This document shows, piece by piece, positions 1 to 64,000 of a DNA stretch of 64,000 nucleotides. Made by a program: the position numbers and the translations under genes. How positions within the stretch are numbered: position 1 is the stretch's first letter; each line of letters opens with the position of its first letter. The DNA lies in contig OZ243973.1 of assembly GCA_965214725.1 (NCBI GenBank), positions 1,468,079 through 1,532,078 of the forward strand. Direction: 5' to 3'. Below the pieces are notes generated by a model that searched no databases, had not been told where the DNA came from, and was given only the letters and a program-made list of their open reading frames with translations. This DNA comes from Dehalococcoidia bacterium (lineage in GTDB: Bacteria; Chloroflexota; Dehalococcoidia; UBA6926).

Positions 1-3000
1 CAGAGGGCGATGAGACGTTCGCGGTCACGCTAGCCTCGCCCACCAACGCCACGCTCGGTTCAACGACGACGGGCATCGGCACCATCACGGATGATGATGA
101 GGCGCCCACGACGGCGAGCCTGTCGGTCAGTCCGAGCAACGTGGGCGAGGAGGATGGCGCAACCACCGTCACCGTCACGGCCACGCTAGCGGGCAGCGTC
201 ACCTTTGATGCCGACACGACAGTCACGGTCAAGGTAGGCAAGGATGGCGACGCGGCCGAGTCTGACACGGACTACACAGGAGTCTCCGCCTTCGACATCA
301 CCATCACGGCGGGCCATTTGAGCGGGCAGCAGACGTTCACCCTCACGCCCACGAACGACACCCTCGACGAGCCCAATGAATCCATCACCATCCACGCGAC
401 CGCAACGGGCCTCTCCATCTCTGACGCAAGCGTCACCATCACGGATGACGATGCGGCGCCGACGGTCACCATCGCCAACACATCGGTCGCGGAAGGTGAC
501 AAGGCAGAGTTCACCGTGACGCTGTCGGCTGCCTCAGGCCGGGATGTGACAGTCCAATGGACAACGGGTGACGACGGCGCAGAGAACGCCAACCAGGCAA
601 CGGCGGACACTGACTACACCGCAGTGACGACGCCACAGACTCTGACCATCAAGAAGGGCAGCGCCACCGGCACCTTTGAGGTACAGACAACCCAGGACAC
701 CATCGCAGAGGGCGATGAGACGTTCGCGGTCACGCTAGGCTCGCCCACCAACGCCACGCTTTCCACCGTGGAGGGCGCGACCGAGGCCACCGGCACCATC
801 ACGGATGATGACACCGCGCCCAAGACGGCGACGCTGACCGTCAGCCCAAGCAGCGTGGGAGAGGGCGCCGGCGCGACGAAGGTCACCGTGACCGTCACGC
901 TCGATGACACGACGCATACCGTGCCGGACACATCAAAAGACCCGCCAGCGACGAAGGATGTCGACAAGGCCACCACGTTCAACGAAGACACGACGGTCAC
1001 GGTCAAGATCGGCAAGAGCGACGACACGGCCAAGTCGGGCGAGGACTACACCGGCGTCAGTGATGTCGCTATCACTATCTTGGCGGGCCAGTTGAGCGGA
1101 CAAGGGACGTTCTCGCTAGCGCCAATCCAAGACACCCGCGACGAGCCCAATGAGTCGCTCACCGTCCACGCGACGGCGACGGACCTTACCATCTCTGATG
1201 CGACAGTGAGCATCACGGATGATGATGACGCGCCGACGGTGACCATCGGCAACGCATCAGTCGCGGAAGGTGACAAGGCAGAGTTTACCGTGACGCTGTC
1301 GGCGGCCTCTGGCCGGGACGTCACGGTTGAGTGGACAACGGGCGACGACACCTCGGACGGCGCCAACCAGGCCACAGCCGATACCGACTACACGGCCCAA
1401 ACCACCGTCACAACCCTCACCATCGCCACTGGTGACACCACTGGAACCATTGAAGTACAGACCACAGAGGACACCCTCGCCGAGGGTGCCGAGACCTTCG
1501 CGGTCACAATCGCCGAGCCCACCAACGCCACGCTCGGCACGCCCAAGACCGCCACCGGCACCATCACGGACGATGACACCGCGCCCAAGACGGCGAGTCT
1601 GTCCGTCAGTCCGAGCAACGTGGGCGAGGAGGATGGCGCAACCACCGTCACCGTCACGGCCACGCTAGCGGGCAGCGTCACCTTTGATGCTGACAAGACG
1701 GTCAGGGTGACAGTCGGCAAGGACGGCGATACCGCAGTCTCAGACACGGATTACACCGGTGTCTCCGCCTTCGACATCACCATCACGGCGGGCCGATCGA
1801 GTGGTCAGCAGACGTTCTCGCTAGCGCCAATCCAGGACACCCGCGACGAGCCCAATGAATCGATCACCATCCACGCGACGGCAACAGGCCTCGCGATATC
1901 TGACGCTAGTGTCACCATCACGGATGACGATGCGGCGCCGACGGTTACCATCGCCAACGCATCAGTCGCGGAAGGTGGCAAGGCAGAGTTCACCGTGACG
2001 CTGTCGGCTGCCTCTGGCCGGGATGTGACAGTCCAGTGGACAACGGGTGATGACGGTTCCCAGGACGCCAACCAAGCCACCGCGAATGAGGACTACACCG
2101 CCCAAACCACCGCCGCGAAGCTCACCATTGCCGCTGGATCCGCCACCGGAACCATTGAAGTGCAGACAACCGAGGACACCCTCGTTGAGGGTAGTGAGAC
2201 CTTCGCGGTCACAATCGCCTCACCCAGCAACGCCACCCTCGGCGCAACGACGACGGGCATCGGCACCATCACGGACGATGATGAGGCGCCAACGACTGCG
2301 ACGCTGACCGTCAGCCCGAGCAGCGTCGGAGAAGAGGACAGCGCAACGACGGTCACAGTGACCGCCACCTTGGCTGGTAGCGTCACCTTTGATGCCGACA
2401 CGACGGTCACCGTCAAGATCGGCAAGGACGGCGACGCGGCCGAGTCGGGCGAGGACTACACCGGCGTCAATGACCTCACTATCACTATCTCAGCGGGAGA
2501 GTTGAGCGGTCAGCAGACGTTCTCGCTCGCACCGATTCAAGACACCCTCGACGAGCCCAATGAGTCGCTCACCATCCACGCGACGGCCACGGGCCTCACC
2601 ATCTCTGACGCAAGCGTCACCATCACGGACGACGATGCCCTGCCGGAGCTCACCATCGCGAACGCATCAGTCACCGAGGGCGGCAAGGCACAATTCACAG
2701 TCACGCTGACCCCAGTCTCAGGCCGTGACGTAACAGTCCAGTGGACAACGGGCGATGATGGCGCAGAGAACGCCAACCAGGCCACCGCAGACACCGATTA
2801 CACCGCCCAAACCACCGCCGCACCGCTCACCATCAAGGCTGGTACCAGGGCCGCCACCATTCAGGTGCAGACCACAGAGGACACCATCCACGAGGGCGAC
2901 GAGACGTTCACCGTCACGCTAGCCTCCCCCGAGAACGCCACGCTCGGCACGCCCAAGACCGCCACCGGCACCATCACGGATGATGACACCGCGCCCCAGA

Positions 3001-6000
3001 CGGCGACGCTGTCAGTCAGTCCGAGCAGCGTAACTGAGAACGCCGGTGCAACGACGGTCACCGTCACGGCCACACTGACGGGCAGCGTCACCTTTGATGC
3101 CGACACGGCGGTCAGGGTGACAGTCGGCAAGGACGGCGATACCGCCATCTCAGATACGGATTACACGGGAGTCTCCGCCTTCGATCTGACCATCTCGGCG
3201 GGCCAGTTGAGCGGTCAGCAGACGTTCTCGCTAGCGCCAATCCAGGACACCCGCGACGAGCCCAATGAATCGATCACCATCCACGCGACGGCAACGGCCC
3301 TCACCATCTCTGACGCGACAGTCACCATCACGGATGACGATGCCGCGCCGACGGTGTCCGTGTCCAACGCGACGGCCGTGACGGAGGGCGACGACCCGAA
3401 CGCCACGACAGACATGACGTTCACCGTGACACTCTCGGCGGCGAGTTCGCGGGAGATCACGGTCGACTATACGCTCGGTGGCACGGCGACGGCAGACAAG
3501 GACTACACGGATCCGGCAACCAAGACGATTGCCATTGCGGTGGGCGAAGAGACGGGCGAAATCGTCATCCCCGTGGTCGGCGACGTGGTAGATGAGCCGA
3601 ACGAGACCGTTACGGTCACAATCGCCTCCGCCACCAACGCCACGCCTTCCAGTGTGGAGGGCGAGACTGAGGCGACGGGCACCATCACGGACGACGATGA
3701 CACGCCCAAGACGGCGACGCTGTCCGTCAGCCCGAGCAGCGTCGGAGAAGAGGACAGCGCAACGACGGTCACGGTGACCGCCACCTTGGCTGGCAGCGTC
3801 ACCTTCGCCGCCGATACGACCGTCAGGGTGACAGTCGGCAAGGACGGCGACACGGCCAAGTCGGGCGAGGACTACTCCCAAGTCAGCAACGTCACGATCA
3901 CTATCTCAGCAGGAGAGTCGAGCGGGCAGAAGACATTCACCCTCACGCCAACGGACGACGAGCATGACGAGAACGATGAGTCGCTCACTGTCCACGCGAC
4001 GGCGACGGACCTTACCATCTCTGACGCTGAAGTAACCATCACAGACGACGATGCTGCGCCGACTGTCAGCATCGCGGATGCATCAGTCGCGGAAGGTGAC
4101 AAGGCGGAGTTCACGGTCACGCTGTCGGCGGCCTCGGGCCGTGACGTAACAGTCCAATGGACAACGGGCGACGATGCCACGGCGAACGCCAACCAAGCGA
4201 CCGCGGACACTGACTACACCGCGCAGACCACCGCCGCAACCGTCACCATCGCCGCCGGATCCGTCACCGGAACCATTGAAGTACAGACAACCGAGGACAC
4301 CATCGCAGAGGGCGATGAGACGTTCGCGGTCACGCTAGCCTCCCCCGAGAGCGCCACGCTCGGCGCAACGACGACGGGCATCGGCACCATCACGGACGAT
4401 GACACCGCACCAACGACGGCATCGCTGTCGGTCCGTCCCACGTCGGTGGCCGAAGGCGCGAGCGCGACTACAGTCACGGTGACCGCCACGCTCGCCGGCT
4501 CCACAACCTTCGCCGCCGATACGACGGTGACGGTCAAAGTAGGCAAGGACGGCGACACGGCCGAATCGGGGACGGACTACTCCCAGGTCAGCAACGTCAC
4601 GATCACTATCACAGCGGGCCGGTCGAGTGGTCAGCAGACGTTCTCGCTCGCGCCGATTCAGGACACCCTCGATGAGCCCAATGAGTCCTTGACCGTCCAC
4701 GCGACGGCGACGGACCTTACCATCTCTGATGCAAGCGTCACCATCACGGATGACGATGCGGAGCCGACGGTGTCAATCGCGAACGCCACTGCCGTGAAGG
4801 AGGGCAACGATCCCAACGCCGCCACGAACATGACCTTCGACGTTACGCTCTCGGCGGCCAGCGGTCGGGACATCACGGTCAACTACACGCTCGGCGGGAC
4901 GGCCACGGCGGGCAGCGACTACAAGGAGCCCGCGCCGAAGACGGTCAGCATCGCGGCCGGCGCCACGTCGGGCAGCATCATCATCCCCGTGATCGGCGAC
5001 GTGGTGGACGAGCCGAACGAGACGGTCATCGTCACGCTGTCGAACCCCAGCAACACCACGCTCGGCTCGCCATCGACTGCCACCGGCACGATCACCGACG
5101 ATGACGAGCCGCCGACCACCGGTACCATTGAGATTGAGTTGGAGCACCAGGTGGACCCCGAGGCGGATCTGGTGGTCGCCGAGAACGTGGAAACCGCGCC
5201 GACCTTCACCTTCGTGATGGAGCTCGATGGAACGACGTTCAGCGCCGACAAGACGGTCACCGTGAAGGTGGGCAAGAGTGACGATCCGGCCATTTCGGGC
5301 ACCGATTACACCGCCATCGAGGACTTCACGATCACGCTGACGGCCGGCAAGAGCAGCGCGAGCGGCACGTTTACGCTCGACCCGATTGACGACACGCTGG
5401 ACGAGATTGACGAGACGCTGACGGTGTATGCGGAGATTGACGGCGTCGAGATGGCGTCGTCCACTGTGACCATCACCGACGACGATGAACCACCGACGGT
5501 GTCGGTCAGTGATGCGGCTGCGGTGACAGAGGGCGACGATCCCAGCGCCGCCACGAACATGACCTTTAAGGTAGCCCTCTCGACGGAGAGCGGGCGGGAT
5601 ATCAGCGTCGACTACACGCTCGGCGGCACCGCCACGGCGGACGCAGACTACACCGATCCGGCAACCAAGACGATCACCATCGCGGCAGGCGCGGACTCTG
5701 CCAACATCGTCATCCCCGTTCTCGGCGACGTGGTGGATGAGCCGAACGAGACCGTCACCGTCACGCTAACCTCCGCCACCAACGTCACGCTTTCCAAGAC
5801 GGCAGGCGCGACCGAGGCCACCGGCACCATCACGGATGATGACACCGCGCCCCAGACGGCGACGCTGTCAGTCAGCCCCACGTCGGTCGCCGAGAACGCT
5901 GGTGCGACTACAGTCACGGTGACTGCCACGCTAGCGGGCAGCGTCACCTTTGATGCCGATACGACAGTCACGGTCAAGGTAGGCAAGGATGGTGACACGG

Positions 6001-9000
6001 CCGAGTCGGGCGAGGACTACACCGGCGTCAATGACGTCACTATCACTATCTCAGCGGGAGAGTCGAGCGGGGAAAAGACGTTCTCACTCGCACCGATTCA
6101 AGACACCCTCGATGAGCCTAATGAGTCCTTGACCGTCCACGCCACGGCGACAGGCCTCACGATATCTGACGCGACAGTGAGCATCACGGATGATGATGCG
6201 GAGCCGACTGTCACCATTGGAGATGCGTCCGTGACTGAGGGCGGCAAGGCGGAGTTCACCGTGACGCTGTCGGCGGCCTCTGGCCGGGACGTGACAGTCC
6301 AATGGACGACCGGCGACGACGGTTCGCAGGGCGCCAACCAGGCCACCGCGAACACTGACTACACAGCGGTGACAACGGCCACAACTCTGACCATCGACGC
6401 TGGTGACACGACCGGCGCCATCGAGGTGCAGACGACCGAGGACACCCTCGTTGAGGGTAGTGAGACGTTCGCGGTCACAATCGCCGCGCCCACCAACGCC
6501 ACGCTCGGCTCGACGACGACTGCCACAGGCACCATCACGGATGATGACACCGCGCCAACGACGGCGTCCCTGTCCGTCAGTCCCACGGCGGTCGCCGAAG
6601 GCGCGGGCGCAACGACAGTCACCGTCACGGCCACACTGACGGGCAGCGTCACCTTTGATGCCGACACGACAGTCACGGTCAAGGTAGGCAAGGACGGCGA
6701 CGCGGCCAAGTCGGGCGAGGACTACACCGGCGTCAATGACGTCACTATCACTATCTCAGCGGGAGAGTCGAGCGGTCAGCAGACGTTCTCGCTCGCACCA
6801 ATCCAGGACACCCGCGACGAGCCCAATGAATCGATCACCATCCACGCGACGGCAACGGCCCTCACCATCTCTGACGCGACAGTCACCATCACGGATGACG
6901 ATGCCGCGCCGACGGTGTCCGTGTCCAACGCGACGGCCGTGACGGAGGGCGACGACCCGAACGCCACGACAGACATGACGTTCACCGTGACACTCTCGGC
7001 GGCGAGTTCGCGGGAGATCACGGTCGACTATACGCTCGGTGGCACGGCGACGGCAGACAAGGACTACACGGATCCGGCAACCAAGACGATTGCCATTGCG
7101 GTGGGCGAAGAGACGGGCGAAATCGTCATCCCCGTGGTCGGCGACGTGGTAGATGAGCCGAACGAGACCGTTACGGTCACAATCGCCTCCGCCACCAACG
7201 CCACGCCTTCCAGTGTGGAGGGCGAGACTGAGGCGACGGGCACCATCACGGACGACGATGACACGCCCAAGACGGCGACGCTGTCCGTCAGCCCGAGCAG
7301 CGTCGGAGAAGAGGACAGCGCAACGACGGTCACGGTGACCGCCACCTTGGCTGGCAGCGTCACCTTTGATGCTGACACGACAGTCACGGTCAAGGTCGGC
7401 AAGGATGGCGACGCGGCCGAGTCCGGCAAGGACTACTCCCAGGTCAGCAACGTCACGATCACTATCACAGCGGGCCGGTCGAGTGGTCAGCAGACGTTCT
7501 CACTCGCACCGATTCAGGACACCCTCGATGAGCCCAGCGAGTCGCTCACGGTCCACGCCACGGCAGCAGGCCTCGCGATATCTGACGCAAGCGTCACCAT
7601 CACCGACGACGATGCTGCGCCGACTGTCGCCATTGGAGATGTGTCCGTGACTGAGGGCGGCAAGGCCGAGTTCACCGTGACGTTGTCGGCGGCCTCAGGC
7701 CGGAACGTAACAGTCGAATGGACAACGGGTGATGATGGCGCTGAGGGCGCGACTCAGGCCACGGCTGATACCGATTACACGGCGATGACTAGTGCCGCAA
7801 CACTCACCATCGCCGCCGGATCCGCCACCGGTACCATCCAGGTGCAGACGACTGAAGACACCCTCGTCGAGGGTAGTGAGACCTTCGCGGTCACAATCGC
7901 CTCGCCCACTAACGCCACGCTCGGCTCACCGACGACGGCCATCGGCACCATCACGGATGATGACACTGCACCAGAGACCGCATCTCTATCTGTAAGCCCA
8001 ACTTCGGTCGCCGAGGGCGCAGGCGCGACAACGGTCACTGTCACCGCCACGCTCGACGGCACAACAACGTTCAATGCTGACACGACGGTCAAGGTGACAG
8101 TAGGCGAGGACGGCGACACGGCCGTCTCAGACACGGATTACACCGGTGTCTCCGCCTTCGACATCACCATCACGGCAGGCCAGTTGAGCGGAAAGAATAC
8201 GTTCTCGCTAACGCCAACGAATGACACCCGCGACGAGCCCAACGAGTCGCTCACGGTCCACGCCACGGCAACAGGCCTCACCATCTCTGACGCAAGCGTC
8301 ACCATCACCGACGACGATGCGGCGCCGACGGTCACCATCGCGGACGCATCAGTCGCGGAAGGTGACAAGGCAGAGTTCACCGTGACGCTGTCGGCGGCCT
8401 CTGGCCGGGACGTGACGGTCCGATGGACAACGGGTGACGATGCCACCGATGGCGCGAATCAGGCGACCGCGGACACTGACTACACAGCGGTGACGGCGGC
8501 GCAGACTCTGACCATCGCCGCTGGATCCGCCACCGGCAGCATCGAGGTGCAGACGACCGATGACACCATCGTTGAGGTTAGTGAAACGTTCGCTGTCACA
8601 ATCGCCGCGCCCACCAACGCCACCCTCGGCGCAACGACGACGGGCATCGGCACCATCACGGACGATGACACCGCGCCCACGACGGCGAGCCTGTCTGTAA
8701 GCCCGAGCAACGTGGGCGAGGAGGATGGCGCAACGAATATCACCGTCACGGCCACCCTGGCGGGCTCGGTGACTTTCGCCACCGATACGACGGTCACCGT
8801 CAAGGTAGGCAAGGATGGTGACACGGCCGAATCCGGTAAGGACTACACCCAAGTCAGCGACGTCACGATCACCATCACGGCGGGCCAGTTGAGCGGGCAG
8901 CAGACGTTCTCGCTCGCACCGATTCAAGACAACATCGATGAGCCTAATGAGTCCTTGACCGTCCACGCCACGGCGGCGAATCTCACCATCTCTGATGCAA

Positions 9001-12000
9001 GCGTCACCATCACGGATGACGATCCCACGCCGACGGTGTCAATCGCGAACGCCACCGCCGTGAAGGAGGGCAACGATTCCAGCGCCGCCACGAACATGAC
9101 CTTCAACGTCACGCTCTCGGCGGCCAGCGGGCGGGAAATCAGCGTCGACTACACGCTCGGCGGCACCGCCACGGCGGGCAGCGACTACAAGGAGCCCGCG
9201 CCGAAGACGGTCACCATCGCGGCCGGCGCCACGTCGAGCAGCATCGTCATCCCCGTGATCGGCGACGTGGTGGACGAGCCGAACGAGACGGTCACTGTCA
9301 CGCTGTCGAATCCCAGCAACACCACGCTCGGCTCGCCATTGACTGCCACCGGAACGATCACGGACGATGACGAGGCGCCGACCACCGGTACCATTGAGAT
9401 TGAGTTGGAGCACCAGGTGGACCCCGAGGCGGATCTGGTGGTCGCTGAGAACGTGGAAACCGCGCCGACCTTCACCTTCGTGATGGAGCTCGATGGAACG
9501 ACGTTCAGCGCCGACAAGACGGTCACCGTGAAGGTGAGCAAGAGCGATGACCCCGCCATTTCGGGCACCGACTACACTGCCATCGAGGACTTCACCATCA
9601 CGCTCAAGGCCGGCAAGAGCAGCGCGAGCGGGACGTTCACGCTCGACCCGATCGACGACACGCTGGACGAGATTGACGAGACGCTGACGGTGTATGCGGA
9701 GATTGACGGTGTGGAGATGGCGTCGTCCACTGTGACCATCACCGACGACGATGAACCACCGACGGTGTCCGTGTCAGACGCGACGGCCGTGGCGGAGGGC
9801 GACGACCCGAACGCCACGACGGACATGATATTTAAGGTAGCCCTCTCGACGGAGAGCGGGCGAGATATCACCGTCGGCTACACGCTTGGCGGCACGGCTA
9901 CGGCGGACGCGGACTACACCGATCCGGTAACCAAGACCATCACCATCGCGGCGGGCGCGGACTCTGGCAACATCGTCATCCCGGTGTTGGGTGACCTGGT
10001 AGATGAGCCGAACGAGACCGTCACGGTCACGCTAACCTCCGCCACCAACGCCACGCTTTCCAAGACGGCAAGCGCGACCGAGGCCACCGGCACCATCACG
10101 GACGACGATGATACGCCGACGGCGGCGACGCTGACGGTGGACCCGGTGAGCGTGGGCGAGGGCGCCGGCGCGACGAAGGTCACCGTGACCGTCACGCTCG
10201 ATGACACGACGCATACCGTGCCGGACACATCAAAAGACCCGCCAGCGACGAAGGATGTCGACAAGGCCACCACGTTCAACGAGGACACAACTGTCACGGT
10301 GACGGTAGGCAAGGATGGCGACACGGCCGAGTCTGACGAAGACTATGACGGGGTCAGTGATGTCAGCATCACCATAGCGGCGGGAGAGTCGAGCGGCGAG
10401 GGAGAATTCACCCTCACGCCAACGAACGACACACTCGACGAGCCCAATGAATCGATCACCATCCACGCGACGGCAACAGGCCTCGCGATATCTGATGCAA
10501 GCGTCACCATCACGGATGACGATGCCCCGCCGACGGTTACCATCGCCAACGCATCAGTCGCGGAAGGTGACAAGGCAGAGTTCACGGTCACACTGTCGGC
10601 GGCCTCTGGCCGGGATGTGACAGTTGAGTGGACAACGGGCGACGATGCCACCGATGGCGCGAATCAGGCGACGGCTGATACCGATTACACGGCCCAAACC
10701 ACCGCCACAACTCTGACCATCGACGCTGGTGGCACCACAGGCGCCATCGAGGTTCAGACGACCGAGGACACCCTTGTCGAGGGTAGTGAGACCTTCACAG
10801 TGACAATCGCCGCGCCCACTAACGCCACGCTCGGCGCAACGACGACCACCACCGGCACCATCACGGACGATGACACCGCGCCAGAGACCGCATCTCTATC
10901 TGTAAGCCCCACCTCGGTGGCCGAGGGCGCTGGTGCGACTACAGTCACGGTCACGGCCACCCTCGCGGGCAGCGTCACCTTTGATGCTGACACGACGGTC
11001 AGGGTGACAGTCGGCAAGGGCGGCGACACGGCCGTCTCAGACACGGATTACACGGGAGTCTCCGCCTTCGACATCACCATCACGGCGGGCCAATTGAGCG
11101 GTCAGCAGGCGTTCTCGCTCGCACCGATTCAAGACACCCTCGATGAGCCCAACGAGTCGCTCACTGTCCATGCGATGGCGGCGGACCTGACCATCTCTGA
11201 CGCAAGCGTCACCATCACGGATGACGATGCGGCGCCGACGGTCACCATCGCCAACGCATCAGTCGCGGAAGGTGACAAGGCAGAGTTCACGGTCACGCTG
11301 TCGGCGGCCTCGGGCCGGGATGTGACGGTTGAGTGGACGACCGGCGACGATGCCACCGATGGCGCGAATCAGGCGACGGCGGATACCGATTACACGGCCC
11401 AAACCACCGCCACAACTCTGACCATCGACGCCGGTGACACGACCGGCGCCATCGAGGTGCAGACAACCGAGGACAGCATCGTTGAGGGTGCTGAGACCTT
11501 CACGGTGACAATCACCGCGCCCAGCAACGCCACGCTCGGCGCAACGACGACGGCCACGGGCACCATCACGGATGATGATGAGGCGCCCACGACGGCGAGC
11601 CTTTCGGTCAGTCCCACGTCGGTCGCCGAGGGCGCCGGTGCGACTACAGTCACGGTGACCGCCACGCTGTCCGGCTCCACGACGTTCAATACCGCCAAGA
11701 CGGTCACCGTCAAGATCGGGAAGTCGGGCGATACGGCCGAATCGGGGACGGACTACACCCAAGTCAGCGACGTCACGATCACTATTTCGGCGGGCCAGTT
11801 GAGCGGTCAGCAGACGTTCTCGCTAACGCCATTTGATGACACCCTCGACGAGCCCATTGAATCGATCACCATCCACGCGACGGCAACAGGCCTCGCGATC
11901 TCTGACGCTAGTGTCACCATCACGGATGACGATGCGGCGCCGACGGTTACCATCGCCAACGCATCAGTCGCGGAAGGTGACAAGGCAGAGTTCACCGTGA

Positions 12001-15000
12001 CGCTGTCGGCGGCCTCTGGCCGGAACGTAACAGTTGAGTGGACAACGGGTGATGATGGCACCGATGGCGCCAAACAGGCCACGGCCAATACCGACTACAC
12101 GGCCCAAACCACCGCCACGACTCTCACCATCGACGCTGGTGACACCACCGGAACCATTGAAGTACAGACGACTGAAGACACCATCGTTGAGGGTGCCGAG
12201 ACCTTCGCGGTCACAATCGCCTCGCCCACCAACGCCACGCTCGGCGCAACGACGACGGCCACCGGCACCATCACGGATGATGACACCGCGCCAACTACGG
12301 CGTCCCTGTCCGTCAGCCCAACGTCGGTCGCTGAGGGCGCAGGTGCGACTACAGTCACCGTCACGGCCACACTGACGGGCAGCGTCACCTTTGATGCCGA
12401 CACGGCGGTCAGGGTGACAGTCGGCAAGGACGGCGATACCGCAGTCTCGGACACGGATTACACGGCAGTCTCCGCCTTCGACATCACCATCACGGCGGGC
12501 CAGTTGAGCGGTCAGCAGACGTTCTCGCTGACGCCAACGAATGACACCCGCGACGAGCCTAATGAGTCCTTGACCGTCCACGCGACGGCCACGGGCCTCG
12601 CGATATCTGATGCAAGCGTCACCATCACAGATGACGATGCGGCGCCGACGGTCACCATCGCCAACTCATCAGTCGCGGAGGGTGACAAGGCAGAGTTCAC
12701 GGTGACGCTGTCGGCGGCCTCGGGCCGGGACGTAACAGTCCAATGGACAACGGGCGACGATGGCGCTGAGGGCGCGACTCAGGCGACGGCCGATACCGAC
12801 TACACGGCCCAAACCACCGCCACAACTCTGACCATCGACGCTGGTGACACCACCGGCGCCATCGAAGTGCAGACGACCGAGGACACCATCGTTGAGGGTG
12901 CTGAGACCTTCGCGGTCACAATCGCCTCGCCCACCAACGCCACGCTCGGCGCAACGACGACGGCCACCGGCACCATCACGGATGATGACACCGCGGCAAC
13001 GACGGCATCGCTGTCGGTCAGTCCCACGTCGGTGGCCGAGGGCGCAGGCGCAACCACCATCACTGTCACCGCCACGCTCGCCGGCTCGACAACGTTCAAC
13101 GCCGACACGACGGTCAGAGTAACCGTGGGCAAGGACGGCGATGCCGCCGTCTCAGACACGGATTACACCGGTGTCTCCGCCTTCGATCTGACCATCTCGG
13201 CGGGCCAGCTGAGTGGGGAAAAGACGTTCACCCTCACGCCAACGAATGACACCCGCGACGAGCCCAATGAATCGCTCACGGTCCACGCCACGGCAACGGG
13301 CCTCACCATCTCTGATGCAAGCGTCACCATCACCGACGACGATGCGGTGCCGACGGTTACCATCGCGGACGCGTCCGCCGCGGAAGGTGAAAAGGCAGAG
13401 TTCACCGTGACACTTTCGGCGGCCTCGGGCCGGGACGTCACGGTTGAGTGGACAACGGGAGACGATGGTTCGCAGGGCGCCAGCCAAGCGACCGCGGACA
13501 CTGACTACACAGCGGTGACGACCGCCACAACTCTGACCATCGACGCTGGTGACACGACCGGCGCCATCGAGGTGCAGACGACCGAGGACACCCTTGTTGA
13601 GGGTAGTGAGACCTTCGCGGTGACAATCGCCGCGCCCAGCAACGCCACGCTCGGCTCACCGACGACCGCCACCGGCACCATCACGGATGATGACAGCGCA
13701 GCAACGACGGCATCGCTGTCCGTCAGCCCGACGTCGGTCGCCGAGGGCGCAGGCGCAACCACCATCACTGTCACGGCCACGCTCGCCGGCTCCACGACGT
13801 TCAATGCGGACACGACGGTCAGAGTAACCGTGGGCAAGGACGGCGATACCGCAGTCTCAGACACGGATTACACGGGAGTCTCCGCCTTCGATCTGACCAT
13901 CACGGCGGGCCGGTCGAGTGGTCAGCAGACGTTCTCACTCGCACCGACTCAGGACACCCTCGATGAGCCCAACGAGTCGCTCACGGTCCACGCCACGGCA
14001 ACAGGCCTCACCATCTCTGACGCAAGCGTCACCATCACGGACGACGATGCTGCGCCGACTGTCACCATCGCGGACGCATCAGTCGCGGAGGGTGACAAGG
14101 CGGAGTTCACGGTCACGCTGTCGGCGGCCTCAGGCCGGGACGTGACGGTCCAATGGACGACCGGCGACGATGCCACCGATGGCGCGAATCAGGCGACGGC
14201 CGATACAGACTATACGGCCCAAACCACCGCCACAACCCTCACCATCGACGCCGGATCCTCCACCGGAACCATTGAAGTGCAGACAACCGAGGACACCCTC
14301 GTTGAGGGTAGTGAGACGTTCGCGGTCACAATCGCCTCGCCCACCAACGCCACGCTCGGCGCAACGACGACGGCCACCGGCACGATCACGGACGATGACA
14401 CCCCGCCCACGACGGCGTCCCTGTCCGTCAGCCCGACGTCGGTGGCCGAAGGCGCGAGCGCGACAACAGTCACAGTGACCGCCACGCTCACCGGCTCCAC
14501 GACGTTCAATGCGGACACGACGGTTAGGGTAACGGTGGGCAAGGACGGCGATACCGCAGTCTCAGACACGGATTACACGGGAGTCTCCGCCTTCGATCTG
14601 ACCATCACGGCGGGCCGGTCGAGTGGTCAGCAGACGTTCTCGCTCGCACCGATTCAGGACACCCTCGATGAGGACGACGAGAAACTCACCGTCCACGCGA
14701 CGGCGGCGGGCCTCGCGATATCTGATGCAAGCGTCACCATCACCGACGACGATGCCGCGCCGACGGTCACCATCGCCAACGTATCAGTCGCGGAAGGCGA
14801 CAAGGCAGAGTTCACGGTCACACTGTCGGCGGCCTCGGGCCGGGACGTAGCAGTCCAATGGACAACGGGCGACGATGCCACCGATGGCGCGAATCAGGCC
14901 ACGGCCAATACCGACTACACGGCGGTGACCACTGCCGCAACCCTCACGATTGCCGCTGGTGACACCACCGGCGCCATCGAAGTGCAGACCACAGAAGACA

Positions 15001-18000
15001 GCATCGTCGAGGATAGTGAGACCTTCGCGGTCACAATCGCCTCGCCCAGCAACGCCACCCTAGGCGCACCGACGACGGGCATCGGCACCATCACGGACGA
15101 TGACACCGCGCCCACGACGGCATCGCTGTCGGTCAGCCCCACCTCGGTCGCTGAGGGCGCCGGTGCAACGACAGTCACTGTCACGGCCACACTGACGGGC
15201 AGCGTCACCTTTGATGCAGACACGACAGTCAGGGTAACGGTCGGCAAGGACGGTGACACGGCCACCTCAGACAGGGATTACACAGGAGTGGCTGCTTTTG
15301 ACTTGACCATCACGGCGGGCCGATCGAGTGGGCAGCAGACGTTCTCGCTAGCGCCAACACAGGACACCATCGATGAACCTAATGAGTCCTTGACCGTCCA
15401 CGCCACAGCGACCGGCCTCACCATATCTGACGCGACAGTGAGTATCACGGATGACGATGCGGCGCCGACGGTCACCATCGCGGACGCATCGGTCGCGGAG
15501 GGTGACAAGGCGGAATTCACGGTCACACTGTCGGCGGCCTCAGGCCGGGACGTGACGGTCCAATGGACGACCGGCGACGATGCCACCGATGGCGCGAATC
15601 AGGCGACGGCTGATACCGATTACACGGCCCAAACCACCGCCACAACTCTGACCATCGACGCTGGTGACACGACCGGCACGATAGAGGTGCAGACCACAGA
15701 AGACACCCTCGTTGAGGGTAGTGAGACCTTCGCGGTCACAATCGCCTCCCCCAGCAACGCCACGCTCGGCTCACCGACGACAGCCACCGGCACCATCACG
15801 GATGATGACAGCGCGGCAACGACGGCGTCGCTGTCGGTCAGTCCCACGTCGGTCGCTGAGGGCGCGGGCGCAACCACCATCACTGTCACGGCCACGCTCG
15901 CCGGCTCCACAACGTTCAACGCCGATACGACAGTCAGGGTGACGGTGGGCAAGGACGGCGATACCGCCATCCCAGATACGGATTACACCGGTGTCTCCGC
16001 CTTCGATCTGACCATCACGGCGGGCCAGTTGAGCGGGCAGCAGACGTTTTCGCTCGCACCGATTCAGGACACCCTCGACGAGCCCAATGAGTCCTTGACC
16101 GTCCACGCGACCGCAACGGGCCTCTCCATCTCTGATGCAAGCGTCACCATCACGGACGACGATGCCACGCCGACGGTTACCATCGGCAACGCATCAGTCG
16201 CGGAAGGTGACAAGGCGGAGTTCACGGTCACGCTCTCGGCGGCCTCAGGCCGGGACGTGACGGTTGAGTGGACAACGGGCGACGATGGCGCTGAGGGCGC
16301 GACTCAGGCGACGGCTGATACCGATTACACGGCCCAAACCACCGCCACAACTCTGACCATCGACGCTGGTGACACGACCGGCGCGATAGAGGTGCAGACC
16401 ACAGAAGACACCCTCGCCGAGGGTGCCGAGACCTTCGCGGTCACAATCGCCGAGCCCACCAACGCCACGCTCGGCGCAACGACGACCGCCATCGGCACCA
16501 TCACGGACGATGACACCGCACCGACGACGGCGTCCCTGTCCGTCAGCCCCACGTCGGTGGCCGAGGGCGCGGGTGCAACGACAGTCACTGTCACGGCCAC
16601 ACTGACGGGCAGCGTCACCTTTGATGCTGACACGACGGTCACGGTCAAGGTAGGCAAGGACGGGGACGCGGCCAAGTCGGGCGAGGACTACACCGCGGTC
16701 AGCGACGTCACGATCACCATCACAGCGGGAGAGTCGAGCGGGCAGCAGACGTTCTCACTAACGCCATTTGATGACACCCTCGACGAGCCCAACGAGTCGC
16801 TCACCGTCCACGCGACGGCAACGGCCCTCACGATATCTGACGCTAGTGTCACCATCACGGATGACGATGCTGCGCCGACTGTCACCATCGCGGACGCATC
16901 AGTCGTGGAAGGTGGCAAGGCAGAGTTCACCGTGACGCTGTCGGCGGCCTCAGGCCGGGACGTCGCGGTTGAGTGGACGACAGGCGACGATGGGTCGCAG
17001 GGCGCCAACCAGGCCACGGCGGATACCGACTACACAGCGGTGACAACCGCCGCGACGCTCACCATTGCCGCGGGTGACTCCACCGGCACGATAGAGGTGC
17101 AGACCACAGAAGACACCATCGTTGAGGGTAGTGAGACCTTCGCGGTCACAATCGCCTCGCCTACCAACGCCACGCCCGGCTCAACGACGACAGCCATCGG
17201 CACCATCACGGATGATGACACCGCGCCCGCGACGGCGTCCCTGTCCGTCAGTCCCACGTCGGTGGCTGAGGGCGCGGGCGCGACAACAGTGACGGTGACG
17301 GCCACGCTTGACGGCTCCACAACGTTCAATGCCGACACGACGGTCAGAGTAACCGTGGGCAAGGACGGCGACACCGCCATCTCAGACACGGATTACACAG
17401 GCGTCTCCGCCTTCGACATCACTATCTCGGCGGGGCAGTTGAGCGGTCAGCAGACCTTCTCACTAACGCCATTTGATGACACCCTTGACGAGCCCAATGA
17501 ATCGCTCACGGTCCACGCGACGGCGACGGACCTCACCATATCTGACGCGACAGTGAGCATCACGGATGACGATGCGGCGCCGACGGTTACCATCGCCAAC
17601 GCATCAGTCGCGGAGGGTGACAAGGCAGAATTCACGGTCACGCTGTCGGCGGCCTCTGGCCGGGATGTGACAGTCCAGTGGACGACCGGCGACGATGCCA
17701 CCGATGGCGCGACTCAGGCGACGGCCGATACCGACTACACCGCCCACACCACCGCCGCGACGCTCACCATTGTCGCTGGTGACACCACAGGCGCCATCGA
17801 GGTGCAGACAACCGAGGACACCCTCGTTGAGGGTAGTGAGACCTTCGCGGTCACAATCGCCTCGCCCACCAACGCCACCCTCGGCGCAACGACGACAGCC
17901 ATCGGCACCATCACGGATGATGACACCGCGCCCAAGACGGCGACGCTGTCAGTCAACCCCACGTCGGTCGCCGAAGGCGCTGGCGCAACCACCATCACCG

Positions 18001-21000
18001 TCACGGCCACGCTCGCCGGCTCCACAAGGTTCAATACCGACACGACGGTCAGGGTAACGGTCGGCAAGGACGGCGACACCGCCATCTCAGACACGGATTA
18101 CACGGCAGTCTCCGCCTTCGATCTGACCATCTCGGCGGGCCAGTTGAGCGGGCAGCAGACGTTCTCGCTCGCACCGATTCAAGACACCCTCGACGAGCCC
18201 AATGAATCGATCACCATCCACGCGACGGCAACAGGCCTCGCGATATCTGATGCAAGCGTCACCATCACCGACGATGATGCCGCGCCGACTGTCACCATCG
18301 CGGACGCATCAGTCGCGGAAGGTGACAAGGCAGAGTTCACGGTCACGCTGTCGGCGGCCTCGGGCCGGAACATAACAGTCCGATGGACAACGGGTGACGA
18401 TGCCACCGATGGCGCGAATCAGGCGACGGCCGATACCGATTACACGGCCCAAACCACCGCCGCGAAGCTCACCATTGCCGCTGGATCCGCCACCGGCACC
18501 ATCGAGGTGCAGACCACAGAAGACAGCATCGTCGAGGGTAGTGAGACCTTCGCGGTCACAATCGCCTCGCCCAGCAACGCCACCCTAGGCGCACCGACGA
18601 CGGGCATCGGCACCATCACGGATGATGACAGCGCGCCCACGACGGCGTCCCTGTCCGTCAGTCCCACGTCGGTCGCCGAGGGCGCCGGCGCAACCACCAT
18701 CACCGTCACGGCCACCTTGGCGGGCAACGTCACCTTTGATGCTGACACGACGGTCAGGGTAACGGTGGGCAAGGACGGCGATACCGCAGTCTCAGACACG
18801 GATTACACGGGAGTCTCCGCCTTCGATCTGACCATCACGGCGGGCCGGTCGAGTGGTCAGCAGACGTTCTCGCTCGCGCCGATTCAGGACACCCTCGATG
18901 AGCCTAATGAGTCCTTGACCGTCCACGCGACGGCAACGGACCTTACCATCTCTGATGCGACAGTGAGCATCACGGATGATGATGACGCGCCGACGGTGAC
19001 CATCGGCAACGCATCAGTCGCGGAAGGTGACAAGGCAGAGTTTACCGTGACGCTGTCGGCGGCCTCAGGCCGGGACGTGACGGTCCAGTGGACGACCGGC
19101 GACGACGGTTCGCAGGGCGCAAACCAGGCGACGACCGATACCGACTACACGGCACAGACCACTGCCATAACCCTCACCATCGACGCTGGTGACACGACCG
19201 GCGCCATCGAAGTGCAGACAACCGAGGACACCCTCGTTGAGGGTAGTGAGACCTTCGCGGTCACAATCGCCTCGCCTACCAACGCCACGCTCGGCTCACC
19301 GACGACAGCCACCGGCACCATCACGGATGATGACACCGCGCCCAAGACGGCGACGCTGACCGTCAACCCGAGCAGCGTAGGTGAAGAGGACGGCGCGACA
19401 ACAGTCACGGTGACCGCCACGCTTGACGGCTCCACCACGTTCAATGCGGACACGACGGTCAGGGTAACGGTGGGCAAGGACGGCGACGCCGCCATCTCAG
19501 CCACGGATTACACAGGCGTCTCTGCCTTCGATCTGACCATCTCGGCGGGCCAGCTGAGTGGGGAAAAGACGTTCACCCTCACGCCAACGAATGACACCCG
19601 CGACGAGCCCAATGAATCGCTCACGGTCCACGCCACGGCAACGGGCCTCACCATCTCTGATGCAAGCGTCACCATCACGGATGACGATGCCCCGCCGACG
19701 GTTACCATCGGCAACGCATCAGTCGCGGAAGGTGGCAAGGCAGAGTTCACCGTGACGCTGTCGGCGGCCTCTGGCCGGGACGTGACAGTTGAGTGGACAA
19801 CAGGCGACGATGCCACCGATGGCGCGAATCAGGCGACGGCGGATACCGATTACACGGCCCAAGCCACCGCCACAACTCTGACCATCGACGCTGGTGACAC
19901 GACCGGCGCCATCGAGGTGCAGACGACCGAGGACACCCTTGTTGAGGGTAGTGAGACCTTCGCGGTCACAATCGCCTCACCCAGCAACGCCACGCTCGGC
20001 TCACCGACTACTGCCACAGGCACCATCACGGATGATGACACTGCCGCAACGACGGCATCGCTGTCGGTCAGTCCCACGTCGGTCGCTGAGGGCGCGGGCG
20101 CGACAACAGTGACGGTGACCGCCACACTCGCCGGCTCCACGACGTTCAATGCGGACACGACGGTCAGAGTAACCGTGGGCAAGGACGGCGATACCGCGGT
20201 CTCAGACACGGATTACACGGGAGTCTCCGCCTTCGATCTGACCATCTCGGCAGGCCAGTTGAGCGGACAGAAGACGCTCTCGCTCGCACCGATTCAAGAC
20301 ACCCTCGACGAGCCCAACGAGTCGCTCACGGTCCACGCGACGGCAACAGGCCTCGCCATATCTGACGCTAGTGTCACCATCACGGACGACGATGCTGCGC
20401 CGACGGTCACCATCGCGGACGCATCAGTCGCGGAGGGTGACAAGGCGGAATTCACGGTCACGCTGTCGGCGGCCTCTGGCCGGGACGTGACGGTTGAGTG
20501 GACGACCGGCGACGATGGTTCGCAGGGCGCCAACCAAGCGACCGCAGACACTGACTACACAGCGGTGACAACGGCCACAACTCTGACCATCGACGCTGGT
20601 GACACGACCGGCGCCATCGAGGTACAGACGATCGAGGACACCATCTACGAGGGTGACGAGACGTTCGCGGTCACAATCGCGTCCCCCACCAACGCGACGC
20701 TCGGCTCACCGACGACTGCCACTGGCACCATCACGGACGATGAGACCGCGGCTGCGGCGGCATCCCTGTCCGTCAGCCCCACATCAGTGGCTGAGGGCGC
20801 GGGCGCAACCACCGTCACGGTTACGGCCACGCTAGCCGGCTCCACAACGTTCAATACCGCCACGGCGGTCACCGTCAAGATCGGGAAGTCGGGTGATACG
20901 GCCGAATCGGGGACGGACTACACCCAAGTCAGCGACGTTACGATCACTATCTCGGCAGGCCAGTCGAGCGGACAGAATACCTTCTCGCTCGCACCAATTC

Positions 21001-22150
21001 AGGACACCCTCGACGAGCCTAACGAGTCGCTCACTGTCCACGCGACGGCAACGGACCTCAACATCTCTGACGCAAGCGTCACCATCACGGATGACGACGC
21101 GTCGCCGACTGTCACCATTGCGAACGCATCAGTCGCGGAAGGTGACAAGGCGGAGTTCACGGTCGCACTGTCGGCGGCTTCTGGCCGGGACGTGACGGTT
21201 GAGTGGACAACGGGCGACGATGGCGCTGAGGGCGCGACTCAGGCGACGGCTGATACCGATTACACGGCCCAAACCACCGCCACAACTCTGACCATCGCCG
21301 CTGGTGACACCACCGGCACCATTGAGGTACAGACAACCGAGGACACCCTTGTCGAGGGTAGTGAGACCTTCACGGTGACAATCGCCTCGCCCACCAACGC
21401 CACGCTCGGCGCGACGACGGCAACCGGCACCATCACGGATGATGACAGCGCAGCAACGACGGCATCGCTGTCCGTCAGCCCGACGTCGGTGGCCGAAGGC
21501 GCGAGCGCGACTACAGTCACGGTGACCGCCACGCTCGCCGGCTCCACAACGTTCAATACCGACACGACGGTCAGGGTAACGGTGGGCAAGGACGGCGACG
21601 CGGCCGTCTCAGACACGGATTACACAGGAGTCTCCGCCTTCGACATCACCATAGCCGCAGGCCAGTTGAACGGACAGAATACCTTCTCGCTCACGCCGCT
21701 CAATGACACCCTCGATGAGGACGATGAGTCGCTCACTGTCCATGCGACGGCGACGGGCCTCACCATATCTGACGCGACAGTGAGCATCACGGATGACGAT
21801 CCCACGCCGACGGCGTCCGTTGCCGACGCCACATCCGTGATCGAGGGAGATAGCGCCCAGGACGTCACAGATATGACCTTCATGGTGACCCTGAGCGCTG
21901 TGAGCAGCAAGAGCATCACCATCTCCTATGTACTTGGCGGGACGGCAACGGCGGGCAGCGACTACACAGCTCCGGATCCGCTCTCCGTCACCATTCCTGC
22001 CGGAGAGCAACAGCAAAGCATCATCATTCCAGTCCTCGGTGACACAATCGTTGAAGGAGACGAAACGGTTACCGTGACGCTGAATACCCCCACCACGCGG
22101 GTGCGGACTCGGCAGACCCCGGCATCCACGCAGGCATCCGGGACGATTGA
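1..22150 (+). repeat. Coding tandem repeat array. Units alternate between two Calx-beta subtypes with a period of about 705-710 nt per pair. There are sporadic insertions of two other subtypes. Some multi-hundred-nucleotide blocks are near-identical.
   Basis: The motif SLSVSP(S/T)...TITDDD recurs in frame at about 2300, 3010, 3720, 4430, 5870, 6570, 7270, 7990, 8690, then about every 705 nt from 10870 to 21460. The block around 3230-3815 is near-identical to 6790-7375. The blocks around 5100-5500 and 9370-9770 are near-identical to each other. Confidence 0.85.
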
Positions 22151-24776
22151 GGACGACGACAGGCGGCAACCGCAGGGTAGTATATCGTCGTCACTGGTGC
22201 TGAGCCCTGCCACCATCTCCGAGGGCGGTGGAGACAGAGGCGCAAGTTACATCACGGCACGATTGGACAAGGCTGTAAGCACTGACGTCACATTCACCGT
22301 CTTTACCACTCCGTTGACCGACACAACCACCGCGGACTACAGAGTCAGCACAAATCAGGTTCTGACCATCGAGGCAGGAGACCTTGAGAGCAAGGACTTC
22401 GTCACCATCAGCGCCGTCGACAACAGTCAGGTTGACGGGGACAAGACAGTGCAGGTCTCGGCGACCGTGACAGGGAGCACGGAGGTCCGGGTCCCCGATC
22501 CTGAAGATCTGAGCATCGTCGATGATGACTTGACGGGAACGCCGGACGCGACTGTCGCTTTCGAGCATTTGACCTACAGTCTCGACGAGGACGGCAAGTT
22601 GAATATCTCGGTTGACTTGAGCGTTGCGCTTCAATCAGCGGCAGAGGTGCACTACCTCCTGCACGCGTCCAACTCCGTTGTCGGCAGGGATGGCGACATC
22701 ATCACCCGGTCTGACGGCCCAGATGGATGGGTCAGCACCGGAGAGCTCATCTTTGCGGCCGGAGACACCCAGCGGATAATCAGCGTCCTCCCAGTCGACA
22801 ACAATGTCGTGGAACCGGACGAAGAGATCTCCATATCGCTTCTCGTCGTGAGTGGGCAGGTGGAGGCAGGCTCTCCAACCACGGTGACGCTCACAGATGA
22901 TGATCGGAGCGTTCTCTACGTAGAGCCGTCGTTCGATGAAGTGGAAGAAGGTGAGCAAAGCGGGTTCCGCCTGCGCATGAACAAGCCCCATCAAGAGGAC
23001 GTGACCGTTGACCTCATCGTGAGTGGAACCGCTGAGGAGGGTGACGATTTCGACGCCCTACCTGCGACACTGACCTTCCCGGCAGGCGAGAGAACTATCG
23101 GTGTCACGGTCACGACCTTTGAGGACGGGATTGCAGAAGGCATGGAGACCCTCATCGTCGATCTCAGCAACGTCGTTGGCCACCACGTTGCCATCGACCA
23201 ATCATCCGGTCAGTTCAACCTCCGGATGAGCGATACGCGCGACGTCAGCCCACCCACTAACGTGAGGCTCAGCGTTAGCCCCTCACGCGTGGTGGAGGAC
23301 GCCGGCGCGACAACGCTCACAGTGACGGCCGACTTTGTGGGTAATGGAACCTTCACGACGAATACGTCTGTGGTCGTTACCGTCGGCGCGACGGGCGACA
23401 CGGCAGTTGCAGGCACCGATTACGCAAATGTTGGCACGGTTACCGTTCCCATCACGGCGCAGCAGAGCAGCGGTCAGGCGACGTTCACACTAACGCTGAC
23501 GGATGATGCTGACGTGGAGGGACTGGAAACGATTACCCTGCATGGCACAGCAAGCGGCCTCACCGTCTCGGATACGACGTTGACCATCGTGGACGATGAC
23601 TCACCCACACCACCGCCGCCACCAACGGTGACACCAACGCCGACGCCAACGGTGACACCAACGCCCACGCCGACGCCGACACCAACGGCAACTCCGACAC
23701 CGACGCCCACCGCTGTGTCACTCAGCGTTAGCCCGGCGCGCGTGCCGGAGGACGCTGGCGCCACGACAATCACGGTCACGGCAGACTTCGTCGGCTCAGG
23801 AACCTTCAACACGGATACGTCTGTAACCGTGACAATCGGGCAGGGGAGTGATGCGGCGGTCTCAGGGACCGACTACACGTCTGACGGCACGGTCACCGTG
23901 ACATTCTCGGCGGGGCAGAGCAGCGGCCAGGCCTCGTTCACGCTCACGCCAACGGACGATGTCGAAGTGGAAGGATCGGAGTCGCTCACGCTGCACGGCT
24001 CGGCAAGCGGCCTAACCGTTTCTGACACGACGGTGACCATCACCGATGACGATAAACGGATTGTCGTTGCCAGCTTGGCGCTCGCGAGCTTTGGACGTTC
24101 CTCATACAAGCTGAATGAAGACGATTCACCGGTTGAGATTACCGTGGAGCTGAGCAGCGAGCAGACCGCAGATGTGGAGATCACATACTCGATGTCTTCA
24201 GCGACGGCGGACATTGGACGCAAGGGTGATGCGTGGTCGATAGGTGGTGAAGATGGGGATTGGCGCGATGATCAGCGTCTCATCTTTGCTCCGGGTGAGA
24301 CAGAGAAGATCATCAAGGTTTACCCGGTGGACAACAATGTGGTTGAGCCGGACGAGATGGTGACCATCTCGCTGAGCGTGGCCGATGGAAATGCAACCGC
24401 AGGGCGGTCCACAGAGCTCACCCTCCTCGACGACGATCTCACAACAGTCATGCTGGAGCCTGTCGCGTCGCAGGCCAACGAGGGCGAGAGAACGGAAATC
24501 GAGCTGATGCTTAGCAAGCCACACCAGGATGAGGTCACGATGGACTGCTCCGTGCGCGGCACAGCCACATCCGGCGACGACTACGCGTACCTACCCCACA
24601 CTGTGGTGATCCCCGCCGGCAGCACCTCCGTTACCATCCCCGTGGATCTGCTGAGCGACGAGATTGCGGAAGGACCCGAGACCCTCGTCTTCATCATTTC
24701 TAACCCGGACGGCCGCGGGGTCGACATCTCCAGCGACCACTCTGAGCACACGATCACGATTGTTGATGGGGAGTGA
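1..24776 (+). CDS. Giant Calx-beta repeat protein. It is 5'-partial: the reading frame is open from window position 3, so the true start lies upstream of the window. At least 8,258 aa are encoded here. It ends in a TGA at 24774-24776.
   Basis: Frame 3 is open from nt 3 and reads [19 protein letters not shown]... before the first Met at 141. The protein consists of about 70 tandem domains of roughly 110 aa. Each carries the Calx-beta hallmarks: ...[32 protein letters not shown]...DYTA...[32 protein letters not shown]...TGTITDDD. Two subtypes alternate. A Pro-Thr linker and divergent Calx-beta-like modules follow near the C-terminus. Confidence 0.9.
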
Positions 24777-24981
24777 TCGGTTAGTGGCAGGGCGAGGCGC
24801 AGATGTCGGCGCTGATAGCCTTCCTGCCCCCATGAGCGCTCAATTGAGACTGGGCGGCGAGCAGATAACGTAACTCCATGTGCTACATTAAGGGACGTCG
24901 GGCTGCACTCGAGTAGATAGGAAAATAGGTGGTGAGACCATCTCCGGGAGGGGACGTACCCGATAAGGACGTATCGCCCTT

Positions 24982-27453
24982 ATGAATGTGCTCTTTAAGG
25001 TTCTGAACCGTCTCGTCACCGCCCGGCCATACGCTACGCTCGCCTTTCTGTTGCTCATGACGGTTGTGCTGGTGTACGGAGTGACGCTGCGCGCGCCGCT
25101 CACAGAGGGTGTTGCAAGCACCGCCTTCCTCCCCGTTGGCCACCCGCTGGCTGAGGCGGAGGACACAATCAGTGAGAACTTCGGGGGCTCCGGAGAGACG
25201 AGTGTCTCCACCATCATCTTTCGCGGAGAGACGCTGACACCAATCTCTTTGACGGAGATGGACTCGCTCCTCACAGAAATGCTTGAGGACCCGGTTGTCC
25301 GCCCCGTTCTCGCCAAGGACATTCCCGTCATCTCCGCGCCCTACCTGGTTGGCTTTGCGACCGGGACACAGGAGTTCAGCTCACTGACGCAGGCAGAGAT
25401 TGATGCCGCCTTTGACGCGCCGCAGATTGGCGAGGGACTGGACGCAATCACGGGACAGGACACAGATAGCAGCCCAGTCACGGTCACCAATCTCACCCTC
25501 ATTGAGACGGCTGATGGCAGGACGGGAGACGCGGCGCGGCGCATCCATGAGATTGCTTTGGCGCATGAGGGGACTCTAACCGTCAGCACTGTCTCACCGA
25601 TTGTCTCAGAGGATGAATACACGGAGGCGGCACAGGAGGGCATGGCGCCTCTTATCATGCTTGCCCTGCTGCTGATAACCGGGCTGCTGCTGCTATTCAC
25701 GCGGTCCGTGGCGGACATGCTGCTCACCCTGGCCGGCCTGGTTCTGGCGATTATGTGGACACTCGGGGCTGAAGGATGGCTTGGACCGAAAGGGCTGGGG
25801 TTCATCGGCCCGCCAAATGCGCTCACAACGCTCGTCCCTGTCATCATCATCAGCTTGACGGTCGACTACGCCATCCAAACGATCTCCCATTACCGAGAGG
25901 AACGCCGGGAAGGCTTTACCGTGCGTGATGCCACGCGTATCGGGTTGGGGAAAGTCGCCGTCCCGCTGACGCTGGCCGCTGTGACAACGATTGTGAGCCT
26001 GTTTGCGGCGCGCTTTTCGCCGATTACTGTTGTTGCGGATTTCGGCATCGTCGCCGGTGTTGGTGTTGCCCTTGCCCTCTTCGTGATGCTCACACTGCTT
26101 CCTGCCGGACGCGCAATCATCGATGGCCGTCGAGAGCGCCGAGGCAGCCTGTCTGAACCGCGCCCCATCTCCGGCGCGCTGCCCGGCGTCGCCCAGCTTG
26201 CTGAACTCCTTGGGCGAGAAGTCACACGACGTCCTATCCCGTACATCCTCGGCGTTCTCGCGGTAACGGCCCTGCTCGGATACGCGGCAGCCCAGCTGGA
26301 ATCACGCTTTGATTTCCGAGATTCTCTCCCGCAGAACGGCACAGCGGTCCGCAACCTGGAAACGCTTGATTCAGCCGTCGGCGGATCGACCGAGGTCGCG
26401 AGCATCATCATTGTGGCGGAGGCAACAGAAACGCGCACCCTCCTGAACGTACATGAATTGACAGAGACGTTCGCGGACCCGGTGGCGCGGCCGGACACCA
26501 TCGCCAGCCCCGTTCAGAACTCCTATGAGGTTCTGTTGCATGATTGGGCAGTCGACAGCGGTCTGCCGGGCGACAATTATGATGCCGAGATTGAGGCTAT
26601 CTATGAGGAAGCGCAGCGAGGGTTGCAGCTTGATCCAATCTTGATGCAGCGGATTCTGGATCGACTCGATGAGCTCGATCCCGCAATGGCACGCGTTCTT
26701 GTGAACAATCCTGACGGCATCGATACGATGCTGCTCCAGTTCCAGGCCTACAACGATGATTCGTCTCGTTCACAGCGCCTCCAGGGAGACATCGAAGCCA
26801 ACTGGTATGGGGAGGATGATCAGGTGACGGTCACGTCCCTGGGTGTCATCGCCTCAGCAGTGTCAGATGAGATAACCGCCGGCCAGACCCAGTCGCTCGG
26901 CACGACGGTGGCGGCGGCCTTGATTGTGCTTTCACTCTTCTTCTGGGCAACACTGCGGCAACCGGTGCTCGCCTTCATCGCCGTCATCCCAATTGTGCTT
27001 GTTCTCATCGCCGTCTTCGGCACGATGTCACTCATCGGGATACCGTACACGATGATTACGTCCATCATTTCCGCGCTCTCAATCGGTATCGGCGTGGATT
27101 ACACCATTCACATTATCCACCGCTACCGTGATGAGTACGCGGGCCTTCGTAATCCTGAACAGGCGGCAATCAAGACACTGTCAACCACGGGTTCTGCCCT
27201 GCTTGGCTCCGCGCTGACAACCGCCCTCGGCTTTGGCGTCCTGATCTTTTCACCGCTTCTTGGATCACAACACTTTGGCATCACCGCCACCATCACCATC
27301 GTCTATTCGCTGATTGCCGCAGTCCTCTTGGTGCTCCCGGCGATGGTCGTGTGGGGCGCCTATCAGAACGTGCGCCTCCGCTCAGCAGCGCTCATCTGGG
27401 CGCAGGAATTGGATCTGGAGATCGACGCAACGCTTCGCCGATCTCAACAGTGA
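24982..27453 (+). CDS. MMPL/RND-superfamily membrane transporter (putative lipid exporter).
   Basis: 823 aa. Two hydrophobic 6-TM bundles (around LLLITGLLLLFTRSVADMLLTLAGLVLAIMWTLG and IAVIPIVLVLIAVFGTMSLIGIPYTMITSIISALSIGIGVDYTIH) are separated by large soluble domains. This is the typical MMPL/RND architecture. Confidence 0.7.
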   Translation: MNVLFKVLNRLVTARPYATLAFLLLMTVVLVYGVTLRAPLTEGVASTAFLPVGHPLAEAEDTISENFGGSGETSVSTIIFRGETLTPISLTEMDSLLTEMLEDPVVRPVLAKDIPVISAPYLVGFATGTQEFSSLTQAEIDAAFDAPQIGEGLDAITGQDTDSSPVTVTNLTLIETADGRTGDAARRIHEIALAHEGTLTVSTVSPIVSEDEYTEAAQEGMAPLIMLALLLITGLLLLFTRSVADMLLTLAGLVLAIMWTLGAEGWLGPKGLGFIGPPNALTTLVPVIIISLTVDYAIQTISHYREERREGFTVRDATRIGLGKVAVPLTLAAVTTIVSLFAARFSPITVVADFGIVAGVGVALALFVMLTLLPAGRAIIDGRRERRGSLSEPRPISGALPGVAQLAELLGREVTRRPIPYILGVLAVTALLGYAAAQLESRFDFRDSLPQNGTAVRNLETLDSAVGGSTEVASIIIVAEATETRTLLNVHELTETFADPVARPDTIASPVQNSYEVLLHDWAVDSGLPGDNYDAEIEAIYEEAQRGLQLDPILMQRILDRLDELDPAMARVLVNNPDGIDTMLLQFQAYNDDSSRSQRLQGDIEANWYGEDDQVTVTSLGVIASAVSDEITAGQTQSLGTTVAAALIVLSLFFWATLRQPVLAFIAVIPIVLVLIAVFGTMSLIGIPYTMITSIISALSIGIGVDYTIHIIHRYRDEYAGLRNPEQAAIKTLSTTGSALLGSALTTALGFGVLIFSPLLGSQHFGITATITIVYSLIAAVLLVLPAMVVWGAYQNVRLRSAALIWAQELDLEIDATLRRSQQ

Positions 27454-27457
27454 CCAT

Positions 27458-28177
27458 ATGCGCGCCGCACTGGCCGCCGTCATGCTCTCGGCATTTATCC
27501 TGCCCCTTGTGGGCGCGTGCGGGGTTGAACCGACGCCAACGCCTGAGCCGGAATTGGCATATGAGGACATCCTGGAGGAGACGGACGCGCATCTGCTCTC
27601 GTTTCAGACTGCGCGCTTTCGCCTGATCGACGAGATGGAGTCCGGCGCCCCATTCTTTGGACAGACGCTGCAGAGCGTTGACGGACAAGTCGTGACGCCT
27701 GACCGGGCGCAGATCACAGCGAGCGTTGAGTCGATACTCGGATTCTTGGAGATTGGCATCATAACCATCGGTGACGATGCATTCATGCAGTTGACATCAG
27801 GCGCAGCCTGGAGGCCGCTGCCACCAGATCAGCTGCCGTTCAATCTCTCCAACGTTGGCCGGACGCTCAGTGACATGTTGCCCAAGATTCAGGGCGGTGA
27901 GGTCATCGGGCGGGAAATCGCCAACGACGCCGAATCCATCAAGATTGAAGGCGATATCGTCTCAGACGACCTCACGGGTCTGATACCTGCCGCAGACCCG
28001 GGCCATCCAATCGATCTCACCCTGTGGGTGAGCCCCGCAGACCGGAGCCTGCACCAGATCAGGATCGTTGGCGCCGTTTTTGACGAGGACGCGCCGGGCA
28101 CGAGCCGACTTATCATCCTCTCCGACTATGACCAGCCCGTTGAGATTGACGCGCCGCCTATAGCCACTGAACCGTGA
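27458..28177 (+). CDS. LprG/LppX-family lipoprotein.
   Basis: Starts MRAALAAVMLSAFILPLVGAC with a lipobox (VGAC). The C-terminal region (TLWVSPADRSLHQIRI...LSDYDQPVEIDAPP) resembles the M. tuberculosis LprG C-terminus (TVWIQETGDHQLAQAQL...LSKWGEKVQVTKPP). The ATG at 27458 lies 5 nt after the MMPL stop. The ORF-track start at 27314 overlaps the MMPL gene out of frame and is rejected. Confidence 0.6.
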   Translation: MRAALAAVMLSAFILPLVGACGVEPTPTPEPELAYEDILEETDAHLLSFQTARFRLIDEMESGAPFFGQTLQSVDGQVVTPDRAQITASVESILGFLEIGIITIGDDAFMQLTSGAAWRPLPPDQLPFNLSNVGRTLSDMLPKIQGGEVIGREIANDAESIKIEGDIVSDDLTGLIPAADPGHPIDLTLWVSPADRSLHQIRIVGAVFDEDAPGTSRLIILSDYDQPVEIDAPPIATEP

Positions 28178-29628
28178 ACAGCGTCCGGTCCCGCCTCGCG
28201 CCGCTTGGCTCATCCCGAGCGGCCATCCTGGCGATTGTCTGCTTAAGCGTCTTCTCGACGGCGCTTGATCAGACGGTGGTGTTGGCGGCGCTGCCGACAG
28301 TCATGCTGGACCTCAAGCTCTCACTCTCTGACCTTGATACGGCCGCCTGGATCGTCACCGGGTATCTGATTGGCTACACGGTGGTCATGCCGCTTGCGGG
28401 GCGGCTGTCAGACATCCATGGCCGCGTGAGGGTGTTCCAGGCCGCGCTGCTCATCTTTGCGATTGGCTCCGCATTCGTCGCTGTCGCACCCAATTTCGGC
28501 TGGATTGTTGCCGCCCGTGTCGTACAGGCCATCGGCGGTGGCGCAACGCTGCCGATTGGGCTGGCAATGGCCATGGCGGTGGTTGCGCCCGGGCAGCGGG
28601 GCATGGCGCTCGGACTGGTGGCCGCATCGGCGGAGGCGGGCGCCGTTCTCGGCCCGATCTACGGAGGAGCGTTGATTGAGTGGGTGGGCTGGCGGCTCAT
28701 CTTCTGGCTGGACATCCCGCAGAGCCTGCTGCTCATCGCCGTGCTGGCCATTCTCCGGAATCACGCCACGCCCGGGGCGCGTATGGACTACGCAGGCACG
28801 GCGCTGCTTGGCGCGACGCTCACCGTTGTGACAATCGGCCTATCACAACGCGCGATTTTCTCATTGGATTCCGCCTTCCCCTACATCATGCTCGCGCTGG
28901 GCGCCGTGTTGGCCATCGCATTCGTCTTCATTGAGCGACGTTCAGCGCAGCCCCTCATCGCCCCCTTTCTCTACAAATCGGGAGCCTTTGTGTCTGCCAA
29001 CATGACCCAACTGATGGCGGGGATGTCTCTCATCATTGCGCTGGTCGGCGTCCCGCTTATGGCCAATACAATCATGGAGAAAGGGGACTGGGAGAGCGCC
29101 CTGCACCTGGCACGACTGATGGTGGCCATTCCGGTGGGCGCGGCGGTGGGCGGATATATCCTGCGGTGGACGCCCGCCCGTCCCATAGTCATAACGGGAT
29201 TGGTCCTTATCGGAATCGGACTGCTGTTTATGAGCGGGTGGGAGAGAGATGTTGACGAGCTCCGGTTAACCGCGCCCCTCTTGATGGCCGGGCTCGGTTT
29301 CGGGCTCATCTTGCCGCCAATCAGCGTCACAGCCCTCAGCGCCGCGCCAAGCGACTACTGGGGCACGGCCGCGTCATTGGTCACCGCTGCGCGAATGGTC
29401 GGCATGGCCATTGGGCTTGCCGCGCTCTCCGCCTGGGGCATTGAGCGGTTCTATAACCTGACGGCGGGCATGTCGATTGGGCCGTCATTGGACGAGGCGG
29501 AGGGGGCGCTTATCGGGGCAGGGGTGAGTGTCTTTCAAGACCTGTTCATGATTGCCGGACTCATCTCGCTTCTCGCCATTCTGCCCGCCTTGTTCATGAG
29601 GATGGAGCCTGTAACCGCCGACTCTTAG
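28174..29628 (+). CDS. MFS transporter, 14-TM DHA2-like (P55-like efflux pump).
   Basis: 484 aa and hydrophobic throughout. MFS motif region around GRLSDIHGRVRVF. The GTG start overlaps the lipoprotein stop (GTGA at 28174-28177). Confidence 0.7.
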   Translation: MNSVRSRLAPLGSSRAAILAIVCLSVFSTALDQTVVLAALPTVMLDLKLSLSDLDTAAWIVTGYLIGYTVVMPLAGRLSDIHGRVRVFQAALLIFAIGSAFVAVAPNFGWIVAARVVQAIGGGATLPIGLAMAMAVVAPGQRGMALGLVAASAEAGAVLGPIYGGALIEWVGWRLIFWLDIPQSLLLIAVLAILRNHATPGARMDYAGTALLGATLTVVTIGLSQRAIFSLDSAFPYIMLALGAVLAIAFVFIERRSAQPLIAPFLYKSGAFVSANMTQLMAGMSLIIALVGVPLMANTIMEKGDWESALHLARLMVAIPVGAAVGGYILRWTPARPIVITGLVLIGIGLLFMSGWERDVDELRLTAPLLMAGLGFGLILPPISVTALSAAPSDYWGTAASLVTAARMVGMAIGLAALSAWGIERFYNLTAGMSIGPSLDEAEGALIGAGVSVFQDLFMIAGLISLLAILPALFMRMEPVTADS

Positions 29629-30320
29629 GTTGAGCGGGGTGTCCATGCGCGCATGCGTTTACCGTGGAAGAATTTTCCGGTCACGCCCGGTGGGCGAGTC
29701 ACAATAGAGAGCGCGCCCTCAGCAGACCAGCGTGGATCGCCCGGCGCAGTCGGTGACATATCCGTTCGCACCCACCCCGGTGACATCGCGTTCACCGCAA
29801 CCGTGCCGCGCAGCTCGTTGGCCGTTGCGAGAGTAAGGGCGTGGAGCGCCGCCTTTGAGACACCATACGAGTTCCGGAGTCCCGGGCCGAGAATGCCCAT
29901 CGTTGATCCGATGTTGAGGACGCGCGGATGATTTGAGCGACGCAAAAGCGGCAGGAGCCGCTTCGTGCAGAAATAGGCACCATGCACATTGACCTGAAAC
30001 GTCGTCAGGAAGGCGTCATCCGGGCCTGACGTTAGCCCGGAATCGCTGTTGTCGAGAACGCCCGCATTGTTCACCAGAATGTCGACGGCGCCCCATTCGC
30101 GCTGTGCCCACGCGGCGATACGGTCGACATCCATCGGATCAGACACATCCGCCTTGAGGGTGAGCAAGGCGGGGAGATGCTCCTTCGCTTCATCGAGCTT
30201 TGCGGCGCTCCGGGACACGGCCAGGACATGCGCCCCCTCTGCCAGAAACAGCTCAGAGATCTGGTAGCCGATGCCGCGGCTGCCGCCTGTGATAATGACC
30301 CGTTGTCCTTTGAGTTTCAT
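29625..30320 (-). CDS. Short-chain dehydrogenase/reductase (SDR) family oxidoreductase.
   Basis: N-terminal Rossmann motif ITGGSRGIG, an NNAG motif (VNNAGV) and a Y...K catalytic pair (YGVSKAAL). Confidence 0.8.
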   Translation of the reverse strand: MKLKGQRVIITGGSRGIGYQISELFLAEGAHVLAVSRSAAKLDEAKEHLPALLTLKADVSDPMDVDRIAAWAQREWGAVDILVNNAGVLDNSDSGLTSGPDDAFLTTFQVNVHGAYFCTKRLLPLLRRSNHPRVLNIGSTMGILGPGLRNSYGVSKAALHALTLATANELRGTVAVNAMSPGWVRTDMSPTAPGDPRWSAEGALSIVTRPPGVTGKFFHGKRMRAWTPRST

Positions 30321-30448
30321 GCGGGATCCCCCTCTTATTCAGTGCGTCAATTGTGCGCAATTTCGGCGCAGTATGCACCCACCATTCAGTATTCATGGTC
30401 AGAGGCCGCGATCGCGCTATTGTACAATTCGCATCAAGACGGGAGGGC

Positions 30449-31387
30449 TTACGAGCTGAGGTTTGTCGGCACGCGGGTTATACGCAAGACAAAGTGCTCG
30501 GGGGTCGGGTCGATTCTTGCCGCCCGATCAGTGACCATGCCGAGCGCGTAGCCGATGGCGCTGGGGCCCCACTCAGGAAGGGAAACGGACAGGCCTTTTT
30601 CATAGGGCGACAAGGACAGCATAAACGGCCATTTTCCCCCTAAGCCTCTGGGGGCATACTTCTTAGGCAGATCAACCATCGGCCCGAGCCGGAATTGTCC
30701 GGTCTTTAGCGTCAGGCGCTCGGTAATCGTCAAGGGGTCAGCATGGAGTCCGAACAGCCCTGCGTCGAATGCGATGATCGCCTCTGTTCGCTGCGTCGAG
30801 CTGGTGTTGAACCAATTGGGAGCGGCTGTAAAGCGCTCCTTACGTGGGTCAAAGCCGGTGCCTAAGACCTGGATACCCGTCAGTTCCACTTTGCCGAATC
30901 GGCTCAACGAATCATAGAAACACTGAATGAGCGCCGGCAGGACAGGAGCCGGATCCCAAGACCGTTGATGCCATCCCGCATTGACGTAATGCTTGCCGCC
31001 GGGCGGGGGAGGAGGTGTAGGTTCGGAGGGCACAAGTGGCCCGAAGCCCACATTGACATTTATAAATCCGATGCGGTCATCGCCGTCCCCGGCAGTAGTC
31101 AACTCAGCCTCATGCATCTCCCACAGCGGCTCAGGTCTACTGCCGGCCTTGTTAGACCACCCCGTTGACCATCCCAATATTTCGGCCTGTTCTTCGAAGA
31201 CACCAAAGAAGAGATCTTCCCTTCCATCCTCCAGAATGCGGCCAGCCAAGTCATCGTCTTTCTCCAGTTTCCCAAAGGCCTCAACGTAGAGCAGGCCGGA
31301 CATAAGGAATCTACGGCCTGGGGCGACAGTTAAGCTGCGCCGCATTCGTGACTTTGAAGGGCAGGTCCCACGTATCAACAAGATCAA
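30449..31387 (-). CDS. Hypothetical protein. Start is uncertain; the internal Met at about 31303 is possible.
   Basis: Long ORF with ordinary amino-acid composition. Contains a PTPPPPPGG tract. No family was recognised. Confidence 0.4.
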   Translation of the reverse strand: MILLIRGTCPSKSRMRRSLTVAPGRRFLMSGLLYVEAFGKLEKDDDLAGRILEDGREDLFFGVFEEQAEILGWSTGWSNKAGSRPEPLWEMHEAELTTAGDGDDRIGFINVNVGFGPLVPSEPTPPPPPGGKHYVNAGWHQRSWDPAPVLPALIQCFYDSLSRFGKVELTGIQVLGTGFDPRKERFTAAPNWFNTSSTQRTEAIIAFDAGLFGLHADPLTITERLTLKTGQFRLGPMVDLPKKYAPRGLGGKWPFMLSLSPYEKGLSVSLPEWGPSAIGYALGMVTDRAARIDPTPEHFVLRITRVPTNLSS

Positions 31388-31488
31388 CGTTTACGATACT
31401 TCGGGTTTGCATTACCATCGCCTCCTCTCAGCAACTCTCCTGCATCTGTTTGGTGTGAACTCTACGCGGAACTTTTCTGCTGTCAAGC

Positions 31489-33291
31489 TTGGGAATGGCC
31501 ACAGACCGCGCTATTGTACAATTCACATCAAGACGGGAGGCTGCCCGAGCCTTGACTTCACGCGGCGAGGAACTACCGATTCAGCATGAGCCGGATGAGC
31601 CGACATCCCTTCGGGTTACGCTGGTGGTGGGCGCGCAAGGCGCCATGCTCATCATCGCCCCCACCGTGCTCAACACAACGGTGGCGATTCAGGCGTCTGC
31701 ACTCGATGACGCCTACCTCGCATGGGGAGTCTTTGCCGCTCTGGTGATTGCCGCAGCCGTGACCGGGCTGCAGGCAGTACAGTTCTGGCGATTTGGCGGG
31801 GGACACATCGTTCTCACGTCCCCGGCCGCGCTCTTTATCGCTGTCATGGCCGCCGCCGTCTCCTCCGGCGGCCCGTCGCTCTTTGCGACGCTCCTGATTA
31901 TCTCCTGCATCGTCCAGATTGGCCTCGCATTCTGGCTGCCACTCCTACGCAGGATATTCACACCCGTCGTCATCGGCACGGTGACGATGCTTATTGCCGT
32001 CAGCGTGCTGCCGATCGCATTCAGCAGCATGCAGAACCTGCCGGACGACGCGCCGACCATCTCCGGCCCGCTCATGGTGGCGGCGACGCTGAGTGTCTCG
32101 GTCATCATGACGCTGCGAGCCAGAGGGAGATGGCGCCTTGCGGGACCCGTCATCAGTATTGTGGCCGGCTACATGGTGGCAGCCGCGTTCGGTTTGGTTG
32201 AAACGGAACGTATTGGCCTCGCCCCCTGGTTTGGCATCCCGGAGGTGCCGCACATTGGCCTCGATCTGACATTCGGCACAGAGTTCTGGGCGCTCCTACC
32301 CTCATTCGCCATCCTGACCCTTGTGCTTGGCATCAAGACGATCAGTGATGGTGTTGCAATCCAACAGGGGTCGAGGCGGCGGCAGCGCGCAATCGATTTC
32401 AGACAGATTCAGGGCATGGTCAGCGTGAACGGGATCGGCATGCTGCTGGGCGGCATCTCAGGCACGCTTCCGCCCATGTCCTATTCCTCGTTCAGCCTCT
32501 CACTGATTAGCCTCACGGGAATCGCCGCCCGTCGTGTGGGAATCAGTGTTGCGATCGTGATTCTTCTCTTCGCCCTTTTTTCAAAGGTCACCGCCTTGCT
32601 GTTAACCATTCCAGGCCCGGTGCTTGGGGCATATCTCATGCTCGCCATGGGCATGCTCTTCGTCAGCGGCATGCAAACCATTCTCCGTGAGGGCCTGAAT
32701 CAGAAGCGCGTCCTCATTGTCGCGATTGCCGGAGGCATGGGCATTGGCCTGCACAACCACCCCATCATGGTGGACCTGTTTGGCAATGTCATGGGCAATC
32801 TGCTCGGCAACGGGGCAACCATCAGCGCGATCGTCGCGATTGGCCTGACATTCGTGTTGGAATCACTCGGATCACGCCTATCCCGTCTTGAGGTCACGCT
32901 GCAGACATCCTCACTGCCTGCAATCGACGAATTTCTCACGGGCCTGGCAAGCGAGTTGGGGTGGAGCGAGGCATCCACGGCACGGCTGCGTGCCGCAGGG
33001 GAGGAGGCGCTCGCCAGCCTGCAGGCGTTGGGCGACTCCTCAGAGAGCGCAACGCCACCCCGGCTCATCATCAAAGCACGGCCACAGGGGCGGGCTGTGG
33101 AGCTGGAGTTTGTCGCCACGACGAGGCAAGAGAACATTGAGGATCAGCTGGCGTATCTGACGGATGAGGGCGCCATTCCGACAACAGAAGACCTGCCGCT
33201 CCGGCTCTTGCGGTATCACTCCTCCGCCGTGCGCCACGAGAGATTCTTCGGCGTGGACATCGTCACCGTCCTGGTGGAGGGCGGAGCCTAA
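31489..33291 (+). CDS. NCS2 (xanthine/uracil permease family) nucleobase transporter with an extra ~150-aa C-terminal soluble domain. Start is uncertain; the likely start lies around 31607-31648.
   Basis: Multi-TM region. The segment VNGIGMLLGGISGTLPPMSYSSFSLSLISLTGIAARRVGISVAIVILLF aligns with the NCS2 signature region (DGLxxxLAGLFGGxPxTTFxQNxGVIxLTGVASRYVG). The C-terminal domain (RLIIKARPQGRAVELEFVATT...) was not identified. Confidence 0.55.
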   Translation: MGMATDRAIVQFTSRREAARALTSRGEELPIQHEPDEPTSLRVTLVVGAQGAMLIIAPTVLNTTVAIQASALDDAYLAWGVFAALVIAAAVTGLQAVQFWRFGGGHIVLTSPAALFIAVMAAAVSSGGPSLFATLLIISCIVQIGLAFWLPLLRRIFTPVVIGTVTMLIAVSVLPIAFSSMQNLPDDAPTISGPLMVAATLSVSVIMTLRARGRWRLAGPVISIVAGYMVAAAFGLVETERIGLAPWFGIPEVPHIGLDLTFGTEFWALLPSFAILTLVLGIKTISDGVAIQQGSRRRQRAIDFRQIQGMVSVNGIGMLLGGISGTLPPMSYSSFSLSLISLTGIAARRVGISVAIVILLFALFSKVTALLLTIPGPVLGAYLMLAMGMLFVSGMQTILREGLNQKRVLIVAIAGGMGIGLHNHPIMVDLFGNVMGNLLGNGATISAIVAIGLTFVLESLGSRLSRLEVTLQTSSLPAIDEFLTGLASELGWSEASTARLRAAGEEALASLQALGDSSESATPPRLIIKARPQGRAVELEFVATTRQENIEDQLAYLTDEGAIPTTEDLPLRLLRYHSSAVRHERFFGVDIVTVLVEGGA

Positions 33292-33597
33292 CCCGTGATC
33301 GTGCCGGGCTGCCGTCCACGCCCGGGATCACGCGGTACATCGCCGAGCGCGATCGTGTTTGAGGTGACGATCTCGTGCAATGACCGTGCGAATCCAGATT
33401 TGCTCAGCTTGGTATAATAAATTGAACAATGTTTTGAACCATGTTCGAAACAGGGAGCGCGGAAGACAGACATGCTCGTCGGCAAGACGACAGTCCGGAT
33501 TGGAGACCACATAGGGGACAAGCCCACCTAGGAGATAATTGGCATGCACCAAGAGCATACCGCCCACTCCAACTCTTGGAGACTCGGCACGAGAAGC

Positions 33598-36500
33598 ATG
33601 AATGGTTTCAGCTGGAGACTCTCCGTGGTCACGCTGGCCGTCTTGGCCCTGGTGATCACGGCGTCAGCCGGGCTGTGGCTGGTTAACCCGCCACAGGACG
33701 CTGCCGCGCAAACCGCGCTGCCGGAACTCAAGATCGCCGCCGCCACTGCCACCGTGGCCGAGGGCGGCGAGCTGAGATTCACCATCTCCGCCAGCGATCC
33801 GACGCTGGACCGCGACCTCACCGTGAACCTGCAGGTCACCGAGGACACCAGTCAGGGCCGAACCTACCTCGCCGCCTCGGAGCGCGGCTCCAAACGGGCC
33901 GTCCTCTACGCCGGCATGGAGACCGGAACCTTCACGGTCAAAACCGTCGACGACAATAACGACGAGCACGACGGCGCTGTTACCGTGACGCTGCGCCCCG
34001 GGAACGGCTACACCGTGGGCGCCACCAACGCCGCCACCGGCACGGTGACCGACAAAGACGGCACCCATGTGACTCTGACTATTGGCAAAAGCATTATTCC
34101 GGAGAACGGCGGCAAGACCGACATCACGTACCGACTCCGGGGGCCGCTGAAAGCGGGTCAAACCATCGCGTTCAAGGCTGGGACCGGACGTGATTCTAAT
34201 GGAAGACAAGGCGTCGACTGGACCCTCCAGAAGAAGCCGGGCGCCGACAACACTGGCGTGACGCTATCCGCCAGCGGGACTGTCAACGGGGTTACCGCCA
34301 CCGCGCGGAACCCGATTGTGACCATGACCGGCGCCGGCGTACGGGAAGCCAAGCTCGAGCTGACCGCCGTTGACGATACTGCGACCAGCAATCGGCGAAT
34401 CACTTGGTTTGTTGGCAGTAACGGTGGCATCAGCAACATCTTTGTGCAGACCCTCGGTGGCGCCCAGGGTAGCTTCAGGGTCAGCGGGCGCAATCACATC
34501 TATCTCATAGACGACGATAACCCTCCCGCACCCGTAATCGGCTTTTCGAGAAATGCTTTCAGCGGCAACGAGAATGGGGGCCTTGTTCAGCCGGTTGTCA
34601 ACTTTTCCAGAGTCGCCACGCCGGAATTCGAGCTGCCGCTGACCTTCACTGCCGGCACTGCAACGGAAGGCGCGGACTACCATGAGCCTGGTCCGCAAAT
34701 TGTAGATCTGTCAAGCAGTTCTAGTACTGGATTGAGTTTTGACATCCACCTAATCGATGACAAGCATAAGGAGGGCGCCGAAACCCTCACGGTCGCCATC
34801 GACATGGACGCCCTGCCGGACCTCAATGGCAATAGCGAAGGCAATGGCTGGGTTGCCGGGGATCACACGACCGCAACCATCACCATCAATGATAACGACA
34901 GCGATGTTCACGCCTCGATCAGCGCCCTCGATAACATCGCAACCGAGGGCAGCTCCAGCGACAAGGCCACCTTCCGAGTCAGCCTCGACTCCGTGCGGGG
35001 CGCGGCGGGACCGTTGACCGACGGCGACAGCGCCAGGATCAACTTTGCCTTCCTCGGCGGCGCTCATGGTAAGGACTTCGATGTCAATCTGTTGACCAAC
35101 CACCCCACGCTGTCATCCGACGGCGCTTCCGTGAAATTCAACCCCAACGCCGTCAGTCCGGCGCAGGACACGCCACTATTCGCCGACTTCGAGTTGATCG
35201 CCCGGCAGGACCTGGACGCCATCGACGATCTGGTGAGGGTGCAGCTGGCCGTAATCGTGGCCGGCGCCGGCACTCCCACGGGCTCGGCGAGCGGCGAAGC
35301 CCGCATCACCCTGCGGGACGATGACCAGAAAGCGACGGGTCTGCGCATGCGCGGAGAGCTGGATGGTCCCATTGCTGACGACGACGGCGCTTTCAGGATC
35401 GGCGAGGGCAGCGGCGAAACCTTGGTGTTCGGCCTTACGCAGGCGCCAACTGCTGCCGTGAACGCGGATGCGTCCATCATCTCCGGCAGCCACGCTGCCT
35501 CCATCACGTCCGGCGCCACCAACCAGGTGGTGGTGGGCAATAGCTTCTGCTACTCGCGCTGTCCCTGGCGAGTGTGGTTCGACTACAACTACGGCGATCC
35601 GCAGAACAGTACATTGAACGGGTATCGGATTGACATCGCCGGCACGGAGGACATCGCCACCGTGCTCACCGACGACGTGACGCTGCGGATCGCCCTCCGC
35701 TCGGCCGACAAGAACTACGACGGCGCCGTGTATGAATACCCCATCAAGGTGATTGACAACGATCAGCCCATCAGCGTGGAGCTCGTGAGCACCAGCGCGG
35801 TCGACCTGCCGGAAAGCCGCAACGGCCGCATCAGGCTGGGGGTGCGGGCATCGCGTCCGGTTCACACCGGGTTGACGCCGCAGCTGACCTGGCCCGACCC
35901 GTCGGACACCGGCCACTTCACCCCGGCCCAGGACATCGACATCGCCGTGGAACCGATACCGGTGGGCGGCGACATGGCTTACATCTACCTCGACTCCAAC
36001 GACGACAACGTCGCTGAGGCGGAAGCGTCAGCAACGGCTACCATGTCCCTGGAGGAAACGGTTGCAGGCGTAACCGTGGACCAGACGCGCAACACCTTCC
36101 TGCTCCGGCACAGCGATGATGACAATCTGAACATCCGGCTGATCAAACGCTACGCCTCGGACAACACAGTCAGCTACGCGGTGTACTTCACCCGTCCGGT
36201 GGACTATGCCATTGAGCTGGTCCTGAAGGGCAAGAACAGCAACAATGACCGCATCCTGGGCATGCCCAGCACGGTGACTCAGAATAACCCCAACCTCACC
36301 AGCCCGCACGAGTACACCATCTTCGATCCGGATCGGTACACTGCCATCATCGCGCGCACCCTAGGGGACTACACGTTCTTCGACAGCCAGGCCATCGTGG
36401 TGTCCGACGGTATTCAGCTGATCGACCACGATGACCCGGTTCCGACGACAGGTCCCCCACTGATGGCGCAAAGCAGCGAGGTGTCGCCACAGGGCACGGT

Positions 36501-37479
36501 GCGTGATTCCCTGACATCAGGCATGGGCAACGGCGGCGGCAGCCTCAATGACCGGGTAAACGCGATCAGCGTGTCCAACCTAACGGCAGACGGGTTCACC
36601 CTGGGATGGTCAGCAGCCAACGGCGCTGACAGCTACCGGGTGCGCTACTGGCAGGACGAAGACGCGGTGAGCGTCTTCCCCGTCACGGGTACGACCCACA
36701 CGGTAACCGGCCTGGATCCGGAGACGGAGTACTCGGTGCAGATCATGGCGGTGGTCAACGGCAACGTGGTCACGAGCAAGTCGAGTTCAGTGTTCACCGT
36801 AACCACTGCCGCTGCTGCTGCACCGGCGCCGACGGCCACGCCCACGCCAATACCCACAGCAACACCCACGCCGGCGCCAATACCTACGGCAACACCGACA
36901 CCGGCGCCGCTCACATCGGCGCCTCCTACGGCAACACCGGCGCCGCAAGTCTGCAATCTGCCCTCGGACGCCATCACGGTGGCCGAGGTAACCGGCTGGC
37001 GGGACGCCCTCGACCCCATCAAGGCGGCCGCGGGCGTCAAACGCTGGAACCGGGTGCTGGCCACGCTGGGCGAGGACACGGGCGCTGCGCCGATGCCGGC
37101 GGAGCTGGCCCGGCAGGTCGCCAACTGGCTCGGCAACACCCGCTGGGATCGCACAGCCCGCACCCTAGAGGCTATGGCGCAGTGCGACAACCCTTTGCCC
37201 ACACCCGCGGCAGCGCCGACGCCGACGCCGCAGGCCTGCACTCTGCCGGCTGACGCCATCACGGTGGCCGAGGTAACCGGCTGGCGGGACGCCCTCGACC
37301 CCATCAAGGCGGCCCCGGGCATCAAACGCTGGAACCGGGTGCTGGCCACGCTGGGTGAGGACACTGGCCTTACGCCGATGCCGGCGGAGCTGGCCTGGGA
37401 GGTCGCCAACTGGCTCGGGAATACCCGCTGGGACCGCACGGCGCGCACGCTGGAGGCTATGGCGCAGTGCGACAACTGA
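33598..37479 (+). CDS. Secreted multidomain protein. From N to C: Calx-beta-like domains, an FN3 domain, a Pro/Thr/Ala linker, and a tandemly duplicated ~80-aa Cys-bounded domain.
   Basis: Signal-peptide-like N-terminus MNGFSWRLSVVTLAVLALVITASAGLW, with the ATG at 33598. The FN3-like segment is VSNLTADGFTLGWSAANGADSYRVRYWQ...TEYSVQIMAV. The linker is ATPTPIPTATPTPAP. The duplicated domain runs from C(N/T)LP to AMAQCDN. Confidence 0.75.
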   Translation: MNGFSWRLSVVTLAVLALVITASAGLWLVNPPQDAAAQTALPELKIAAATATVAEGGELRFTISASDPTLDRDLTVNLQVTEDTSQGRTYLAASERGSKRAVLYAGMETGTFTVKTVDDNNDEHDGAVTVTLRPGNGYTVGATNAATGTVTDKDGTHVTLTIGKSIIPENGGKTDITYRLRGPLKAGQTIAFKAGTGRDSNGRQGVDWTLQKKPGADNTGVTLSASGTVNGVTATARNPIVTMTGAGVREAKLELTAVDDTATSNRRITWFVGSNGGISNIFVQTLGGAQGSFRVSGRNHIYLIDDDNPPAPVIGFSRNAFSGNENGGLVQPVVNFSRVATPEFELPLTFTAGTATEGADYHEPGPQIVDLSSSSSTGLSFDIHLIDDKHKEGAETLTVAIDMDALPDLNGNSEGNGWVAGDHTTATITINDNDSDVHASISALDNIATEGSSSDKATFRVSLDSVRGAAGPLTDGDSARINFAFLGGAHGKDFDVNLLTNHPTLSSDGASVKFNPNAVSPAQDTPLFADFELIARQDLDAIDDLVRVQLAVIVAGAGTPTGSASGEARITLRDDDQKATGLRMRGELDGPIADDDGAFRIGEGSGETLVFGLTQAPTAAVNADASIISGSHAASITSGATNQVVVGNSFCYSRCPWRVWFDYNYGDPQNSTLNGYRIDIAGTEDIATVLTDDVTLRIALRSADKNYDGAVYEYPIKVIDNDQPISVELVSTSAVDLPESRNGRIRLGVRASRPVHTGLTPQLTWPDPSDTGHFTPAQDIDIAVEPIPVGGDMAYIYLDSNDDNVAEAEASATATMSLEETVAGVTVDQTRNTFLLRHSDDDNLNIRLIKRYASDNTVSYAVYFTRPVDYAIELVLKGKNSNNDRILGMPSTVTQNNPNLTSPHEYTIFDPDRYTAIIARTLGDYTFFDSQAIVVSDGIQLIDHDDPVPTTGPPLMAQSSEVSPQGTVRDSLTSGMGNGGGSLNDRVNAISVSNLTADGFTLGWSAANGADSYRVRYWQDEDAVSVFPVTGTTHTVTGLDPETEYSVQIMAVVNGNVVTSKSSSVFTVTTAAAAAPAPTATPTPIPTATPTPAPIPTATPTPAPLTSAPPTATPAPQVCNLPSDAITVAEVTGWRDALDPIKAAAGVKRWNRVLATLGEDTGAAPMPAELARQVANWLGNTRWDRTARTLEAMAQCDNPLPTPAAAPTPTPQACTLPADAITVAEVTGWRDALDPIKAAPGIKRWNRVLATLGEDTGLTPMPAELAWEVANWLGNTRWDRTARTLEAMAQCDN
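36952..37476 (+). repeat. Tandem in-frame duplication of 285 nt (95 aa) encoding the C-terminal Cys-bounded domain. Copies are at 36952-37191 and 37237-37476.
   Basis: Copy 1 reads CNLPSDAITVAEVTGWRDALDPIKAAAGVKRWNRVLATLGEDTGAAPMPAELARQVANWLGNTRWDRTARTLEAMAQCDN. Copy 2 reads CTLPADAITVAEVTGWRDALDPIKAAPGIKRWNRVLATLGEDTGLTPMPAELAWEVANWLGNTRWDRTARTLEAMAQCDN. Confidence 0.85.
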
Positions 37480-37866
37480 CGTTGCTACCCAACAGCGGCG
37501 ACAGGGAGTAGTCCACGCCCGCGTCGACCTGCCATGCCTGATCTCGCACCGCGCCCTGCGTGAGTACGAGGGAACACTGGGAGCAGCTGGTCGCCGTTGT
37601 GGGAGGCCGAGTTCCGCAACGCCCGGGCGGGAAATCCCGTCCGAAGCCCGCTTACTCATCGTGGTGCACCACGTAAAAGAGATCGTCGAAGTTCGCACGG
37701 AGCACGTATAGCATCCGCCCGTGCAGCGAAGCCGAGGAGCGGCTCGAGGTCCTCCACGACGTAGGCGGCAATCCCCATGCCCGACGACAGCCACATACCG
37801 GGGGGAGATGTCGAAGACGTGGCGCTAAACGGCTCAGTTCTGTCTACCGTCAAGCTTGGTGGAGCT

Positions 37867-37942
<76 letters not shown>

Positions 37943-37996
37943 GCCCTCAATTGTAGCGCACCATGGGCGTTCGCGTGGGCAGGAAACGGGTGTTGG

Positions 37997-38527
37997 TTAG
38001 CCGCCATAGCCTCCGGCGGGCCGGCCGGCGGTGGCAGCGGCCGCATCACCCTCTGCTGCCTCTGCGCCGGGCGGCTCATCTTCTGGGATCGGTTCCCATT
38101 TCACGAGAGTGACGTCATCCGTCACATCATCAAAGACGGCCTGAACGCGCTGGCCGACGGCAAGCGAGCCAGGGTCCTCCATCAGCTGTTCCTGTGGGAT
38201 GAGGACGTTGCCGGTCATGCGGGCGCCCTCATCAAGCTGAATGGTGGCGTGCACGTACGGCGCCTCCTCCGTGAACGCGGGGAAGGAGGATTGATAGACG
38301 GTTGTGTAGGAATAGACGCGGCCCCTTCCACTCACCCGTGTCCAGACGAGTTTATCTATGGGGGAGAGATCATAGGGGCAGACCTCACGCGGGAAGAAGA
38401 CGAACGTATTGCAGACGGTGCAGTACTGCACCCACAGCTCATGCTTCTTGGCGCCTTCCCAGAACGGTCGTGACACCTCCGGGTTGAGCGTCGCCTTCGG
38501 AAGCGGCTTGTTGTATTCGCTCGTCAT
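37997..38527 (-). CDS. DUF35-family Zn-ribbon/OB-fold protein (thiolase partner subunit).
   Basis: MTSEYNKPLPKATLNPEVSRPFWEGAKKHELWVQYCTVCNTFVFFPREVCPYD. The C-x2-C...C-P Zn-ribbon followed by an OB-fold is typical of DUF35. The ATG is at 38527. Confidence 0.7.
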   Translation of the reverse strand: MTSEYNKPLPKATLNPEVSRPFWEGAKKHELWVQYCTVCNTFVFFPREVCPYDLSPIDKLVWTRVSGRGRVYSYTTVYQSSFPAFTEEAPYVHATIQLDEGARMTGNVLIPQEQLMEDPGSLAVGQRVQAVFDDVTDDVTLVKWEPIPEDEPPGAEAAEGDAAAATAGRPAGGYGG

Positions 38528-38561
38528 GACTCTCTTGTCCCTCAGCGTTCCTCTGCTTGCT

Positions 38562-39719
38562 CTAGAGTGCGTTCTCGGACCCGAGAACCAGCGTGCACAT
38601 GACGCTTGCCATGCCACCGTTACCATTGACGAGTCCCAGGTCATTGCGCTCGATCTGCCTCACACCGGCCTTGCCCATGATCTGGCGGGCTGCCTCAACG
38701 ACGTGACGGAGGCCACCCGCTGAACCGGGCTGTCCGCCGGACAACTGGCCACCGTCCGTGTTGATGGGGAAGGTCCCGTTGTAGGTGGTGTCCGTCTCCG
38801 CAAAGAACGGTCCAATCTCACCCTTCGGCACGATCCCTGCGTCTTCCAGGGAGACTGCATGGATGATTGTGTATGCATCATAGAATTGAGCGAACTGGAT
38901 GTCACTCGGGGCGTAACCGGACATGGCGAGCGCGGTTGGCGCAGAGCGCGCAACCGGCGTGGTGGTGAGCTCCGGTCGCATCATCCCGCTTAAGCCGTCC
39001 ACCGCTGTCGCGCCGCCAAGCATGTAGGCGGGCTTGTTGAGGCTGGCCTTTGCGCGCTCTTTCGTTGTGACAATGACAGCCGCCGCGCCGGCGCACGGCA
39101 TCACACATTCCAGCAAGCGCAGCGGATAATTCACGTAGCGAGAGCTGATAACATCCTCATACGTAATCGGCTGGCCATTGAATACGGCGTTCTCATTGCC
39201 CTGAGCGTTGGCGCGTTCATTCACCGCAATGTGCGCTAACTGCTCTTGCGTTGTGCCGTAGCGATCCATGTGGCGCATGTAGACCTGTGCATAGCCGGAA
39301 TTCGCGCCGGCGGCGGGACCATACGGGAAATCGAACTCGGACGCGGGGCCGTGGGATCCCTCGGGACCATCGGGGATTGCAGGATTACGTGCCTGTCCCA
39401 TGACGACGAGGACGTAGTTTGCGAGGCCGTTCTGGACAGCCATGGAGGCAAGCAAGACAGCGGTCGCGCCGCTGGCGCCCATCATGGAGGTGCCGGTGCC
39501 GAATCGCGGGCGGATTCCAAGGTATTCCGATACGAATCCAGGGAAGATTGCTTCTCCCTCAGTAACCAGCCCGTCTATGTCATCCTTTGAGATGTGCGCA
39601 TCCTCGATGGCGAGACGGGCCGCCTGTGCCAGCAGGCCGCCCGTGCTCAGGCCGCGAACCGTTCGGCGCGACGGGAGCTCGCCGATACCGACAATTGCGG
39701 CTTCTCCTCGGAAACTCAC
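38562..39719 (-). CDS. Thiolase-like protein (SCP-x/nonspecific lipid-transfer-protein-type thiolase).
   Basis: 385 aa. N-terminus MSFRGEAAIVGIGELP. The thiolase fold is conserved to the C-terminus (...GQPGSAGGLRHVVEAARQIMGKAG...). Confidence 0.75.
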   Translation of the reverse strand: MSFRGEAAIVGIGELPSRRTVRGLSTGGLLAQAARLAIEDAHISKDDIDGLVTEGEAIFPGFVSEYLGIRPRFGTGTSMMGASGATAVLLASMAVQNGLANYVLVVMGQARNPAIPDGPEGSHGPASEFDFPYGPAAGANSGYAQVYMRHMDRYGTTQEQLAHIAVNERANAQGNENAVFNGQPITYEDVISSRYVNYPLRLLECVMPCAGAAAVIVTTKERAKASLNKPAYMLGGATAVDGLSGMMRPELTTTPVARSAPTALAMSGYAPSDIQFAQFYDAYTIIHAVSLEDAGIVPKGEIGPFFAETDTTYNGTFPINTDGGQLSGGQPGSAGGLRHVVEAARQIMGKAGVRQIERNDLGLVNGNGGMASVMCTLVLGSENAL

Positions 39720-39758
39720 GTCTCTGTCCTCCTGTTGGTGTCCGTTTCACTGATGAGA

Positions 39759-40277
39759 TCAGTTATACCTGGGGTCGTTCGCCCATGGATTCTCGGTCGG
39801 CTCCGACTCCGACCCCGGCACGGGGCCGTCTTCAATCCGCCGCCACTTGATGATTGTCCATTCAGGAGTGACGTCCTCAAAGACAGCCTCGACGCGCTGA
39901 CTCACTAAGAGCAGCGCGGGATCTTCACGGTACTCCTCCGGCGTGACATCGGCCATGTTTCCGATCATTCGAACGCCCTCATCCAGTTCGATAAGGACTT
40001 GTGCCATGGGCATAGCCTCACCAAACGTAGGGACGGCCGGCTGATAGACCGTTGTGTACGAGTGGATGCGGCCCTTGCCGCTTGCCTTCGTCCAGACCAG
40101 GTCATCGCCGTGCCCCCAACATGTGGGACACGCGTCACGCGGATAGAAGATGAAATTGTTGCAGCGCGTGCAGTTCTGGAGCCAGAGTTCATGACGCTTC
40201 GTCCCCGCCCAGAACGTGGAGGTCAACTCCGGGTTCATGGTGGGGCGTGGTACCGGCCTTCTGTATTCGCTCGTCAT
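39759..40277 (-). CDS. DUF35-family Zn-ribbon/OB-fold protein (second copy).
   Basis: MTSEYRRPVPRPTMNPELTSTFWAGTKRHELWLQNCTRCNNFIFYPRDACPTC. It is a paralog of the protein encoded at 37997..38527. Confidence 0.7.
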   Translation of the reverse strand: MTSEYRRPVPRPTMNPELTSTFWAGTKRHELWLQNCTRCNNFIFYPRDACPTCWGHGDDLVWTKASGKGRIHSYTTVYQPAVPTFGEAMPMAQVLIELDEGVRMIGNMADVTPEEYREDPALLLVSQRVEAVFEDVTPEWTIIKWRRIEDGPVPGSESEPTENPWANDPRYN

Positions 40278-40320
40278 GGCTGCCTAACTCCTAGCGGCGC
40301 TGCTCGTCCGGCTTTTTCCT

Positions 40321-41478
40321 CTAGAGTGCGTTCTCGGAACCGAGAACCAGCGTGCACATTGTGCTCGCGGTGCCGCCTCAACCATTCACCAGGCCGAGGT
40401 CATTGCGGGCGATCTGTCTCACACCCGCCTTGCCCATGATCTGGCGCGCGCCCTCGATAACGTGTCTGAACCCACCGGCGAGGCCGGGCTGTCCGCTGGA
40501 CAGCTGGCCGCCGTCTGTGTTGATGGGAAACTCGCCGTTGTAGCGCGTATCGGTTGATTCAAAGAACGGCCCAACCTCGCCCTTGGGCATCAACCCCGCA
40601 TCCTCCAGGCACACGGCATGGAGAATGGTGTATCAATCATAGAACTGGGCAAACTGCATGTCCCGCGGCGTGTAGCCGGACATGGTGAACGCCGTGGGCG
40701 CAGACCGCGCGACTGGCGTCTCGGTCAGCTTGTCACGTTGCCAGCCGGTCAAAGGATCGGTCGCGATGCCCGCGCCAAGGACGTACACCGGGCGATTCAG
40801 GCTATGCTTGGCGCGCTCTGCGGTTGTGACAATAACGGCGGCGGCGCCGGCACACGGCATCACCGTTTCAAGCAGCTTGATGGGGTAATTGATAAAACGG
40901 GAATTCATCACATCGTCATGTGTGATGGGCTGCCCCTGGAAGACGGAGTTGGGGTTCTCCAGTGTGTTGAATCGCTCGTTGACGGCTATTTGGGCCATCT
41001 GCTCTTCAGTCGTGCCGTATTCCTCCATGTGTCGGACGTACATCATGCCGTAGCCGGTATTCGCGCCGGCTGCCATACCATACGGTTCCTCAAACTCTGA
41101 CCTCGCGCTGGGAGGCCCGCCACCCTCCGGCGGAATGACCGGGTTGCGCGCCGTGGCAATGACGACGAGCACGTAGTTGGCGAGTCCGTTCTGGACGGCC
41201 ATGGAGGCGAGCGTGACGCCCGTCGCGCCACTGGCGCCCATCATGCTGGCGCCGGTCGCGAATCGTGGGCTGATTCCGAGGTACTCGGACGCAAAGGCCG
41301 GGGACACAGTCCCGCCCTCCGTAACAAGTCCGTCTATATCCGTGAAGCGCAAATGGGCGTCATGGATAGCGATGCGGGCCACGTCACCCATGAGGCCAAC
41401 CATTGAGCGGCCAAACGTGGAGCGGGTCGTCGGCAACTCCCCGATTCCGATGATCGCTGCTTCACCACGAAGACTCAT
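40321..41478 (-). pseudogene. Thiolase-like paralog with two in-frame TGA codons (40633-40635 and 40378-40380). There is no frameshift and the frame ends at a TAG at 40321-40323. It is a probable pseudogene, or a sequence error.
   Basis: The translation runs MSLRGEAAIIGIGELP...QFAQFYD*YTILHAVCLEDAGLMPKGE...LGLVNG*GGTASTMCTLVLGSENAL. It aligns with the intact paralog end to end (...FYDAYTIIHAV... / ...LVNGNGGMASVMCTLVLGSENAL). Confidence 0.6.
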
Positions 41479-41720
41479 ACGTCCACCTCTCGGGCACGGC
41501 TCACTCTACCGATTATCTGATGTACACACGATACCACCGAGCGCCCACAATGGCAACAACATATACGGATTCGTTAGTGATTCTGTGGTCCCCATGCCCG
41601 CTCCACTCCCCTCATTCCCTGCCTGTCATTCCGAGCGCAGCCGAGGAATCCAAAGACTGAGGAGAGCAGGGAAATGAATGTCCCAGCCGACTCGCCCTGA
41701 GCGTGCCAAAGGGCGAGCCG

Positions 41721-42191
41721 CTACCCCTCCGCGGGTGGGTTCTCGAAGTGCACCTGCCAGTTGATGCCGAACCGATCCGTGCACGCCCCAAAGTAATCGC
41801 CCCAGAACATATCCTGCTGCTCCATCGTCACCTCACCGCCCGCGGCGAGCGCCGCAAAGACGCGATCCGCCTCCGCGCGGGTCGGCGCCGCGTAGCTGAC
41901 GGAGAAATTGGAGCCGACGCTGAGCGGCGGCCCGAACCCGGGCGGCACATCACTCCCCATGAGAATGCTGTTCCCGATGGACAGTGACACGTGCATGATC
42001 CAGTCCGTCATCTCCGACGGTATCGGCGGCATATCCTCAGAGGGCGGCAGGTCCGCAAAGGTCATCGTGTTGTCGAACTCCCCGCCAAAGACAGCGCGAT
42101 ACGCCTCAAACGCCTCCCGGCACGATCCATCATCAAAATTGATGTAGATAGAGAGCGTAGGAAAGGGCTGCTGCTGGTCCTGGGTTGTCAT
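41721..42191 (-). CDS. VOC (glyoxalase/bleomycin-resistance/PhnB-like) family protein.
   Basis: 156 aa. The pattern ...SIYINFDDG...EAF.FY..VFGGE...MHV.L.IG...LMG.D..P.... matches PhnB-like VOC proteins. Confidence 0.6.
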   Translation of the reverse strand: MTTQDQQQPFPTLSIYINFDDGSCREAFEAYRAVFGGEFDNTMTFADLPPSEDMPPIPSEMTDWIMHVSLSIGNSILMGSDVPPGFGPPLSVGSNFSVSYAAPTRAEADRVFAALAAGGEVTMEQQDMFWGDYFGACTDRFGINWQVHFENPPAEG

Positions 42192-42225
42192 GGTGTTGGG
42201 GGTCTCCTTTCGGTTGTGGGCTTCA

Positions 42226-42241
42226 GGGGGGGGGGGGGGGG
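42226..42241. repeat. Homopolymeric G16 tract (C16 on the minus strand). It lies between the RapA-like gene stop and the VOC gene start.
   Basis: Direct reading: cttca-gggggggggggggggg-tgaggg. Confidence 0.95.
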
Positions 42242-42248
42242 TGAGGGA

Positions 42249-45227
42249 CTATGACCGTTGCTCTTCCTTCACTATATCCGCTGCAGCCAAGAGGACGATA
42301 TCGTTGGGGTGCCGGAACTTGGTGCACTGGTCCGCTAGCTCGGTCTCGGCCGCCACCTGGAGTAGTTGGACGGTTTCCCTACGCTCTGCAGGGTCTCCAG
42401 CCCCCATCGACGGTTGCAGTCCCCGTGCCTCGTTGCCAAGCAACGACCCGAAGAAAGTGGGGCGTGCTTCTGCTTGATCTGACCCGTCCTTGATGAATAC
42501 TGGCAAGACATCGTCTCGGTTAGGTACACCTTGATCGTTTTGCCACCGCAATCGATAAAGGCCAAGCGCGCCGTTATCAGGGCCGCGAATAGATGCGTAT
42601 TCTCCACCGAAGTCCGGGGATTGCGCACACTCAATGATGTCCGTGAAGAAACGGCTCTTGAAATCCATCAGGTGAATGCTGCCGCTGCCCTGAGCTATCT
42701 GTCTATCTGCAGTAATGCGGACGACGGTTGCACCGGCAGGGAAGTCGGAGTACTGCCCGCGCAGGAGGTCCGGTAGCCTAATGACCAGAACCCGACCGTC
42801 GTATTGACTTTCCCTAATCTCGATGCCACGGAAGTATGGGAGCATAATCTCGAGGAAGAGGTGAACATCTTCCTGCGTAAACCTGTGGCTCGCGACAAGA
42901 GAATTTGGATCGTAGCCCTCAATGCTCGAAAATAATATGTCCTGCTGATTCTTTGCCTCGTGGGCTCGCTTTAAGGCTTCCTCAGCGTCCTGTTGAGTAC
43001 GGTCCACAGACATTTCTGAGGCATCAGCCAATATCTTTGCAATGTCAAGCCGTTCCAGTATTTCGCCCAAAATTTCGGTCTTGAGAGCACTCGGGTCGCC
43101 ATATTCACCACTGACCTCTGCCAGATCTTGGGCAATCGAGTCTACTCTCTCTAGCGTTCGCGCAAGAATCTGGTTGTCGAAGCCTTGTGTACTCATCATG
43201 TTGAACACAACAACGCGCTCTGTCTGCCCGTAACGATATAGGCGGCCCGCCCTCTGGATGAGTCGGGCCGGATTCCAAGGAATGTCATAGTTCACCATGA
43301 CGTGGCACTCTCGGTGCAAGTTGATGCCCTCTCCTCCTGCCTCTGTGGAAATGAGGAAGGGACCAGATTCATTGAATTTCGCGATGTTCGCCTTCTTCTC
43401 GTTGAGAGACATGCCTCCGTGAATCTGGAGTATCTCGCGCCCTGGATACGCAATCTTCAGCTGGTCGGCAATGTATTCCTGCGTAGCCCTGTACTCCGTG
43501 AAGACAAGGAGCTTGTCACTGGCTTCCCTGACGGGTTTCACAACCTTCTCCAAGAACAACTGCATCTTAGGGTCCTTCACATTGGCATCTTCCGCCAAAG
43601 CGATTAGGCGCTCCAATTCTTGGGCTTCCCCCTGAAAGAATGGCTGCCCTGCCTTAACCTCGACTCCCACAACATCCGCGAGTGCTTCCAGGTTATCGTT
43701 TCCATCACTCCCATCGATGAAAGCATCTATATTTCCTGTCATGACATCACCCGCATCATCATCAGCTACATCATCATTGATATCGGATTGTTCACCAGTC
43801 TGCAGACGAGCAAGACGTTTCAGCAGGGCCGTCTCGACTGCGGTGATACTAGACGAGGCAAGTTTTCTGTACGTGGTCATAACGAAGCCAACTGCCCGCA
43901 ATCCACCCCCTTCTTCCGCAACCTTATAACCTTTTCTGAGATATTCCTTAAGCTGCTTGTCAAATGTGTCCAATTTGTCCGTGCTGGGGACATCCACCGC
44001 GTGGCTATCTTGGCCACGGAATATGGGCTCTCCGTTCATGTCCGTTGCGGCGCTCTTTCTGTTGCGCAGAACCATCTCTGCGACGACGGAGGGATTCGTA
44101 AAGATCTGTCCCAGTTCTCGGGCGCGGTCTGGGCGCAAAAGCGTCAACATGTTGACAAACTGCGCGTTATCGCCTTGATGCGGAGTTCCTGTAAGAAAAA
44201 TAAAGGAATCTGTGAATTTTCTCACGTGCTGGGCCAGTCGATACCTCTGGGTTGTTTCCCTCCCCGGAACCTTGCTCAGATGATGCGCCTCATCAAAGAT
44301 GATGATGTCCCACTCCCCAGCATCGGCCAATTTCGCGAGGTTCTCATCTGATTTCCCCCGGTCAATCGACACGATAACCTTGTCCTGCCCAAACCAGTGT
44401 GACGGCTGATTTATATTGAAGTCGACTCCGAAAATCCTGAAGTCTTCGTTGAACTTGTAGCTCATCTCATCCTGCCATTGACGGACAACTGCAGCAGGGC
44501 AAACGACCAAGACACGCCTCGCCTGACGTCTGCGACGCAGTGCCGCCAGAAGGAGTCCCACCTCAATTGTCTTCCCCAAGCCAACATCGTCGGCGATGAG
44601 CCAATTCGTCTGGTCGGAAGTCAGAATCCTGTGAACCAGATCGATCTGGTGTGGCAGAGGGTCAACGTCGAGCCGATCAAGGGCTCCTGTAACTTGATTC
44701 CAGGAATCTAACGCGTAAGCGAAAGCTTTTAGCCGAAACCGTTCATGGCTATCGTCCTCGAGTTCGGCACGCACATATCTTGTCTCGGGGCCACGGAGCC
44801 TAACCAGATTCTCAAAGGGTATCCAAGCACTTTCCCCGGTCTTGTGCCATTGTACGAGTACCATATCACGTGCCGCGATGTGCCGTTCCGCTTGAACAAT
44901 TCCAGTGCCCACCGTCCTCCTGATGTTCGACAATGGGCTATCCTGCACAAGATCACCAGGCCTAAAGCCGTTGCGCAACTCCGAAGATTTGTGCCGCGAA
45001 TCAGGAATTGCCAGCCCCCACCTCACTTGAACTTCTTCCCTATTCTCGTCTGTGGCGACGACCTGGCCGCGATGTATCGGCCCTCCAGCTATTCGTTCCG
45101 CATTCAAAGTCACCCAGCAATTCACAGCTGGTATCAATCGATGTGGCGATTCATTTCTGTTCATGCCATCTCTCATACTCATGAAAGTCATCATCTCCAT
45201 ACCATTCAGTAAGCGCTTTCCATTCAT
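42249..45227 (-). CDS. SNF2-family ATPase with a RapA/HepA-like architecture: two N-terminal Tudor-like subdomains followed by the Snf2 ATPase and helicase-C domains. Start is uncertain; Met codons occur at 45227 through 45164.
   Basis: Walker A ADDVGLGKT. DEAH box IIFDEAHHL. Helicase-C motifs around LVFTEYRATQ...IHGGMS...FLISTEAGGEGINL...YDIPWNPARLIQRAGRLYRYGQ. The N-terminal segments VNCWVTLNAERIAGG...VQVRW and FRPGDLV...VLVQW resemble the paired RapA N-terminal domains (GQRWIS..., FNPGDTI...). Confidence 0.7.
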   Translation of the reverse strand: MNGKRLLNGMEMMTFMSMRDGMNRNESPHRLIPAVNCWVTLNAERIAGGPIHRGQVVATDENREEVQVRWGLAIPDSRHKSSELRNGFRPGDLVQDSPLSNIRRTVGTGIVQAERHIAARDMVLVQWHKTGESAWIPFENLVRLRGPETRYVRAELEDDSHERFRLKAFAYALDSWNQVTGALDRLDVDPLPHQIDLVHRILTSDQTNWLIADDVGLGKTIEVGLLLAALRRRRQARRVLVVCPAAVVRQWQDEMSYKFNEDFRIFGVDFNINQPSHWFGQDKVIVSIDRGKSDENLAKLADAGEWDIIIFDEAHHLSKVPGRETTQRYRLAQHVRKFTDSFIFLTGTPHQGDNAQFVNMLTLLRPDRARELGQIFTNPSVVAEMVLRNRKSAATDMNGEPIFRGQDSHAVDVPSTDKLDTFDKQLKEYLRKGYKVAEEGGGLRAVGFVMTTYRKLASSSITAVETALLKRLARLQTGEQSDINDDVADDDAGDVMTGNIDAFIDGSDGNDNLEALADVVGVEVKAGQPFFQGEAQELERLIALAEDANVKDPKMQLFLEKVVKPVREASDKLLVFTEYRATQEYIADQLKIAYPGREILQIHGGMSLNEKKANIAKFNESGPFLISTEAGGEGINLHRECHVMVNYDIPWNPARLIQRAGRLYRYGQTERVVVFNMMSTQGFDNQILARTLERVDSIAQDLAEVSGEYGDPSALKTEILGEILERLDIAKILADASEMSVDRTQQDAEEALKRAHEAKNQQDILFSSIEGYDPNSLVASHRFTQEDVHLFLEIMLPYFRGIEIRESQYDGRVLVIRLPDLLRGQYSDFPAGATVVRITADRQIAQGSGSIHLMDFKSRFFTDIIECAQSPDFGGEYASIRGPDNGALGLYRLRWQNDQGVPNRDDVLPVFIKDGSDQAEARPTFFGSLLGNEARGLQPSMGAGDPAERRETVQLLQVAAETELADQCTKFRHPNDIVLLAAADIVKEEQRS

Positions 45228-46116
45228 CTTGGGTTACCCAGTTGCGCACGTGCCGCATTGCTGTTGTATTCCAGGGTTCTACCCCTTGCCATTCAGCCAT
45301 GTACAAAGCGAATTGGGCTAGTGAAAAGATCCCTCTCTCCATCAAATCTTGTGGCAACTTGTACCGCCAATCCTCAATCCAGCTTTCCTCAATGACATCT
45401 TCTGGAGCACAGTCAATTCGCAGTTTTGCGAGTTCCAAAGCCATCTCCCTGGACATTGTATGCCGCTGATGCCGCTCAATCCACCTGCCTTTGCCCCTGG
45501 GTATCCGCACTGCCCAGAGTTCCCAATTCGCGTCCCAATACGCTTGGAACCGCAAGAATGCCAGCAGTACACGCCCATCCCAGTTCTGGCTCCTTAGCCA
45601 AGGGAACCAACTGCCGAATCGAGCGGGCACTAGCCATCTGGTCCAGACGGCCACCTCTTCCCTTTCCTCCGCCGAAATATCCCGAAGACTATCCTGAAGA
45701 CTGGCAAGCCATTCATCCACCTGAAGCGTCCGCTTGATAGAAACGTCGTTTTCGGGTAAAACGAATATGGGGCGAGTTAGAGTGCCCTCATAATCGGCTC
45801 CGTCGAGATCCGGATACTCAACCCACTCTTCAAAGGGCGCCTCGATGGGCTCTTCAGCATCGAGCAATTTGTTCTCGACAAATGCAACGTAGGCATCCGG
45901 TTCAGAGGGCCCCAATTCTTCAGGCGCGCCTTCGGCCGTGATTGCTTCAGCGTCCGGTTCAGCAATATCATCTGGCAGTTCGACGGGCAGTGAATCAAGC
46001 TTGGGCTGACTAGTTTGCTCGTTCCCAAGCTTGACTTCAATCTGCTGACTGGAAGCAAAGACAAAGTCCTCATCAATCCATCCGTCAGAGTCACCAAAGG
46101 GTTGCTGCTGGATCAT
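45151..46116 (-). CDS. Hypothetical acidic, Trp-rich protein. Its 3' end overlaps the start of the RapA-like gene.
   Basis: 321 aa. D/E-rich N-terminal half. C-terminal half rich in W/R (WLVPARFGSWFPWLRSQNWDGR...WIEDWRYKLPQD...EWQGVEPWN). An AGAGGG RBS lies 9 nt upstream of the ATG at 46116. No family was recognised. Confidence 0.5.
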   Translation of the reverse strand: MIQQQPFGDSDGWIDEDFVFASSQQIEVKLGNEQTSQPKLDSLPVELPDDIAEPDAEAITAEGAPEELGPSEPDAYVAFVENKLLDAEEPIEAPFEEWVEYPDLDGADYEGTLTRPIFVLPENDVSIKRTLQVDEWLASLQDSLRDISAEEREEVAVWTRWLVPARFGSWFPWLRSQNWDGRVLLAFLRFQAYWDANWELWAVRIPRGKGRWIERHQRHTMSREMALELAKLRIDCAPEDVIEESWIEDWRYKLPQDLMERGIFSLAQFALYMAEWQGVEPWNTTAMRHVRNWVTQDEWKALTEWYGDDDFHEYERWHEQK

Positions 46117-46144
46117 TCGGGGTGCCCTCTAGCTGTGCGTTAGG

Positions 46145-46150
46145 ATTATG
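46145..46150 (-). promoter_or_regulatory. Candidate -10 element (CATAAT on the minus strand) within a short AT-rich patch upstream of the 321-aa gene.
   Basis: An AT-rich island (gcacatatattctgagatttacac) in otherwise GC-rich DNA. CATAAT lies about 30 nt upstream of the ATG. Confidence 0.2.
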
Positions 46151-46171
46151 CTAGCACATATATTCTGAGAT

Positions 46172-46573
46172 TTACACCCGCCCTGCGCCCTCTGCTGCGC
46201 ACTCCTCGTCTTGTTCTCCTGTGCCGCCGCCTACGCCTACGGCGCCGATGACCTCGCCGTCTTTCTCGATGGGCACTGCGCCTAGGTCCAGGATCATGTG
46301 GTCGCCCTCGCCCGCCTTGATGCCCTGGAAGATTGGCCTGTCCGCCATCGCCTGAAAGACACCGCTCGGGCGCTTGAACGCCGCGGATGCGATGGCCTTG
46401 CCGTGCGAGCCGTACACGCCCGCCCAGATCGCGTCATCCATCCTCGCGAACGCGACGAGCCGGCCGCCCGCGTCAACGACGGCGATGCTCATCTTCGTTC
46501 CCTGCTCATTCGCTTTCTCGATGGCGCCCTCGATGACCCTGTTCGCCTCCTCCAACGTGATTGCGCGTGCCAT
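46172..46573 (-). CDS. GlcG/DUF336-family (putative heme-binding) protein.
   Basis: 133 aa: MARAITLEEANRVIEGAIEKANEQGTKMSIAVVDAGGRLVAFARMDDA...GVGGGTGEQDE. GGAGG lies upstream of the ATG at 46573. The longer ORF-track version (to 47488) runs antisense through surE and is rejected. Confidence 0.6.
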   Translation of the reverse strand: MARAITLEEANRVIEGAIEKANEQGTKMSIAVVDAGGRLVAFARMDDAIWAGVYGSHGKAIASAAFKRPSGVFQAMADRPIFQGIKAGEGDHMILDLGAVPIEKDGEVIGAVGVGGGTGEQDEECAAEGAGRV

Positions 46574-46726
46574 TGTTCTTCCTCCTTGTCTGCCTTGCCT
46601 GCCGATGCTGCGTTTATGGTAGCGTACTGCGCAGCCCCGATAGATGCCCGCATGCGTGTGATCTGCGGATGAGGCGAGAGGGGGCAATCTGTTCGCGAGA
46701 GTGACCGAATAGGGTAGACTTGCGGC

Positions 46727-47515
46727 GTGCGAATCCTGTTGACGAACGATGATGGCATCCACGCGCCCGGCATTCTCGCGTTGGCGAGAGCGATGCGCGG
46801 GCTCGGCGAGGTCACCATCGTCGCGCCGGACCGCGAGCAGAGCGGCATGGGCGCGAGTTTCACGATGCATCGGCCGGTGCGGGTACGCCGCCTGCGGACG
46901 CGCGGCACGCGCCAGTATGCCATCGATGGGACGCCGGGAGATGCAGTCATCGTCGCGCTTGGCCACATCATGACGGATGAGAAGCCGGACCTGGTTATCT
47001 CCGGCATCAATCACGGGACAAACCTGGGCGCGGACGTGTTTCTGTCCGGGACGGTGGGCGCCGCGCTCCATGCGCATATCCGCGGCATCCCCGCCATGGC
47101 CATCTCCATGCCGCTGCGCAAACGCACGCGGTACCGGACAGGGGCGACGGTGGCGCGCGCGCTGGCGGAACGCATCCTGAGTGAACAGGAGCGATACGCA
47201 GGCCTCCTCTTTAACGTGACGGTGCCAAACCTGGGGCTGGACGCGCTGCGCGGAGTCGAAATCACCAACCTCGTTCCGCGCGCCGTCAATTTTGAGGTGA
47301 CGCACGGGAATGATGGGCGGCGGGACTACTACTGGATCGGTATCGAACGGACAACGCGGCCGCGCGGCGGAATCGACATTCAGGAGGGGACGGACGTGTG
47401 GGCGCTGCGCGAGAAAAAGGTTTCCATTACGCCGGTGCAGATGGACGCGACGGCATATGGCGCAATAGAGAGGCTGGACGGGCTGCAAGCAGCGGTGTCA
47501 AAGCTGACGGAGTGA
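46727..47515 (+). CDS. surE: 5'/3'-nucleotidase SurE.
   Basis: MRILLTNDDGIHAPGILALA...SGINHGTNLG. This is the SurE signature. Confidence 0.85.
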   Translation: MRILLTNDDGIHAPGILALARAMRGLGEVTIVAPDREQSGMGASFTMHRPVRVRRLRTRGTRQYAIDGTPGDAVIVALGHIMTDEKPDLVISGINHGTNLGADVFLSGTVGAALHAHIRGIPAMAISMPLRKRTRYRTGATVARALAERILSEQERYAGLLFNVTVPNLGLDALRGVEITNLVPRAVNFEVTHGNDGRRDYYWIGIERTTRPRGGIDIQEGTDVWALREKKVSITPVQMDATAYGAIERLDGLQAAVSKLTE

Positions 47516-47601
47516 TTTGACGCGGGGGGCGCCAAGCCGGATTGACGCCGGGACAGCAAGCGGTTAGGATTAACGCATAACAAGCCCTCTGGATTTCGAT
47601 C

Positions 47602-47641
47602 CTTGGGTGCGGGGTTGCCTAGAGGCAACCCCAGCTTTTTT
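47602..47641 (+). terminator. Rho-independent terminator hairpin.
   Basis: gcGGGGTTGCC-taga-GGCAACCCCagc followed by TTTTTTTT. Confidence 0.7.
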
Positions 47642-47653
47642 TGGGGACGCATA

Positions 47654-48283
47654 ATGGCTCGGTTGTACGCGTACGTCGATGGTTTCAATTTCTATTATGG
47701 CGCCGTCAAAAACACTCCGTACAAATGGCTGGACTTCGGGGAGCTTTGCCGCACGTTGTTTCCGCGTCACGAGATTGGTCAAATCCGTTACTTCACATCA
47801 CTCGTCGCGGTACGTGAGAAAGACCCTCAGCAGAGACTCCGCCAAGAGGTCTATCTCCGCGCACTTCAGACCGTTCCAAAGCTAAGCATCCACTACGGCC
47901 AGTTTCAGGACAATACGATTTACCGTCCGCTCGCAAATGCCTCGCCGGACTTCGACAATCTGGTCGCCGTTCTCGATACGCGAGAAAAGGCCTCTGATGT
48001 GAATTTGGCCTCATATCTGCTCATGGATGCGTTCAAGGGTTCTTTCGATGTGGCGGTCGTTTTCTCCAATGATTCTGACCTCGCCACACCCATACGTTTG
48101 GCGGTGACAGAACTCGGCAAAGAGATTGGCGTCTATGGAACACGCCGGCGCGTAACGCATCGGCTTTCTGAATTCGCCGCCTGGACCAGGAGCCTGCGGC
48201 AGGGCCCTCTTCGCGCCAGCCAATTCCCTGACCGGATTATTGATGCGGATGGCAGGACTATCACAAAGCCCGCCTCGTGGTGA
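47654..48283 (+). CDS. NYN-domain (LabA-like, PIN-like RNase fold) protein.
   Basis: MARLYAYVDGFNFYYG...FTSLVAV...DVNLASYLLMDA...VVFSNDSDL. This is the NYN domain signature. The ATG at 47654 lies directly after the terminator T-tract. Confidence 0.7.
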   Translation: MARLYAYVDGFNFYYGAVKNTPYKWLDFGELCRTLFPRHEIGQIRYFTSLVAVREKDPQQRLRQEVYLRALQTVPKLSIHYGQFQDNTIYRPLANASPDFDNLVAVLDTREKASDVNLASYLLMDAFKGSFDVAVVFSNDSDLATPIRLAVTELGKEIGVYGTRRRVTHRLSEFAAWTRSLRQGPLRASQFPDRIIDADGRTITKPASW

Positions 48284-48359
48284 CATAGCGCCCGTCTTGA
48301 GTGGATGCCCCCCGGCCGCATTGACGGAATAGGGCTTTCAGTGCTATTTTCCTATCTGA

Positions 48360-48390
48360 GACGGGTGTAAACCCGTCATTTTTTACGAAA
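48360..48390 (+). terminator. Rho-independent terminator-like hairpin.
   Basis: GACGGGT-gtaa-ACCCGTC followed by ATTTTTTA. Confidence 0.55.
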
Positions 48391-48415
48391 AGCGTAGGAG
48401 GGCAAACCAACCATC

Positions 48416-50485
48416 ATGGCAGTTCCCGCGTCCCTAGGCGCCGGAGTTTTGGCGCTGATCTTTGCAGGCATCCTCATCATCCGCGTAATGCGGGTTGATC
48501 AGGGGAACGAGACGATGCAGCGCATCGCTGTCGCAATTCAGCAGGGCGCGATGGCTTTCCTGCGCCGCGAATACACATACCTCGCCGCCTTCGTTATTGT
48601 TGTGGCCATCATCGTCGCCCTTCTTGTTGAGCCGCGCACGGCGGTCGCCTATATCCTCGGCGCCTTGGTGTCCGCAGCCACGGGTTTGCTGGGCATGCTC
48701 GTCGCGACGCGAGCAAACGTGCGGACCGCTGCGGCGGCCATGCATGGCCTCAACCCGGCGTTGCGCGTCGCATTCTCAAGCGGCGCAGTCATGGGGATGT
48801 CCGTTGTGGGGCTTGGACTGCTCGGCGTTGGACTCATGTATGTGGTCTACTCCAACATCTATCCTGACATTGACGCCGCCGAGATCATGAAGTGGGTGGC
48901 CGGTTTCAGCTTTGGCGCATCCTCCATTGCGCTGTTCGCCCGCGTGGGCGGTGGCATCTATACGAAGGCGGCGGACGTGGGCGCAGACCTGGTCGGAAAG
49001 GTGGAGCAGGGCATCCCGGAGGATGATCCGCGCAACCCCGCCACCATCGCCGATAACGTCGGTGATAACGTGGGCGACGTCGCAGGCATGGGCGCTGATC
49101 TCTTTGAATCCTACGTCGGCTCCATCATCGCCGCCATGGCCATTGCAGCGACGGCGTACGCCATCGCAGATTATGACGCCTCATTCATGGTGCTCCCCAT
49201 GGCCATTGCCGGGGCGGGCATCGCGAGCTCCATCGTCGGGACATTCCTTGTTCGCTCGGGCGAGCAAGCCTCATTCGCAAGCCTCCTGTGGTCGATTCGC
49301 CGCGGTATATTCGCCGCCGCCATCCTCGTTGGCATCGCCACATACGCGGTTGTCAACGTTCTGGAGTTCACTGATGTTGAGGTGGGCGGCAGCATGGTTG
49401 CGGCCGAGGATGTGGGGATTCGGTTGTTTGGCGCCGTGCTGGCCGGCCTCATCGGCGGTGTCATCATCGGTCTCGTCACGGAGTATTACACCTCGTATGA
49501 TTACGGCCCCACGCAGCGGGTCTCACAAGCCGGCGAGACCGGCCCAGCCACTGTCATCATCAGCGGATTCGCCACCGCCATGCAGAGCACGGTTGTGCCG
49601 GTCCTGGTGGTTGGCGCGGCAATCTGGATCGCCTTTGAACTGTTTGAGTTCTATGGCGTAGCCATCGCCGCCGTGGGGATGCTCTCCACACTGGGCATCA
49701 CACTCGCGACGGACGCGTACGGCCCTGTCGCGGACAATGCTGGCGGCATTGCTGAACAATCCCATCTTGATCCGGAGGTTCGTGAGCGGACAGACGCGCT
49801 CGACTCATTGGGCAATACGACGGCCGCAACCGGCAAAGGCTTCGCCATCGGCTCCGCGGCGCTAACAGCCCTAGCCTTGATGGCGGCCTACGCGCAGGCA
49901 GTTGACCTGACAGTGATCAGCCTGCTCGACTCCAAGACCTTGGTCGGCCTATTCATCGGCGCGATGCTCCCATTCCTCTTCTCCGCGTTCACCATGGCGG
50001 CCGTTGGCCGCGCGGCGAATGCAATGGTCAATGAGGTGCGGCGCCAATTCCGCGAGATCCCCGGCATCATGGAGGGGACGGCAGAGCCGGAGTATGCACG
50101 GTGCGTGGACATCAGCACGCGGGGCGCGCTCCGAGAGATGATTGTTCCGGGTATCCTGGCAGTCGTCGCGCCGGTTCTGGTCGGCGTCCTCATGGGTAAA
50201 GAGGCCCTGGGCGGCCTGCTCATCGGCTCCATCGCGGCCGGTTTCATGATTGCGATTACGATGGCCAACGCGGGCGGCACCTGGGACAACGCCAAGAAAT
50301 TCGTTGAGACGGGCAATTTCGGCGGCAAGGGAACGAGCCATCACGAGGCGACCGTCGTGGGTGACACCGTTGGCGATCCATTCAAGGACACAAGCGGGCC
50401 ATCCCTCAACATCCTGCTCAAACTCATGTCCATCGTGGCGCTGGTCTTCGCCCCCTTCTTCCTCGACTACGGCCCGATCCTGTAG
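48416..50485 (+). CDS. hppA: Membrane-bound H+-translocating pyrophosphatase.
   Basis: 689 aa. Motifs GGIYTKAADVGADLVGKVE, DNVGDNVGD and GNTTAATGKG. Confidence 0.9.
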   Translation: MAVPASLGAGVLALIFAGILIIRVMRVDQGNETMQRIAVAIQQGAMAFLRREYTYLAAFVIVVAIIVALLVEPRTAVAYILGALVSAATGLLGMLVATRANVRTAAAAMHGLNPALRVAFSSGAVMGMSVVGLGLLGVGLMYVVYSNIYPDIDAAEIMKWVAGFSFGASSIALFARVGGGIYTKAADVGADLVGKVEQGIPEDDPRNPATIADNVGDNVGDVAGMGADLFESYVGSIIAAMAIAATAYAIADYDASFMVLPMAIAGAGIASSIVGTFLVRSGEQASFASLLWSIRRGIFAAAILVGIATYAVVNVLEFTDVEVGGSMVAAEDVGIRLFGAVLAGLIGGVIIGLVTEYYTSYDYGPTQRVSQAGETGPATVIISGFATAMQSTVVPVLVVGAAIWIAFELFEFYGVAIAAVGMLSTLGITLATDAYGPVADNAGGIAEQSHLDPEVRERTDALDSLGNTTAATGKGFAIGSAALTALALMAAYAQAVDLTVISLLDSKTLVGLFIGAMLPFLFSAFTMAAVGRAANAMVNEVRRQFREIPGIMEGTAEPEYARCVDISTRGALREMIVPGILAVVAPVLVGVLMGKEALGGLLIGSIAAGFMIAITMANAGGTWDNAKKFVETGNFGGKGTSHHEATVVGDTVGDPFKDTSGPSLNILLKLMSIVALVFAPFFLDYGPIL

Positions 50486-50632
50486 TAGGACTCCGATTTC
50501 AGATACGCGGGCGCAGCAGCCGCTGCGTCCGCATATGCTGCTGAATGGAGCCGGACGCATCGCGTATCTGATAGGGGTTTGTGGTTCCTTAACTCCGCCG
50601 CCCCTCACCGTCTCGTCTACAATAGAAAGACT

Positions 50633-52159
50633 ATGACCACTACTGCCGCTATCACGGAGGTTGCGCTTGAGCCCGTCATCGGGCTTGAGGTGCACGCGCA
50701 GCTGTTGACCAATAGCAAGATGTTCTGTGGCTGTTCCACTGACTACACGGGCTCGGAGCCCAATACGCGTGTCTGCCCGGTTTGCATGGGCCTGCCGGGA
50801 ACTCTGCCCGTCATCAATCAGCAAGCTATTGCAGCGACTATCATGACCGCCCTCGCCCTTAACTGTGAGATTGCGACCGATACTAAGTTTGATCGCAAGA
50901 ACTACCCGTATCCGGACCTGATGAAGGGCTACCAAATCTCGCAGTATGACCTGCCGTTGACACGCAACGGCTGGCTGGGGATTGAGACAGAGGCGGGCGA
51001 GGCGCGCCGGATCGGAATCACCCGCGTTCACCTTGAAGAGGACACTGCGCGACTGACCCATCGCATCGACGTTACGGGGGAGACATACTCTCTTGTTGAC
51101 ATCAACCGCTCCGGCGTCCCCCTCATGGAGGTGGTGGGCGAGCCTGACTTGCGATCCGCAGAGGAGGCGCGGCTCTACCTCACAAAGCTGCGTTCTATCC
51201 TCCAATACCTCGGCGTGTCTACCGGCAACATGGAAGAGGGGAGTTTCCGGTGTGACGCGAATATTTCTATGCGCAAGCCCGGCGATCCACTCCCCAATTG
51301 GAAGGTCGAAGTCAAGAACATGAACTCGTTCCGCGCCGTCTTTCGCGCATTGGAGTTTGAGGTTGAGCGGCAGACAGACCTCTTGCAGCGAGGGGAGCGC
51401 ATCCCACAAGAGACACGCGGATGGTCAGAGGAGGCGGGCGCGACACTCTCACAACGCTCAAAGGAGTACGCGCAGGACTATCGCTATTTCCCTGAGCCCG
51501 ATCTGCCGCCCCTCCTCATCAACGCTGATTGGGTCAATGAGATTCAGCAGGCCTTGCCGGAACTGCCGGATGCGCGTCGTGCCAGGTTCATGCACAGCTT
51601 TGGCTTGTCCTCGTATGATGCGGAACAGCTGACCGCCAGCCGTTCCACTGCCGACTACTTTGAGCAAGTCCTTGCGGCGTCCCCTCCCGCCAACGATGAC
51701 GAGGCACGTGCGCGGGCAAAGGCGGCGGCGAACTGGATCATGGGAGACCTGACGCACCTGCTGAATGAGGCGGATGCAGATGCCGCGCAATCACCTGTCC
51801 CGGCCGCATCCCTCGCCGCCCTGCTGGATCTGATGGATAGCGGCGCCATAAGCGTGCGCATGGCGAAGGATGTCTTTCCGGAGATGTTCAACACGGGCAA
51901 GGGCCCGCAGGAGATTGTCTCGGAACAGGGACTGACACAGATCAACGACCAAGGTGCGCTTGAGGCTGCCGTGCGCGAGGCTATCGAATCGAACCCCAAG
52001 GCCGTTGCCGATTATCAGAAGGGCAAGCAGAACGCCGTCGGCTTTCTCGTTGGGCAGGTCATGCGGGCAACCCGTGGGCAGGCGAACCCACAGGTGGCGA
52101 ACACGCTTGTCGTCCAACATTTGGCGGATAGCGCCCCCGCGGAGGAAACACCATCATGA
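50633..52159 (+). CDS. gatB: Asp-tRNA(Asn)/Glu-tRNA(Gln) amidotransferase subunit B.
   Basis: [23 protein letters not shown]...RCDANISMR...NMNSFRAV. The ATG is at 50633. Confidence 0.9.
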
Positions 52160-52380
52160 TCACGATTGTCATCCACGTACTGCAGATTCTTATCGCCGTT
52201 TTGCTGGTAGGCGCCATCCTGCTGCAGGTGCGGACACAGGATTTGGGGGGTGTTTTCGGCGCAGGCACGTCCGTGTTTCGCGCCCGGCGCGGCTTTGAGA
52301 AGACGCTCTTTCAGGCGACAATCGGTCTGGCGGTCATCTTCGTCGTGCTGGCAATCGCCAGCTCGCGCTTTACCGGCTAG
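52156..52380 (+). CDS. secG: Preprotein translocase subunit SecG.
   Basis: 74 aa with two TM segments. LLQ...GGVFGAGTS matches the SecG motif (MLQQGKGADMGASFGAG). It overlaps the gatB stop (ATGA). Confidence 0.6.
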
Positions 52381-52828
52381 GCTCAGCAGACCCGTTCGCC
52401 TGCAGGGCGTGCTCGGCTAGGCGCCGCGCGGCCTCGGCCAAGATTGGCTCATCATCACCCTGCGATGGGTTGATATCCGCAAGAAACTCATCGCTCATCT
52501 CAGGCGACGGGAACTGGTCAGGCCAGAAAAAGACGAACCCTGCCCCTCGCGCAGTCTGCTGATCCAGCGGGCGATCCCCAACGTGCCAGTAGGTGACCAG
52601 GTCCGGGTAGCGCTCCTTCAGTGTTGGCATATGGTGCTTGAGGATAGCGAAATCCGGTTCCAGCCCATACCCTCGCCACATGATCCACTGCGAGCTCTCC
52701 GGCCGGTCTGATGCGCTGCCGATGATCGCACCCTTTGACCGAAAGTACTCAACATGCTCATTTGTGAGGATGCCGTTGGGATCCCCAAACTCCATTGTCC
52801 CGTCGATGTCGAACGTGATTAACCACAT
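52370..52828 (-). CDS. HAD-superfamily hydrolase (small).
   Basis: MWLITFDIDGTMEF (HAD motif I, DxDGT) ...HVGDRPLD. The ATG is at 52828. The upstream extension in the ORF track overlaps cysS and is rejected. Confidence 0.5.
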   Translation of the reverse strand: MWLITFDIDGTMEFGDPNGILTNEHVEYFRSKGAIIGSASDRPESSQWIMWRGYGLEPDFAILKHHMPTLKERYPDLVTYWHVGDRPLDQQTARGAGFVFFWPDQFPSPEMSDEFLADINPSQGDDEPILAEAARRLAEHALQANGSAEPSR

Positions 52829-52853
52829 AGGCGCAACCAAGCCTCCCGCATGT

Positions 52854-54221
52854 TCAGCGTTCCAGCCGCCACTCCGTGCCGCGCGGCGTGTCCTCCAGCA
52901 CAACCCCCAGCCCGGCGAGCCGGTCACGCAGATCATCCGCCAACGCGAACTGCTTTTCAACGCGCAGCGCAGCCCGCGTGTCAACGAGAAGCTGGACAAA
53001 GGGGGCAATATCACCCGTTCCACCGGATTCTGCCTGCTCCAGCCTGAGGCCCAGCACCCCGCCAAGTTCGCGCAGGAGGGCGCACGCCTCTGACACATTG
53101 GCCCCCTCACCGGCAAGGCGGTTGATCTCCCGCGCCATATCAAACAGGGCGGCCAGCGCTTGCGGCGTATTCAGATCATCATCCATGGCCTCATGGAACC
53201 GCTCCCTGAAAACATCGACGTTTGGCGAATCACCCGTCCCGCCCGTTGCCCACGCGGCCCTGCTCAGCCGCTCAGCCGCGCGAGCGGAGGCTGCCATCCC
53301 CTCATCTGTCCAGGTCAGTGGCATACGGTAATGAGATGTCAGCACAAAGACGCGAAAGGCATCCGCGCCGTGCCGCTCAATGACATCCCGGATGGACACG
53401 AGATTGCCGAGCGATTTGCTCATCTTTTCCGCGCCCATTTGCAGGAGGCCGTTATGGAGCCAGTATTGTGCAAACGGCTCAGCCTGCGTAAAAGCCTCCG
53501 TTTGGGCGATCTCATTCTCATGGTGCGGGAAGATGAGGTCCGCGCCGCCGCCATGGATATCGATACGTTCATTCAGATAGCGCAGGGACATTGCTGAGCA
53601 CTCAATGTGCCAGCCGGGTCGGCCGGGACCCCAGGGACTGTCCCAGGACGGCTCGCCCTCCTTCGCCCCCTTCCAGAGCGTGAAATCCAGCGGAGACTCC
53701 TTGCTCTCATTGGGCGCAATACGCGCGCCCGCCATCAGGCCGTCGAGAGTGCGGTGAGACAGCTTGCCGTAATCCGTGAAAGACCCGACACGGAAATACA
53801 CATCACCGTCAGCGGCATACGCATGACCGCGGTCGATCAAGCCCTCGATCATCTGAACCATAGACGGCACCTCGGCCGTGGCGAGTGGGTACGCGTCCGC
53901 GGGCAGCACGTTCAGGAGCCGCATATCCTCCTGAAAGAGGTCCATGTAGCGTCCCGCAAGATCAGAGGCCGCCTCGCCCGTCTCCTGAGACCGCGCGATG
54001 ATCTTATCGTCAATGTCCGTGAAGTTCTGAACGGCGCGCACGGTATAGCCGGTGTGGGTCAGATAACGCCTGACGACGTCAAAGATGACGTAGCTCATTC
54101 CGTGTCCGACGTGTGAATCCGAGTACGGGGTCACGCCGCAGACATACATCAAGACATTGGGGGGATCATGCGGGGTGAAATCCGTCTTCACGCCCGTCAT
54201 CGTGCTTGTCAGACGCAGCAT
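52854..54221 (-). CDS. cysS: Cysteine--tRNA ligase.
   Basis: HVGHGMSY (HIGH motif) and KMSKSLGN. The start may be the internal Met (MTGVKTDF, about 54200). Confidence 0.9.
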   Translation of the reverse strand: MLRLTSTMTGVKTDFTPHDPPNVLMYVCGVTPYSDSHVGHGMSYVIFDVVRRYLTHTGYTVRAVQNFTDIDDKIIARSQETGEAASDLAGRYMDLFQEDMRLLNVLPADAYPLATAEVPSMVQMIEGLIDRGHAYAADGDVYFRVGSFTDYGKLSHRTLDGLMAGARIAPNESKESPLDFTLWKGAKEGEPSWDSPWGPGRPGWHIECSAMSLRYLNERIDIHGGGADLIFPHHENEIAQTEAFTQAEPFAQYWLHNGLLQMGAEKMSKSLGNLVSIRDVIERHGADAFRVFVLTSHYRMPLTWTDEGMAASARAAERLSRAAWATGGTGDSPNVDVFRERFHEAMDDDLNTPQALAALFDMAREINRLAGEGANVSEACALLRELGGVLGLRLEQAESGGTGDIAPFVQLLVDTRAALRVEKQFALADDLRDRLAGLGVVLEDTPRGTEWRLER

Positions 54222-54715
54222 CAGGCCTCGGCCTCAAGCGCAACAATCACGTGAGCGGCAATGACGGGCGCCGCGGACGCGCTCCCAAACGGCAGCCCCT
54301 CAAGGGTCTTGAATTTCAGGTTTACTCTCTCCGGTTCAACAGCGAGAACAGATATGACGGATTGAATCATGGCATCACGGTATGGGCTGAGACGCGGCTC
54401 ATCTGCATAAAGCGTAGCATCCGCATTTCCGAGCCGCAATTGTTGCTCCGCCACCATCTGCCCTGCCTGCCGCAGCAGCATCATGCTGTCCGCGTCCTTG
54501 AACACGGGATCCGTGCTGGGAAAATGCAGGCCGATATCACCCAGCCCGGCCGCGCCCAGCAACGCGTCAATCAGCGCATGCACAAGCACATCGGCATCCG
54601 AATGGCCGTGCAGGCCACGTGAGTGGTCGATCCGCACACCGCCAATGATGAGGTCTCTGCCCTCCACGAGCGGGTGGCTGTCGAACCCGAGCCCGACACG
54701 TATAGCTGCCATCAC
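54221..54715 (-). CDS. ispF: 2-C-methyl-D-erythritol 2,4-cyclodiphosphate synthase.
   Basis: IRVGLGFDSHPL...GHSDADVLVHALIDALLGAAGLGDIG. Confidence 0.9.
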   Translation of the reverse strand: MMAAIRVGLGFDSHPLVEGRDLIIGGVRIDHSRGLHGHSDADVLVHALIDALLGAAGLGDIGLHFPSTDPVFKDADSMMLLRQAGQMVAEQQLRLGNADATLYADEPRLSPYRDAMIQSVISVLAVEPERVNLKFKTLEGLPFGSASAAPVIAAHVIVALEAEA

Positions 54716-55446
54716 GCCGACTGTCCCGGGTCGTGCGGCTCTGAGATGCCGCGACGGCGGAGCACAGCCTCCGCGTAGGCGAGATCAATCGGTGTCGTGA
54801 CCTTGATATTGGCCGGATCGCCGTCAAATGTATGCACCGGCAGGCCTAGCGCCTCAACAAGAGAGGCGTCATCAAGCACCAGGTCCGGGGGTGTCTCATC
54901 ATGGGCGCGGCGCAGGAGCGCGCCGTGGAAGACCTGCGGCGTCTGCGCGGCATAGAGACGCGACCTGTCCGGCGTCGCCAACACCGTTCCATCTGGAGCA
55001 ATCTCCTTGATGGTGTCCTGCGCAGGGATGACAGGGATTGCGGCGCCCGTTTCACGCGCCAGCGCGACGCCACGAGTGATGAGGTCTGTCGTTATGCATG
55101 GCCGTGCGCCGTCATGCACGACAATCAGGTTGCTCTCATCCGTGGAACGGACCGCTCCCTCCACCGATTCCCGGCGTGTGCGCCCACCCCCCATGATTGA
55201 GCGTACCTTGCTGAAGCCCATGACCTCACACAGTTTCGTGGCCGTCTCTATGCCGTTTGGTGGGACGACGAGCATCACGCGGTCGATCTCCTCAGATTCC
55301 TCCATGACGCGCAATGAATAGGCGACCATCTCCCGGCCGAGCAACGGTTGAAATGCCTTCTCGACTCCACCCATGCGGACGCCGGATCCGGCAGCGACAA
55401 TGACGCCGATGACGGCTGAAATTGGTGTGTCTGTGGAGGCGTTCAC
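54712..55446 (-). CDS. ispD: 2-C-methyl-D-erythritol 4-phosphate cytidylyltransferase.
   Basis: AVIVAAGSGVRMGG...VVHDGARP. It overlaps ispF by 4 nt. Confidence 0.85.
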   Translation of the reverse strand: MNASTDTPISAVIGVIVAAGSGVRMGGVEKAFQPLLGREMVAYSLRVMEESEEIDRVMLVVPPNGIETATKLCEVMGFSKVRSIMGGGRTRRESVEGAVRSTDESNLIVVHDGARPCITTDLITRGVALARETGAAIPVIPAQDTIKEIAPDGTVLATPDRSRLYAAQTPQVFHGALLRRAHDETPPDLVLDDASLVEALGLPVHTFDGDPANIKVTTPIDLAYAEAVLRRRGISEPHDPGQSA

Positions 55447-55535
55447 AGATGATAGTGTACCGCGTGGCGCAGCGTCTCCGTGCTACGATTTGCCGCAAGA
55501 CAAGCAGACTGCATACGTGGACGGAGGTTGGAACG

Positions 55536-55967
55536 ATGGCTCAACTCCACAAACCGATAGCAGCCAGTCTCTGGCTCGCTGCCGCCGTCATAGTGTTCTG
55601 GTCCATTTTCAGCCCGTTGCTGGACGAGTGGTTTGGCGATTCAATCGATGTTCACGTTGTCTGGACGTACCTGGAACCACTGACCGCTATTGGCGCGGTT
55701 ATCGTCCTCATCTATACGTGGCGGCGTGGAGTAGGCGACGTCGGCGCCGGCAATCAGGCCGTGACGCGCGGCTGGCTGGCGCACACCACCCTTTTCTTCG
55801 TTGTGGCGTTCCTTCTGCTGCTGCTTGCCGGCAACTACGTGGTTGACAGCATACTCGGCACTATGGATAGTGGCGGGTACCGCAGCCTGATCTGGGTCAT
55901 CATCAACGCCGGCATCCCACTCTCATTCCTCGCCGTTGGCACGCTGATGTGGGGGGACGAGGGCTAG
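55536..55967 (+). CDS. Hypothetical small membrane protein (4 predicted TM segments).
   Basis: MAQLHKPIAASLWLAAAVIVFWSIF... GGAGG lies upstream of the ATG at 55536. Confidence 0.45.
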   Translation: MAQLHKPIAASLWLAAAVIVFWSIFSPLLDEWFGDSIDVHVVWTYLEPLTAIGAVIVLIYTWRRGVGDVGAGNQAVTRGWLAHTTLFFVVAFLLLLLAGNYVVDSILGTMDSGGYRSLIWVIINAGIPLSFLAVGTLMWGDEG

Positions 55968-55995
55968 CGAACGCAGCACACGCCTGAAAGCGTGA

Positions 55996-58491
55996 TCAGC
56001 GGGTAACCAGATTGAGCAGGCGTCCGGGGACGTAGATGACGCGCGCCGGCTCCGAGCCGTTCAGCGCAGTCTGAATCTTCTCGCTAGACAGCGCGGCCTC
56101 TCGCGCGGCCTCCTCGCCAAGCCCTGCGGCAACCATCAGGCGGTCACGCAGCTTGCCGTCCACCTGCACAATCAGCGTCACCTCGTCCGCGTGCGTAAGT
56201 GATTCATCATACGTGGGCCATGGCTGACGATGGATGGAATACGGATTGCCGATCATCTCCCACAACTCCTCCGTGATATGGGGCGCAATGGGCGCGAGCA
56301 ACAGCAGCAACGTGTCATAGGCATCACGCCATTCCGCGCTGCGCGTCACGTCCGGCTGATCAGACTCGACGCGTGACAGCGTGTTCGTGAACGTCATCAG
56401 CGCGGCAATCATCGTGTTGAACTGAAAGCCCTCGATATCCTCACTGGCTTTCTGGATTGTCCGGTGCTTTTCTCGTGTCAGCTCAGTGGCGATGTTAGCG
56501 GGAGCGGCATGGCCCTCATCCTGGCGGCGCGCTGAGGACAGCTCCCAGACGCGATTGAACCACCGAGGAATGCCACGGATTCCCTGCGTGCTCCACGCCC
56601 CGCCCTGGTCCCACGGGCCCACAAACATCAGATACGCCCGCACCGCATCCGCGCCGAGCACTGCCGTTTGCTCATCCGGATTCACGACGTTGCCACGGCT
56701 CTTGGACATCTTCTCGTGATCCTCACCGAGAATGATGCCCTGATTGAAGAGCCGCTTGAATGGCTCATCAAACGTCAGCAGTCCAAGGTCGCGCAGGGCC
56801 TTGGTGAAGAACCTCGCATAAAGGAGGTGCATGACGGCATGCTCCGCGCCGCCGGTATAGAGATCAACGGGCCCCCATCGCGCCATCTCTGACGGGTCAA
56901 ACGCCATGCCGGTCCCCGCCTCAGGGCTTGTATACCTGAATTGGTACCACGCGGAATCGACGAACGTGTCCATCGTGTCCGTCTCGCGCTCAGCGTCCTC
57001 ATTCCCGCAGTGCGGGCACGCGACATGGCGGAACTGATCGTGATTCTTGAGGGGTGACTCGCCTGTCGGCAGAAACTCAGCATCATCCGGCAAGAGGACG
57101 GGAAGCTGATCCTCCGGCACCGGGACACTGCCGCAGTCCGGGCAATAGATGATCGGGATCGGCGTGCCCCAATAGCGCTGCCTGGAAACCAGCCAGTCAC
57201 GCATCCGATACGAGACCGTTGGACCACCCCAGCCGTTCTCCTCAAGATGCTGGGCGATGGCCGCCTTGCCCTCCTCATTCGGGAGCCCGGTAAAGGGGCC
57301 GGAATTGACCATGACACCGGGATCGATATACGCCTCCGTCAGCGGCTCGCCGTCATAGCCCTCCGGAGCGATAACAACCTCAACCGGGATTCCATACGTG
57401 GACGCGAACGCAAAGTCGCGTTCATCATGTGCCGGAACACCCATCACCGCGCCCGTCCCGTACGTCGCCAGAGCGTAATCGGCAATCCACAGCGCGACCC
57501 TTTGCCCGTTGAGGCGATTGATGCAATACGTTCCGAGGGGGACGCCCGTCTTTTCCTTATCGGCGGCAAGCCGCTCAATCTCGGTGAGGCGGCGCGCCTG
57601 CGCCACATATGCCTCAACCTCCGCGCGCTGCTCAGACGTGGTAAGGGCGGGGACGAGGGGATGCTCCGGCGCGAGCACCATGAAGGTCACGCCATAGGAC
57701 GTGTCGGGCCGCGTCGTGAAGACGCGCAGTTCATCAACATCCAGACCCGGCACATCCAGCCCAAAGGAGATCTCTGCGCCCTCAGAGCGGCCGATCCAGT
57801 TGGTCTGCATCAAATTGATGCGTTCCGGCCAATCAATCCGTGAGTTATCCAGCAGCTCATCCGCGTAGTCCGTAATGCGGAAGAACCACTGCTCCAGGTC
57901 TCGCTGATAGACGACGGTGCCGCAGCGTTCACATGTGCCGTCCGCCATGACCTGTTCACGGGCAAGGGTGGTCTGGTCTTTTTCACACCAATTGACGGGG
58001 GCCATTGCGCGATATGCAATGCCGCTCTCATACATCTTGAGGAAAAAATACTGATTCCACGTGTAGTACTCGGGCAGGCAGGTTATGACTTCGCGCCGCC
58101 AGTCATAGGACGCGCCGATGGTCTTGAGCTGGGCGCGCATCCGGTCAACGTTATCGAGAGTCCATTTTTGCGGGTGGATATCACGCTGAATTGCCGCGTT
58201 CTCTGCCGGCAGCCCAAATGCGTCAAAACCCATCGGATGCAGCACGTTGTAGCCGCGCATGCGCATGTATCGCGCATGCGCATCCGCCGGCGCCTCCGCA
58301 TACCAGTGGCCAACGTGGAGATCGCCGGACGTATACGGGAACATCGTCAAGGCATACCACTTGGGGCGGGAATCATCAGGGTTGGCCTCATGCAGGCCAT
58401 CCGCCTCCCATCGCTCCTGCCATTTCCGATCAAGGGCGATGGGGTCATACCGAAGGTTGTAGGGATTGCGCGCGCCCCGCTCCGCTGCCAT
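55996..58491 (-). CDS. leuS: Leucine--tRNA ligase.
   Basis: 831 aa. FPYTSGDLHVGHWYAEAPAD and KMSKSRGN. Confidence 0.9.
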   Translation of the reverse strand: MAAERGARNPYNLRYDPIALDRKWQERWEADGLHEANPDDSRPKWYALTMFPYTSGDLHVGHWYAEAPADAHARYMRMRGYNVLHPMGFDAFGLPAENAAIQRDIHPQKWTLDNVDRMRAQLKTIGASYDWRREVITCLPEYYTWNQYFFLKMYESGIAYRAMAPVNWCEKDQTTLAREQVMADGTCERCGTVVYQRDLEQWFFRITDYADELLDNSRIDWPERINLMQTNWIGRSEGAEISFGLDVPGLDVDELRVFTTRPDTSYGVTFMVLAPEHPLVPALTTSEQRAEVEAYVAQARRLTEIERLAADKEKTGVPLGTYCINRLNGQRVALWIADYALATYGTGAVMGVPAHDERDFAFASTYGIPVEVVIAPEGYDGEPLTEAYIDPGVMVNSGPFTGLPNEEGKAAIAQHLEENGWGGPTVSYRMRDWLVSRQRYWGTPIPIIYCPDCGSVPVPEDQLPVLLPDDAEFLPTGESPLKNHDQFRHVACPHCGNEDAERETDTMDTFVDSAWYQFRYTSPEAGTGMAFDPSEMARWGPVDLYTGGAEHAVMHLLYARFFTKALRDLGLLTFDEPFKRLFNQGIILGEDHEKMSKSRGNVVNPDEQTAVLGADAVRAYLMFVGPWDQGGAWSTQGIRGIPRWFNRVWELSSARRQDEGHAAPANIATELTREKHRTIQKASEDIEGFQFNTMIAALMTFTNTLSRVESDQPDVTRSAEWRDAYDTLLLLLAPIAPHITEELWEMIGNPYSIHRQPWPTYDESLTHADEVTLIVQVDGKLRDRLMVAAGLGEEAAREAALSSEKIQTALNGSEPARVIYVPGRLLNLVTR

Positions 58492-58602
58492 TGAGTATCC
58501 GTCTCCTGCACGTTTCCTTCTGTGCTGCCACTGCCTGTTCAGTATACAGGGCTGCCCCCGGCCACTGGCGCGCGGCGCATATACTGAGACAGCTCAGGGG
58601 GG

Positions 58603-59088
58603 ATGATGGACTACCTGATTGAACGCGTGTCTGAGGACGCCGAGACCCGGCACGATGTGCTCATCCTCCGCAGCGTAGAAGGCGCGGACCGAGTGGCGCT
58701 GAACGTCGCGGAGAAAGAGTCCATTGTCCTGCGGAGCCTGCTGTCTGAGGACGGTATGCCGGGCAGGAATGTCCTCGATCACCTGAAGAACACGGCGTCT
58801 CGCGGCGCCGGTGTCGTTATCAGGATCAAGCTGATTATGAGTGACACCAGGGACGGCGCCGCCCTCATGCCCGTGCTTGTGATGCGCACGGTCGATTCAG
58901 ACGCTGAACAGGACGTGCCCGCCTCCCTCGCGCACGCGGCAGCGTGGTCGATCGCTCTGGGGCTCCCCCTCGAGATCGATGATGCTGTGATTCCGGCGCT
59001 CCAATCTGCGGTCACGGTGATCCCCGGTGAGGCGCCCAGCGGCTTTCGTGATTTCCTCGCCGGCCTTGAGGACATTGATAGGGTGTGA
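58603..59088 (+). CDS. Bifunctional-nuclease (BFN/DUF151) family protein.
   Basis: ESIVLRSLLSEDGMPGRNVLDHLKN...DGAALMPVLVMRT...ASLAHAAAWSIALGLPL parallels the BFN pattern (...RPMTHDLLKN...FALIEI...PSDAIALALR..API). Confidence 0.5.
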   Translation: MMDYLIERVSEDAETRHDVLILRSVEGADRVALNVAEKESIVLRSLLSEDGMPGRNVLDHLKNTASRGAGVVIRIKLIMSDTRDGAALMPVLVMRTVDSDAEQDVPASLAHAAAWSIALGLPLEIDDAVIPALQSAVTVIPGEAPSGFRDFLAGLEDIDRV

Positions 59089-59251
59089 CGGCAGAAGGGC
59101 ATCGGTCGGGACACGTATTTGACACCCTTGCAACGCATAGGTATCTTGGTTTTGGACCCTTGACAGGGGCTATTTTTATTTGCGGCGTACGTGAGTGACC
59201 GGGTGAGGGGCGTACCGTCTACACAGGACGCGGGGGATTGTCACGCTGTCA

Positions 59252-60337
59252 ATGAATGACCATCACATCCGTTTACGCCTTGAGCAGCTGGAAGAGCAGA
59301 CGCTCTCTCCCTTCGCTCAACTCAGCCGTGACACGCAGGGGCGGCGCATACCTGAAGAGCCATCCTTCATGCGGACTGAGTATCAGCGTGATCGGGACCG
59401 TGTTATCCACGCAAAGGCATTCCGCCGCCTCAAGCACAAGACACAGGTATTCATTGCCCCGCTCGGAGATCATTTCTCCACACGCCTCTCACACACCCTT
59501 GAGGTTGCGCAGATTGCCCGCTCCATCGCCCGCGCACTCCGCCTCAACGAGGACCTCGCTGAGGCCATCGCCCTTGCGCATGACCTTGGTCACACGCCCT
59601 TTGGCCACCTTGGCGAGGAGTTCTTTGATGCGCGAATTCCCGGCGGCTATCGCCATGCCGAGCAGAGCCTCCGCGTTGTTGATTCCCTCGAGAAGGATGG
59701 CAGGGGACTCAACCTGACATGGGAGGTGAGGCAGGGCGTCCTCAATCACTCCAAGGGACGCGGGAATCTGCAGCCAATCCGCCGGAGCGATGGCGACATC
59801 ACCCTTGAAGCTGAGATCTGCCGTCTCAGTGACGCCATCGCCTACATCAACCATGACTTGGGCGATGCATTGCGCGCTCGCGTCCTTGAGCCGGCTGACA
59901 TCCCCGCGCATGTCAGCGCGACCCTCGGCAGCCGCCACGCTGAGCGCATCAATACCATTATCACGGACCTTGTGCAGACATCATGGCCTGTTACGGGTGA
60001 GGGCGCCGTCCCTGCGGAAAGCCGCCCCGTCATTACGATGAGCCAACCGGTGCTGCGCGCCGTGATTGATCTCCGTGAATACCTCTTCGACAACGTCTAT
60101 CTGCCCGCCGCGCGTTCCCAGAACGAGGAGCCACTCCGAATCCTTGAAACCCTGTGGGATACCTTTTCACGGAACCCGGACCTGATACCGGAAGGGTATG
60201 CGCAGCCCGGTGATGACCCTCTGCGCCGCGCAGTCGACTATATCTCCGGCATGACAGATCACTACGCCGCACGGGCCGCTGCTGATTTGCAGGCAGGGCG
60301 GCGCCCCATTGCGCCAATGGCGGAGATGGCGCTATGA
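59252..60337 (+). CDS. HD-domain deoxyguanosinetriphosphate triphosphohydrolase-like protein.
   Basis: RDRDRVIHAKAFRRLKHKTQVF...THSLEVAQIARSIARAL...HDLGHTPFGH. Confidence 0.8.
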   Translation: MNDHHIRLRLEQLEEQTLSPFAQLSRDTQGRRIPEEPSFMRTEYQRDRDRVIHAKAFRRLKHKTQVFIAPLGDHFSTRLSHTLEVAQIARSIARALRLNEDLAEAIALAHDLGHTPFGHLGEEFFDARIPGGYRHAEQSLRVVDSLEKDGRGLNLTWEVRQGVLNHSKGRGNLQPIRRSDGDITLEAEICRLSDAIAYINHDLGDALRARVLEPADIPAHVSATLGSRHAERINTIITDLVQTSWPVTGEGAVPAESRPVITMSQPVLRAVIDLREYLFDNVYLPAARSQNEEPLRILETLWDTFSRNPDLIPEGYAQPGDDPLRRAVDYISGMTDHYAARAAADLQAGRRPIAPMAEMAL

Positions 60338-62250
60338 CCCTCGTCGATGACGTCAAGGCACGCACGGACATCGTTGAACTTGTACAGTCGCGCGTTCAAC
60401 TCATGAAGGCAGGGCGCAATTTCAAGGCGAATTGCCCGTTCCACAATGAGAAAACCCCCTCATTCTTTGTCTTTCCGGAACGCGGCACGTGGCACTGCTT
60501 TGGCGCATGCGGCACCGGCGGAGATGCCTTCTCATTCATTCAGCGCGCTGACAACCTCACCTTCTCTGAATCGCTGTCCAGGTTGGCGGAGAGGGCAGGC
60601 GTGCCAATCCCTGAGACCCGTACACAGCAGGATGAGACGACCCGGCAGCGAAATGAGTCGCTCTACACGATCCTGCAGAACACTGCCGATTATTTTCATC
60701 GAATTCTCATGTATTCTCCTGCCGGCGAGCAGGCGCTGCGCTACCTGCATGAGCGTGGCATCAGTGACGGGACGATTCAGGATTTCCAGCTCGGCATGGC
60801 TCCCAAGGGCTGGGAAGTCCTGACGGGCCATCTGGCCGACCTCGGCCACAGCAAGGAGCAGATGCTCGCTGCAGGCCTCATCATTGAGCGGGACGGTGAC
60901 GCGGAGGGCTCGTATGATCGTTTCCGCGAACGGCTCATGTTTCCGATTCGAGACGGAAAAGGCCGCGTCATCGGTTTCGGCGCCCGCGCGCTTGATGACT
61001 CGCAGCCGAAATACCTCAATTCGCCGCAAACGCCGCTCTTTGACAAGAGCGGCGCTCTTTTTGCGCTCGATCGCGCAGAGAAATCCATCCGTGACGAGGG
61101 TGAGGTGATCCTGGTTGAGGGATACATGGACGCGCTGCAGGCCCATCAAGCCGGGTTCAGCAACGTCGTTGCCATCATGGGCACCGCTCTGACGGAGCGT
61201 CAGGTTGGCCTTGTGCGGAGCATGGCGCGCCGCTATGCCCTCGCTCTTGACCCGGACACGGCCGGTGAGGAGGCGACGCGCCGCAGCCTGGAGGGCGCGT
61301 TTGATATCTTCAGGCGGGAAAATGTCCGCGCCTCCAACGCGTCCGTCCCCATGGGTGTCCGTCGTGAACTGCCCAAGCTCCGCATCATTGCCCTGCCGCC
61401 GGACCGTGATCCGGATGATGTCATCCGTGATGACCCTGACGAATGGCGCAGGCGGGTTGCTGAGGCAACCCCCATCCTTGAGTACCTCATCCGGCGGGAG
61501 GCCGCTCACCCGGACGCGGCCACACCGGAGGGGCGGCTTGAGGCCGTCAACCGCATCTTCCCGCTCATTACTGCCCTGGCGAACCCCTTTGAGCAACAGC
61601 AGGCCTTCAGCAGCCTTGCCGCCGCGCTCAAGATTGATGAACGGAGCCTAGAGGCGGCCGTCGGGCGTCCTGAACGGCTGCAGCGGGGTGGCCGACGTGA
61701 TAACGCCGGCGCCGGCCGGCAGTCTGCCAATCGGATCACGGACGCTGCCTCAATCGGCGCGGACGCCCTCAAGGAGGATCGCGGTGATGTCGTAGAGGAG
61801 CATCTGCTCGGACTTGTCTTTACGCACGATAATGAGATATTCGAGGCGTGGAAGCGTCTCGAGCTGCTTGAGGTACCCGAATCATTCTTCTGGAACCCGG
61901 AGAACCGCGAGCACTGGCGTGTGCTGATGACGGCAGACCCGGTGCGCCGTGCTGAGGCCATGATCAGTCCGGATGCTGAACGCTTTCGCTCCGCGCTCCC
62001 GGTACAGCTTGATCGGCGTGGCATCAGCAAGGCGCTCAGCGATCTTGTGCGCCGTATGTGGGAACGGCAGCTCAAGCACGACGAGGTGGAGGCGGCGGAG
62101 GCCGTTGCCTCACTTTCGGAGGACGATGGCGCGGCGGCGGAATCTCTCCGCGCAATGACTGATGAGATGAAAACGCAATTTGAAGACCGCATTCAGCAAC
62201 TGCGCGCCGTTCAAAACAGCGCGTGGACCAGAAACAGTTACAGAGCGTAG
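60334..62250 (+). CDS. dnaG: DNA primase.
   Basis: [13 protein letters not shown]...[15 protein letters not shown] (CHC2 zinc finger) and TOPRIM EGYMDAL. It overlaps the preceding gene by 4 nt. Confidence 0.9.
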
Positions 62251-62264
62251 AACGGAGGACACAC

Positions 62265-63782
62265 ATGACCTGGCAATCCGGCGTTATCAGCATCAGCGAC
62301 GATGAGTCCGGCTCCCTGGCACAGAGGGTCGCCAACGGCGTGGTTACACTGGATCCGACGTCATCCGCAGAGTTTCTGCGGGCGTTGCCCAACGCCACCA
62401 AACCTGAGGAGGAGTGGCCGGCATCCCGAGAGGAATGGAGGGAAGCGCAGCGCCTTGCCGCGGAAGCGGAAGCAGAGGCTGCGGCCGAACAGTCCGATGC
62501 TGAAGCGTTGGATGACCCTGTCCGCATGTACTTGCGGGAGATCGGTCGTGTCGGCCTGCTGGATGCGCGAAAAGAGAAGGACCTTGCACGCAAGGCGGAG
62601 GGATGGCGGCAACTCCTGGAACTTGAGCACCAGATTCGCAAGTCAACCGGCCGCAACGCCTCAATCGCAGATGTCTCCATCAACTTACTCAACAAACTGG
62701 CGACACATACGGAATTGGCCACCATCCTGATTGAGCATCTTGAATTTGAGACGCCCTGCACGCTCCTCACTCTCAAGGAATCCCCCGAGCTCCAGAAGGT
62801 TATTGATGTTGAGATGCATCATGAGCTCGCTGAGGAATTTGCCCTCAAGATGAATCGTGAGCCGGAGGATGTTGAGCGCGAGATCATCGAGTTCTCGTTG
62901 CAGCGGTGGCTCCTCCCCACACCCCTCCTGCGCGTCTTTGCGCCCTCGCTCACCCTGGAGACGATTCCCTTCTTCCTCTCCACACATGACATCCATGAGG
63001 CTGTCGACATGGCGCAAGACGAATGTCGCGACTACCTGGATGAGATCAGGCGGGCCGGTGAGGCGGCGCAGCAGAGCATGACGGAGGCTAATCTGCGTCT
63101 CGTCGTGAGCGTTGCCAAGAAATACATCGGGCGAGGCATGAACCTGCTGGATCTTGTTCAGGAGGGCAACATCGGCCTCATCCGTGCCGTGGAGAAGTTT
63201 GATTACCGCAAGGGCTTCAAATTCTCTACGTACGCGACGTGGTGGATACGGCAGGCCATCACCCGTTCAATCGCTGATCAGGCGCGCACCATCCGCATCC
63301 CCGTCCACATGGTGGAGACCATCAACAAACTTCTGCGAGAGAACCGGCGCCTCGTGCAGGAGCTGGGCCGTGAGCCCACAACCGAGGAGATTGCGGAGCA
63401 GATGGAGATCACACCGGACCGCGTCCGGGAGATCCTCAAGATTTCGCAGGAACCGGTATCGCTTGAGACTCCCATCGGCGAAGAGGAAGACTCCCATCTT
63501 GGCGATTTCATCGAGGACAAGGCCGCGCTTGCCCCGGCCGATGCCGCCTCCTATCAGCTCCTCAAGGAACAGATAGGGAGTGTGCTTGATACGCTCAGCG
63601 GGCGCGAGCGGCGTGTCCTGCAGCTGCGCTTTGGGTTGGATGACGGGCGCAGCCGGACCTTGGAAGAGGTGGGGCGTGAGTTCAGCGTCACACGTGAGCG
63701 CATACGTCAGATTGAAGCCAAGGCGCTCCGCAAGCTCCGCCACCCCACCCGCAGCCGTCGCCTGCGTGATTTCCTCGCCTGA
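62265..63782 (+). CDS. rpoD: RNA polymerase sigma factor, sigma-70 family (primary sigma). The start could alternatively be 62223.
   Basis: [54 protein letters not shown]...[27 protein letters not shown]. Confidence 0.9.
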
Positions 63783-64000
63783 CTAACGGTTCCCGCCCAA
63801 CGCGCGTACACGCCGGACAATGTCCGGCAATAGGCCTAGAACGCGGTCGATGTCACCGTCCGTGTTGTCACGCCCGAGTGTGAGGCGCAGGCTGTTGCGT
63901 GCCAGGTCATGCGGTTTACCCATCGCAGTCAGAACGTGTGAGGGCTCAATGGAGCCGGACGTGCATGCGCTGCCGGACGATGCGGCGATTCCGGCGATAT
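63783..64000 (-). CDS. Cysteine desulfurase (NifS/IscS-like), 3' end only. The gene continues beyond the window.
   Basis: The minus-strand translation is ...[71 protein letters not shown]. This matches the conserved C-terminus of class-V aminotransferase desulfurases. Confidence 0.65.

Follow-up and report, generated by a model that had tools for sequence, protein, structure and literature searches.

Local homogenisation, probably by gene conversion, in an old Calx-beta repeat array of a giant Chloroflexota gene

Homogenisation of repeats in giant genes

Repeat arrays such as those of Rib/alpha-C, SasG/Aap, Ebh and MpIBP region II undergo concerted evolution through gene conversion and unequal crossing-over. 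In the classical bacterial surface-protein cases, whole arrays are near-identical and copy number varies. The gene described here resembles these systems in its very large size, its tandem beta-sandwich domains, which are probably extracellular as well, and its DNA-level homogenisation, visible as very low dS in limited tracts against a diverged background. It differs in that the array is old and diverged (dS ~0.55) and one dispersed 569-nt patch is identical.

Recombination tracts have also been found in Apilactobacillus kunkeei, in genes for giant surface proteins, where they were inferred to arise between strains and no recent conversion was seen between paralogous giant genes (PMC12863079). 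In our case, by contrast, exchange would have taken place between repeats of one gene. Intragenic homogenisation is described for spider-silk (spidroin) genes (PMC3933166, PMC3563967), and megasatellites for Candida glabrata adhesin genes (PMC2566889). Both share with our gene the long coding repeats (hundreds of nucleotides), the giant structural or adhesion product, the difficulty of assembly, and nucleotide identity between repeats that is ascribed to intragenic recombination. However, those genes come from eukaryotes, and homogenisation mostly extends over their entire arrays, whereas here it is local and the array is a strict alternation of at least two domain types. Finally, Calx-beta "eukaryotic-like" proteins are enriched in sponge-symbiotic Acidimicrobiia according to a study based on domain counts, in which neither giant arrays nor their internal repeats are described (PMC11706023). 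Our gene has the domain family in common with them, and its nearest relatives include Acidimicrobiia.

Domain architecture of the giant gene

The window, a 64,000-nt stretch of DNA from a member of the Chloroflexota, begins inside a gene whose product exceeds 8,200 amino acids (Table 1). Frame 3 is open from nt 3, where it already lies within a repeat, and remains intact for 8257 codons. We therefore rejected the listed ORF start at 141 as the true gene start. Domain splitting gave ~62 array domains and 6 divergent C-terminal domains, or ~68 altogether, with a Pro/Thr linker at ~23601-23715. Array domains alternate strictly, with A, a or D in the first slot and B or C in the second, and C and D are the rare types. 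A sequence-only reading of this DNA had described a third and a fourth repeat subtype, whose peptide motifs we recovered in C-type domains 10 and 20 and D-type domains 15 and 27, respectively; the third is indeed present in both copies of its block, although C occurs 7 times in the array rather than twice. Units of the regular part are ~84% identical and have many short patches in common. The two "a" domains share a 125-nt exact run (861-985 and 10158-10282). Downstream of the gene lie genes for an MMPL protein, an LppX/LprAFG-like lipoprotein and an MFS protein.

Table 1. Positions of the giant gene and its repeat features within the window
Feature	Position	Strand	Description
Giant Calx-beta repeat gene	3..24776	+	5'-truncated by the left window edge; from ORF list
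"a" domain, first	813..1226	+	A type with 20-aa insert; partner is 10110-10523
Super-unit 1	2988..5843	+	Domains 9-16, A-C1-A-B-A-C2-D-C3, by domain typing
Block A copy 1	3237..3805	+	Exact 569-nt tract, dS = 0
Block B copy 1	4716..5512	+	797 nt, 94% identical to copy 2
Super-unit 2	6549..10109	+	Domains 19-28, A-C1-A-B-A-B-A-C2-D-C3, by domain typing
Block A copy 2	6798..7366	+	Identical 569-nt tract
Block B copy 2	8982..9778	+	Offset 4266 from copy 1
"a" domain, second	10110..10523	+	Immediately after super-unit 2
Regular array part	10524..21446	+	B/A domains strictly alternating, 705-nt period

Profile matches place the repeats in the Calx-beta family (Pfam PF03160, gathering score 27 bits). 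Segments of 1001 and 1158 aa scored 146.8 and 164.1 bits, with 6 matching stretches each. Taken singly, the B, C1 and C2 domains exceeded the cutoff (39.6, 31.1 and 45.1 bits), and the A, a and D domains fell below it (21.6, 20.9 and 17.8 bits), with Calx-beta still their best or sole match and spanning nearly the whole profile. An AF2 model of an A-C1 unit (pLDDT 95.1) was all-beta with two beta-sandwiches, and its top PDB matches in Foldseek were NCX1 and CALX CBD12 (E 2e-12 to 4e-9); single CBD1 domains aligned with a TM (target) of 0.63-0.71 and an rmsd of 3.1-3.8 A. The modelled domains thus appear to adopt the seven-stranded beta-sandwich fold of NCX1/CALX CBD1 and CBD2, with which they also share the PF03160 match and acidic motifs (DDD and DEPNE) at domain ends. 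Columns D116-D118, D235-D236 and D90-E91/E94 are invariant across 30 units and would be compatible with Ca2+ binding at distal loops. Sequence identity to NCX1/CALX is only ~18-26%, and a sequence-level search of the PDB returned no match. Moreover, the NCX1/CALX domains form a cytoplasmic regulatory loop, whereas the ~68-domain array is predicted to be extracellular.

The product would be an extracellular stalk or adhesin built of Ca2+-binding beta-sandwich domains. It resembles the T1SS RTX giant adhesins (LapA, MpIBP, SiiE) in being giant and in having a stalk of tandem beta-sandwiches, with acidic motifs between domains that may point to Ca2+ rigidification, and the B domain has a weak Pfam LapA-domain match (34.5 bits). 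We nevertheless rejected membership of that class. The C-terminal 1158 aa contain no RTX repeats, matching only Calx-beta, DUF5006, YtkA and DUF4843; the neighbours are MMPL, LppX/LprAFG and MFS genes, and the host is a member of the Chloroflexota. The N-terminal part lies outside the window.

Two repeated blocks of different age

We mapped repeats by diagonal scans in preference to self-BLAST with identity filters, which found no pair above 87% as its HSPs merged identical blocks with diverged flanks. Two pairs of blocks had been proposed as near-identical. The first is so, with 7 mismatches in 586 nt (98.8%) between 3230-3815 and the sequence at offset 3561, including a 569-nt exact core (block A). 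The second is similar rather than near-identical, with 17 mismatches in 401 nt (95.8%) between 5100-5500 and the sequence at offset 4266 (block B); the second copies had been placed nearly correctly, off by 1 and 4 nt. Both blocks are more alike than other repeat pairs of the gene. They are its two longest high-identity blocks, the next being 341 nt at 93.5%. The best 401-nt windows reached 100% for block A, 96.3% for block B and 93.3% for the next diagonal, and the median per-diagonal maximum was 83%.

Block A had been read as coding for the third subtype. It does contain C1, but it begins 105 nt before that domain and ends 107 nt after it. In copy 1, C1-domain 10 (3342-3698) is complete, preceded by the 105 final nt of A-domain 9 and followed by 107 nt from the start of A-domain 11; in copy 2, C1-domain 20 (6903-7259) sits likewise between the end of A-domain 19 and the beginning of A-domain 21. 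The offset equals 1187 codons, and both copies are in frame and in the same domain register, which implies homologous replacement rather than insertion of new sequence. Identity falls at once to ~76% outside the tract, with mismatches returning within a few bases on both sides (copy-2 flanks 6549-6797 and 7367-7613 compared with those of copy 1). Other exact repeats of the gene reach at most 155 nt. Across the A-C1-A triplet, the 118 mismatches in 1065 nt leave a longest identical run of 569 nt, as compared with a mean of 45 and a maximum of 120 nt when mismatches were placed at random (20,000 permutations); the analytic bound for such a run is P ~1e-37. There are no synonymous differences over ~148 synonymous sites (dS = 0, dN = 0), while the flanks have dS of 0.62 and 0.88 and dN of ~0.17. 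Selection at the protein level is therefore not an explanation, and the crossing of domain borders is what a DNA-level process predicts.

Block B is composed differently. Its first copy runs from the end of A-domain 13 through C2-domain 14 (4758-5105) and D-domain 15 (5106-5486) into the start of C3-domain 16, and its second from the end of A-domain 25 through C2-domain 26 (9024-9371) and D-domain 27 (9372-9752) into the start of C3-domain 28. Weaker similarity (~84-96%) surrounds copy 1 over ~4550 to 5843, and the longest exact run is 90 nt. With a dS of 0.157 and a dN of 0.034, block B appears to be an older event than block A and not a recent one. The dN/dS of its D domain (~0.06) suggests strong purifying selection on that domain.

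Block A is quite probably what a recent gene conversion over a short patch left behind, superimposed on a higher-order repeat of greater age. For this block we infer the mechanism, direction and recent date of recombination from the pattern above: an over-long run of identity, synonymous homogenisation and in-register replacement, as in a conversion tract. The copies are dispersed, 5 units apart, and the DNA between them (3806-6797) is not duplicated, which fits conversion rather than unequal crossing-over. The event would have been a non-reciprocal exchange by homologous recombination, RecA-dependent as is known from bacterial paralogues; its partners would have been two paralogous A-C1-A junction regions of one giant gene, separated by 3561 nt. 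Strand invasion would have begun and ended within A-type sequence, common to all units, and ~570 nt including the whole C1 domain would have been copied in frame over the other unit, erasing all differences. Nearest-neighbour analysis of the flanks is contradictory on the donor, pointing to copy 1 at the left breakpoint and weakly to copy 2 on the right. Beneath this would lie the older repeat, in which the rare C2-D-C3 module and an upstream C1 unit each occur twice. Block B (dS ~0.16) may be the trace of that older copying or of the last conversion between C2-D-C3 modules, and the intervening A and B domains, which are of the ordinary kind, would have drifted to the array background or been overwritten from other units.

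Patchy sharing is not confined to block A. A GENECONV-style test on the 105 unit pairs of the regular array gave p<0.01 for 31 of them (~1 expected), and 10 passed Bonferroni correction. Units that are otherwise ~84% identical have 100-155 nt in common as exact runs. The array is old and diverged; selection has kept it similar in protein, and short conversion patches have probably re-homogenised it in places.

An artefact of assembly or polishing is unlikely, but there is a small, real chance that one C1 unitig was threaded twice, or that copies of ~97-99% identity were merged into one consensus. If so, the perfect match would not be real, and perhaps neither would the count of units that separates the copies. 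The sequence-only reading had flagged this repeat as an assembly hazard, which is reasonable: 569 nt exceeds short reads and most inserts, and giant repeat genes fragment in short-read assemblies (10.1101/2023.11.21.568195). The source is apparently an uncultured lineage with relatives known from MAGs only, and one related locus (L003) stops at a contig end within its giant gene. In addition, both breakpoints lie in sequence common to other units, with exact matches of 83 nt and 29-30 nt; the former, to 1803-1885, crosses the left breakpoint of copy 1. Such shared k-mers are where recombination would resolve and also where an assembly graph would branch. However, polishing could not create 569 identical, sharp-edged bases from ~76% identity, so the two copies must at least have been very similar already. 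The contig also spans 31 units with the 8257-codon frame intact, which argues for good base-level accuracy and is expected from accurate long reads. Furthermore, chromosome-scale contigs of relatives carry similar blocks, as do two separate contigs from a single MAG.

It is very unlikely that unequal crossing-over recently duplicated a whole super-unit (~3.5-4.3 kb) in a single step and that conversions from other A-B units then overwrote most of the copy, sparing blocks A and B as remnants. The domain order does occur twice, as the earlier proposal of a higher-order segmental duplication held, conversion is frequent among A-B units, and the rare C and D domains, having few donors, would survive unaltered. 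Yet C2, D and C3 are equally donor-poor and differ between super-units with dS of 0.13, 0.18 and 0.35, against 0 in the C1 tract; the coexistence of these values makes a single event impossible. The A and B domains between the blocks form a further class (dS ~0.6-0.9) matching the array background (mean dS 0.555 between neighbouring units); compared across the super-units, they are no closer to one another than to other units, nor do they pair up as nearest relatives. With three dS classes, the super-units are not one uniform segmental duplication, nor is there one contiguous segment of roughly uniform divergence as unequal crossing-over would leave. The blocks also lie on different diagonals (3561 and 4266), 705 nt apart owing to an extra A-B unit in super-unit 2, and at either end of the block A tract, within an A domain, identity falls abruptly to 76%. 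The proposal of a recent intragenic duplication or gene conversion consequently holds for block A, which is recent by its dS and fits conversion but not simple duplication, and does not hold for the older block B.

Selection on the nucleotides themselves, whether for an embedded RNA, for a regulatory element inside the gene or for the 216-aa antisense ORF at 3231-3881 (-) that closely coincides with block A copy 1, is barely credible, given no Rfam family in 1-25000, a tract that folds no better than shuffles (z = +0.39), and an ORF with no Pfam match that is not kept in copy 2 and has similar counterparts elsewhere in this GC-rich array. We accordingly set aside both the embedded structured RNA and the antisense ORF as a gene.

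Relatives of the gene and its wider meaning

The nearest relatives of the giant gene are in Acidimicrobiia and Dehalococcoidia MAGs and also in SB06xx-series bins, a series listed among sponge Entoporibacteria. The mosaic signature recurs in related giant genes that lie on chromosome-scale MAG contigs. In an Acidimicrobiia MAG, from another phylum, the related locus (L001) has the A/C/D domain vocabulary and two C-D-C modules, around which patches of 95-100% identity stand out from ~75% flanks. Two further loci (L002 and L003), on separate contigs 98.8% identical to each other, contain ~2.8 kb at ≥ 99% identity with an 8-unit offset. A supposed one-domain difference between these two was rejected, since their alignment is of equal length. 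Compared with L001, the flanking C2/C3 pairs are 59-64% identical. Special cross-phylum conservation of D was unsupported, with 57% identity between D domains and means of 58% for A-A and 60% for C-C.

Searches for sequence of the same strain or species found nothing above 58% protein identity for the gene. The C2-D-C3 module had a best match of 58% protein identity in genome contigs, the C-terminal region one of 39% in a protein database, and a protein-based scan of metagenome contigs one of 42%. A wobble-tolerant DNA pattern from the block A tract had 0 matches in metagenome contigs, an exact look-up of the neighbouring MMPL protein found no record, and the closest LeuS match found was 86%. 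The gene itself is a previously unsampled Chloroflexota gene.

For users of the assembly, a 569-nt perfect repeat and many repeats of 100-155 nt mean that the number and order of units over 3.2-7.4 kb want long-read confirmation, and domain counts should be read only after it. Block A reflects an ordinary way for repeat genes to evolve and reveals no new mechanism; it offers a clean, dated example of the evolution of giant bacterial repeat genes. Rare domain types mark a higher-order pattern, and distant relatives behave alike.

It is conceivable, though rather unlikely, that the C1 and C2-D-C3 modules are functional landmarks on the stalk, such as ligand-binding stations, kept alike by recurrent or selected conversion. 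Hints in this direction are the domain vocabulary of the Acidimicrobiia locus, its two C-D-C modules with local identity of 95-100%, and the low dN/dS of D. If true, this would imply a horizontally shared family of symbiont surface proteins in which patchwork recombination generates or maintains variants, and which might go as far as mimicking the sponge hosts' own Calx-beta aggregation factors.

Domain architecture of the giant gene

The giant gene appeared in the list of open reading frames as 141-24776 (8211 aa), and frame 3 is already open and repeat-coding from nt 3. The gene therefore extends past the left window edge and exceeds 8257 codons. The listed GTG at 141 (window 1-141) is not the real start, and the actual N-terminus, together with any signal or anchor, lies outside the window. 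A repeat search of the gene resolved ~31 units that recur every 705 nt and share 60-88% identity with one another, and Calx-beta was the sole Pfam family along the repeats. When the protein was cut wherever the xxDDD motif recurs, 69 segments resulted. Their order reads x-ABaBABAB-ACABACDC-AB-ACABABACDC-aB-(AB)15-AC, and at the downstream end of the array come six divergent Calx-beta-like domains plus a Pro/Thr linker. Hence, the domains alternate strictly, with A, a or D in the first slot and B or C in the second. The third and fourth repeat subtypes of an earlier sequence-only reading correspond in this domain split to types C and D.

The A-C1 unit was modelled with AlphaFold from an alignment of 30 units taken from the window itself, and the model comprised two all-beta domains (pLDDT 95.1). 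Its top fold matches in the PDB were the tandem Calx-beta CBD12 of NCX1 and CALX, with single domains superposing on CBD1 at 3.1-3.8 A, and no sequence-level PDB match was found. Acidic DDD and DEPNE columns were invariant across the 30 aligned units, which would fit Ca2+-binding inter-domain junctions.

Features of the giant gene and its surroundings (window positions; codon-aware identities; Nei-Gojobori dS)
Feature	Position (strand)	Length or make-up	Nucleotide identity	dS
Giant Calx-beta gene	3-24776 (+)			
Domain type A		118 aa; 'SLSVSP...'		
Domain type B		117 aa; '[18 protein letters not shown]...WTTGDD'		
Domain type a	813-1226, 10110-10523	138 aa; A + 20-aa insert; 2 copies		
Exact repeat in a domains	861-985 = 10158-10282	125 nt		
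Domain type C		116-120 aa; 7 copies: sub-forms C1, C2, C3 and one C-terminal copy		
Domain type D		127 aa; 2 copies; C-terminal two thirds A-like		
Block A, copy 1	3237-3805	last 105 nt of A-domain 9, whole C1-domain 10, first 107 nt of A-domain 11		
Block A, copy 2	6798-7366	corresponding parts of domains 19-21		
Block A tract		~148 synonymous sites		0
Block A, two flanks				0.62 and 0.88
Block B, copy 1	4716-5512	end of A-domain 13, C2, D, start of C3		
Block B, copy 2	8982-9778	within domains 25-28		
C1 pair			100%	
C2 pair			92.8%	0.13
D pair			95.5%	0.18 (dN/dS ~0.06)
C3 pair			88.0%	0.35
A and B pairs between blocks			76-84%	0.59-0.76
Neighbouring units, regular array				mean 0.555
Antisense ORF	3231-3881 (-)	216 aa		
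Similar antisense ORFs	8349-8966, 11259-11762, 11964-12581, 21609-22169			
MMPL/RND-type transporter, LppX/LprAFG-like lipoprotein, MFS transporter	24982-29628 (+)			
Calx-beta/fibronectin type III ORF	33544-37479 (+)	1311 aa; one domain of each		
SNF2-type helicase	42249-45227 (-)	992 aa		

Two blocks of different kind

Near-identical blocks had been reported within the gene from sequence alone, and a comparison of all its diagonals confirmed that these two pairs are its longest high-identity blocks. The stretch at 3230-3815 was 98.8% identical to the sequence 3561 nt downstream (7 mismatches in 586 nt), and that at 5100-5500 was 95.8% identical to the sequence 4266 nt downstream (17 of 401). 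Scanning every diagonal extended these to 641 nt at 97.8% (block A) and 797 nt at 94% (block B), with the third-ranked block reaching 341 nt at 93.5%. Self-BLAST of the gene gave nothing above 87% identity, a misleading figure because its HSPs averaged over long stretches, and the diagonal comparison was used instead.

Block B differs in kind from block A. The core of block A is a run of 569 consecutive identical bases, beyond which identity drops to ~76% within a few bases; the second-longest exact repeat in the whole gene is 155 nt. In block B no exact run exceeds 90 nt, and identity tails off gradually at the edges. Its best 401-nt window (96.3%) exceeds that of the runner-up diagonal (93.3%). 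Super-unit 2 (domains 19-28) contains an additional A-B pair compared with super-unit 1 (domains 9-16), which accounts for the two offsets lying exactly one A-B unit (705 nt) apart.

Identities of the intervening A and B pairs match the array background (A mean 77.7%, maximum 90.1%; B mean 83.4%, maximum 92.0%), and across the two super-units the A domains are not mutual nearest relatives. One uniform segmental duplication is ruled out by the three divergence classes together with the two diagonals. Thus, the single event implied by the term higher-order segmental duplication was not borne out, while a higher-order pattern is supported, solely by how the rare domains are ordered and how alike they are. 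The 125-nt exact repeat at the 20-aa insert of the two a domains, which are otherwise 81% identical, is a third marker of this pattern since one a domain directly follows super-unit 2. Either the A domains of the super-units were replaced by sequence from other units, or the rare modules moved independently. Block B itself reflects an earlier copying, or an earlier conversion, of the C2-D-C3 module; its similarity stood but its presumed recency did not.

Origin of block A

Several features of block A point to recent short-patch gene conversion between paralogous repeats: identity is complete, including synonymous sites, the abrupt edges disregard domain borders, replacement is in register, and the DNA between the copies is not duplicated. 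Of the two origins first proposed, recent intragenic duplication or gene conversion, the latter was supported for this block, while recent segmental duplication conflicted with the three dS classes and two diagonals. In a permutation test, the longest identical run was expected to be 45 nt (maximum 120), compared with the 569 observed. A GENECONV-style test of the 15 regular units found excess runs in 31 of 105 unit pairs at p<0.01, where ~1 was expected, and 10 passed Bonferroni correction. Such patchy exchange is common within the array, and of the patches left by this ongoing exchange, block A is both the largest and the youngest. Across the left breakpoint of copy 1 runs an 83-nt stretch that matches domain 5 exactly, a hint that copy 1 was the donor, and the right flank weakly favors the opposite direction.

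An assembly or polishing artefact is an improbable source of block A. Its breakpoints do sit in k-mers common to other units, and assemblies are known to break at giant repeat genes. However, polishing cannot make 569 identical bases from sequence that is 76% identical. In addition, the frame of 8257 codons is unbroken, and the pattern recurs in relatives.

No same-species sequence was found by protein look-up or by protein, genome-contig, and metagenome-contig searches. Distant giant genes (L001-L005) in Acidimicrobiia and Dehalococcoidia MAGs were 51-58% identical to the C2-D-C3 module, and HMMs built from the window's domain types showed that relatives share its domain vocabulary. SB06xx-series bins matched at lower identity (31-41%), and some relatives' contigs are chromosome-scale. 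That series is listed among sponge-associated Entoporibacteria (PMC7883664), and Calx-beta is reported to be enriched in sponge-symbiotic Actinobacteriota (PMC11706023). L001, from an Acidimicrobiia MAG (OZ246890.1), is a (C-A)n array that contains two C-D-C modules, at 1451-2521 and 11429-12499, offset by 9978 nt. Its diagonal is 95-100% identical around the modules and ~75% beside them, and its two D domains have identical protein sequences. Its A/C/D vocabulary is 57-64% identical to the window's at the protein level despite the different phylum, which could reflect horizontal sharing between co-occurring symbionts or a binning error. L002 (OZ219922.1) and L003 (OZ219923.1) each contain ~2.8 kb at ≥ 99% identity at an 8-unit offset. 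They are giant-gene copies, 98.8% identical over 16.3 kb, on separate contigs ("chromosomes") of one Acidimicrobiia MAG, so the offset block was seen in two independently assembled contigs. The L003 contig stops inside its giant gene, and the pair could represent a genuine duplication, two strains binned together, or an assembly that broke at the repeat. In this gene family, high-identity blocks lying several units apart within one gene are a recurrent and probably real property.

A recent large duplication that was later overwritten is even harder to credit, as dS of C1 is unequal to that of C2, D, and C3. With unequal crossing-over, all 3.5 kb would be present twice, and selection acting on the protein would not have erased synonymous differences. 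Selection on an embedded RNA was rejected given no Rfam match in window 1-25000 and a tract fold z-score of +0.39. The antisense ORF that overlaps block A copy 1 almost exactly was likewise rejected as a target of selection, having no family match and not being kept as an ORF in copy 2; we judged it a by-product of GC-rich repeat sequence.

Genomic setting and significance

Genes for an MMPL/RND-type transporter, a lipoprotein, and an MFS transporter lie directly 3' of the giant gene on the same strand. Together with the lack of RTX repeats in the C-terminal 1158 aa, these neighbors ruled out a T1SS/RTX adhesin. The MMPL, lipoprotein, and MFS pairing resembles lipid-export modules. Further downstream are leuS, cysS, gatB, dnaG, rpoD, and a membrane pyrophosphatase gene, which place the locus on a chromosome. 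LeuS was 86%, 83%, and 82% identical to relatives encoded on contigs of ~1.9 Mb and ~70% identical to Dehalococcoidia or Chloroflexota MAG proteins, implying that the host is an unsampled Chloroflexota species. The Calx-beta/fibronectin type III ORF, 9 kb downstream of the giant gene with a similar positive AT skew and no NCBIfam name, is probably another surface protein. The helicase best matched BrxHI (311 bits) and DrmD (at 293-326 bits, short of the 610 that NCBIfam sets as cutoff) and lies in a low-GC stretch at 42-46 kb (0.53 versus ~0.61 elsewhere). No complete BREX or DISARM system was recognisable in the window, and four tested ORFs neighboring the helicase had no PADLOC match.

Gene conversion is a well-established cause of concerted evolution in coding repeats, including those of bacterial surface proteins. 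Recombination tracts occur in A. kunkeei giant genes (PMC12863079), and coding repeats evolve in concert in spidroins (PMC3933166) and Candida megasatellites (PMC2566889). Specific to the giant gene are its old, diverged array with strict two-slot alternation, the rare domain types that mark a higher-order repeat, and a single young patch with sharp bounds. The block A finding is useful chiefly as a practical caution on assembly and unit counts, and for illustrating how repeat genes evolve.

What the first reader, a model, noticed from the sequence alone, without database searches (positions are those of the whole stretch)
24982..29628. MMPL transporter, LprG-like lipoprotein and MFS pump cluster immediately downstream of the giant gene
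The lipoprotein and the MFS gene overlap by GTGA (28174-28177). The lipoprotein starts 5 nt after the MMPL stop. A lipoprotein-MFS pair with this tight coupling mirrors the mycobacterial lprG-p55 (Rv1411c-Rv1410c) operon, which is implicated in lipid and glycolipid export. The MMPL protein adds a second lipid-exporter type. Its position next to a giant surface protein suggests a cell-envelope biogenesis locus.
Basis: partly seen in the sequence, partly recalled or inferred. Interest (0 to 1): 0.5.

Follow-up and report, generated by a model that had tools for sequence, protein, structure and literature searches.

The report
LprG–P55-type lipid export operon with RND
Three tightly packed genes in an uncultured marine Dehalococcoidia (Chloroflexota) genome encode clear relatives of the mycobacterial LprG lipoprotein and P55 pump that move lipids out of the cell membrane, plus a third lipid-pump-like transporter; this is a recognisable system in an unexpected bacterial group, not a new kind of machine.

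Summary
Three same-strand genes are packed at 24982-29628: an 823-aa RND/MMPL transporter, a 239-aa lipoprotein starting 4 nt after the RND stop, and a 484-aa MFS transporter whose GTG overlaps the lipoprotein stop (GTGA, 28174-28177).

All three proposed HMM tests passed:
- MMPL: 151 bits
- LppX_LprAFG: 36 bits (cut-off 24)
- MFS_1: 145 bits

The lipoprotein model (pLDDT 86) matches M. tuberculosis LprG best (Foldseek E 1e-13). The best solved relative of the MFS is the Rv1410/P55 homologue MHAS2168 (E 2e-59, twice the next score). It keeps the functionally tested residues (D32, R115, Q118, D80, E154-R407).

In 80 related loci from Dehalococcoidia and Acidimicrobiia MAGs:
- The lipoprotein-MFS pair is near-universal, and the 4-nt overlap occurs in 48 of 64 loci.
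- An orthologous RND lies within 8 kb in about 45 loci, usually downstream and mixed with a KshA-like Rieske oxygenase, a P450 and a methyltransferase.

The RND is closer to HpnN/HAE3 than to mycobacterial MmpLs. The link to the giant Calx-beta gene is not conserved.

Verdict: a new member of the LprG-P55 kind outside Actinomycetota. Substrate unknown, moderate interest.

The parts
24982..27453 (+). RND-superfamily transporter (823 aa), MMPL/HAE3-like. It has 12 predicted TM segments and two extracytoplasmic domains of about 190 aa each. Asp-Tyr pairs lie in TM4 (D295-Y296) and TM10 (D706-Y707).
   Evidence: Pfam MMPL 151 bits, plus Patched and sterol-sensing domains. NCBIfam best hit is HAE3 TIGR00921 at 229 bits, below the 352 cut-off. 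The best PDB hit is HpnN, with D295 aligned to HpnN D344. Hydropathy and DY motifs come; the DY residues are invariant in 13 orthologues.
27454..27457 (+). 4-nt spacer (CCAT) between the RND stop and the lipoprotein ATG. No Shine-Dalgarno-like sequence is evident.
   Evidence: Sequence read directly.
27458..28177 (+). LprG-like lipoprotein (239 aa). It has a signal peptide, the lipobox L-V-G-A-C21 (Cys codon 27518-27520), a short Pro/Thr/Glu linker, and then an LppX_LprAFG domain.
   Evidence: Pfam PF07161 36 bits, cut-off 24. PDB sequence search: LprG E 5e-5 for the single sequence and 1.4e-7 for the profile. AF2 pLDDT 85.8. Foldseek top hits are LprG 3mh9/3mha/4zra, E 1e-13, TM 0.71-0.78. 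C21 is invariant in 28 sequences.
28174..28177 (+). GTGA overlap: the MFS start codon GTG overlaps the lipoprotein stop TGA (translational-coupling junction).
   Evidence: The same 4-nt overlap occurs in 48 of 64 related loci, with a GTG start in 61 of 64.
28174..29628 (+). P55/Rv1410-like DHA2 MFS transporter (484 aa, 14 predicted helices). Conserved residues: D32 (TM1), D80 (motif A), R115/Q118 (TM4), and the E154-R407 ion pair.
   Evidence: PDB best hit 8pnl (MHAS2168): E 2.4e-59, 205 bits, against 103 bits for EfpA. Identity is 37% over 419 columns. Residue roles are from PMC10576003 and PMC6519032. All of these residues are invariant in 29 homologues. TIGR00711 DHA2 scores 184 bits.
29437..29541 (+). 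Codons for residues 422-456 of the MFS. This 35-residue non-membrane segment lies between the hydrophobic cores of TM11 and TM12 and is predicted as helix-loop-helix. It is the candidate counterpart of the periplasmic TM11/TM12 extension that hands lipid to LprG.
   Evidence: Hydropathy. DSSP helices 395-430 and 439-474 come from a low-confidence model. The length matches the 31-38 residues reported for mycobacterial homologues.
29625..30320 (-). Convergent short-chain dehydrogenase gene. Its stop overlaps the MFS stop by 4 nt, which marks the 3' boundary of the transport gene set. It is not shown to belong to the system.
   Evidence: An SDR homologue is near LprG in only one related locus, L015.

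Best explanation
Genes 24982-29628 form one compact transport unit of a Dehalococcoidia (Chloroflexota) chromosome. Its core is a true homologue of the mycobacterial lprG-rv1410c (P27-P55) operon.

Proposed mechanism:
1. The proton-driven 14-helix MFS transporter extracts a hydrophobic lipid from the cytoplasmic membrane.
2. It releases the lipid on the outer face along its extended TM11/TM12 helices.
3. The lipid enters the cavity of the membrane-tethered LprG-like lipoprotein, which carries it away from the membrane.
4. The RND transporter encoded immediately upstream (MMPL/HAE3-like, with Asp-Tyr proton-relay pairs) is a second proton-driven lipid exporter. It is functionally tied to the pair and probably uses the same lipoprotein as acceptor.

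Shown here: homology, fold, conserved functional residues, gene packing and conserved neighbourhood.

Inferred, not shown: co-transcription, direction of transport, hand-over between the proteins, and the substrate. The substrate is unknown. Neutral lipid, glycolipid or a polycyclic/terpenoid-type lipid are all candidates.
For: - Family matches are above curated cut-offs for all three proteins.
- The lipoprotein has an invariant lipobox Cys. Its confident model (pLDDT 85.8) has LprG with PIM or TAG bound, LprF and LppX as nearest solved structures. The profile search ranks LprG > LprF > LppX.
- The best solved relative of the MFS is the TAG transporter MHAS2168, at twice the score of any other MFS.
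- Residues whose mutation inactivates Rv1410/MHAS2168 are all present and invariant in the family. These are the TM1 Asp, motif-A Asp and Glu-Arg ion lock. The ion lock is reported absent from 46 other characterised MFS transporters.
- A 35-residue TM11-TM12 segment matches the 31-38 residues of mycobacterial homologues.
- Gene packing: a 4-nt spacer and a 4-nt overlap, with the overlap conserved in 48 of 64 loci.
- The lipoprotein-MFS pair is adjacent in 79 of 80 loci. An orthologous RND (55-65% identity, full length) lies within 8 kb in about 45 of 80, in at least four arrangements.
- The lipoprotein evolves faster (36-64% identity) than the MFS (63-74%), as reported for mycobacteria (38-78% vs 63-87%).
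- LprG is reported to interact with the RND protein MmpL11 in mycobacteria (PMC10745849).
Against: - No expression data. The promoter/terminator scan found nothing informative.
- The MFS 3D model is unreliable (pLDDT 49.7), so the TM11/TM12 extension is supported only by sequence and secondary structure.
- The TM9-TM10 beta-hairpin of MHAS2168 has no counterpart: there is a 10-residue gap in the alignment.
- Lipoprotein identity to LprG is only about 20%, and the cavity could not be inspected.
- About 35 of 80 related loci have no RND within 8 kb, so the RND may not be obligatory.
- The host class is described as having a monoderm-type, peptidoglycan-containing envelope in a cultured member (abstract of PMC10284905). 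There is therefore no mycomembrane-like destination for the lipid.
Confidence: 0.75

Rival explanations
1. The MFS is an ordinary DHA2 multidrug/antibiotic efflux pump and the RND an independent hydrophobe efflux pump. The lipoprotein is an accessory with no lipid-carrier role.
For: The top NCBIfam match of the MFS is the generic DHA2/EmrB efflux subfamily, at 184 bits. Many drug pumps follow it (FexA, TcmA, MdtD).
Against: The score to the lipid transporter MHAS2168 is twice that to EfpA, EmrB or QacA. The Glu-Arg lock specific to Rv1410 homologues is present and invariant. The pump is fixed next to an LprG-fold lipid-binding protein in 79 of 80 loci. Rv1410 expressed in Lactococcus conferred no drug resistance (PMC6519032).
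Confidence: 0.1
2. The module handles steroid- or terpenoid-like polycyclic hydrophobic molecules rather than acyl lipids. These could be host (sponge) sterols or an endogenous modified triterpenoid. The module would work with the oxygenases found beside it in relatives.
For: In about 30 Chloroflexota loci the order is LprG > MFS > Rieske oxygenase > RND > (methyltransferase) > P450. The Rieske oxygenase is most similar over its full length to 3-ketosteroid 9alpha-hydroxylase KshA (E 1.7e-26). The P450 is fused to a GPP34 domain, and its solved relatives include CYP51 sterol demethylases. The RND is closest to the hopanoid transporter HpnN and carries a sterol-sensing-type domain. Many related MAGs have sponge-type isolate names. 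Sponges are reported to be rich in diverse sterols (PMC5790920).
Against: None of these enzymes has a homologue anywhere in this 64-kb window (tblastn). The matches to KshA, SdmA and CYP51 are far below orthologue level. The RND match to BstA is weak (37 bits). The known LprG ligands are acylated lipids.
Confidence: 0.25
3. The RND gene is next to the lipoprotein-MFS pair only by chance rearrangement and works independently.
For: The RND > LprG > MFS order is unique to this species among 82 loci. About 35 of 80 loci lack an RND within 8 kb.
Against: Orthologous RNDs are linked to the pair in about 45 of 80 loci across two phyla and in several arrangements. After the rearrangement in this lineage the RND ended only 4 nt from the lipoprotein start, while the enzyme genes were lost from the neighbourhood.
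Confidence: 0.15

Closest known systems
Mycobacterial lprG-rv1410c (P27-P55) operon: LprG lipoprotein plus the MFS triacylglyceride transporter Rv1410/MHAS2168
   Same: Same two-gene order (lipoprotein then MFS) with tight coupling. The lipoprotein has a lipobox and an LprG fold. The MFS is a 14-helix DHA2 type with the TM1 Asp, motif-A Asp and Glu(TM5)-Arg(TM11) lock, and a TM11-TM12 segment of about 35 residues. The lipoprotein diverges faster than the pump.
   Different: The host is Dehalococcoidia (Chloroflexota), not Mycobacteriales, so there is no mycomembrane. Identity is only 37% (MFS) and about 20% (lipoprotein). There is no counterpart of the TM9-TM10 beta-hairpin (10-residue gap). 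An RND gene joins the unit. The substrate is unknown.
LppX with MmpL7 in the M. tuberculosis PDIM locus: an LppX_LprAFG lipoprotein working with an RND/MmpL exporter (from my own knowledge, Sulzenbacher et al. 2006)
   Same: An LppX_LprAFG-fold lipoprotein is genomically associated with an MMPL-type RND lipid exporter.
   Different: The lipoprotein here ranks closer to LprG than to LppX. The RND is HAE3/HpnN-like rather than HAE2 MmpL. No polyketide lipid synthesis genes are nearby.
HpnN, the hopanoid RND transporter of the HAE3 group, and BstA, the bacterial sterol RND transporter
   Same: HpnN is the best solved relative of the RND. D295 aligns with HpnN D344 in TM4. The topology is 12 TM segments with two outer domains.
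   Different: The scores are low: 56 bits to HpnN and 37 bits to BstA against curated cut-offs of 752-1400. The RND also has a second Asp-Tyr pair in TM10 where HpnN has Ala-Phe. No hopanoid or sterol synthesis genes are in the window.
MmpL11-LprG interaction in mycobacteria (PMC10745849)
   Same: It is a precedent for an LprG-type lipoprotein contacting an RND lipid exporter.
   Different: In mycobacteria the genes are unlinked, and that paper found no functional crosstalk. Here the genes are adjacent.

Membership tests
LppX_LprAFG / LprG lipoproteins | Match to Pfam PF07161 above the gathering score | tested here: met
   36.0 bits against a cut-off of 24, residues 70-230. 38 of 39 homologues carry PF07161.
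LppX_LprAFG / LprG lipoproteins | Signal peptide with a lipobox cysteine for lipid anchoring | tested here: met
   MRAALAAVMLSAFILPLVGA-C21. The Cys is invariant in 28 sequences.
LppX_LprAFG / LprG lipoproteins | LolA-like alpha/beta fold closest to LprG, LprF and LppX | tested here: met
   AF2 pLDDT 85.8, pTM 0.79. The top 9 Foldseek PDB hits are LprG, LprF and LppX (E 1e-13 to 4e-10, target TM 0.69-0.78). RseB and LolA follow at E of about 1e-6.
LppX_LprAFG / LprG lipoproteins | Large hydrophobic cavity that binds triacylated lipids (TAG, PIM, LM/LAM) | not testable with these tools
The only evidence is that V90 aligns with LprG V91, the pocket residue mutated in 3mh9.
Rv1410/P55-type MFS lipid transporters | DHA2-type MFS with 14 helices (TMA/TMB linker helices) | tested here: met
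   The best NCBIfam hit is TIGR00711 DHA2, at 184 bits but below the 230 cut-off. There are 14 long helices in the DSSP of the model and matching hydropathy peaks.
Rv1410/P55-type MFS lipid transporters | Closest characterised relative is Rv1410/MHAS2168 rather than a drug pump | tested here: met
   8pnl: E 2.4e-59, 205 bits. Next is EfpA at 103 bits. Identity is 37%.
Rv1410/P55-type MFS lipid transporters | Functionally essential residues: TM1 Asp (D22 Mtb / D35 MH) with TM4 Arg/Gln; motif-A Asp (D70 Mtb); Glu(TM5)-Arg(TM11) ion lock (E147/R417 Mtb) | tested here: met
   D32, R115, Q118, D80, E154 and R407 are at the aligned positions. All are invariant in 29 family members.
Rv1410/P55-type MFS lipid transporters | Periplasmic helical extensions of TM11 and TM12 (31-38 residues) | tested here: inconclusive
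   There are 35 residues (422-456) between the hydrophobic cores, predicted as 36-residue helices 395-430 and 439-474 with an 8-residue loop. This is consistent in length and secondary structure, but the 3D model is low confidence (pLDDT 49.7).
Rv1410/P55-type MFS lipid transporters | [quoted passage not shown] | tested here: not met
   There is a 10-residue gap in the query opposite MHAS2168 'hdlgfvslpt'. The loop is only about 7 residues long and has no strand in the model. The paper describes the hairpin for MHAS2168 but does not show it to be essential.
Rv1410/P55-type MFS lipid transporters | Encoded directly downstream of the LprG-type lipoprotein in one operon | tested here: met
   GTGA overlap. 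The genes are adjacent in 79 of 80 related loci. Transcription was not tested.
MMPL / HAE-type RND lipid transporters | Pfam MMPL domain; 12 TM segments with two large extracytoplasmic domains | tested here: met
   PF03176 at 151 bits, with two matched stretches. Hydropathy gives TM1, a loop of about 185 aa, TM2-6, TM7, a loop of about 200 aa, then TM8-12.
MMPL / HAE-type RND lipid transporters | Proton-relay Asp(-Tyr) in TM4 and TM10 | tested here: met
   D295-Y296 and D706-Y707 are invariant in 13 orthologues. D295 aligns to HpnN D344. The equivalence to the MmpL3 Asp-Tyr pairs is from my own knowledge and was not aligned here.
MMPL / HAE-type RND lipid transporters | Membership of a curated subfamily (HAE3 TIGR00921, MmpL/ActII TIGR00833, HpnN, BstA, MmpL3) | tested here: not met
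   Scores against cut-offs: 229.5 vs 351.9; 164.6 vs 874.7; 122.5 vs 751.9; 36.7 vs 1400; 26.8 vs 1400. This is an unassigned RND subfamily nearest to HAE3/HpnN.

The most novel reading that the evidence does not exclude
The RND, the LprG-like lipoprotein and the P55-like MFS form a three-part lipid-trafficking module specific to marine, largely sponge-associated Dehalococcoidia and Acidimicrobiia, and exchanged between those two phyla. In most genomes it is physically tied to a KshA-like Rieske oxygenase, a GPP34-P450 fusion and a lipid-type methyltransferase. On this reading the module moves an oxidised or methylated polycyclic or otherwise unusual lipid across the envelope of bacteria that have no outer membrane. 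That lipid could be self-made or derived from host sterols. If so, LprG-P55 systems would be general lipid conveyors rather than a mycomembrane speciality.
Probability: 0.25. Interest if true: 0.65.

Novelty: new member of a known kind. Interest (0 to 1): 0.4.

Why it matters
LprG-Rv1410 is studied almost only as a mycobacterial virulence and mycomembrane-building system. Here a clear homologue keeps the same functional residues and the same translationally coupled gene junction. It is widespread in uncultured marine Dehalococcoidia and Acidimicrobiia, and it is repeatedly linked to an HpnN-like RND. This shows that the lipoprotein-plus-MFS lipid hand-over design is older or more mobile than the mycolate envelope.

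It also offers comparative material: conserved versus variable residues, and loss of the TM9-10 hairpin. The linked oxygenase genes in relatives give a concrete lead to the unknown substrate. No paper in the searched library mentions LprG together with Chloroflexi. However, public automatic annotation already labels these proteins correctly, so the finding extends a known system rather than surprising anyone.

Tried and rejected
- **MFS structure prediction.** A 29-sequence alignment gave only pLDDT 49.7. The homologues are 67-75% identical and too uniform. I used only its secondary structure and ran no fold search on it.
- **Lipoprotein cavity.** Model coordinates are not exposed to scripts, so the cavity could not be measured.
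- **Promoter/terminator scan of 24600-30500.** The counts were no different from shuffles, and no site fell in an intergenic position.
- **Rfam scan of 24500-31600.** No match.
- **Folding of the 205-nt giant-gene/RND spacer.** No better than shuffles, z = +0.85.
- **Giant Calx-beta gene as part of the system.** Rejected: no homologue of its C-terminus lies near the pair in 80 loci.
- **SDR, hyp312 and NCS2 neighbours as part of the system.** Rejected as not conserved: 1, 2 and 1 loci respectively.
- **The enzyme genes seen in relatives (Rieske oxygenase, P450, methyltransferase), searched for in the window.** None found at E <= 1e-5.
- **Rieske enzyme as sterol demethylase SdmA.** Only 38 bits against a 600 cut-off, so not an orthologue.
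- **Literature search for LprG with Chloroflexi.** No papers.
- **Recent horizontal acquisition by composition.** GC of 24-30 kb (0.59-0.63) is like the rest of the window, so composition shows nothing unusual.

Full report
**Observation.**

The region holds three same-strand ORFs.
- An 823-aa protein runs from ATG 24982 to TGA 27451-27453.
- A lipoprotein gene follows. Its biologically sensible start is ATG 27458, 4 nt (CCAT) after the upstream stop. It ends at TGA 28175-28177.
- A 484-aa protein starts at GTG 28174, so the two genes share GTGA at 28174-28177. It ends at TAG 29626-29628.

The mechanical ORF list extends the lipoprotein ORF to TTG 27314, inside the upstream gene. ATG 27458 is supported on three grounds. 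It gives a signal peptide ending in the lipobox LVGA-C21. It agrees with 27 homologues, in which that Cys is invariant. It is the start called independently on two 97%-identical contigs.

**What the proteins are.**

- MMPL PF03176: 151 bits
- LppX_LprAFG PF07161: 36 bits (cut-off 24)
- MFS_1 PF07690: 145 bits

*Lipoprotein.* Its only meaningful solved relatives by sequence are LprG entries. The single-sequence search gives E 5e-5. A 28-sequence profile gives LprG 1.4e-7, LprF 3e-5 and LppX 0.035. An AlphaFold2 model built on the family alignment is confident (pLDDT 85.8, pTM 0.79). Its nine best Foldseek hits in the PDB are LprG (apo, PIM-bound, TAG-bound), LprF and LppX, with E 1e-13 to 4e-10 and target TM-scores of 0.69-0.78. 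The more distant LolA/RseB folds come well behind.

*MFS transporter.* Its best solved relative is 8pnl, the M. hassiacum Rv1410/P55 homologue MHAS2168. The match is E 2.4e-59, 205 bits and 37% identity over 419 columns. The next hits are EfpA at 103 bits, then EmrB and QacA. Remm et al. (PMC10576003) and Hohl et al. (PMC6519032) define the functional residues of this transporter:
- the TM1 Asp (D22 Mtb / D35 MH), hydrogen-bonded to a TM4 Arg and Gln
- the motif-A Asp (D70 Mtb)
- a Glu(TM5)-Arg(TM11) ion lock, conserved in mycobacterial homologues but absent from 46 other characterised MFS transporters

In the HMMER alignment the window protein has D32, R115, Q118, D80, E154 and R407 at these positions. 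All are invariant in 29 family members.

The hallmark TM11/TM12 periplasmic extension is 31-38 residues in mycobacteria. Its counterpart here is a 35-residue non-hydrophobic segment (422-456) between the two hydrophobic cores, predicted as two 36-residue helices joined by an 8-residue loop. The 3D model is poor (pLDDT 49.7), so this feature is consistent but not established. The small TM9-TM10 beta-hairpin of MHAS2168 has no counterpart, since there is a 10-residue gap.

*RND protein.* It has 12 hydropathy-predicted TM segments and two outer domains of about 190 aa each. Asp-Tyr pairs lie in TM4 (D295-Y296) and TM10 (D706-Y707) and are invariant in 13 orthologues. At Pfam level it is MMPL. In NCBIfam it scores best to HAE3 (229 bits), then the MmpL/ActII subfamily (165) and HpnN (122). 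All of these are below their curated cut-offs. Among solved structures, HpnN comes first for both the single sequence and the profile, with D295 aligned to HpnN D344. MmpL4/5, Patched/NPC1 and MmpL3 follow. It is best described as an unassigned RND lipid-transporter subfamily near HAE3/HpnN, not a mycobacterial-type MmpL.

**Origin and comparative context.**

The nearest lipoprotein homologues are annotated in Chloroflexota/Dehalococcoidia MAGs. A scan of species-representative genomes returned 80 loci. Most are Dehalococcoidia, including a SAR202 bin. Twelve are Acidimicrobiia, including the complete chromosome of Candidatus Spongiisocius. One is Gaiellaceae. Many isolate names are of the type used for sponge metagenome bins; that reading rests on my own recollection, not on a tool result.

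The rest of the window is ordinary chromosome: H+-PPase, GatB, CysRS, IspD, LeuRS, DnaG and RpoD. GC is uniform over the locus.

Synteny analysis by tblastn and ORF clustering gave four results.
1. The lipoprotein-MFS pair is adjacent in 79 of 80 loci.
2. The 4-nt overlap recurs in 48 of 64 scorable loci, with a GTG start in 61 of 64.
3. The MFS is more conserved (63-74% identity) than the lipoprotein (36-64%). Mycobacterial operons show the same asymmetry.
4. A full-length orthologue of the RND (55-65% identity) lies within 8 kb in about 45 of 80 loci, but almost always downstream.

The commonest order is LprG > MFS > Rieske oxygenase > RND > (methyltransferase) > P450 on the opposite strand. 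Variants lack the Rieske gene or have the RND upstream and divergent. The order seen in the window, RND > LprG > MFS, occurs only in this species. So the RND stayed linked to the pair through several rearrangements. In this lineage it ended 4 nt from the lipoprotein start, while the enzyme genes left the neighbourhood (no homologue in the 64-kb window). That is good contextual evidence that the RND belongs functionally with the pair, though it is not proof. Mycobacterial LprG has been reported to interact with the RND protein MmpL11 (PMC10745849). From my own knowledge, the paralogue LppX works with MmpL7.

**The enzymes in relatives.**
- The Rieske protein (Rieske + KshA_C domains) aligns over its full length to 3-ketosteroid 9alpha-hydroxylase KshA (E 1.7e-26). 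Its only NCBIfam hit is a weak one to sterol demethylase SdmA.
- The P450 is fused to a GPP34 domain. It is distantly related to CYP120, CYP51 and BM3-type enzymes.
- The methyltransferase is of the cyclopropane/mycolic-acid-synthase type.

Together with the HpnN-like RND, these hint at a polycyclic or otherwise modified hydrophobic substrate. Sponges are sterol-rich habitats, and a steroid pathway has been proposed, though not shown, for SAR202 (PMC5790920). All of these matches are far below orthologue level and the genes are absent from this window. I therefore keep this as a rival or extension (probability about 0.25), not as the main reading.

**Mechanism.**

The best-supported account is a proton-motive-force-driven lipid export unit built like LprG-P55.
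1. The MFS extracts a lipid from the cytoplasmic membrane.
2. It passes the lipid along the TM11/12 extension into the cavity of the lipoprotein. The lipoprotein is tethered to the outer face of the membrane by its acylated Cys and a short Pro/Thr/Glu linker. Some homologues have linkers of 40-120 residues.
3. The RND acts as a second PMF-driven exporter and probably feeds the same carrier.
4. Expression is probably coupled through the 4-nt spacer and the GTGA overlap.

Homology, fold, residues, packing and conserved linkage are shown. Co-transcription, direction, hand-over and substrate are inferred. What the lipid is for remains open. A cultured Dehalococcoidia relative is described as having a peptidoglycan-containing envelope (abstract of PMC10284905), and no mycomembrane-like destination is known.

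**What is not supported.**

The giant upstream gene is a Calx-beta repeat protein. It is called as 11,700-12,400 aa in the near-identical relative. It lies next to the transport genes only in this species, and no homologue of its C-terminus occurs in the 80 other loci. It gives no evidence for a joint 'envelope biogenesis locus'. The 205-nt spacer between it and the RND has no Rfam match, no unusual structure and no consensus promoter or terminator.

**Novelty and score.**

No paper in the searched library mentions LprG together with Chloroflexi. Public automatic annotation already names these proteins 'LppX_LprAFG lipoprotein' and 'MFS transporter'. The finding is a correctly interpreted new member of the LprG-P55 kind in another phylum. 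Its noteworthy and apparently undescribed feature is the recurrent linkage to an HpnN-like RND and, in relatives, to oxygenases. Interest is 0.4.

Noticed in passing
window 141-24776 (+): A giant ORF of 8,211 aa is built of Calx-beta repeats and has a strong positive AT skew. On two 97%-identical contigs the corresponding gene is called at 11,709 and 12,436 aa. It may therefore be longer than the window ORF suggests, or vary in repeat number.
   Followed up: partly
L001-L080, e.g. L001:8001-15971 and L022:8001-16482: A conserved six-gene cluster occurs in about 30 Chloroflexota loci: LprG > P55-like MFS > KshA-like Rieske oxygenase > RND > (CMAS-type methyltransferase) > GPP34-P450 fusion on the opposite strand. 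None of the three enzyme genes is present in the window.
   Followed up: partly
L017, L018, L020, L021, L034, L044-L046, L053, L073, L077, L080: The Acidimicrobiia (Actinomycetota) copies of the MFS fall in several separate places among the Dehalococcoidia copies in a rough NJ tree. Some are closer to the window protein than many Dehalococcoidia copies are. This suggests transfer between the two phyla, or mis-binning.
   Followed up: partly
window 29625-29628: The MFS stop (TAG 29626-29628) and the stop of the convergent short-chain dehydrogenase gene (29625-30320, minus strand) overlap tail-to-tail by 4 nt. This leaves no room for a terminator between them.
   Followed up: no
window 30449-31387 (-): A 312-aa ORF has no Pfam, NCBIfam or PADLOC match. 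Homologues at 39-41% identity lie just upstream of the LprG gene in two related loci, L048 and L054.
   Followed up: no
window 42249-46116 (-): A low-GC patch (0.53 against about 0.61) carries a 992-aa SNF2-type helicase. It scores best to the BREX/DISARM defence helicases BrxH and DrmD (311 and 294 bits). Next to it is an unknown 321-aa ORF. This may be a remnant of a defence island.
   Followed up: partly
window 37997-39719 (-) and 40633-41478 (-): A ChsH2-type DUF35 (zinc-ribbon/OB) protein overlaps an SCP-x-type thiolase gene, and a further thiolase-like ORF lies nearby. Pairs like this act in steroid side-chain degradation in Actinobacteria, but they are also widespread elsewhere.
   Followed up: no
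window 33544-37479 (+): A second large surface-type protein (1,311 aa) has Calx-beta and fibronectin type III domains. It lies 4 kb downstream of the transport genes and is also present in the near-identical relative.
   Followed up: no
P0035-P0038 (homologues of the lipoprotein): Some family members carry Pro/Thr-rich linkers of 40-120 residues between the lipobox Cys and the LprG domain. The window protein has about 12 residues there. The tether length is therefore very variable.
   Followed up: no
window 31489-33291 (+): A xanthine/uracil-type (NCS2) permease carries a C-terminal extension of about 140 residues with no Pfam match. The ORF list starts it at TTG, whereas the relative's gene call is 21 residues shorter.
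   Followed up: no

What the first reader, a model, noticed from the sequence alone, without database searches (positions are those of the whole stretch)
30411..31538. Two direct copies of a 35-nt element carrying a perfect 10-bp palindrome (ATTGTACAAT) bracket a hypothetical gene
The sequence cgcgctATTGTACAATtc[g/a]catcaagacgggagg occurs at 30411-30445 and again at 31504-31538, with 1 mismatch and in the same orientation. Copy 1 also has an adjacent CGCGATCGCG palindrome. Copy 1 lies about 100 nt upstream of the SDR gene start. Copy 2 lies in the divergent promoter region between the 312-aa hypothetical gene and the NCS2 permease. Together they flank the 30449..31387 gene as direct repeats. 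Two readings are possible: (a) operator sites for a shared, unlinked, palindrome-binding regulator; (b) att-like or duplication scars of an inserted gene cassette. A cis-regulatory RNA leader is also possible.
Basis: seen in the sequence. Interest (0 to 1): 0.6.

Follow-up and report, generated by a model that had tools for sequence, protein, structure and literature searches.

The report
Duplicated promoter flanking an inserted gene
The two repeats are a 46-base copy of the permease gene's own promoter and ribosome-binding site, duplicated when a 1-kb self-expressed gene of unknown function was inserted between two neighbouring genes, so they are an insertion scar and not a regulatory motif.

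Summary
The repeat is real and longer than reported. A sister strain shows a 46-nt unit. In the window it lies at 31495-31540 (copy 2) and 30395-30446 (copy 1, with a strain-specific 6-nt insertion).

Copy 2 appears to be the NCS2 permease's own control region. TACAAT inside the palindrome aligns with TAGAGT/TACAGT in orthologous promoters. GGGAGG is the Shine-Dalgarno sequence 11 nt before the TTG start.

A related Chloroflexota genome, seen in two assemblies, has the SDR and permease genes directly adjacent with nothing between them.

The 1048 nt between the copies carry a sigma-70-type promoter, a 33-codon remnant of an upstream gene, and a 284-aa (not 312-aa) gene. The same DNA occurs in other genomes in unrelated contexts without the repeat, and the homology stops within a few bases of the repeat edges.

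The operator and RNA-leader readings are not: the palindrome is not conserved, nothing folds, and Rfam finds nothing.

The insert has no recombinase, terminal inverted repeats or attC site, so the insertion mechanism is unresolved.

One unexpected result: homologues of this gene are bracketed by long, locus-specific direct repeats (23-271 nt) in 13 of 68 other Chloroflexota loci, against 2 and 4 of 68 at control positions.

The parts
31495..31540 (+). Copy 2 of the 46-nt repeat. It is the inferred working core promoter, 5'UTR and Shine-Dalgarno sequence of the NCS2 permease: weak -35-like ATGGCC 31495-31500, -10 TACAAT 31517-31522, SD GGGAGG 31535-31540.
   Evidence: TACAAT aligns with TAGAGT (L005) and TACAGT (L006), followed by GGGAG[A/G] and TTGACTTCA. 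0/46 differences among window, L001 and L007. Promoter activity itself is inferred.
30395..30446 (+). Copy 1 of the repeat, 52 nt because of a 6-nt insertion. It is the duplicated permease promoter/UTR/SD and points into the 3' end of the inserted gene, with no ORF to serve.
   Evidence: It differs between strains (C->G, +6 nt, A->G in the window/L001 lineage): 8/52 alignment columns against 0/46 for copy 2.
30407..30416 (.). Zone holding the lineage-specific 6-nt insertion (CGCGAT or an equivalent register). It creates the CGCGATCGCG palindrome and lengthens the -35/-10 spacer of copy 1 from 16 to 22 nt.
   Evidence: Alignment of the six copies. L007 copy 1 lacks it.
30419..30428 (.). ATTGTACAAT palindrome in copy 1
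31513..31522 (.). ATTGTACAAT palindrome in copy 2. Its right six bases are the inferred permease -10.
30447..31494 (-). Inserted 1048-nt module lying between the two copies
   Evidence: DNA homology to L002, L003 and L004 (different genomic contexts, 87-89% identity) spans 31402-30445 plus 31496-31394. It stops within 0-3 nt of the repeat edges. It is absent from the orthologous SDR<->permease intergenic region of L005 and L090.
30449..31303 (-). 284-aa gene of unknown function, from a family restricted to Chloroflexota/Dehalococcoidia; the cargo of the module
31311..31412 (-). 33-codon ORF with a strong SD; a remnant of the upstream partner gene ('geneA'). Only its first ~6 codons are homologous to geneA of L002 and L003, and about 480 nt are deleted relative to L002.
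31459..31486 (-). The module's own sigma-70-type promoter: TTGACA, 16 nt, TAGAGT. It is conserved in L002, L003 and L007.
31552..33291 (+). NCS2 (xanthine/uracil-type) permease, 579 aa, TTG start; one of the two neighbours split by the insertion
29625..30320 (-). Short-chain dehydrogenase (SDR), the other neighbour. It is orthologous to the SDR that sits directly next to the permease in L005 and L090.
   Evidence: (75-77% aa identity)

Best explanation
The two copies are a 46-bp target duplication left by the insertion of a 1048-bp, self-expressed gene module into the short divergent intergenic region between an SDR gene and an NCS2 permease gene.

Shown:
- In the closest relative with a different arrangement, the SDR and permease are adjacent (163-nt spacer) and the module is absent.
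- The same module DNA sits in other genomes in unrelated contexts without the repeat, and homology ends at the repeat edges.
- The duplicated segment is collinear with the permease's -10, 5'UTR and Shine-Dalgarno sequence in orthologous loci.

Inferred:
- Copy 2 (permease side) is the working permease promoter and ribosome-binding site. The palindrome ATTGTACAAT is the -10 hexamer TACAAT with ATTG in front of it, not a dedicated protein-binding site.
- Copy 1 is a by-product that points antisense into the 3' end of the inserted gene. It is decaying: a 6-bp insertion in the -35/-10 spacer and two substitutions in this lineage.
- The duplication let both neighbours keep the control sequence they had shared.

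Mechanism of insertion (inferred, least certain). No transposase, integrase, terminal inverted repeat or attC site is present. I therefore favour a generic recombination route over a dedicated element. One option is a single-crossover (Campbell or 'ends-in') integration of a DNA circle or fragment that already carried a near-identical copy of the 46-bp segment. The other is a replication or repair template switch that left the target, copied the module, and returned 46 bp behind the exit point.
For: - Repeat real and non-random. Its 46-nt extent and the strain comparison.
- Empty site: L005 (GCA_034428515.1; permease 80% aa, SDR 75% aa) and, independently, L090 have the SDR divergent and adjacent to the permease. 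The window's spacer with the module and one copy removed is 131 nt. It aligns with L005's 163 nt at both ends.
- Promoter identity...TATTGTACAATTCACATCAAGACGGGAGGCTGCCCGAGCCTTGACTTCA in the window...AATGGTAGAGTTCTGGCAGGGAGATTACCTGAATTTTGACTTCA in L005...GGTGGTACAGTTCCTAGTAGGGAGAATGCCTGGAATTTGACTTCA in L006.
- Module mobility: homologues at 81-83% aa identity (87-89% DNA) in L002, L003 and L004 have different neighbours and no 37-mer even at <=10 mismatches. Homology to them stops at window 30445 and ~31496, within 0-3 nt of the repeat edges.
- Same spot variable elsewhere: L006 has four other genes between the SDR and permease orthologues.
- Copy 2 is invariant and copy 1 variable among strains that are 98.3% identical overall.
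- The two differences between copies in L007 both lie in the leftmost 11 of 46 nt. This is what a crossover inside the identical 35 nt between slightly diverged partners would leave.
- No TIRs at the insert ends (score at the shuffle median) and no integron core sites. No recombinase homologue in the window.
Against: - No near-identical (>95% ANI) genome with the empty site was found. The empty site comes from a relative whose proteins are only ~75-80% identical, and its intergenic DNA aligns only in blocks. The exact pre-insertion sequence is therefore reconstructed, not observed.
- The 22-mer from the repeat has no exact match in the GTDB representative genomes, JGI metagenomes or IMG/VR. 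Its genome-wide copy number in the source organism could not be measured.
- A 46-bp duplication is far longer than any classical transposase produces, and the immediate donor is unknown, so the mechanism is not demonstrated.
- The promoter assignment rests on alignment and consensus. The -35 is weak (ATGGCC), no transcription data exist, and one search's scan did not flag it as a canonical promoter.
- The perfect palindrome could still also be bound by a regulator at the permease promoter.
Confidence: 0.78

Rival explanations
1. The copies are attL/attR sites of a small mobilisable cassette (CIME-like). A site-specific recombinase encoded elsewhere, or the 284-aa protein itself, recognises the segment, perhaps through the ATTGTACAAT palindrome. 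It integrates or excises the module as a circle carrying one copy.
For: - Direct repeats exactly bound the module.
- A perfect palindrome lies inside them.
- Homologues of the gene are bracketed by long locus-specific direct repeats in 13/68 other loci, against 2/68 and 4/68 at control positions. One of these is the 3' 41 nt of tRNA-Asn, in three copies (L025). Others are the 3' ends of upstream genes (L019/L088, L081).
- The smallest bracketed units contain only this ORF (L019, 835 nt).
- The L003 context carries a large serine recombinase.
Against: - No recombinase is found in the 64-kb window by tblastn with tyrosine and serine recombinases. There are no Pfam, PHROG or PADLOC hits for the 284-aa protein.
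- Repeat lengths (23-271 nt), repeat sequences and insert contents differ from locus to locus, with no shared motif and no terminal repeats. This does not suit a single dedicated recombinase.
- The palindrome is not found in the other loci.
Confidence: 0.13
2. The copies are two operator sites for one palindrome-binding transcription factor that co-regulates the SDR, the hypothetical gene and the permease. Their similarity is kept by selection on binding.
For: - A perfect 10-bp palindrome overlaps the permease -10, which is a classical repressor position.
- Loosely similar ATTG-Nx-CAAT palindromes lie upstream of the SDR (AATTGTGCGCAATT, 30349-30362) and upstream of the 1311-aa gene (ATTGAACAAT, 33421-33430).
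- The palindrome itself is intact in all six copies from the three strains.
Against: - Identity extends 36 nt beyond the palindrome, on both sides and asymmetrically. It includes a 5'UTR and SD that are meaningless at copy 1.
- The palindrome is absent from orthologous permease promoters at 62-81% protein identity.
- Copy 1 accumulates changes, including a 6-nt indel next to the palindrome, while copy 2 does not.
- There is no further exact copy in 64 kb.
- The empty-site and module-mobility data explain the duplication without any selection.
Confidence: 0.06
3. The module is ancestral at this position and the relatives lost it. The repeat arose by a local duplication of the permease promoter unrelated to any insertion.
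For: - Direct repeats promote deletion, so empty sites can be secondary. Flanking repeats of small variable segments are often read this way (PMC2884548).
- Only one lineage with the empty arrangement was recovered (L005 and L090).
Against: - The module's closest relatives (81-83% aa) lie in unrelated contexts.
- Homology ends at the repeat edges.
- The module is a truncated sub-segment of a larger conserved block in L002 and L003 (85-aa gene, geneA, geneB).
- The repeat copies are almost identical, which implies a recent origin, whereas the SDR and permease orthologues are only 75-80% identical.
- L006 has different genes in the same gap.
Confidence: 0.03

Closest known systems
Small variable segments or indels flanked by direct repeats, attributed to illegitimate or homology-facilitated illegitimate recombination (Touzain et al. 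2010, PMC2884548)
   Same: A segment of about one gene is present or absent between otherwise syntenic genes. It is bounded by direct repeats and has no mobile-element machinery.
   Different: In that survey most such repeats were below 30 bp and were read mainly as deletion substrates. Here the repeat is 46 bp, corresponds to a whole core promoter plus RBS, and the polarity (insertion) is supported by the module's presence elsewhere.
Campbell-type integration products (attL/attR of integrative islands; integrase-less CIMEs). From general knowledge.
   Same: Direct repeats of tens of bases flank the inserted DNA. One repeat restores the function of the interrupted target. A family member (L025) sits behind a tRNA-Asn whose 3' 41 nt are repeated.
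   Different: No integrase in or near the insert. The target here is a promoter/5'UTR, not a tRNA or a gene's 3' end. The insert is a single gene with its own promoter. No conserved att core exists across family loci.
Transposon or IS target-site duplication. From general knowledge.
   Same: The target sequence is duplicated in direct orientation on both sides of the inserted DNA.
   Different: TSDs of known bacterial transposases are short and of fixed length (about 2-15 bp). Here it is 46 bp, and 23-271 bp in relatives. There is no transposase and there are no terminal inverted repeats.
Phage 'morons' and other self-contained promoter-plus-gene insertions. From general knowledge.
   Same: A compact unit with its own sigma-70-type promoter and one ORF is inserted between two genes that are adjacent in relatives.
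   Different: No phage context, and no relatives in IMG/VR or PHROGs. Morons are not usually flanked by long target duplications.
Transposed non-transposon genes flanked by repeats in Arabidopsis (PMC2869330, seen; title and abstract only)
   Same: Ordinary genes relocated to new sites and flanked by direct repeats; from general knowledge, such flanking repeats are usually put down to double-strand-break repair.
   Different: That is a eukaryotic system. Nothing comparable has, to my knowledge, been described as a recurrent property of one bacterial gene family.

Membership tests
IS/transposon with target-site duplication | Transposase gene inside the element | tested here: not met
IS/transposon with target-site duplication | Terminal inverted repeats at the element ends | tested here: not met
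   Local alignment of the first 60 nt against the reverse complement of the last 60 nt scores 6, with a shuffle median of 7. No inverted pair at the ends.
IS/transposon with target-site duplication | Short duplication of fixed length | tested here: not met
   46 bp here. 23-271 bp in other loci of the gene family.
Integron gene cassette | attC site with R''/R' core sites (RYYYAAC / GTTRRRY) and a foldable imperfect palindrome at the cassette's 3' end | tested here: not met
   No core-site match within 30 nt of either copy. Copy regions fold no better than shuffles on either strand, z +0.6 to +1.4.
Integron gene cassette | Promoterless cassette next to intI/attI or inside an attC array | tested here: not met
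   The module has its own TTGACA-16-TAGAGT promoter. No tyrosine recombinase homologue in the window.
Site-specific integrative element (attL/attR) | Direct repeats exactly bounding the inserted DNA | tested here: met
Site-specific integrative element (attL/attR) | Cognate integrase or recombinase in or beside the element | tested here: not met
   tblastn of a tyrosine and a large serine recombinase against the window gives only E>1 hits. Pfam of the neighbours shows SDR, permease, MFS, LppX and MMPL. A recombinase elsewhere in the genome cannot be tested.
Site-specific integrative element (attL/attR) | Excision to a circle and an empty site in the population | not testable with these tools
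   Needs raw reads or PCR. Both strains in sample ERZ25070917 carry the insertion.
Transcription-factor operator pair / regulon | Palindromic site in promoter regions | tested here: met
   ATTGTACAAT at 30419-30428 and 31513-31522
Transcription-factor operator pair / regulon | Site conserved in orthologous promoters | tested here: not met
   L005/L090 have AATGGTAGAGTT and L006 has GGTGGTACAGTT at the aligned position. 17 further orthologues show no such palindrome.
Transcription-factor operator pair / regulon | Similarity confined to the binding site, with flanks free to vary | tested here: not met
   Identity covers 46 nt including the 5'UTR and SD.
Transcription-factor operator pair / regulon | Further sites elsewhere in the genome | tested here: inconclusive
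   No other exact copy in the 64 kb. The source genome is not in the searchable collections.
cis-regulatory RNA leader / riboswitch | Match to a known RNA family, or a stable conserved structure | tested here: not met
   Rfam at E<=1 over 29000-34000 gives 0 hits. Fold z-scores are positive. The inferred 5'UTR is only about 22 nt.
Dispersed repeat (REP/MITE/CRISPR-like) | Many copies or an array | tested here: not met
   Two copies in the window with up to 3 mismatches allowed. 0 hits for the 22-mer in three public collections.

The most novel reading that the evidence does not exclude
The 284-aa gene family may be the cargo, or conceivably the agent, of an undescribed way of moving single genes in Chloroflexota. 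In this reading, insertion regularly duplicates tens to hundreds of bases of the target: 23-271 nt, often the 3' end of the upstream gene, a tRNA 3' end, or the start or promoter of the downstream gene. The neighbours therefore stay intact.

The inserts have no transposase, integrase, terminal repeats or attC site. In three independent events the right-hand repeat begins 0-2 nt after the family gene's stop codon (window; L019/L088; L081). In L016 it begins 1 nt after the stop codon of a second inserted gene. The window would then be one instance of a general 'duplicative gene-cassette insertion' process.
Probability: 0.18. Interest if true: 0.8.

Novelty: new member of a known kind. Interest (0 to 1): 0.42.

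Why it matters
For annotating this locus, the result removes a false regulatory lead. The palindrome is a promoter -10 that was copied, not an operator. The '312-aa gene' is a 284-aa horizontally moved gene preceded by the stump of its former partner gene.

More generally, it is a cleanly resolved case of how a compact genome takes a foreign gene into a 131-nt divergent control region without silencing either neighbour: the 46 bp holding the permease's promoter and RBS, to which the SDR was also adjacent, were duplicated.

If the wider pattern holds, it would point to a route of gene gain in Dehalococcoidia/SAR202-type bacteria that current mobile-element finders do not detect. The pattern is that this gene family is bracketed by long, locus-specific target duplications about four times more often than matched control positions.

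Tried and rejected
- Rfam scan of 29000-34000 at E<=1: nothing.
- RNA folding of both copies on both strands: not better than shuffles. The RNA leader and terminator ideas were dropped.
- Exact-product look-ups of the window's 312-aa and 284-aa proteins: not on record. The source genome itself could not be retrieved.
- 22-mer ATTGTACAATTCNCATCAAGAC scanned in GTDB representative genomes, JGI metagenomes and IMG/VR: 0 hits each (one search failed and was repeated). No genome-wide copy count and no near-identical empty site could be obtained.
- Integron or attC idea, prompted by the array of small same-strand ORFs in L003: no core sites, no foldable palindrome, and the module has its own promoter. 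Rejected.
- Transposon idea: no TIRs in this insert or in nine other repeat-bracketed inserts.
- Second empty site for the L019-type insertion: L088 carries the same insertion and L089 is not syntenic. Inconclusive.
- Junction microhomology: a GCTCG match 5 nt outside the repeat, and CCCTC-like similarity between the module's end in L002/L003 and the target, were seen by eye. This was post hoc, and without the true donor I do not rely on it.
- Isolated repeat pairs elsewhere in the family loci: L065 is a tyrosine recombinase with a duplicated 3' end, and L029 lies beside a large serine recombinase. Recombinases do exist in these islands, but none is linked to the window's insertion.
Full report
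**1. The observation**

The sequence CGCGCTATTGTACAATTC[G/A]CATCAAGACGGGAGG is present at 30413-30446 and 31507-31540. There is no third copy at up to 3 mismatches, and none appeared in 100 shuffles. The repeat finder reports 37 nt at 95% identity with 1094-nt spacing. ATTGTACAAT occurs only inside these two copies.

Two contigs from a public metagenome (ERZ25070917: L001 and L007) are about 98.3-98.5% identical to the window over 10 kb. Both carry the same structure, so it is not an assembly artefact.

L007 shows that the unit is really 46 nt: ATGG[T/C]CACAG[G/A]CCGCGCTATTGTACAATTCACATCAAGACGGGAGG. The window's copy 1 (30395-30446) has an extra 6 nt, which creates the 'adjacent CGCGATCGCG palindrome', plus two substitutions that L007 lacks.

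**2. The genes**

- SDR: 29625-30320 on the minus strand.
- The bracketed ORF is 284 aa (30449-31303), not 312 aa. All 48 homologues are about 220-293 aa and align to 88-91% of the longer ORF.
- Upstream of it lies a 33-codon ORF (31412-31311) with a strong GAGGAGG Shine-Dalgarno sequence.
- Further upstream is a canonical promoter, TTGACA-16-TAGAGT (31486-31459, minus strand).
- The permease is 579 aa from TTG 31552. Homologues are 579 aa at 100% coverage, and orthologues start with TTG or GTG at the aligned position.
- The organism is a Chloroflexota/Dehalococcoidia bacterium, judged from the sources of the nearest homologues.

**3. What copy 2 is**

Aligned on the start codon, the orthologous permease leaders read as follows:

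- Window: TATTG-TACAAT-tcacatcaagac-GGGAGG-ctgcccgagcc-TTGACTTCA
- L005: CAATGG-TAGAGT-tctggca-GGGAGA-ttacctgaatt-TTGACTTCA
- L006: CGGTGG-TACAGT-tcctagta-GGGAGA-atgcctggaat-TTGACTTCA

So the right half of the palindrome corresponds to the -10 hexamer. GGGAGG is the ribosome-binding site, 11 nt before the start codon. The palindromic left half (ATTG) is specific to this lineage.

The 46-mer therefore runs from a weak -35-like ATGGCC to the Shine-Dalgarno sequence. That is the permease's whole core promoter, 5'UTR (about 22 nt) and RBS. The promoter function is inferred from alignment and consensus, not measured.

**4. Empty site**

L005 is from GCA_034428515.1, with a permease 80% and an SDR 75% identical to the window's. 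In L005 the SDR and permease are divergent and directly adjacent, separated by 163 nt. An independent metagenome contig, L090, shows the same arrangement.

Removing the module and one repeat copy from the window leaves 131 nt. This aligns with the L005 spacer at the SDR-proximal block (GCGTCAA) and at the permease-proximal block.

In another relative, L006, four unrelated genes occupy the same gap. The spot is variable.

**5. The bracketed DNA is a discrete, movable module**

Homologues of the 284-aa gene at 81-83% aa identity (87-89% DNA) lie in L002, L003 and L004. Their neighbours are quite different: a PKS and sulfate transporter in one, GmrSD and a large serine recombinase in another. None has the repeat, even at 10 mismatches.

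DNA homology to the window covers 31402-30445. A further piece, 31496-31394, contains the promoter, the SD and the first ~6 codons of a partner gene, 'geneA'. Homology stops within 0-3 nt of the inner edges of the two copies.

In L002 geneA is intact at 128 aa. In the window about 480 nt of it are missing, leaving the 33-codon ORF.

The insert (30447-31494, 1048 nt) has no terminal inverted repeats and no integron core sites. The window has no recognisable tyrosine or serine recombinase.

**6. Behaviour of the two copies**

Across the three strains, copy 2 is identical (0/46). Copy 1 differs in 8 of 52 alignment columns. The 6-nt insertion lengthens the -35/-10 spacer of copy 1 from 16 to 22 nt.

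Copy 1 points into the 3' end of the inserted gene, and no ORF follows its Shine-Dalgarno sequence. This fits a functional copy 2 and a drifting, probably inert or inactivated, copy 1. The numbers are small.

In L007 the only two differences between the copies lie in the leftmost 11 nt.

**7. Rivals**

*Operator pair.* The palindrome is real and sits on a -10. However:

- Identity extends 36 nt beyond it.
- It is not conserved in any of about 19 orthologous leaders.
- Copy 1 is not constrained.

*RNA element.* No Rfam hit and no structure.

*Ancestral module with loss in relatives.* This is contradicted by the module's foreign contexts and by the near-identity of the copies.

*attL/attR of a mobilisable cassette.* This cannot be excluded, but no recombinase, core motif or terminal structure supports it.

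**8. Mechanism**

What is shown is an insertion with a 46-bp duplication of the target. How it happened is inferred. Dedicated transposases give short, fixed duplications, so I favour one of two routes:

- (i) Single-crossover ('ends-in' or Campbell) integration of a circle or fragment that already carried a near-identical 46-mer. The clustered differences at one end of the copies fit this.
- (ii) A replication or repair template switch that copied the module and re-entered the target 46 bp behind its exit point.

Small variable segments flanked by direct repeats, attributed to illegitimate or homology-facilitated recombination, are a known class (PMC2884548).

**9. Wider pattern (unexpected)**

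The family occurs in at least 148 Chloroflexota genomes. In 68 full-length loci, direct repeats bracket the family gene in 13. At matched control positions 2.5 kb upstream and downstream, the counts are 2 and 4.

The clean cases have sharply bounded, locus-specific repeats:

| Locus | Repeat | What is duplicated |
|---|---|---|
| L019 | 64 nt | 3' end of an HMGL-like gene; the insert is the ORF only, 835 nt |
| L081 | 103 nt | 3' end of a luciferase-like monooxygenase |
| L043 | ~149 nt | 5' start of a cupin gene |
| L016 | 43 nt | SD plus the start of the next gene |
| L025 | 41 nt, three copies | 3' end of tRNA-Asn |
| L010 | 25 nt | not determined |
| L037 | 46 nt | not determined |
| L061 | 271 nt | part of a flanking ORF (both copies lie inside ORFs) |
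| L071 | 86 nt | not determined |

Other features of the pattern:

- The L019 insertion is shared with L088. There the two copies are only 78% identical, against 98% in L019.
- None of these inserts has terminal inverted repeats.
- The gene has no conserved neighbour. The commonest neighbouring family appears in 13 of 68 loci.
- In the window, outside a giant repeat protein, ours is the only isolated repeat pair of this kind.

This suggests the gene relocates often and that insertion with long target duplication is recurrent. Whether that reflects a dedicated mechanism or a general mode of gene gain in these genomes is open.

**10. Verdict**

The feature is an insertion scar: a duplicated permease promoter and RBS flanking a horizontally moved, self-expressed gene. 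It is a new example of a known kind of event. It is notable for the length and functional content of the duplication, and for the recurrent association of this gene family with such duplications.

Noticed in passing
L008-L087 (for example L019 4932-4995/5831-5894, L081 4734-4836/5849-5951, L025 4775/6268/6476, L043 4817-4965/5810-5958): Homologues of the 284-aa gene are bracketed by long, locus-specific direct repeats in 13 of 68 loci, against 2 and 4 of 68 at matched control positions. The repeats are often the 3' end of the upstream gene, a tRNA-Asn 3' end, or the start of the downstream gene. The inserts have no terminal inverted repeats.
   Followed up: partly
window 31311-31412 (-): A 33-codon ORF with a strong Shine-Dalgarno sequence is the stump of a partner gene (128-194 aa in L002 and L003). 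It ends 8 nt before the 284-aa gene's ATG, which itself has no Shine-Dalgarno sequence. This suggests translational coupling has been retained.
   Followed up: partly
L006 1964-6000: In another relative, four unrelated genes (PLP-dependent decarboxylase, ACT-domain protein, DUF1330, a second NCS2 permease) lie between the SDR and permease orthologues. This intergenic region has been hit by insertions more than once.
   Followed up: partly
window 30349-30362: A second, imperfect palindrome AATTGTGCGCAATT lies 30-40 nt upstream of the SDR start codon. The aligned region in L005 and L006 reads CATTGAAC...GCGCATTGG.
   Followed up: no
window 33411-33430: TATAAT followed by ATTGAACAAT (one mismatch from the palindrome) lies in the intergenic region upstream of the 1311-aa fn3/Calx-beta gene.
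   Followed up: no
window 1 to about 24900: A giant, highly repetitive coding region with ~705-nt periodic repeats. The corresponding gene call in L001 runs off the locus and is listed as 12,436 aa.
   Followed up: no
window 36937-37476 and 38560-41283: A 255-nt direct repeat at 285-nt spacing lies inside the 3' part of the 1311-aa gene. Several 41-66-nt matches at a constant 1759-nt spacing suggest tandem paralogous genes.
   Followed up: no
L003 4150-6870 (= L008): A tandem duplication of a ~1.6-kb geneA-geneB unit (74-86% identity), with one geneB copy apparently degraded. A large serine recombinase homologue lies upstream at L003 2579-1419 (-).
   Followed up: partly
L019 4932-5894 versus L088 3160-4160: The same insertion is present in two genomes that are ~81% identical. 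The flanking repeats are 98% identical in L019 but only 78% in L088. Either gene conversion is keeping the copies alike in one lineage, or the two copies were already diverged when inserted.
   Followed up: no
L019 5990-6130: Three tandem ~55-nt repeats (…CTTGATCTTTACGAACGGGAAAGGCACTCGCTAACCGTACCGAGCAGCCC…) lie just downstream of the second repeat copy.
   Followed up: no
L065 6066-7382: A 317-aa tyrosine recombinase gene lies immediately downstream of the family gene. A 104-nt copy of the recombinase's own 3' end sits upstream of its start.
   Followed up: partly

What the first reader, a model, noticed from the sequence alone, without database searches (positions are those of the whole stretch)
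33598..37479. Secreted 1,294-aa protein combining Calx-beta-like, FN3 and a tandemly duplicated novel Cys-bounded C-terminal domain
The C-terminal 95-aa unit is present twice: C-x-LP-x-DAITVAEVTGWRDALDPIKAA-x-G-x-KRWNRVLATLGEDTG...ANWLGNTRWDRTARTLEAMAQCDN. The two copies are more than 90% identical and joined by a PTPAAAPTPTPQA linker. Each unit starts and ends with Cys, so an extracellular disulfide-closed module is possible. I could not assign the unit to a known family. With the upstream FN3 domain and Calx-beta-like region, this looks like a second surface protein and a possible partner of the giant protein.
Basis: seen in the sequence. Interest (0 to 1): 0.55.

Follow-up and report, generated by a model that had tools for sequence, protein, structure and literature searches.

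The report
Undescribed disulfide-stapled helical module in surface proteins
The repeated C-terminal unit is real and belongs to an uncatalogued 80-residue four-helix protein module carried by large secreted surface proteins, whose genes have recently been swapped between unrelated bacterial phyla that, judging from several genome names, live in marine sponges.

Summary
The ORF (33598-37479, 1,293 aa) and its two C-terminal units are real. Each unit is 80 aa (C…C-D-N); the 95-aa period includes a 15-aa Pro/Thr linker. The copies are 72/80 aa identical.

The unit matches no Pfam, NCBIfam or PDB sequence. AlphaFold2 with a 60-sequence alignment gives a confident four-helix bundle (pLDDT 96.5), and fold searches find only generic bundles.

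It is a rare family: 229 representatives among 1.84 billion proteins. It occurs in 1-3 copies, terminal or internal, in large Calx-beta/FN3/subtilase-type extracellular proteins. The two Cys are present together (280 instances) or absent together (113), with one exception, which implies a disulfide.

Close copies occur in at least 24 genomes of Chloroflexota, Acidimicrobiia, Acidobacteriota and Alphaproteobacteria. Several carry sponge-symbiont names.

The window is Chloroflexota, yet the whole gene is 84-86% nt identical (dS about 0.25) to Acidimicrobiia copies, with unrelated flanks. That indicates recent inter-phylum transfer.

The "tandem duplication" is really loss of an Ig-like domain that separates the two units in all five orthologues, plus homogenisation of the units. 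I found no support for a partnership with the giant neighbour.

Most likely function (inferred): a ligand-binding adhesion/recognition knob.

The parts
33598..37479 (+). CDS of the 1,293-aa secreted multidomain protein (stop codon included)
   Evidence: ORF listing. Orthologue alignment supports the Met at 33598. dN/dS is below 1 against orthologues.
33598..33708 (+). Predicted signal peptide (residues 1 to about 37): hydrophobic core, then DAAA|QTALPELKI. The cleavage site is inferred.
   Evidence: The motif is conserved in orthologues from two phyla..DA[AS]AQ[TN]ALP[ED]LKI. No signal-peptide predictor was run.
34528..34899 (+). Calx-beta domain (residues 311-434)
   Evidence: Pfam PF03160, E 1.3e-9, 38.6 bits, cut-off 27.
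36559..36762 (+). Fibronectin type III domain (residues 988-1055)
   Evidence: Pfam PF00041, E 3e-10, 40.6 bits, cut-off 25.
36808..36951 (+). Pro/Thr/Ala-rich linker (residues 1071-1118), 36 aa longer than in orthologues. It contains a 30-nt tandem repeat at 36836-36908.
   Evidence: Translation. Repeats. Alignment with orthologues.
36952..37191 (+). Helical module copy 1 (80 aa, Cys1119...Cys1196-D-N)
   Evidence: Family HMM 103.5 bits, E 3.6e-30. AF2 model with pLDDT 96.5.
37192..37236 (+). 15-aa Pro/Thr linker PLPTPAAAPTPTPQA. Orthologues carry a ~105-aa Ig-like (Calx-like) domain at this position.
37237..37476 (+). Helical module copy 2 (80 aa, Cys1214...Cys1291-D-N), followed directly by the stop codon
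   Evidence: Family HMM 97.7 bits, E 2.3e-28.
37480..37518 (+). Short 3' tail that still shares nucleotide similarity with orthologues in other genomes. It marks the end of the shared segment.
   Evidence: blastn ends at 37517-37518 for L015, L006 and L013. Alignment. No terminator-like site or significant RNA fold.

Best explanation
The two C-terminal units are copies of an uncurated extracellular protein module.

What the module is. It is about 80 residues long and folds as an up-down four-helix bundle (predicted). A disulfide between its first residue and its third-from-last residue brings the two chain ends together (inferred from comparative data). Because the chain enters and leaves at the same end, the module would project as a knob from a string of Ig-like domains (Calx-beta-like, FN3).

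Its most conserved residues are the RWNRVL stretch of helix 2 and the RW at the start of helix 4. These include three near-invariant arginines: R31, R34 and R64.

Proposed function (inferred, not shown). The module is a binding unit for a ligand that is common to the habitat of all carriers, such as a host or matrix glycan or protein. It would give adhesion or recognition capacity to whichever large secreted protein carries it.

The gene in this window. It is one member of a pool of such surface-protein genes that has recently moved between Chloroflexota and Acidimicrobiia. Both groups are probably sponge symbionts.

In this copy the Ig-like domain that normally separates the two modules has been lost. 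The first linker has expanded, and the two modules have been homogenised by gene conversion.
For: No known family.
- No Pfam, NCBIfam or PDB sequence match for the unit, for 60 diverse members, or for the profile.

Predicted fold.
- AF2 on alignment A4 gives pLDDT 96.5 and pTM 0.87, with helices 10-18, 26-38, 50-60 and 63-79.
- Foldseek finds nothing in the PDB (best E 4.2) or BFVD.

Extracellular location.
- Conserved signal peptide and Pro/Thr linkers.
- Pfam co-occurrence in 23 carriers: Calx-beta (11), fn3 (4), P_proprotein (3), Peptidase_S8 (2), LapA (2), CBM_4_9 (1).

Disulfide.
- Both Cys in 280 instances, neither in 113, N-terminal only 0, C-terminal only 1.

Rare but real family.
- 229 representatives at E <= 1e-3 among 1.84 billion proteins, 38 of them at E <= 1e-30.
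- 116 instances in the fetched loci, 1-3 per protein, terminal in about a quarter and internal in the rest.

Stronger constraint than the scaffold.
- Module identity to paralogous carriers is 74-87%, whereas the Ig-like repeats of the same proteins are 37-44% identical.
- Omega is 0.21-0.43 for the module and 0.44-0.50 for the gene body.
- R31, R34, V35, L36, G40, M48, R64, W65 and L72 are each kept in >= 90% of 301 distinct instances.

Cross-phylum sharing.
- Close copies in 24 genomes of four phyla. Unit identity reaches 95% between Actinomycetota and Chloroflexota.
- The whole gene is 80% aa and 84-86% nt identical over ~3.2 kb to Acidimicrobiia (L015, L018) and Dehalococcoidia (L006, L017) copies. 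Homology ends at the gene borders.
- dS is about 0.25.
- The window is Chloroflexota by GatB.
- At least 13 further cross-phylum pairs share 61-88% identity with the modules masked.

Habitat restriction.
- No relatives on IMG/VR contigs.
- None confirmed in 241 million JGI metagenome records.

Local rearrangement.
- Shown by the alignment.
Against: - No ligand is known, and no binding was tested.
- The fold is a generic bundle that suggests no function by itself.
- I could not read the model coordinates. The Cys-Cys distance, the exposure of the conserved Arg and Trp residues and the 'apex patch' therefore all rest on topology and helix periodicity, not on measurement.
- The conserved arginines could equally form internal salt bridges.
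- Sponge origin is directly indicated only by taxon names (Ca. Poriferisodalis, Poriferisocius, Spongiisociaceae) and by literature on those lineages. The hosts of the unnamed Dehalococcoidia MAGs and of the window itself could not be retrieved.
- The genome and metagenome scans used exact peptide patterns of the close subfamily. Divergent members outside this habitat would have been missed.
- High conservation could partly reflect recent spread rather than constraint.
Confidence: 0.5

Rival explanations
1. Self-association (docking) module. The bundles pair with each other, or with a cognate partner domain on other surface proteins. This would cross-link the large Calx-beta proteins into a coat or matrix, possibly between cells.
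Against: No oligomer prediction or covariation across chains was possible. The giant Calx-beta protein next door lacks the module, as do 46 of the 139 clustered neighbours. No cognate partner family recurs next to carriers.
Confidence: 0.2
2. Non-covalent cell-envelope anchor. The module would bind the producer's own cell wall or S-layer and retain the secreted protein, as SLH, LysM or PG-binding domains do.
For: In the window's subfamily the module is the extreme C-terminus after a Pro/Thr linker. That is a typical position for wall-binding domains in monoderm bacteria, and most carriers are Chloroflexota or Actinomycetota.
Against: Most instances are internal, with tails of up to ~1,500 aa after them. 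Near-identical modules occur in phyla with different envelopes, including Acidobacteriota and Alphaproteobacteria. The Vicinamibacterales carrier ends in its own hydrophobic, basic C-terminal tail. No Pfam match to any wall-binding family in 60 members.
Confidence: 0.12
3. Passive structural element. The module would be a rigid spacer or folding nucleus between Ig-like repeats, with no ligand of its own.
For: The fold is generic. The net charge is about neutral by my count from the unit sequence. Placement between repeats and linkers is variable.
Against: It is far more conserved than the repeats it would space: 74-87% against 37-44%. It has near-invariant polar residues. It is kept as the terminal domain, where no spacing is needed.
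Confidence: 0.1
4. Assembly artefact. The two adjacent units would result from mis-assembly of a repeat, and only one copy would exist.
For: The direct juxtaposition of the two units is seen only in this window, and read support could not be examined.
Against: The copies differ at 20 of 240 nt, with a coding-type substitution pattern. Five independent orthologues in long-contig assemblies also carry two units. The reading frame is intact through the junction.
Confidence: 0.03

Closest known systems
Eukaryotic-like / adhesin-like Calx-beta and fn3 proteins of sponge symbionts
   Same: The whole protein fits this class. It is a secreted, multi-domain protein with Calx-beta and fn3 domains. These domain classes are reported as enriched in sponge-associated Actinobacteriota and across phyla in Ircinia microbiomes (PMC11706023; PMC9531527).
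   Different: In the passages I read, those studies count Pfam domains. Neither mentions the helical module, which has no Pfam model, or whole-gene exchange of these proteins between phyla. I searched only for selected terms in them.
Small helical-bundle binding modules of Gram-positive giant adhesins (GA module, protein A domains, FIVAR), from my own knowledge
   Same: They are short all-helical modules present in one or several copies within very large surface proteins, where they supply host-ligand binding. This is what I propose the module works like.
   Different: Those are three-helix bundles of about 45-70 aa without a terminal disulfide. None of the 60 family members matched any Pfam family above threshold, and none of these three appears among the 25 most-matched of the 32 sub-threshold families listed. 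The model here has four helices.
CBM2-type carbohydrate-binding modules of actinobacterial glycoside hydrolases (from my own knowledge)
   Same: They are terminal modules attached by Pro/Thr linkers, closed by a disulfide between Cys near both ends, with conserved Trp residues.
   Different: CBM2 is a beta-sandwich of about 100 aa, whereas this module is all-alpha. There is no Pfam CBM match.
Sponge aggregation factors (signal peptide, n x Calx-beta, C-terminal Wreath domain)
   Same: The overall architecture is parallel: a signal peptide, a run of Calx-beta domains and a lineage-restricted, non-Pfam C-terminal domain (PMC5400394).
   Different: The Wreath domain spans three exons, the last two averaging 523 and 336 bp, so it exceeds ~290 aa against 80 aa here. 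The resemblance is one of architecture only.
Generic up-down four-helix bundles (ROP, de novo designed bundles, copper storage proteins)

Membership tests
Pfam Calx-beta (PF03160), whole protein | Score above the curated gathering threshold | tested here: met
   38.6 bits against a cut-off of 27, residues 311-434.
Pfam fn3 (PF00041), whole protein | Score above the curated gathering threshold | tested here: met
   40.6 bits against a cut-off of 25, residues 988-1055.
Any curated Pfam or NCBIfam family, the 80-aa module | A match above threshold for the unit or for family members | tested here: not met
   The best hits are far below their cut-offs: Wza_C at 12.8 bits (cut-off 25.8), DUF3253 at 12.8 (cut-off 22.1) and the NCBIfam XrtV accessory protein at 15 (cut-off 35). 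None of 60 diverse members reaches any Pfam threshold. Variants B and C give no hits.
Any solved structure family, the module | A significant sequence or fold match to a PDB chain | tested here: not met
   Both 280, neither 113, N-terminal only 0, C-terminal only 1, in 394 instances. Some instances may be counted in both source sets.
An even number of antiparallel helices places both termini at the same end, which is compatible with a bond but is not a measurement.
C-terminal sorting signals (LPXTG, PEP-CTERM, GlyGly-CTERM, T9SS CTD) | A signature motif followed by a hydrophobic helix and a basic tail, or a beta-sandwich CTD, at the extreme C-terminus | tested here: not met
   The protein ends ...RTLEAMAQCDN with no hydrophobic segment. 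The module is all-helical and soluble-like. No NCBIfam sorting-signal model passes its cut-off.
Cell-wall binding domains (PG_binding_1, LysM, SLH, SPOR) | A Pfam match, or fold similarity to those domains | tested here: not met
Three-helix host-binding modules (GA, protein A, FIVAR) | A three-helix bundle of 45-70 aa with the family's Pfam signature | tested here: not met
   Four helices are predicted. No member reaches any Pfam threshold, and these families are not among the 25 listed sub-threshold matches.
Sponge aggregation-factor Wreath domain | Similarity to the Wreath HMM or to MAFp3, and a comparable size | not testable with these tools
   The HMM and sequences are in supplements that are not held. 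The size differs by more than three-fold.
Horizontally transferred gene (inter-phylum) | Nucleotide identity far above genome background between phyla, ending at the gene borders, on securely assigned contigs | tested here: met
   84-86% nt identity over ~3.2 kb with non-homologous flanks. dS is 0.25. The carriers lie on 1.7-3.6 Mb contigs of Acidimicrobiia and Dehalococcoidia. The window's GatB is only 60-67% identical even to named Chloroflexota relatives.

The most novel reading that the evidence does not exclude
The module is a shared 'resident's badge' of sponge symbionts. On this reading it is a disulfide-stapled helical knob that binds a sponge host factor, such as aggregation-factor or mesohyl glycans, or a host receptor. 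It would mediate retention in the mesohyl or escape from phagocytosis. Unrelated bacterial phyla would acquire it, together with whole Calx-beta surface-protein genes, by horizontal transfer inside the host. It would then be a convergently recruited, habitat-specific symbiosis determinant that can be tested directly with recombinant protein.
Probability: 0.2. Interest if true: 0.85.

Novelty: new variant of a known kind. Interest (0 to 1): 0.6.

Why it matters
How sponges tell resident symbionts from food bacteria, and how dozens of unrelated phyla converge on the same host, are open questions. So far the answers rest mostly on counts of 'eukaryotic-like' Pfam domains.

This finding adds a concrete, sequence-defined module that the curated libraries searched here do not contain. 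It is more conserved than the scaffolds that carry it. It is nearly confined to a small set of genomes, several with sponge-symbiont names. It also travels between phyla on whole surface-protein genes with low synonymous divergence.

That gives three things:
- a candidate interaction domain small enough to express and screen against host material;
- a marker for tracing a shared gene pool among symbionts;
- a family that deserves a curated model, so that genome surveys stop overlooking it.

If the module turns out to be a mere spacer, the cross-phylum exchange of 4-kb adhesin genes would still be a useful case of habitat-driven gene flow.

Tried and rejected
- Single-sequence AF2 of both units plus linker gave pLDDT 59 and was unusable. 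It was replaced by the alignment-based model.
- The search for homologous proteins with the unit and with alignment A4 returned only short fragments of 140 aa or less, with no names or domains. The exhaustive HMMER search was needed to see the large carriers.
- The listing of cluster members added no names or habitats.
- Exact look-ups of window proteins (SDR, GatB) found no record, so the source sample of the window is unknown.
- Literature searches for the taxon names, MAG accessions and ENA analysis ids found nothing that links them to a host.
- The afdb50 fold library was unavailable.
- The weak tblastn hit to the unit at window 45405..45220 (-) had E 0.029. The family HMM did not recover it even at E 10, so I treated it as chance.
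- The three JGI metagenome loci L079-L081 contain no HMM-detectable module.
- The recurrent sub-threshold Pfam Wza_C hit (18 of 60 members, best E 0.013) matches only 11 residues of the unit itself, so I rejected it.
- The profile match to 9mkl_A (a B3/4 domain protein) covers 32 residues at E 0.003. It spans only helix 2 and the following loop, lies in an unrelated protein, and no fold search recovered it. I keep it only as a weak lead.
- Several apparent recurrent neighbour families were Arg/Pro-rich out-of-frame ORFs of GC-rich DNA and were discarded. No accessory gene is consistently linked.
- No promoter-like site, terminator excess or stable RNA structure was found around the gene.
- Relatedness to the sponge Wreath domain was considered. 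It was set aside on size and could not be tested.


Full report
**1. The observation**

The window holds an intact + strand ORF ending at 37479. Counted from the Met at 33598 it is 1,293 aa.

The 18 residues upstream, from the ATG at 33544, are not conserved in orthologues. The hydrophobic signal sequence and the motif DA[AS]AQ[TN]ALP[ED]LKI are conserved.

Pfam finds one Calx-beta domain (residues 311-434) and one fn3 domain (988-1055) above threshold.

The C-terminal repeat is real:
- The repeat finder gives 263 nt at 90% identity, 285 nt apart.
- TRF gives period 285, 1.9 copies, 90% matches.

The folded unit is 80 aa, bounded by Cys1 and Cys78 and ending C-D-N. The 95-aa figure is the period, which includes the 15-aa linker PLPTPAAAPTPTPQA.

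The copies share 72/80 residues and 220/240 nt. Ten of the 18 differing codons are synonymous, and omega is 0.26. The antisense ORFs listed are the usual by-product of GC-rich coding DNA.

**2. The unit is not in any curated family**

The unit alone, the whole protein, 60 diverse family members and two divergent variants give no Pfam or NCBIfam hit near threshold.

PDB sequences give nothing convincing by phmmer or by profile. The only profile hit is a 32-residue stretch of 9mkl_A at E 0.003, and I do not regard it as homology.

**3. Predicted structure**

A single-sequence AlphaFold2 run was poor (pLDDT 59).

With a 60-sequence non-redundant alignment (A4) the model is very confident. It has pLDDT 96.5 and pTM 0.87, with four helices at residues 10-18, 26-38, 50-60 and 63-79.

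Fold searches gave the following:
- Foldseek finds no PDB or BFVD neighbour (best E above 4).
- AFDB could not be searched.

On this evidence the module is a small up-down bundle without an identifiable relative.

**4. The family**

An exhaustive HMMER search of 1.84 billion representatives finds only 229 proteins at E <= 1e-3. Most are 500-5,000 aa long.

In those proteins and in the 78 loci then held (L001-L078) the module occurs 1-3 times per protein. It is the extreme C-terminus in about a quarter of cases and is otherwise internal, with up to ~1,500 aa following it.

It sits between Pro/Thr linkers and ~100-aa Ig-like repeats of Calx-beta type. Pfam domains on 23 carriers are Calx-beta (11), fn3 (4), P_proprotein (3), subtilase (2), LapA (2), PPDK_N, CBM_4_9 and Ig.

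Divergent versions lack the Cys pair and read roughly YAAET.NG.AHV.RW.RVL.AFGE. Another version, C..NWKRVLIAFG..W.GWKP.REALEC, is linked to the main family by jackhmmer.

The two Cys are present together in 280 instances and absent together in 113. Only one instance has a single Cys. Together with the signal peptide, this is good comparative evidence for an extracellular disulfide that ties the chain ends together.

Across 301 distinct instances the best-kept positions are R31, W32, N33, R34, V35 and L36 (helix 2), G40, M48, R64 and W65 (start of helix 4), and L72.

**5. Distribution**

A scan of one genome per species (185,579 species) with two peptide patterns of the close subfamily found 81 matches in 24 genomes. 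Four Dehalococcoidia MAGs have 9-11 loci each.

The genomes fall into these groups:
- Dehalococcoidia and Tepidiformaceae (Chloroflexota)
- many Acidimicrobiia: Ca. Poriferisodalis, Ca. Poriferisocius, Ca. Spongiisociaceae and Aldehydirespiratoraceae
- one Vicinamibacterales
- one Alphaproteobacteria

NCBI taxonomy confirms the lineages. The names, and a citation to Nguyen et al. 2023 on sponge-derived Acidimicrobiia MAGs, point to sponges. That those particular genus names come from that paper is my own recollection.

I could not retrieve host metadata for the unnamed MAGs or for the window.

Nothing was found on IMG/VR viral contigs. The three weak JGI metagenome matches contain no HMM-detectable module.

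The window itself is Chloroflexota. Its GatB is identical to a protein on a 1.87-Mb contig, and its named relatives at 60-67% identity are Chloroflexi or Dehalococcoidia.

**6. Whole-gene exchange between phyla**

With the terminal units removed, the window protein is 80% identical over ~1,065 aa to proteins of Ca. Poriferisodalis (L015) and Aldehydirespiratoraceae (L018), both Actinomycetota. It is equally similar to Dehalococcoidia proteins (L006, L017).

At the DNA level identity is 84-86% over ~3.2 kb. Similarity begins within about 40 nt of the start codon and ends about 40 nt after the stop. The flanks are unrelated.

Synonymous divergence is only ~0.25. That cannot be reconciled with vertical descent between phyla.

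The carriers lie on Mb-scale contigs and differ from each other. Binning or cross-assembly artefacts are therefore unlikely.

This is not a single event. With the modules masked, at least 13 non-overlapping Actinomycetota-Chloroflexota pairs of carrier proteins share 61-88% identity over 440-1,070 aa. Unit identity between these phyla reaches 95%.

No mobile-element genes or viral links were seen, so the vehicle is unknown.

**7. What happened at this C-terminus**

All five orthologues have FN3, a short linker, unit A, a Pro/Thr linker, a ~105-aa Ig-like domain, unit B and then the stop codon.

The window copy differs in two ways. It lacks the Ig-like domain, so the units are 15 aa apart. It also has a 36-aa longer first linker that contains a 30-nt tandem repeat.

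Both window units resemble the orthologues' last unit (about 85% nt) more than the first unit (about 78%). They share the string PMPAELA..VANWLGNTRWDRTARTLEAMAQCDN. The first unit has therefore been converted towards the second.

L018 shows the same kind of homogenisation.

Related truncated or broken copies exist with a single unit. Two have independent Tyr-to-TAA nonsense codons in the FN3 domain, and two are split by frameshifts.

**8. How it probably works**

Shown or strongly supported:
- It is an independently folding, extracellular, usually disulfide-closed helical module.
- It is reused in many surface proteins.
- It is more constrained than its scaffold: 74-87% against 37-44% identity in the same protein pairs, with a lower omega.

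Inferred:
- With four antiparallel helices and the termini tied together, the chain enters and leaves at one end. The module would therefore stick out as a knob.
- Near-invariant arginines next to conserved tryptophans are not what a purely hydrophobic core requires. They are candidates for contacting an anionic ligand such as a sulfated or carboxylated glycan, or an acidic protein.
- Near-identical modules serve in bacteria with different envelopes but apparently the same habitat. A ligand supplied by the habitat (host or matrix) is therefore more plausible than the producer's own wall.

I put this binding-knob reading at about 0.5. The rivals are:
- self-association or docking (0.2)
- a wall anchor (0.12)
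- an inert spacer (0.1)
- an assembly artefact (0.03)

**9. The giant neighbour**

ORF 141-24776 encodes at least 8,211 aa, and its true start may lie upstream of the window. It has at least 34 Calx-beta repeats, one Cys, and no helical module.

It shares only generic repeat similarity with the target. Between the two genes lie six others, on both strands:
- an MMPL transporter
- an LppX/LprAFG-like lipoprotein
- an MFS transporter
- an SDR
- an unassigned ORF
- a xanthine/uracil permease

I see no evidence for a specific partnership beyond membership of the same broad class of surface proteins.

**10. Comparison with what is known, and verdict**

As a whole the protein is a further example of the Calx-beta/fn3 'eukaryotic-like' surface proteins already reported as enriched in sponge symbionts.

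The helical module is new to the curated libraries and to the literature I could search. Functionally it most resembles the small helical binding modules of Gram-positive giant adhesins, or Pro/Thr-linked disulfide-closed CBMs. It fails the membership tests for all of them.

The architectural parallel with sponge aggregation factors (Calx-beta array plus a lineage-specific C-terminal Wreath domain) is intriguing but untested, and the domain sizes do not match.

I rate this a new variant of a known kind, with interest 0.6. The new elements are an uncatalogued, habitat-restricted, highly conserved module and clear recent inter-phylum flow of the genes that carry it. The function remains inferred.

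Noticed in passing
window 141-24776 (+): A giant ORF of at least 8,211 aa with at least 34 Calx-beta repeats plus ALGX-, LapA- and Ig-like matches. It has only one Cys. It starts 140 nt from the window edge, so the true start may lie upstream of the window. The region shows a strong A-over-T skew (AT skew 0.21-0.30 over 1-22000).
   Followed up: partly
window 42000-46000: A low-GC island (0.53 against about 0.61) carrying an SNF2/ResIII helicase-like 992-aa ORF (42249-45227, -) and an unassigned 321-aa ORF (45151-46116, -). It looks like acquired DNA, possibly a defence island.
   Followed up: no
window 24982-29628: MMPL transporter, LppX/LprAFG-like lipoprotein and MFS transporter in a row. 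This lipid-export type of arrangement is best known from Actinobacteria (my own knowledge), yet here it is in a Chloroflexota genome.
   Followed up: no
L001 920-6254: A GPP34-cytochrome P450 fusion, a squalene-hopene cyclase and a squalene epoxidase lie next to a module-bearing gene. The GPP34+P450 architecture and horizontally transferred steroid-biosynthesis clusters are reported in sponge symbionts (PMC11706023, PMC9531527).
   Followed up: no
L001 10657-16990: Two small ORFs (56 and 59 aa) are followed by a C39-peptidase ABC transporter and a second ABC transporter, directly downstream of a module-bearing gene. This is a bacteriocin-export-like cluster.
   Followed up: no
L002 9932-9934 and L033 5803-5805: Two shortened paralogues of the window gene lack residues ~155-800. 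Each has an in-frame TAA replacing a different Tyr codon of the FN3 motif SYRVRYWQDE. L001 and L003 carriers are split by frameshifts. The family seems to undergo frequent pseudogenisation.
   Followed up: partly
L006 6703-8235, L013 6597-7739, L005 6699-9131: The gene just downstream of the two Dehalococcoidia orthologues L006 and L013, and of the unrelated module-bearing gene in L005, starts with a divergent Cys-bounded variant of the same module (..GYGRSWRQVLLFLG..W.GWKQFRDEVARLLAC). No such gene follows the window copy.
   Followed up: partly
L018 units at protein residues 1097-1176 and 1302-1381: The two units of this orthologue are identical over a 38-residue stretch (RILASLGVDTGETPMTVAQAQAVSNWLGNTRWDRTSRTL). 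This is a second case of intragenic gene conversion between units.
   Followed up: no
PDB 9mkl_A residues 54-85: The family profile aligns helix 2 and the following loop with QPAWAQAHIDAWNTVLKAFGAKPKRTPCSAEA of a B3/4 domain-containing protein (E 0.003). This is probably a chance helix-loop similarity, but it is the only sequence lead to any solved structure.
   Followed up: partly
L012, L020, L023 (OZ220695.1 2389125-2416390) and similar clusters: Module-bearing genes sit in tandem clusters of several large Calx-like genes within 15-30 kb. This is seen in several genomes, for example OZ219765.1 at 1.06-1.14 Mb and CBDCDO010000002.1 at 226-328 kb.
   Followed up: partly
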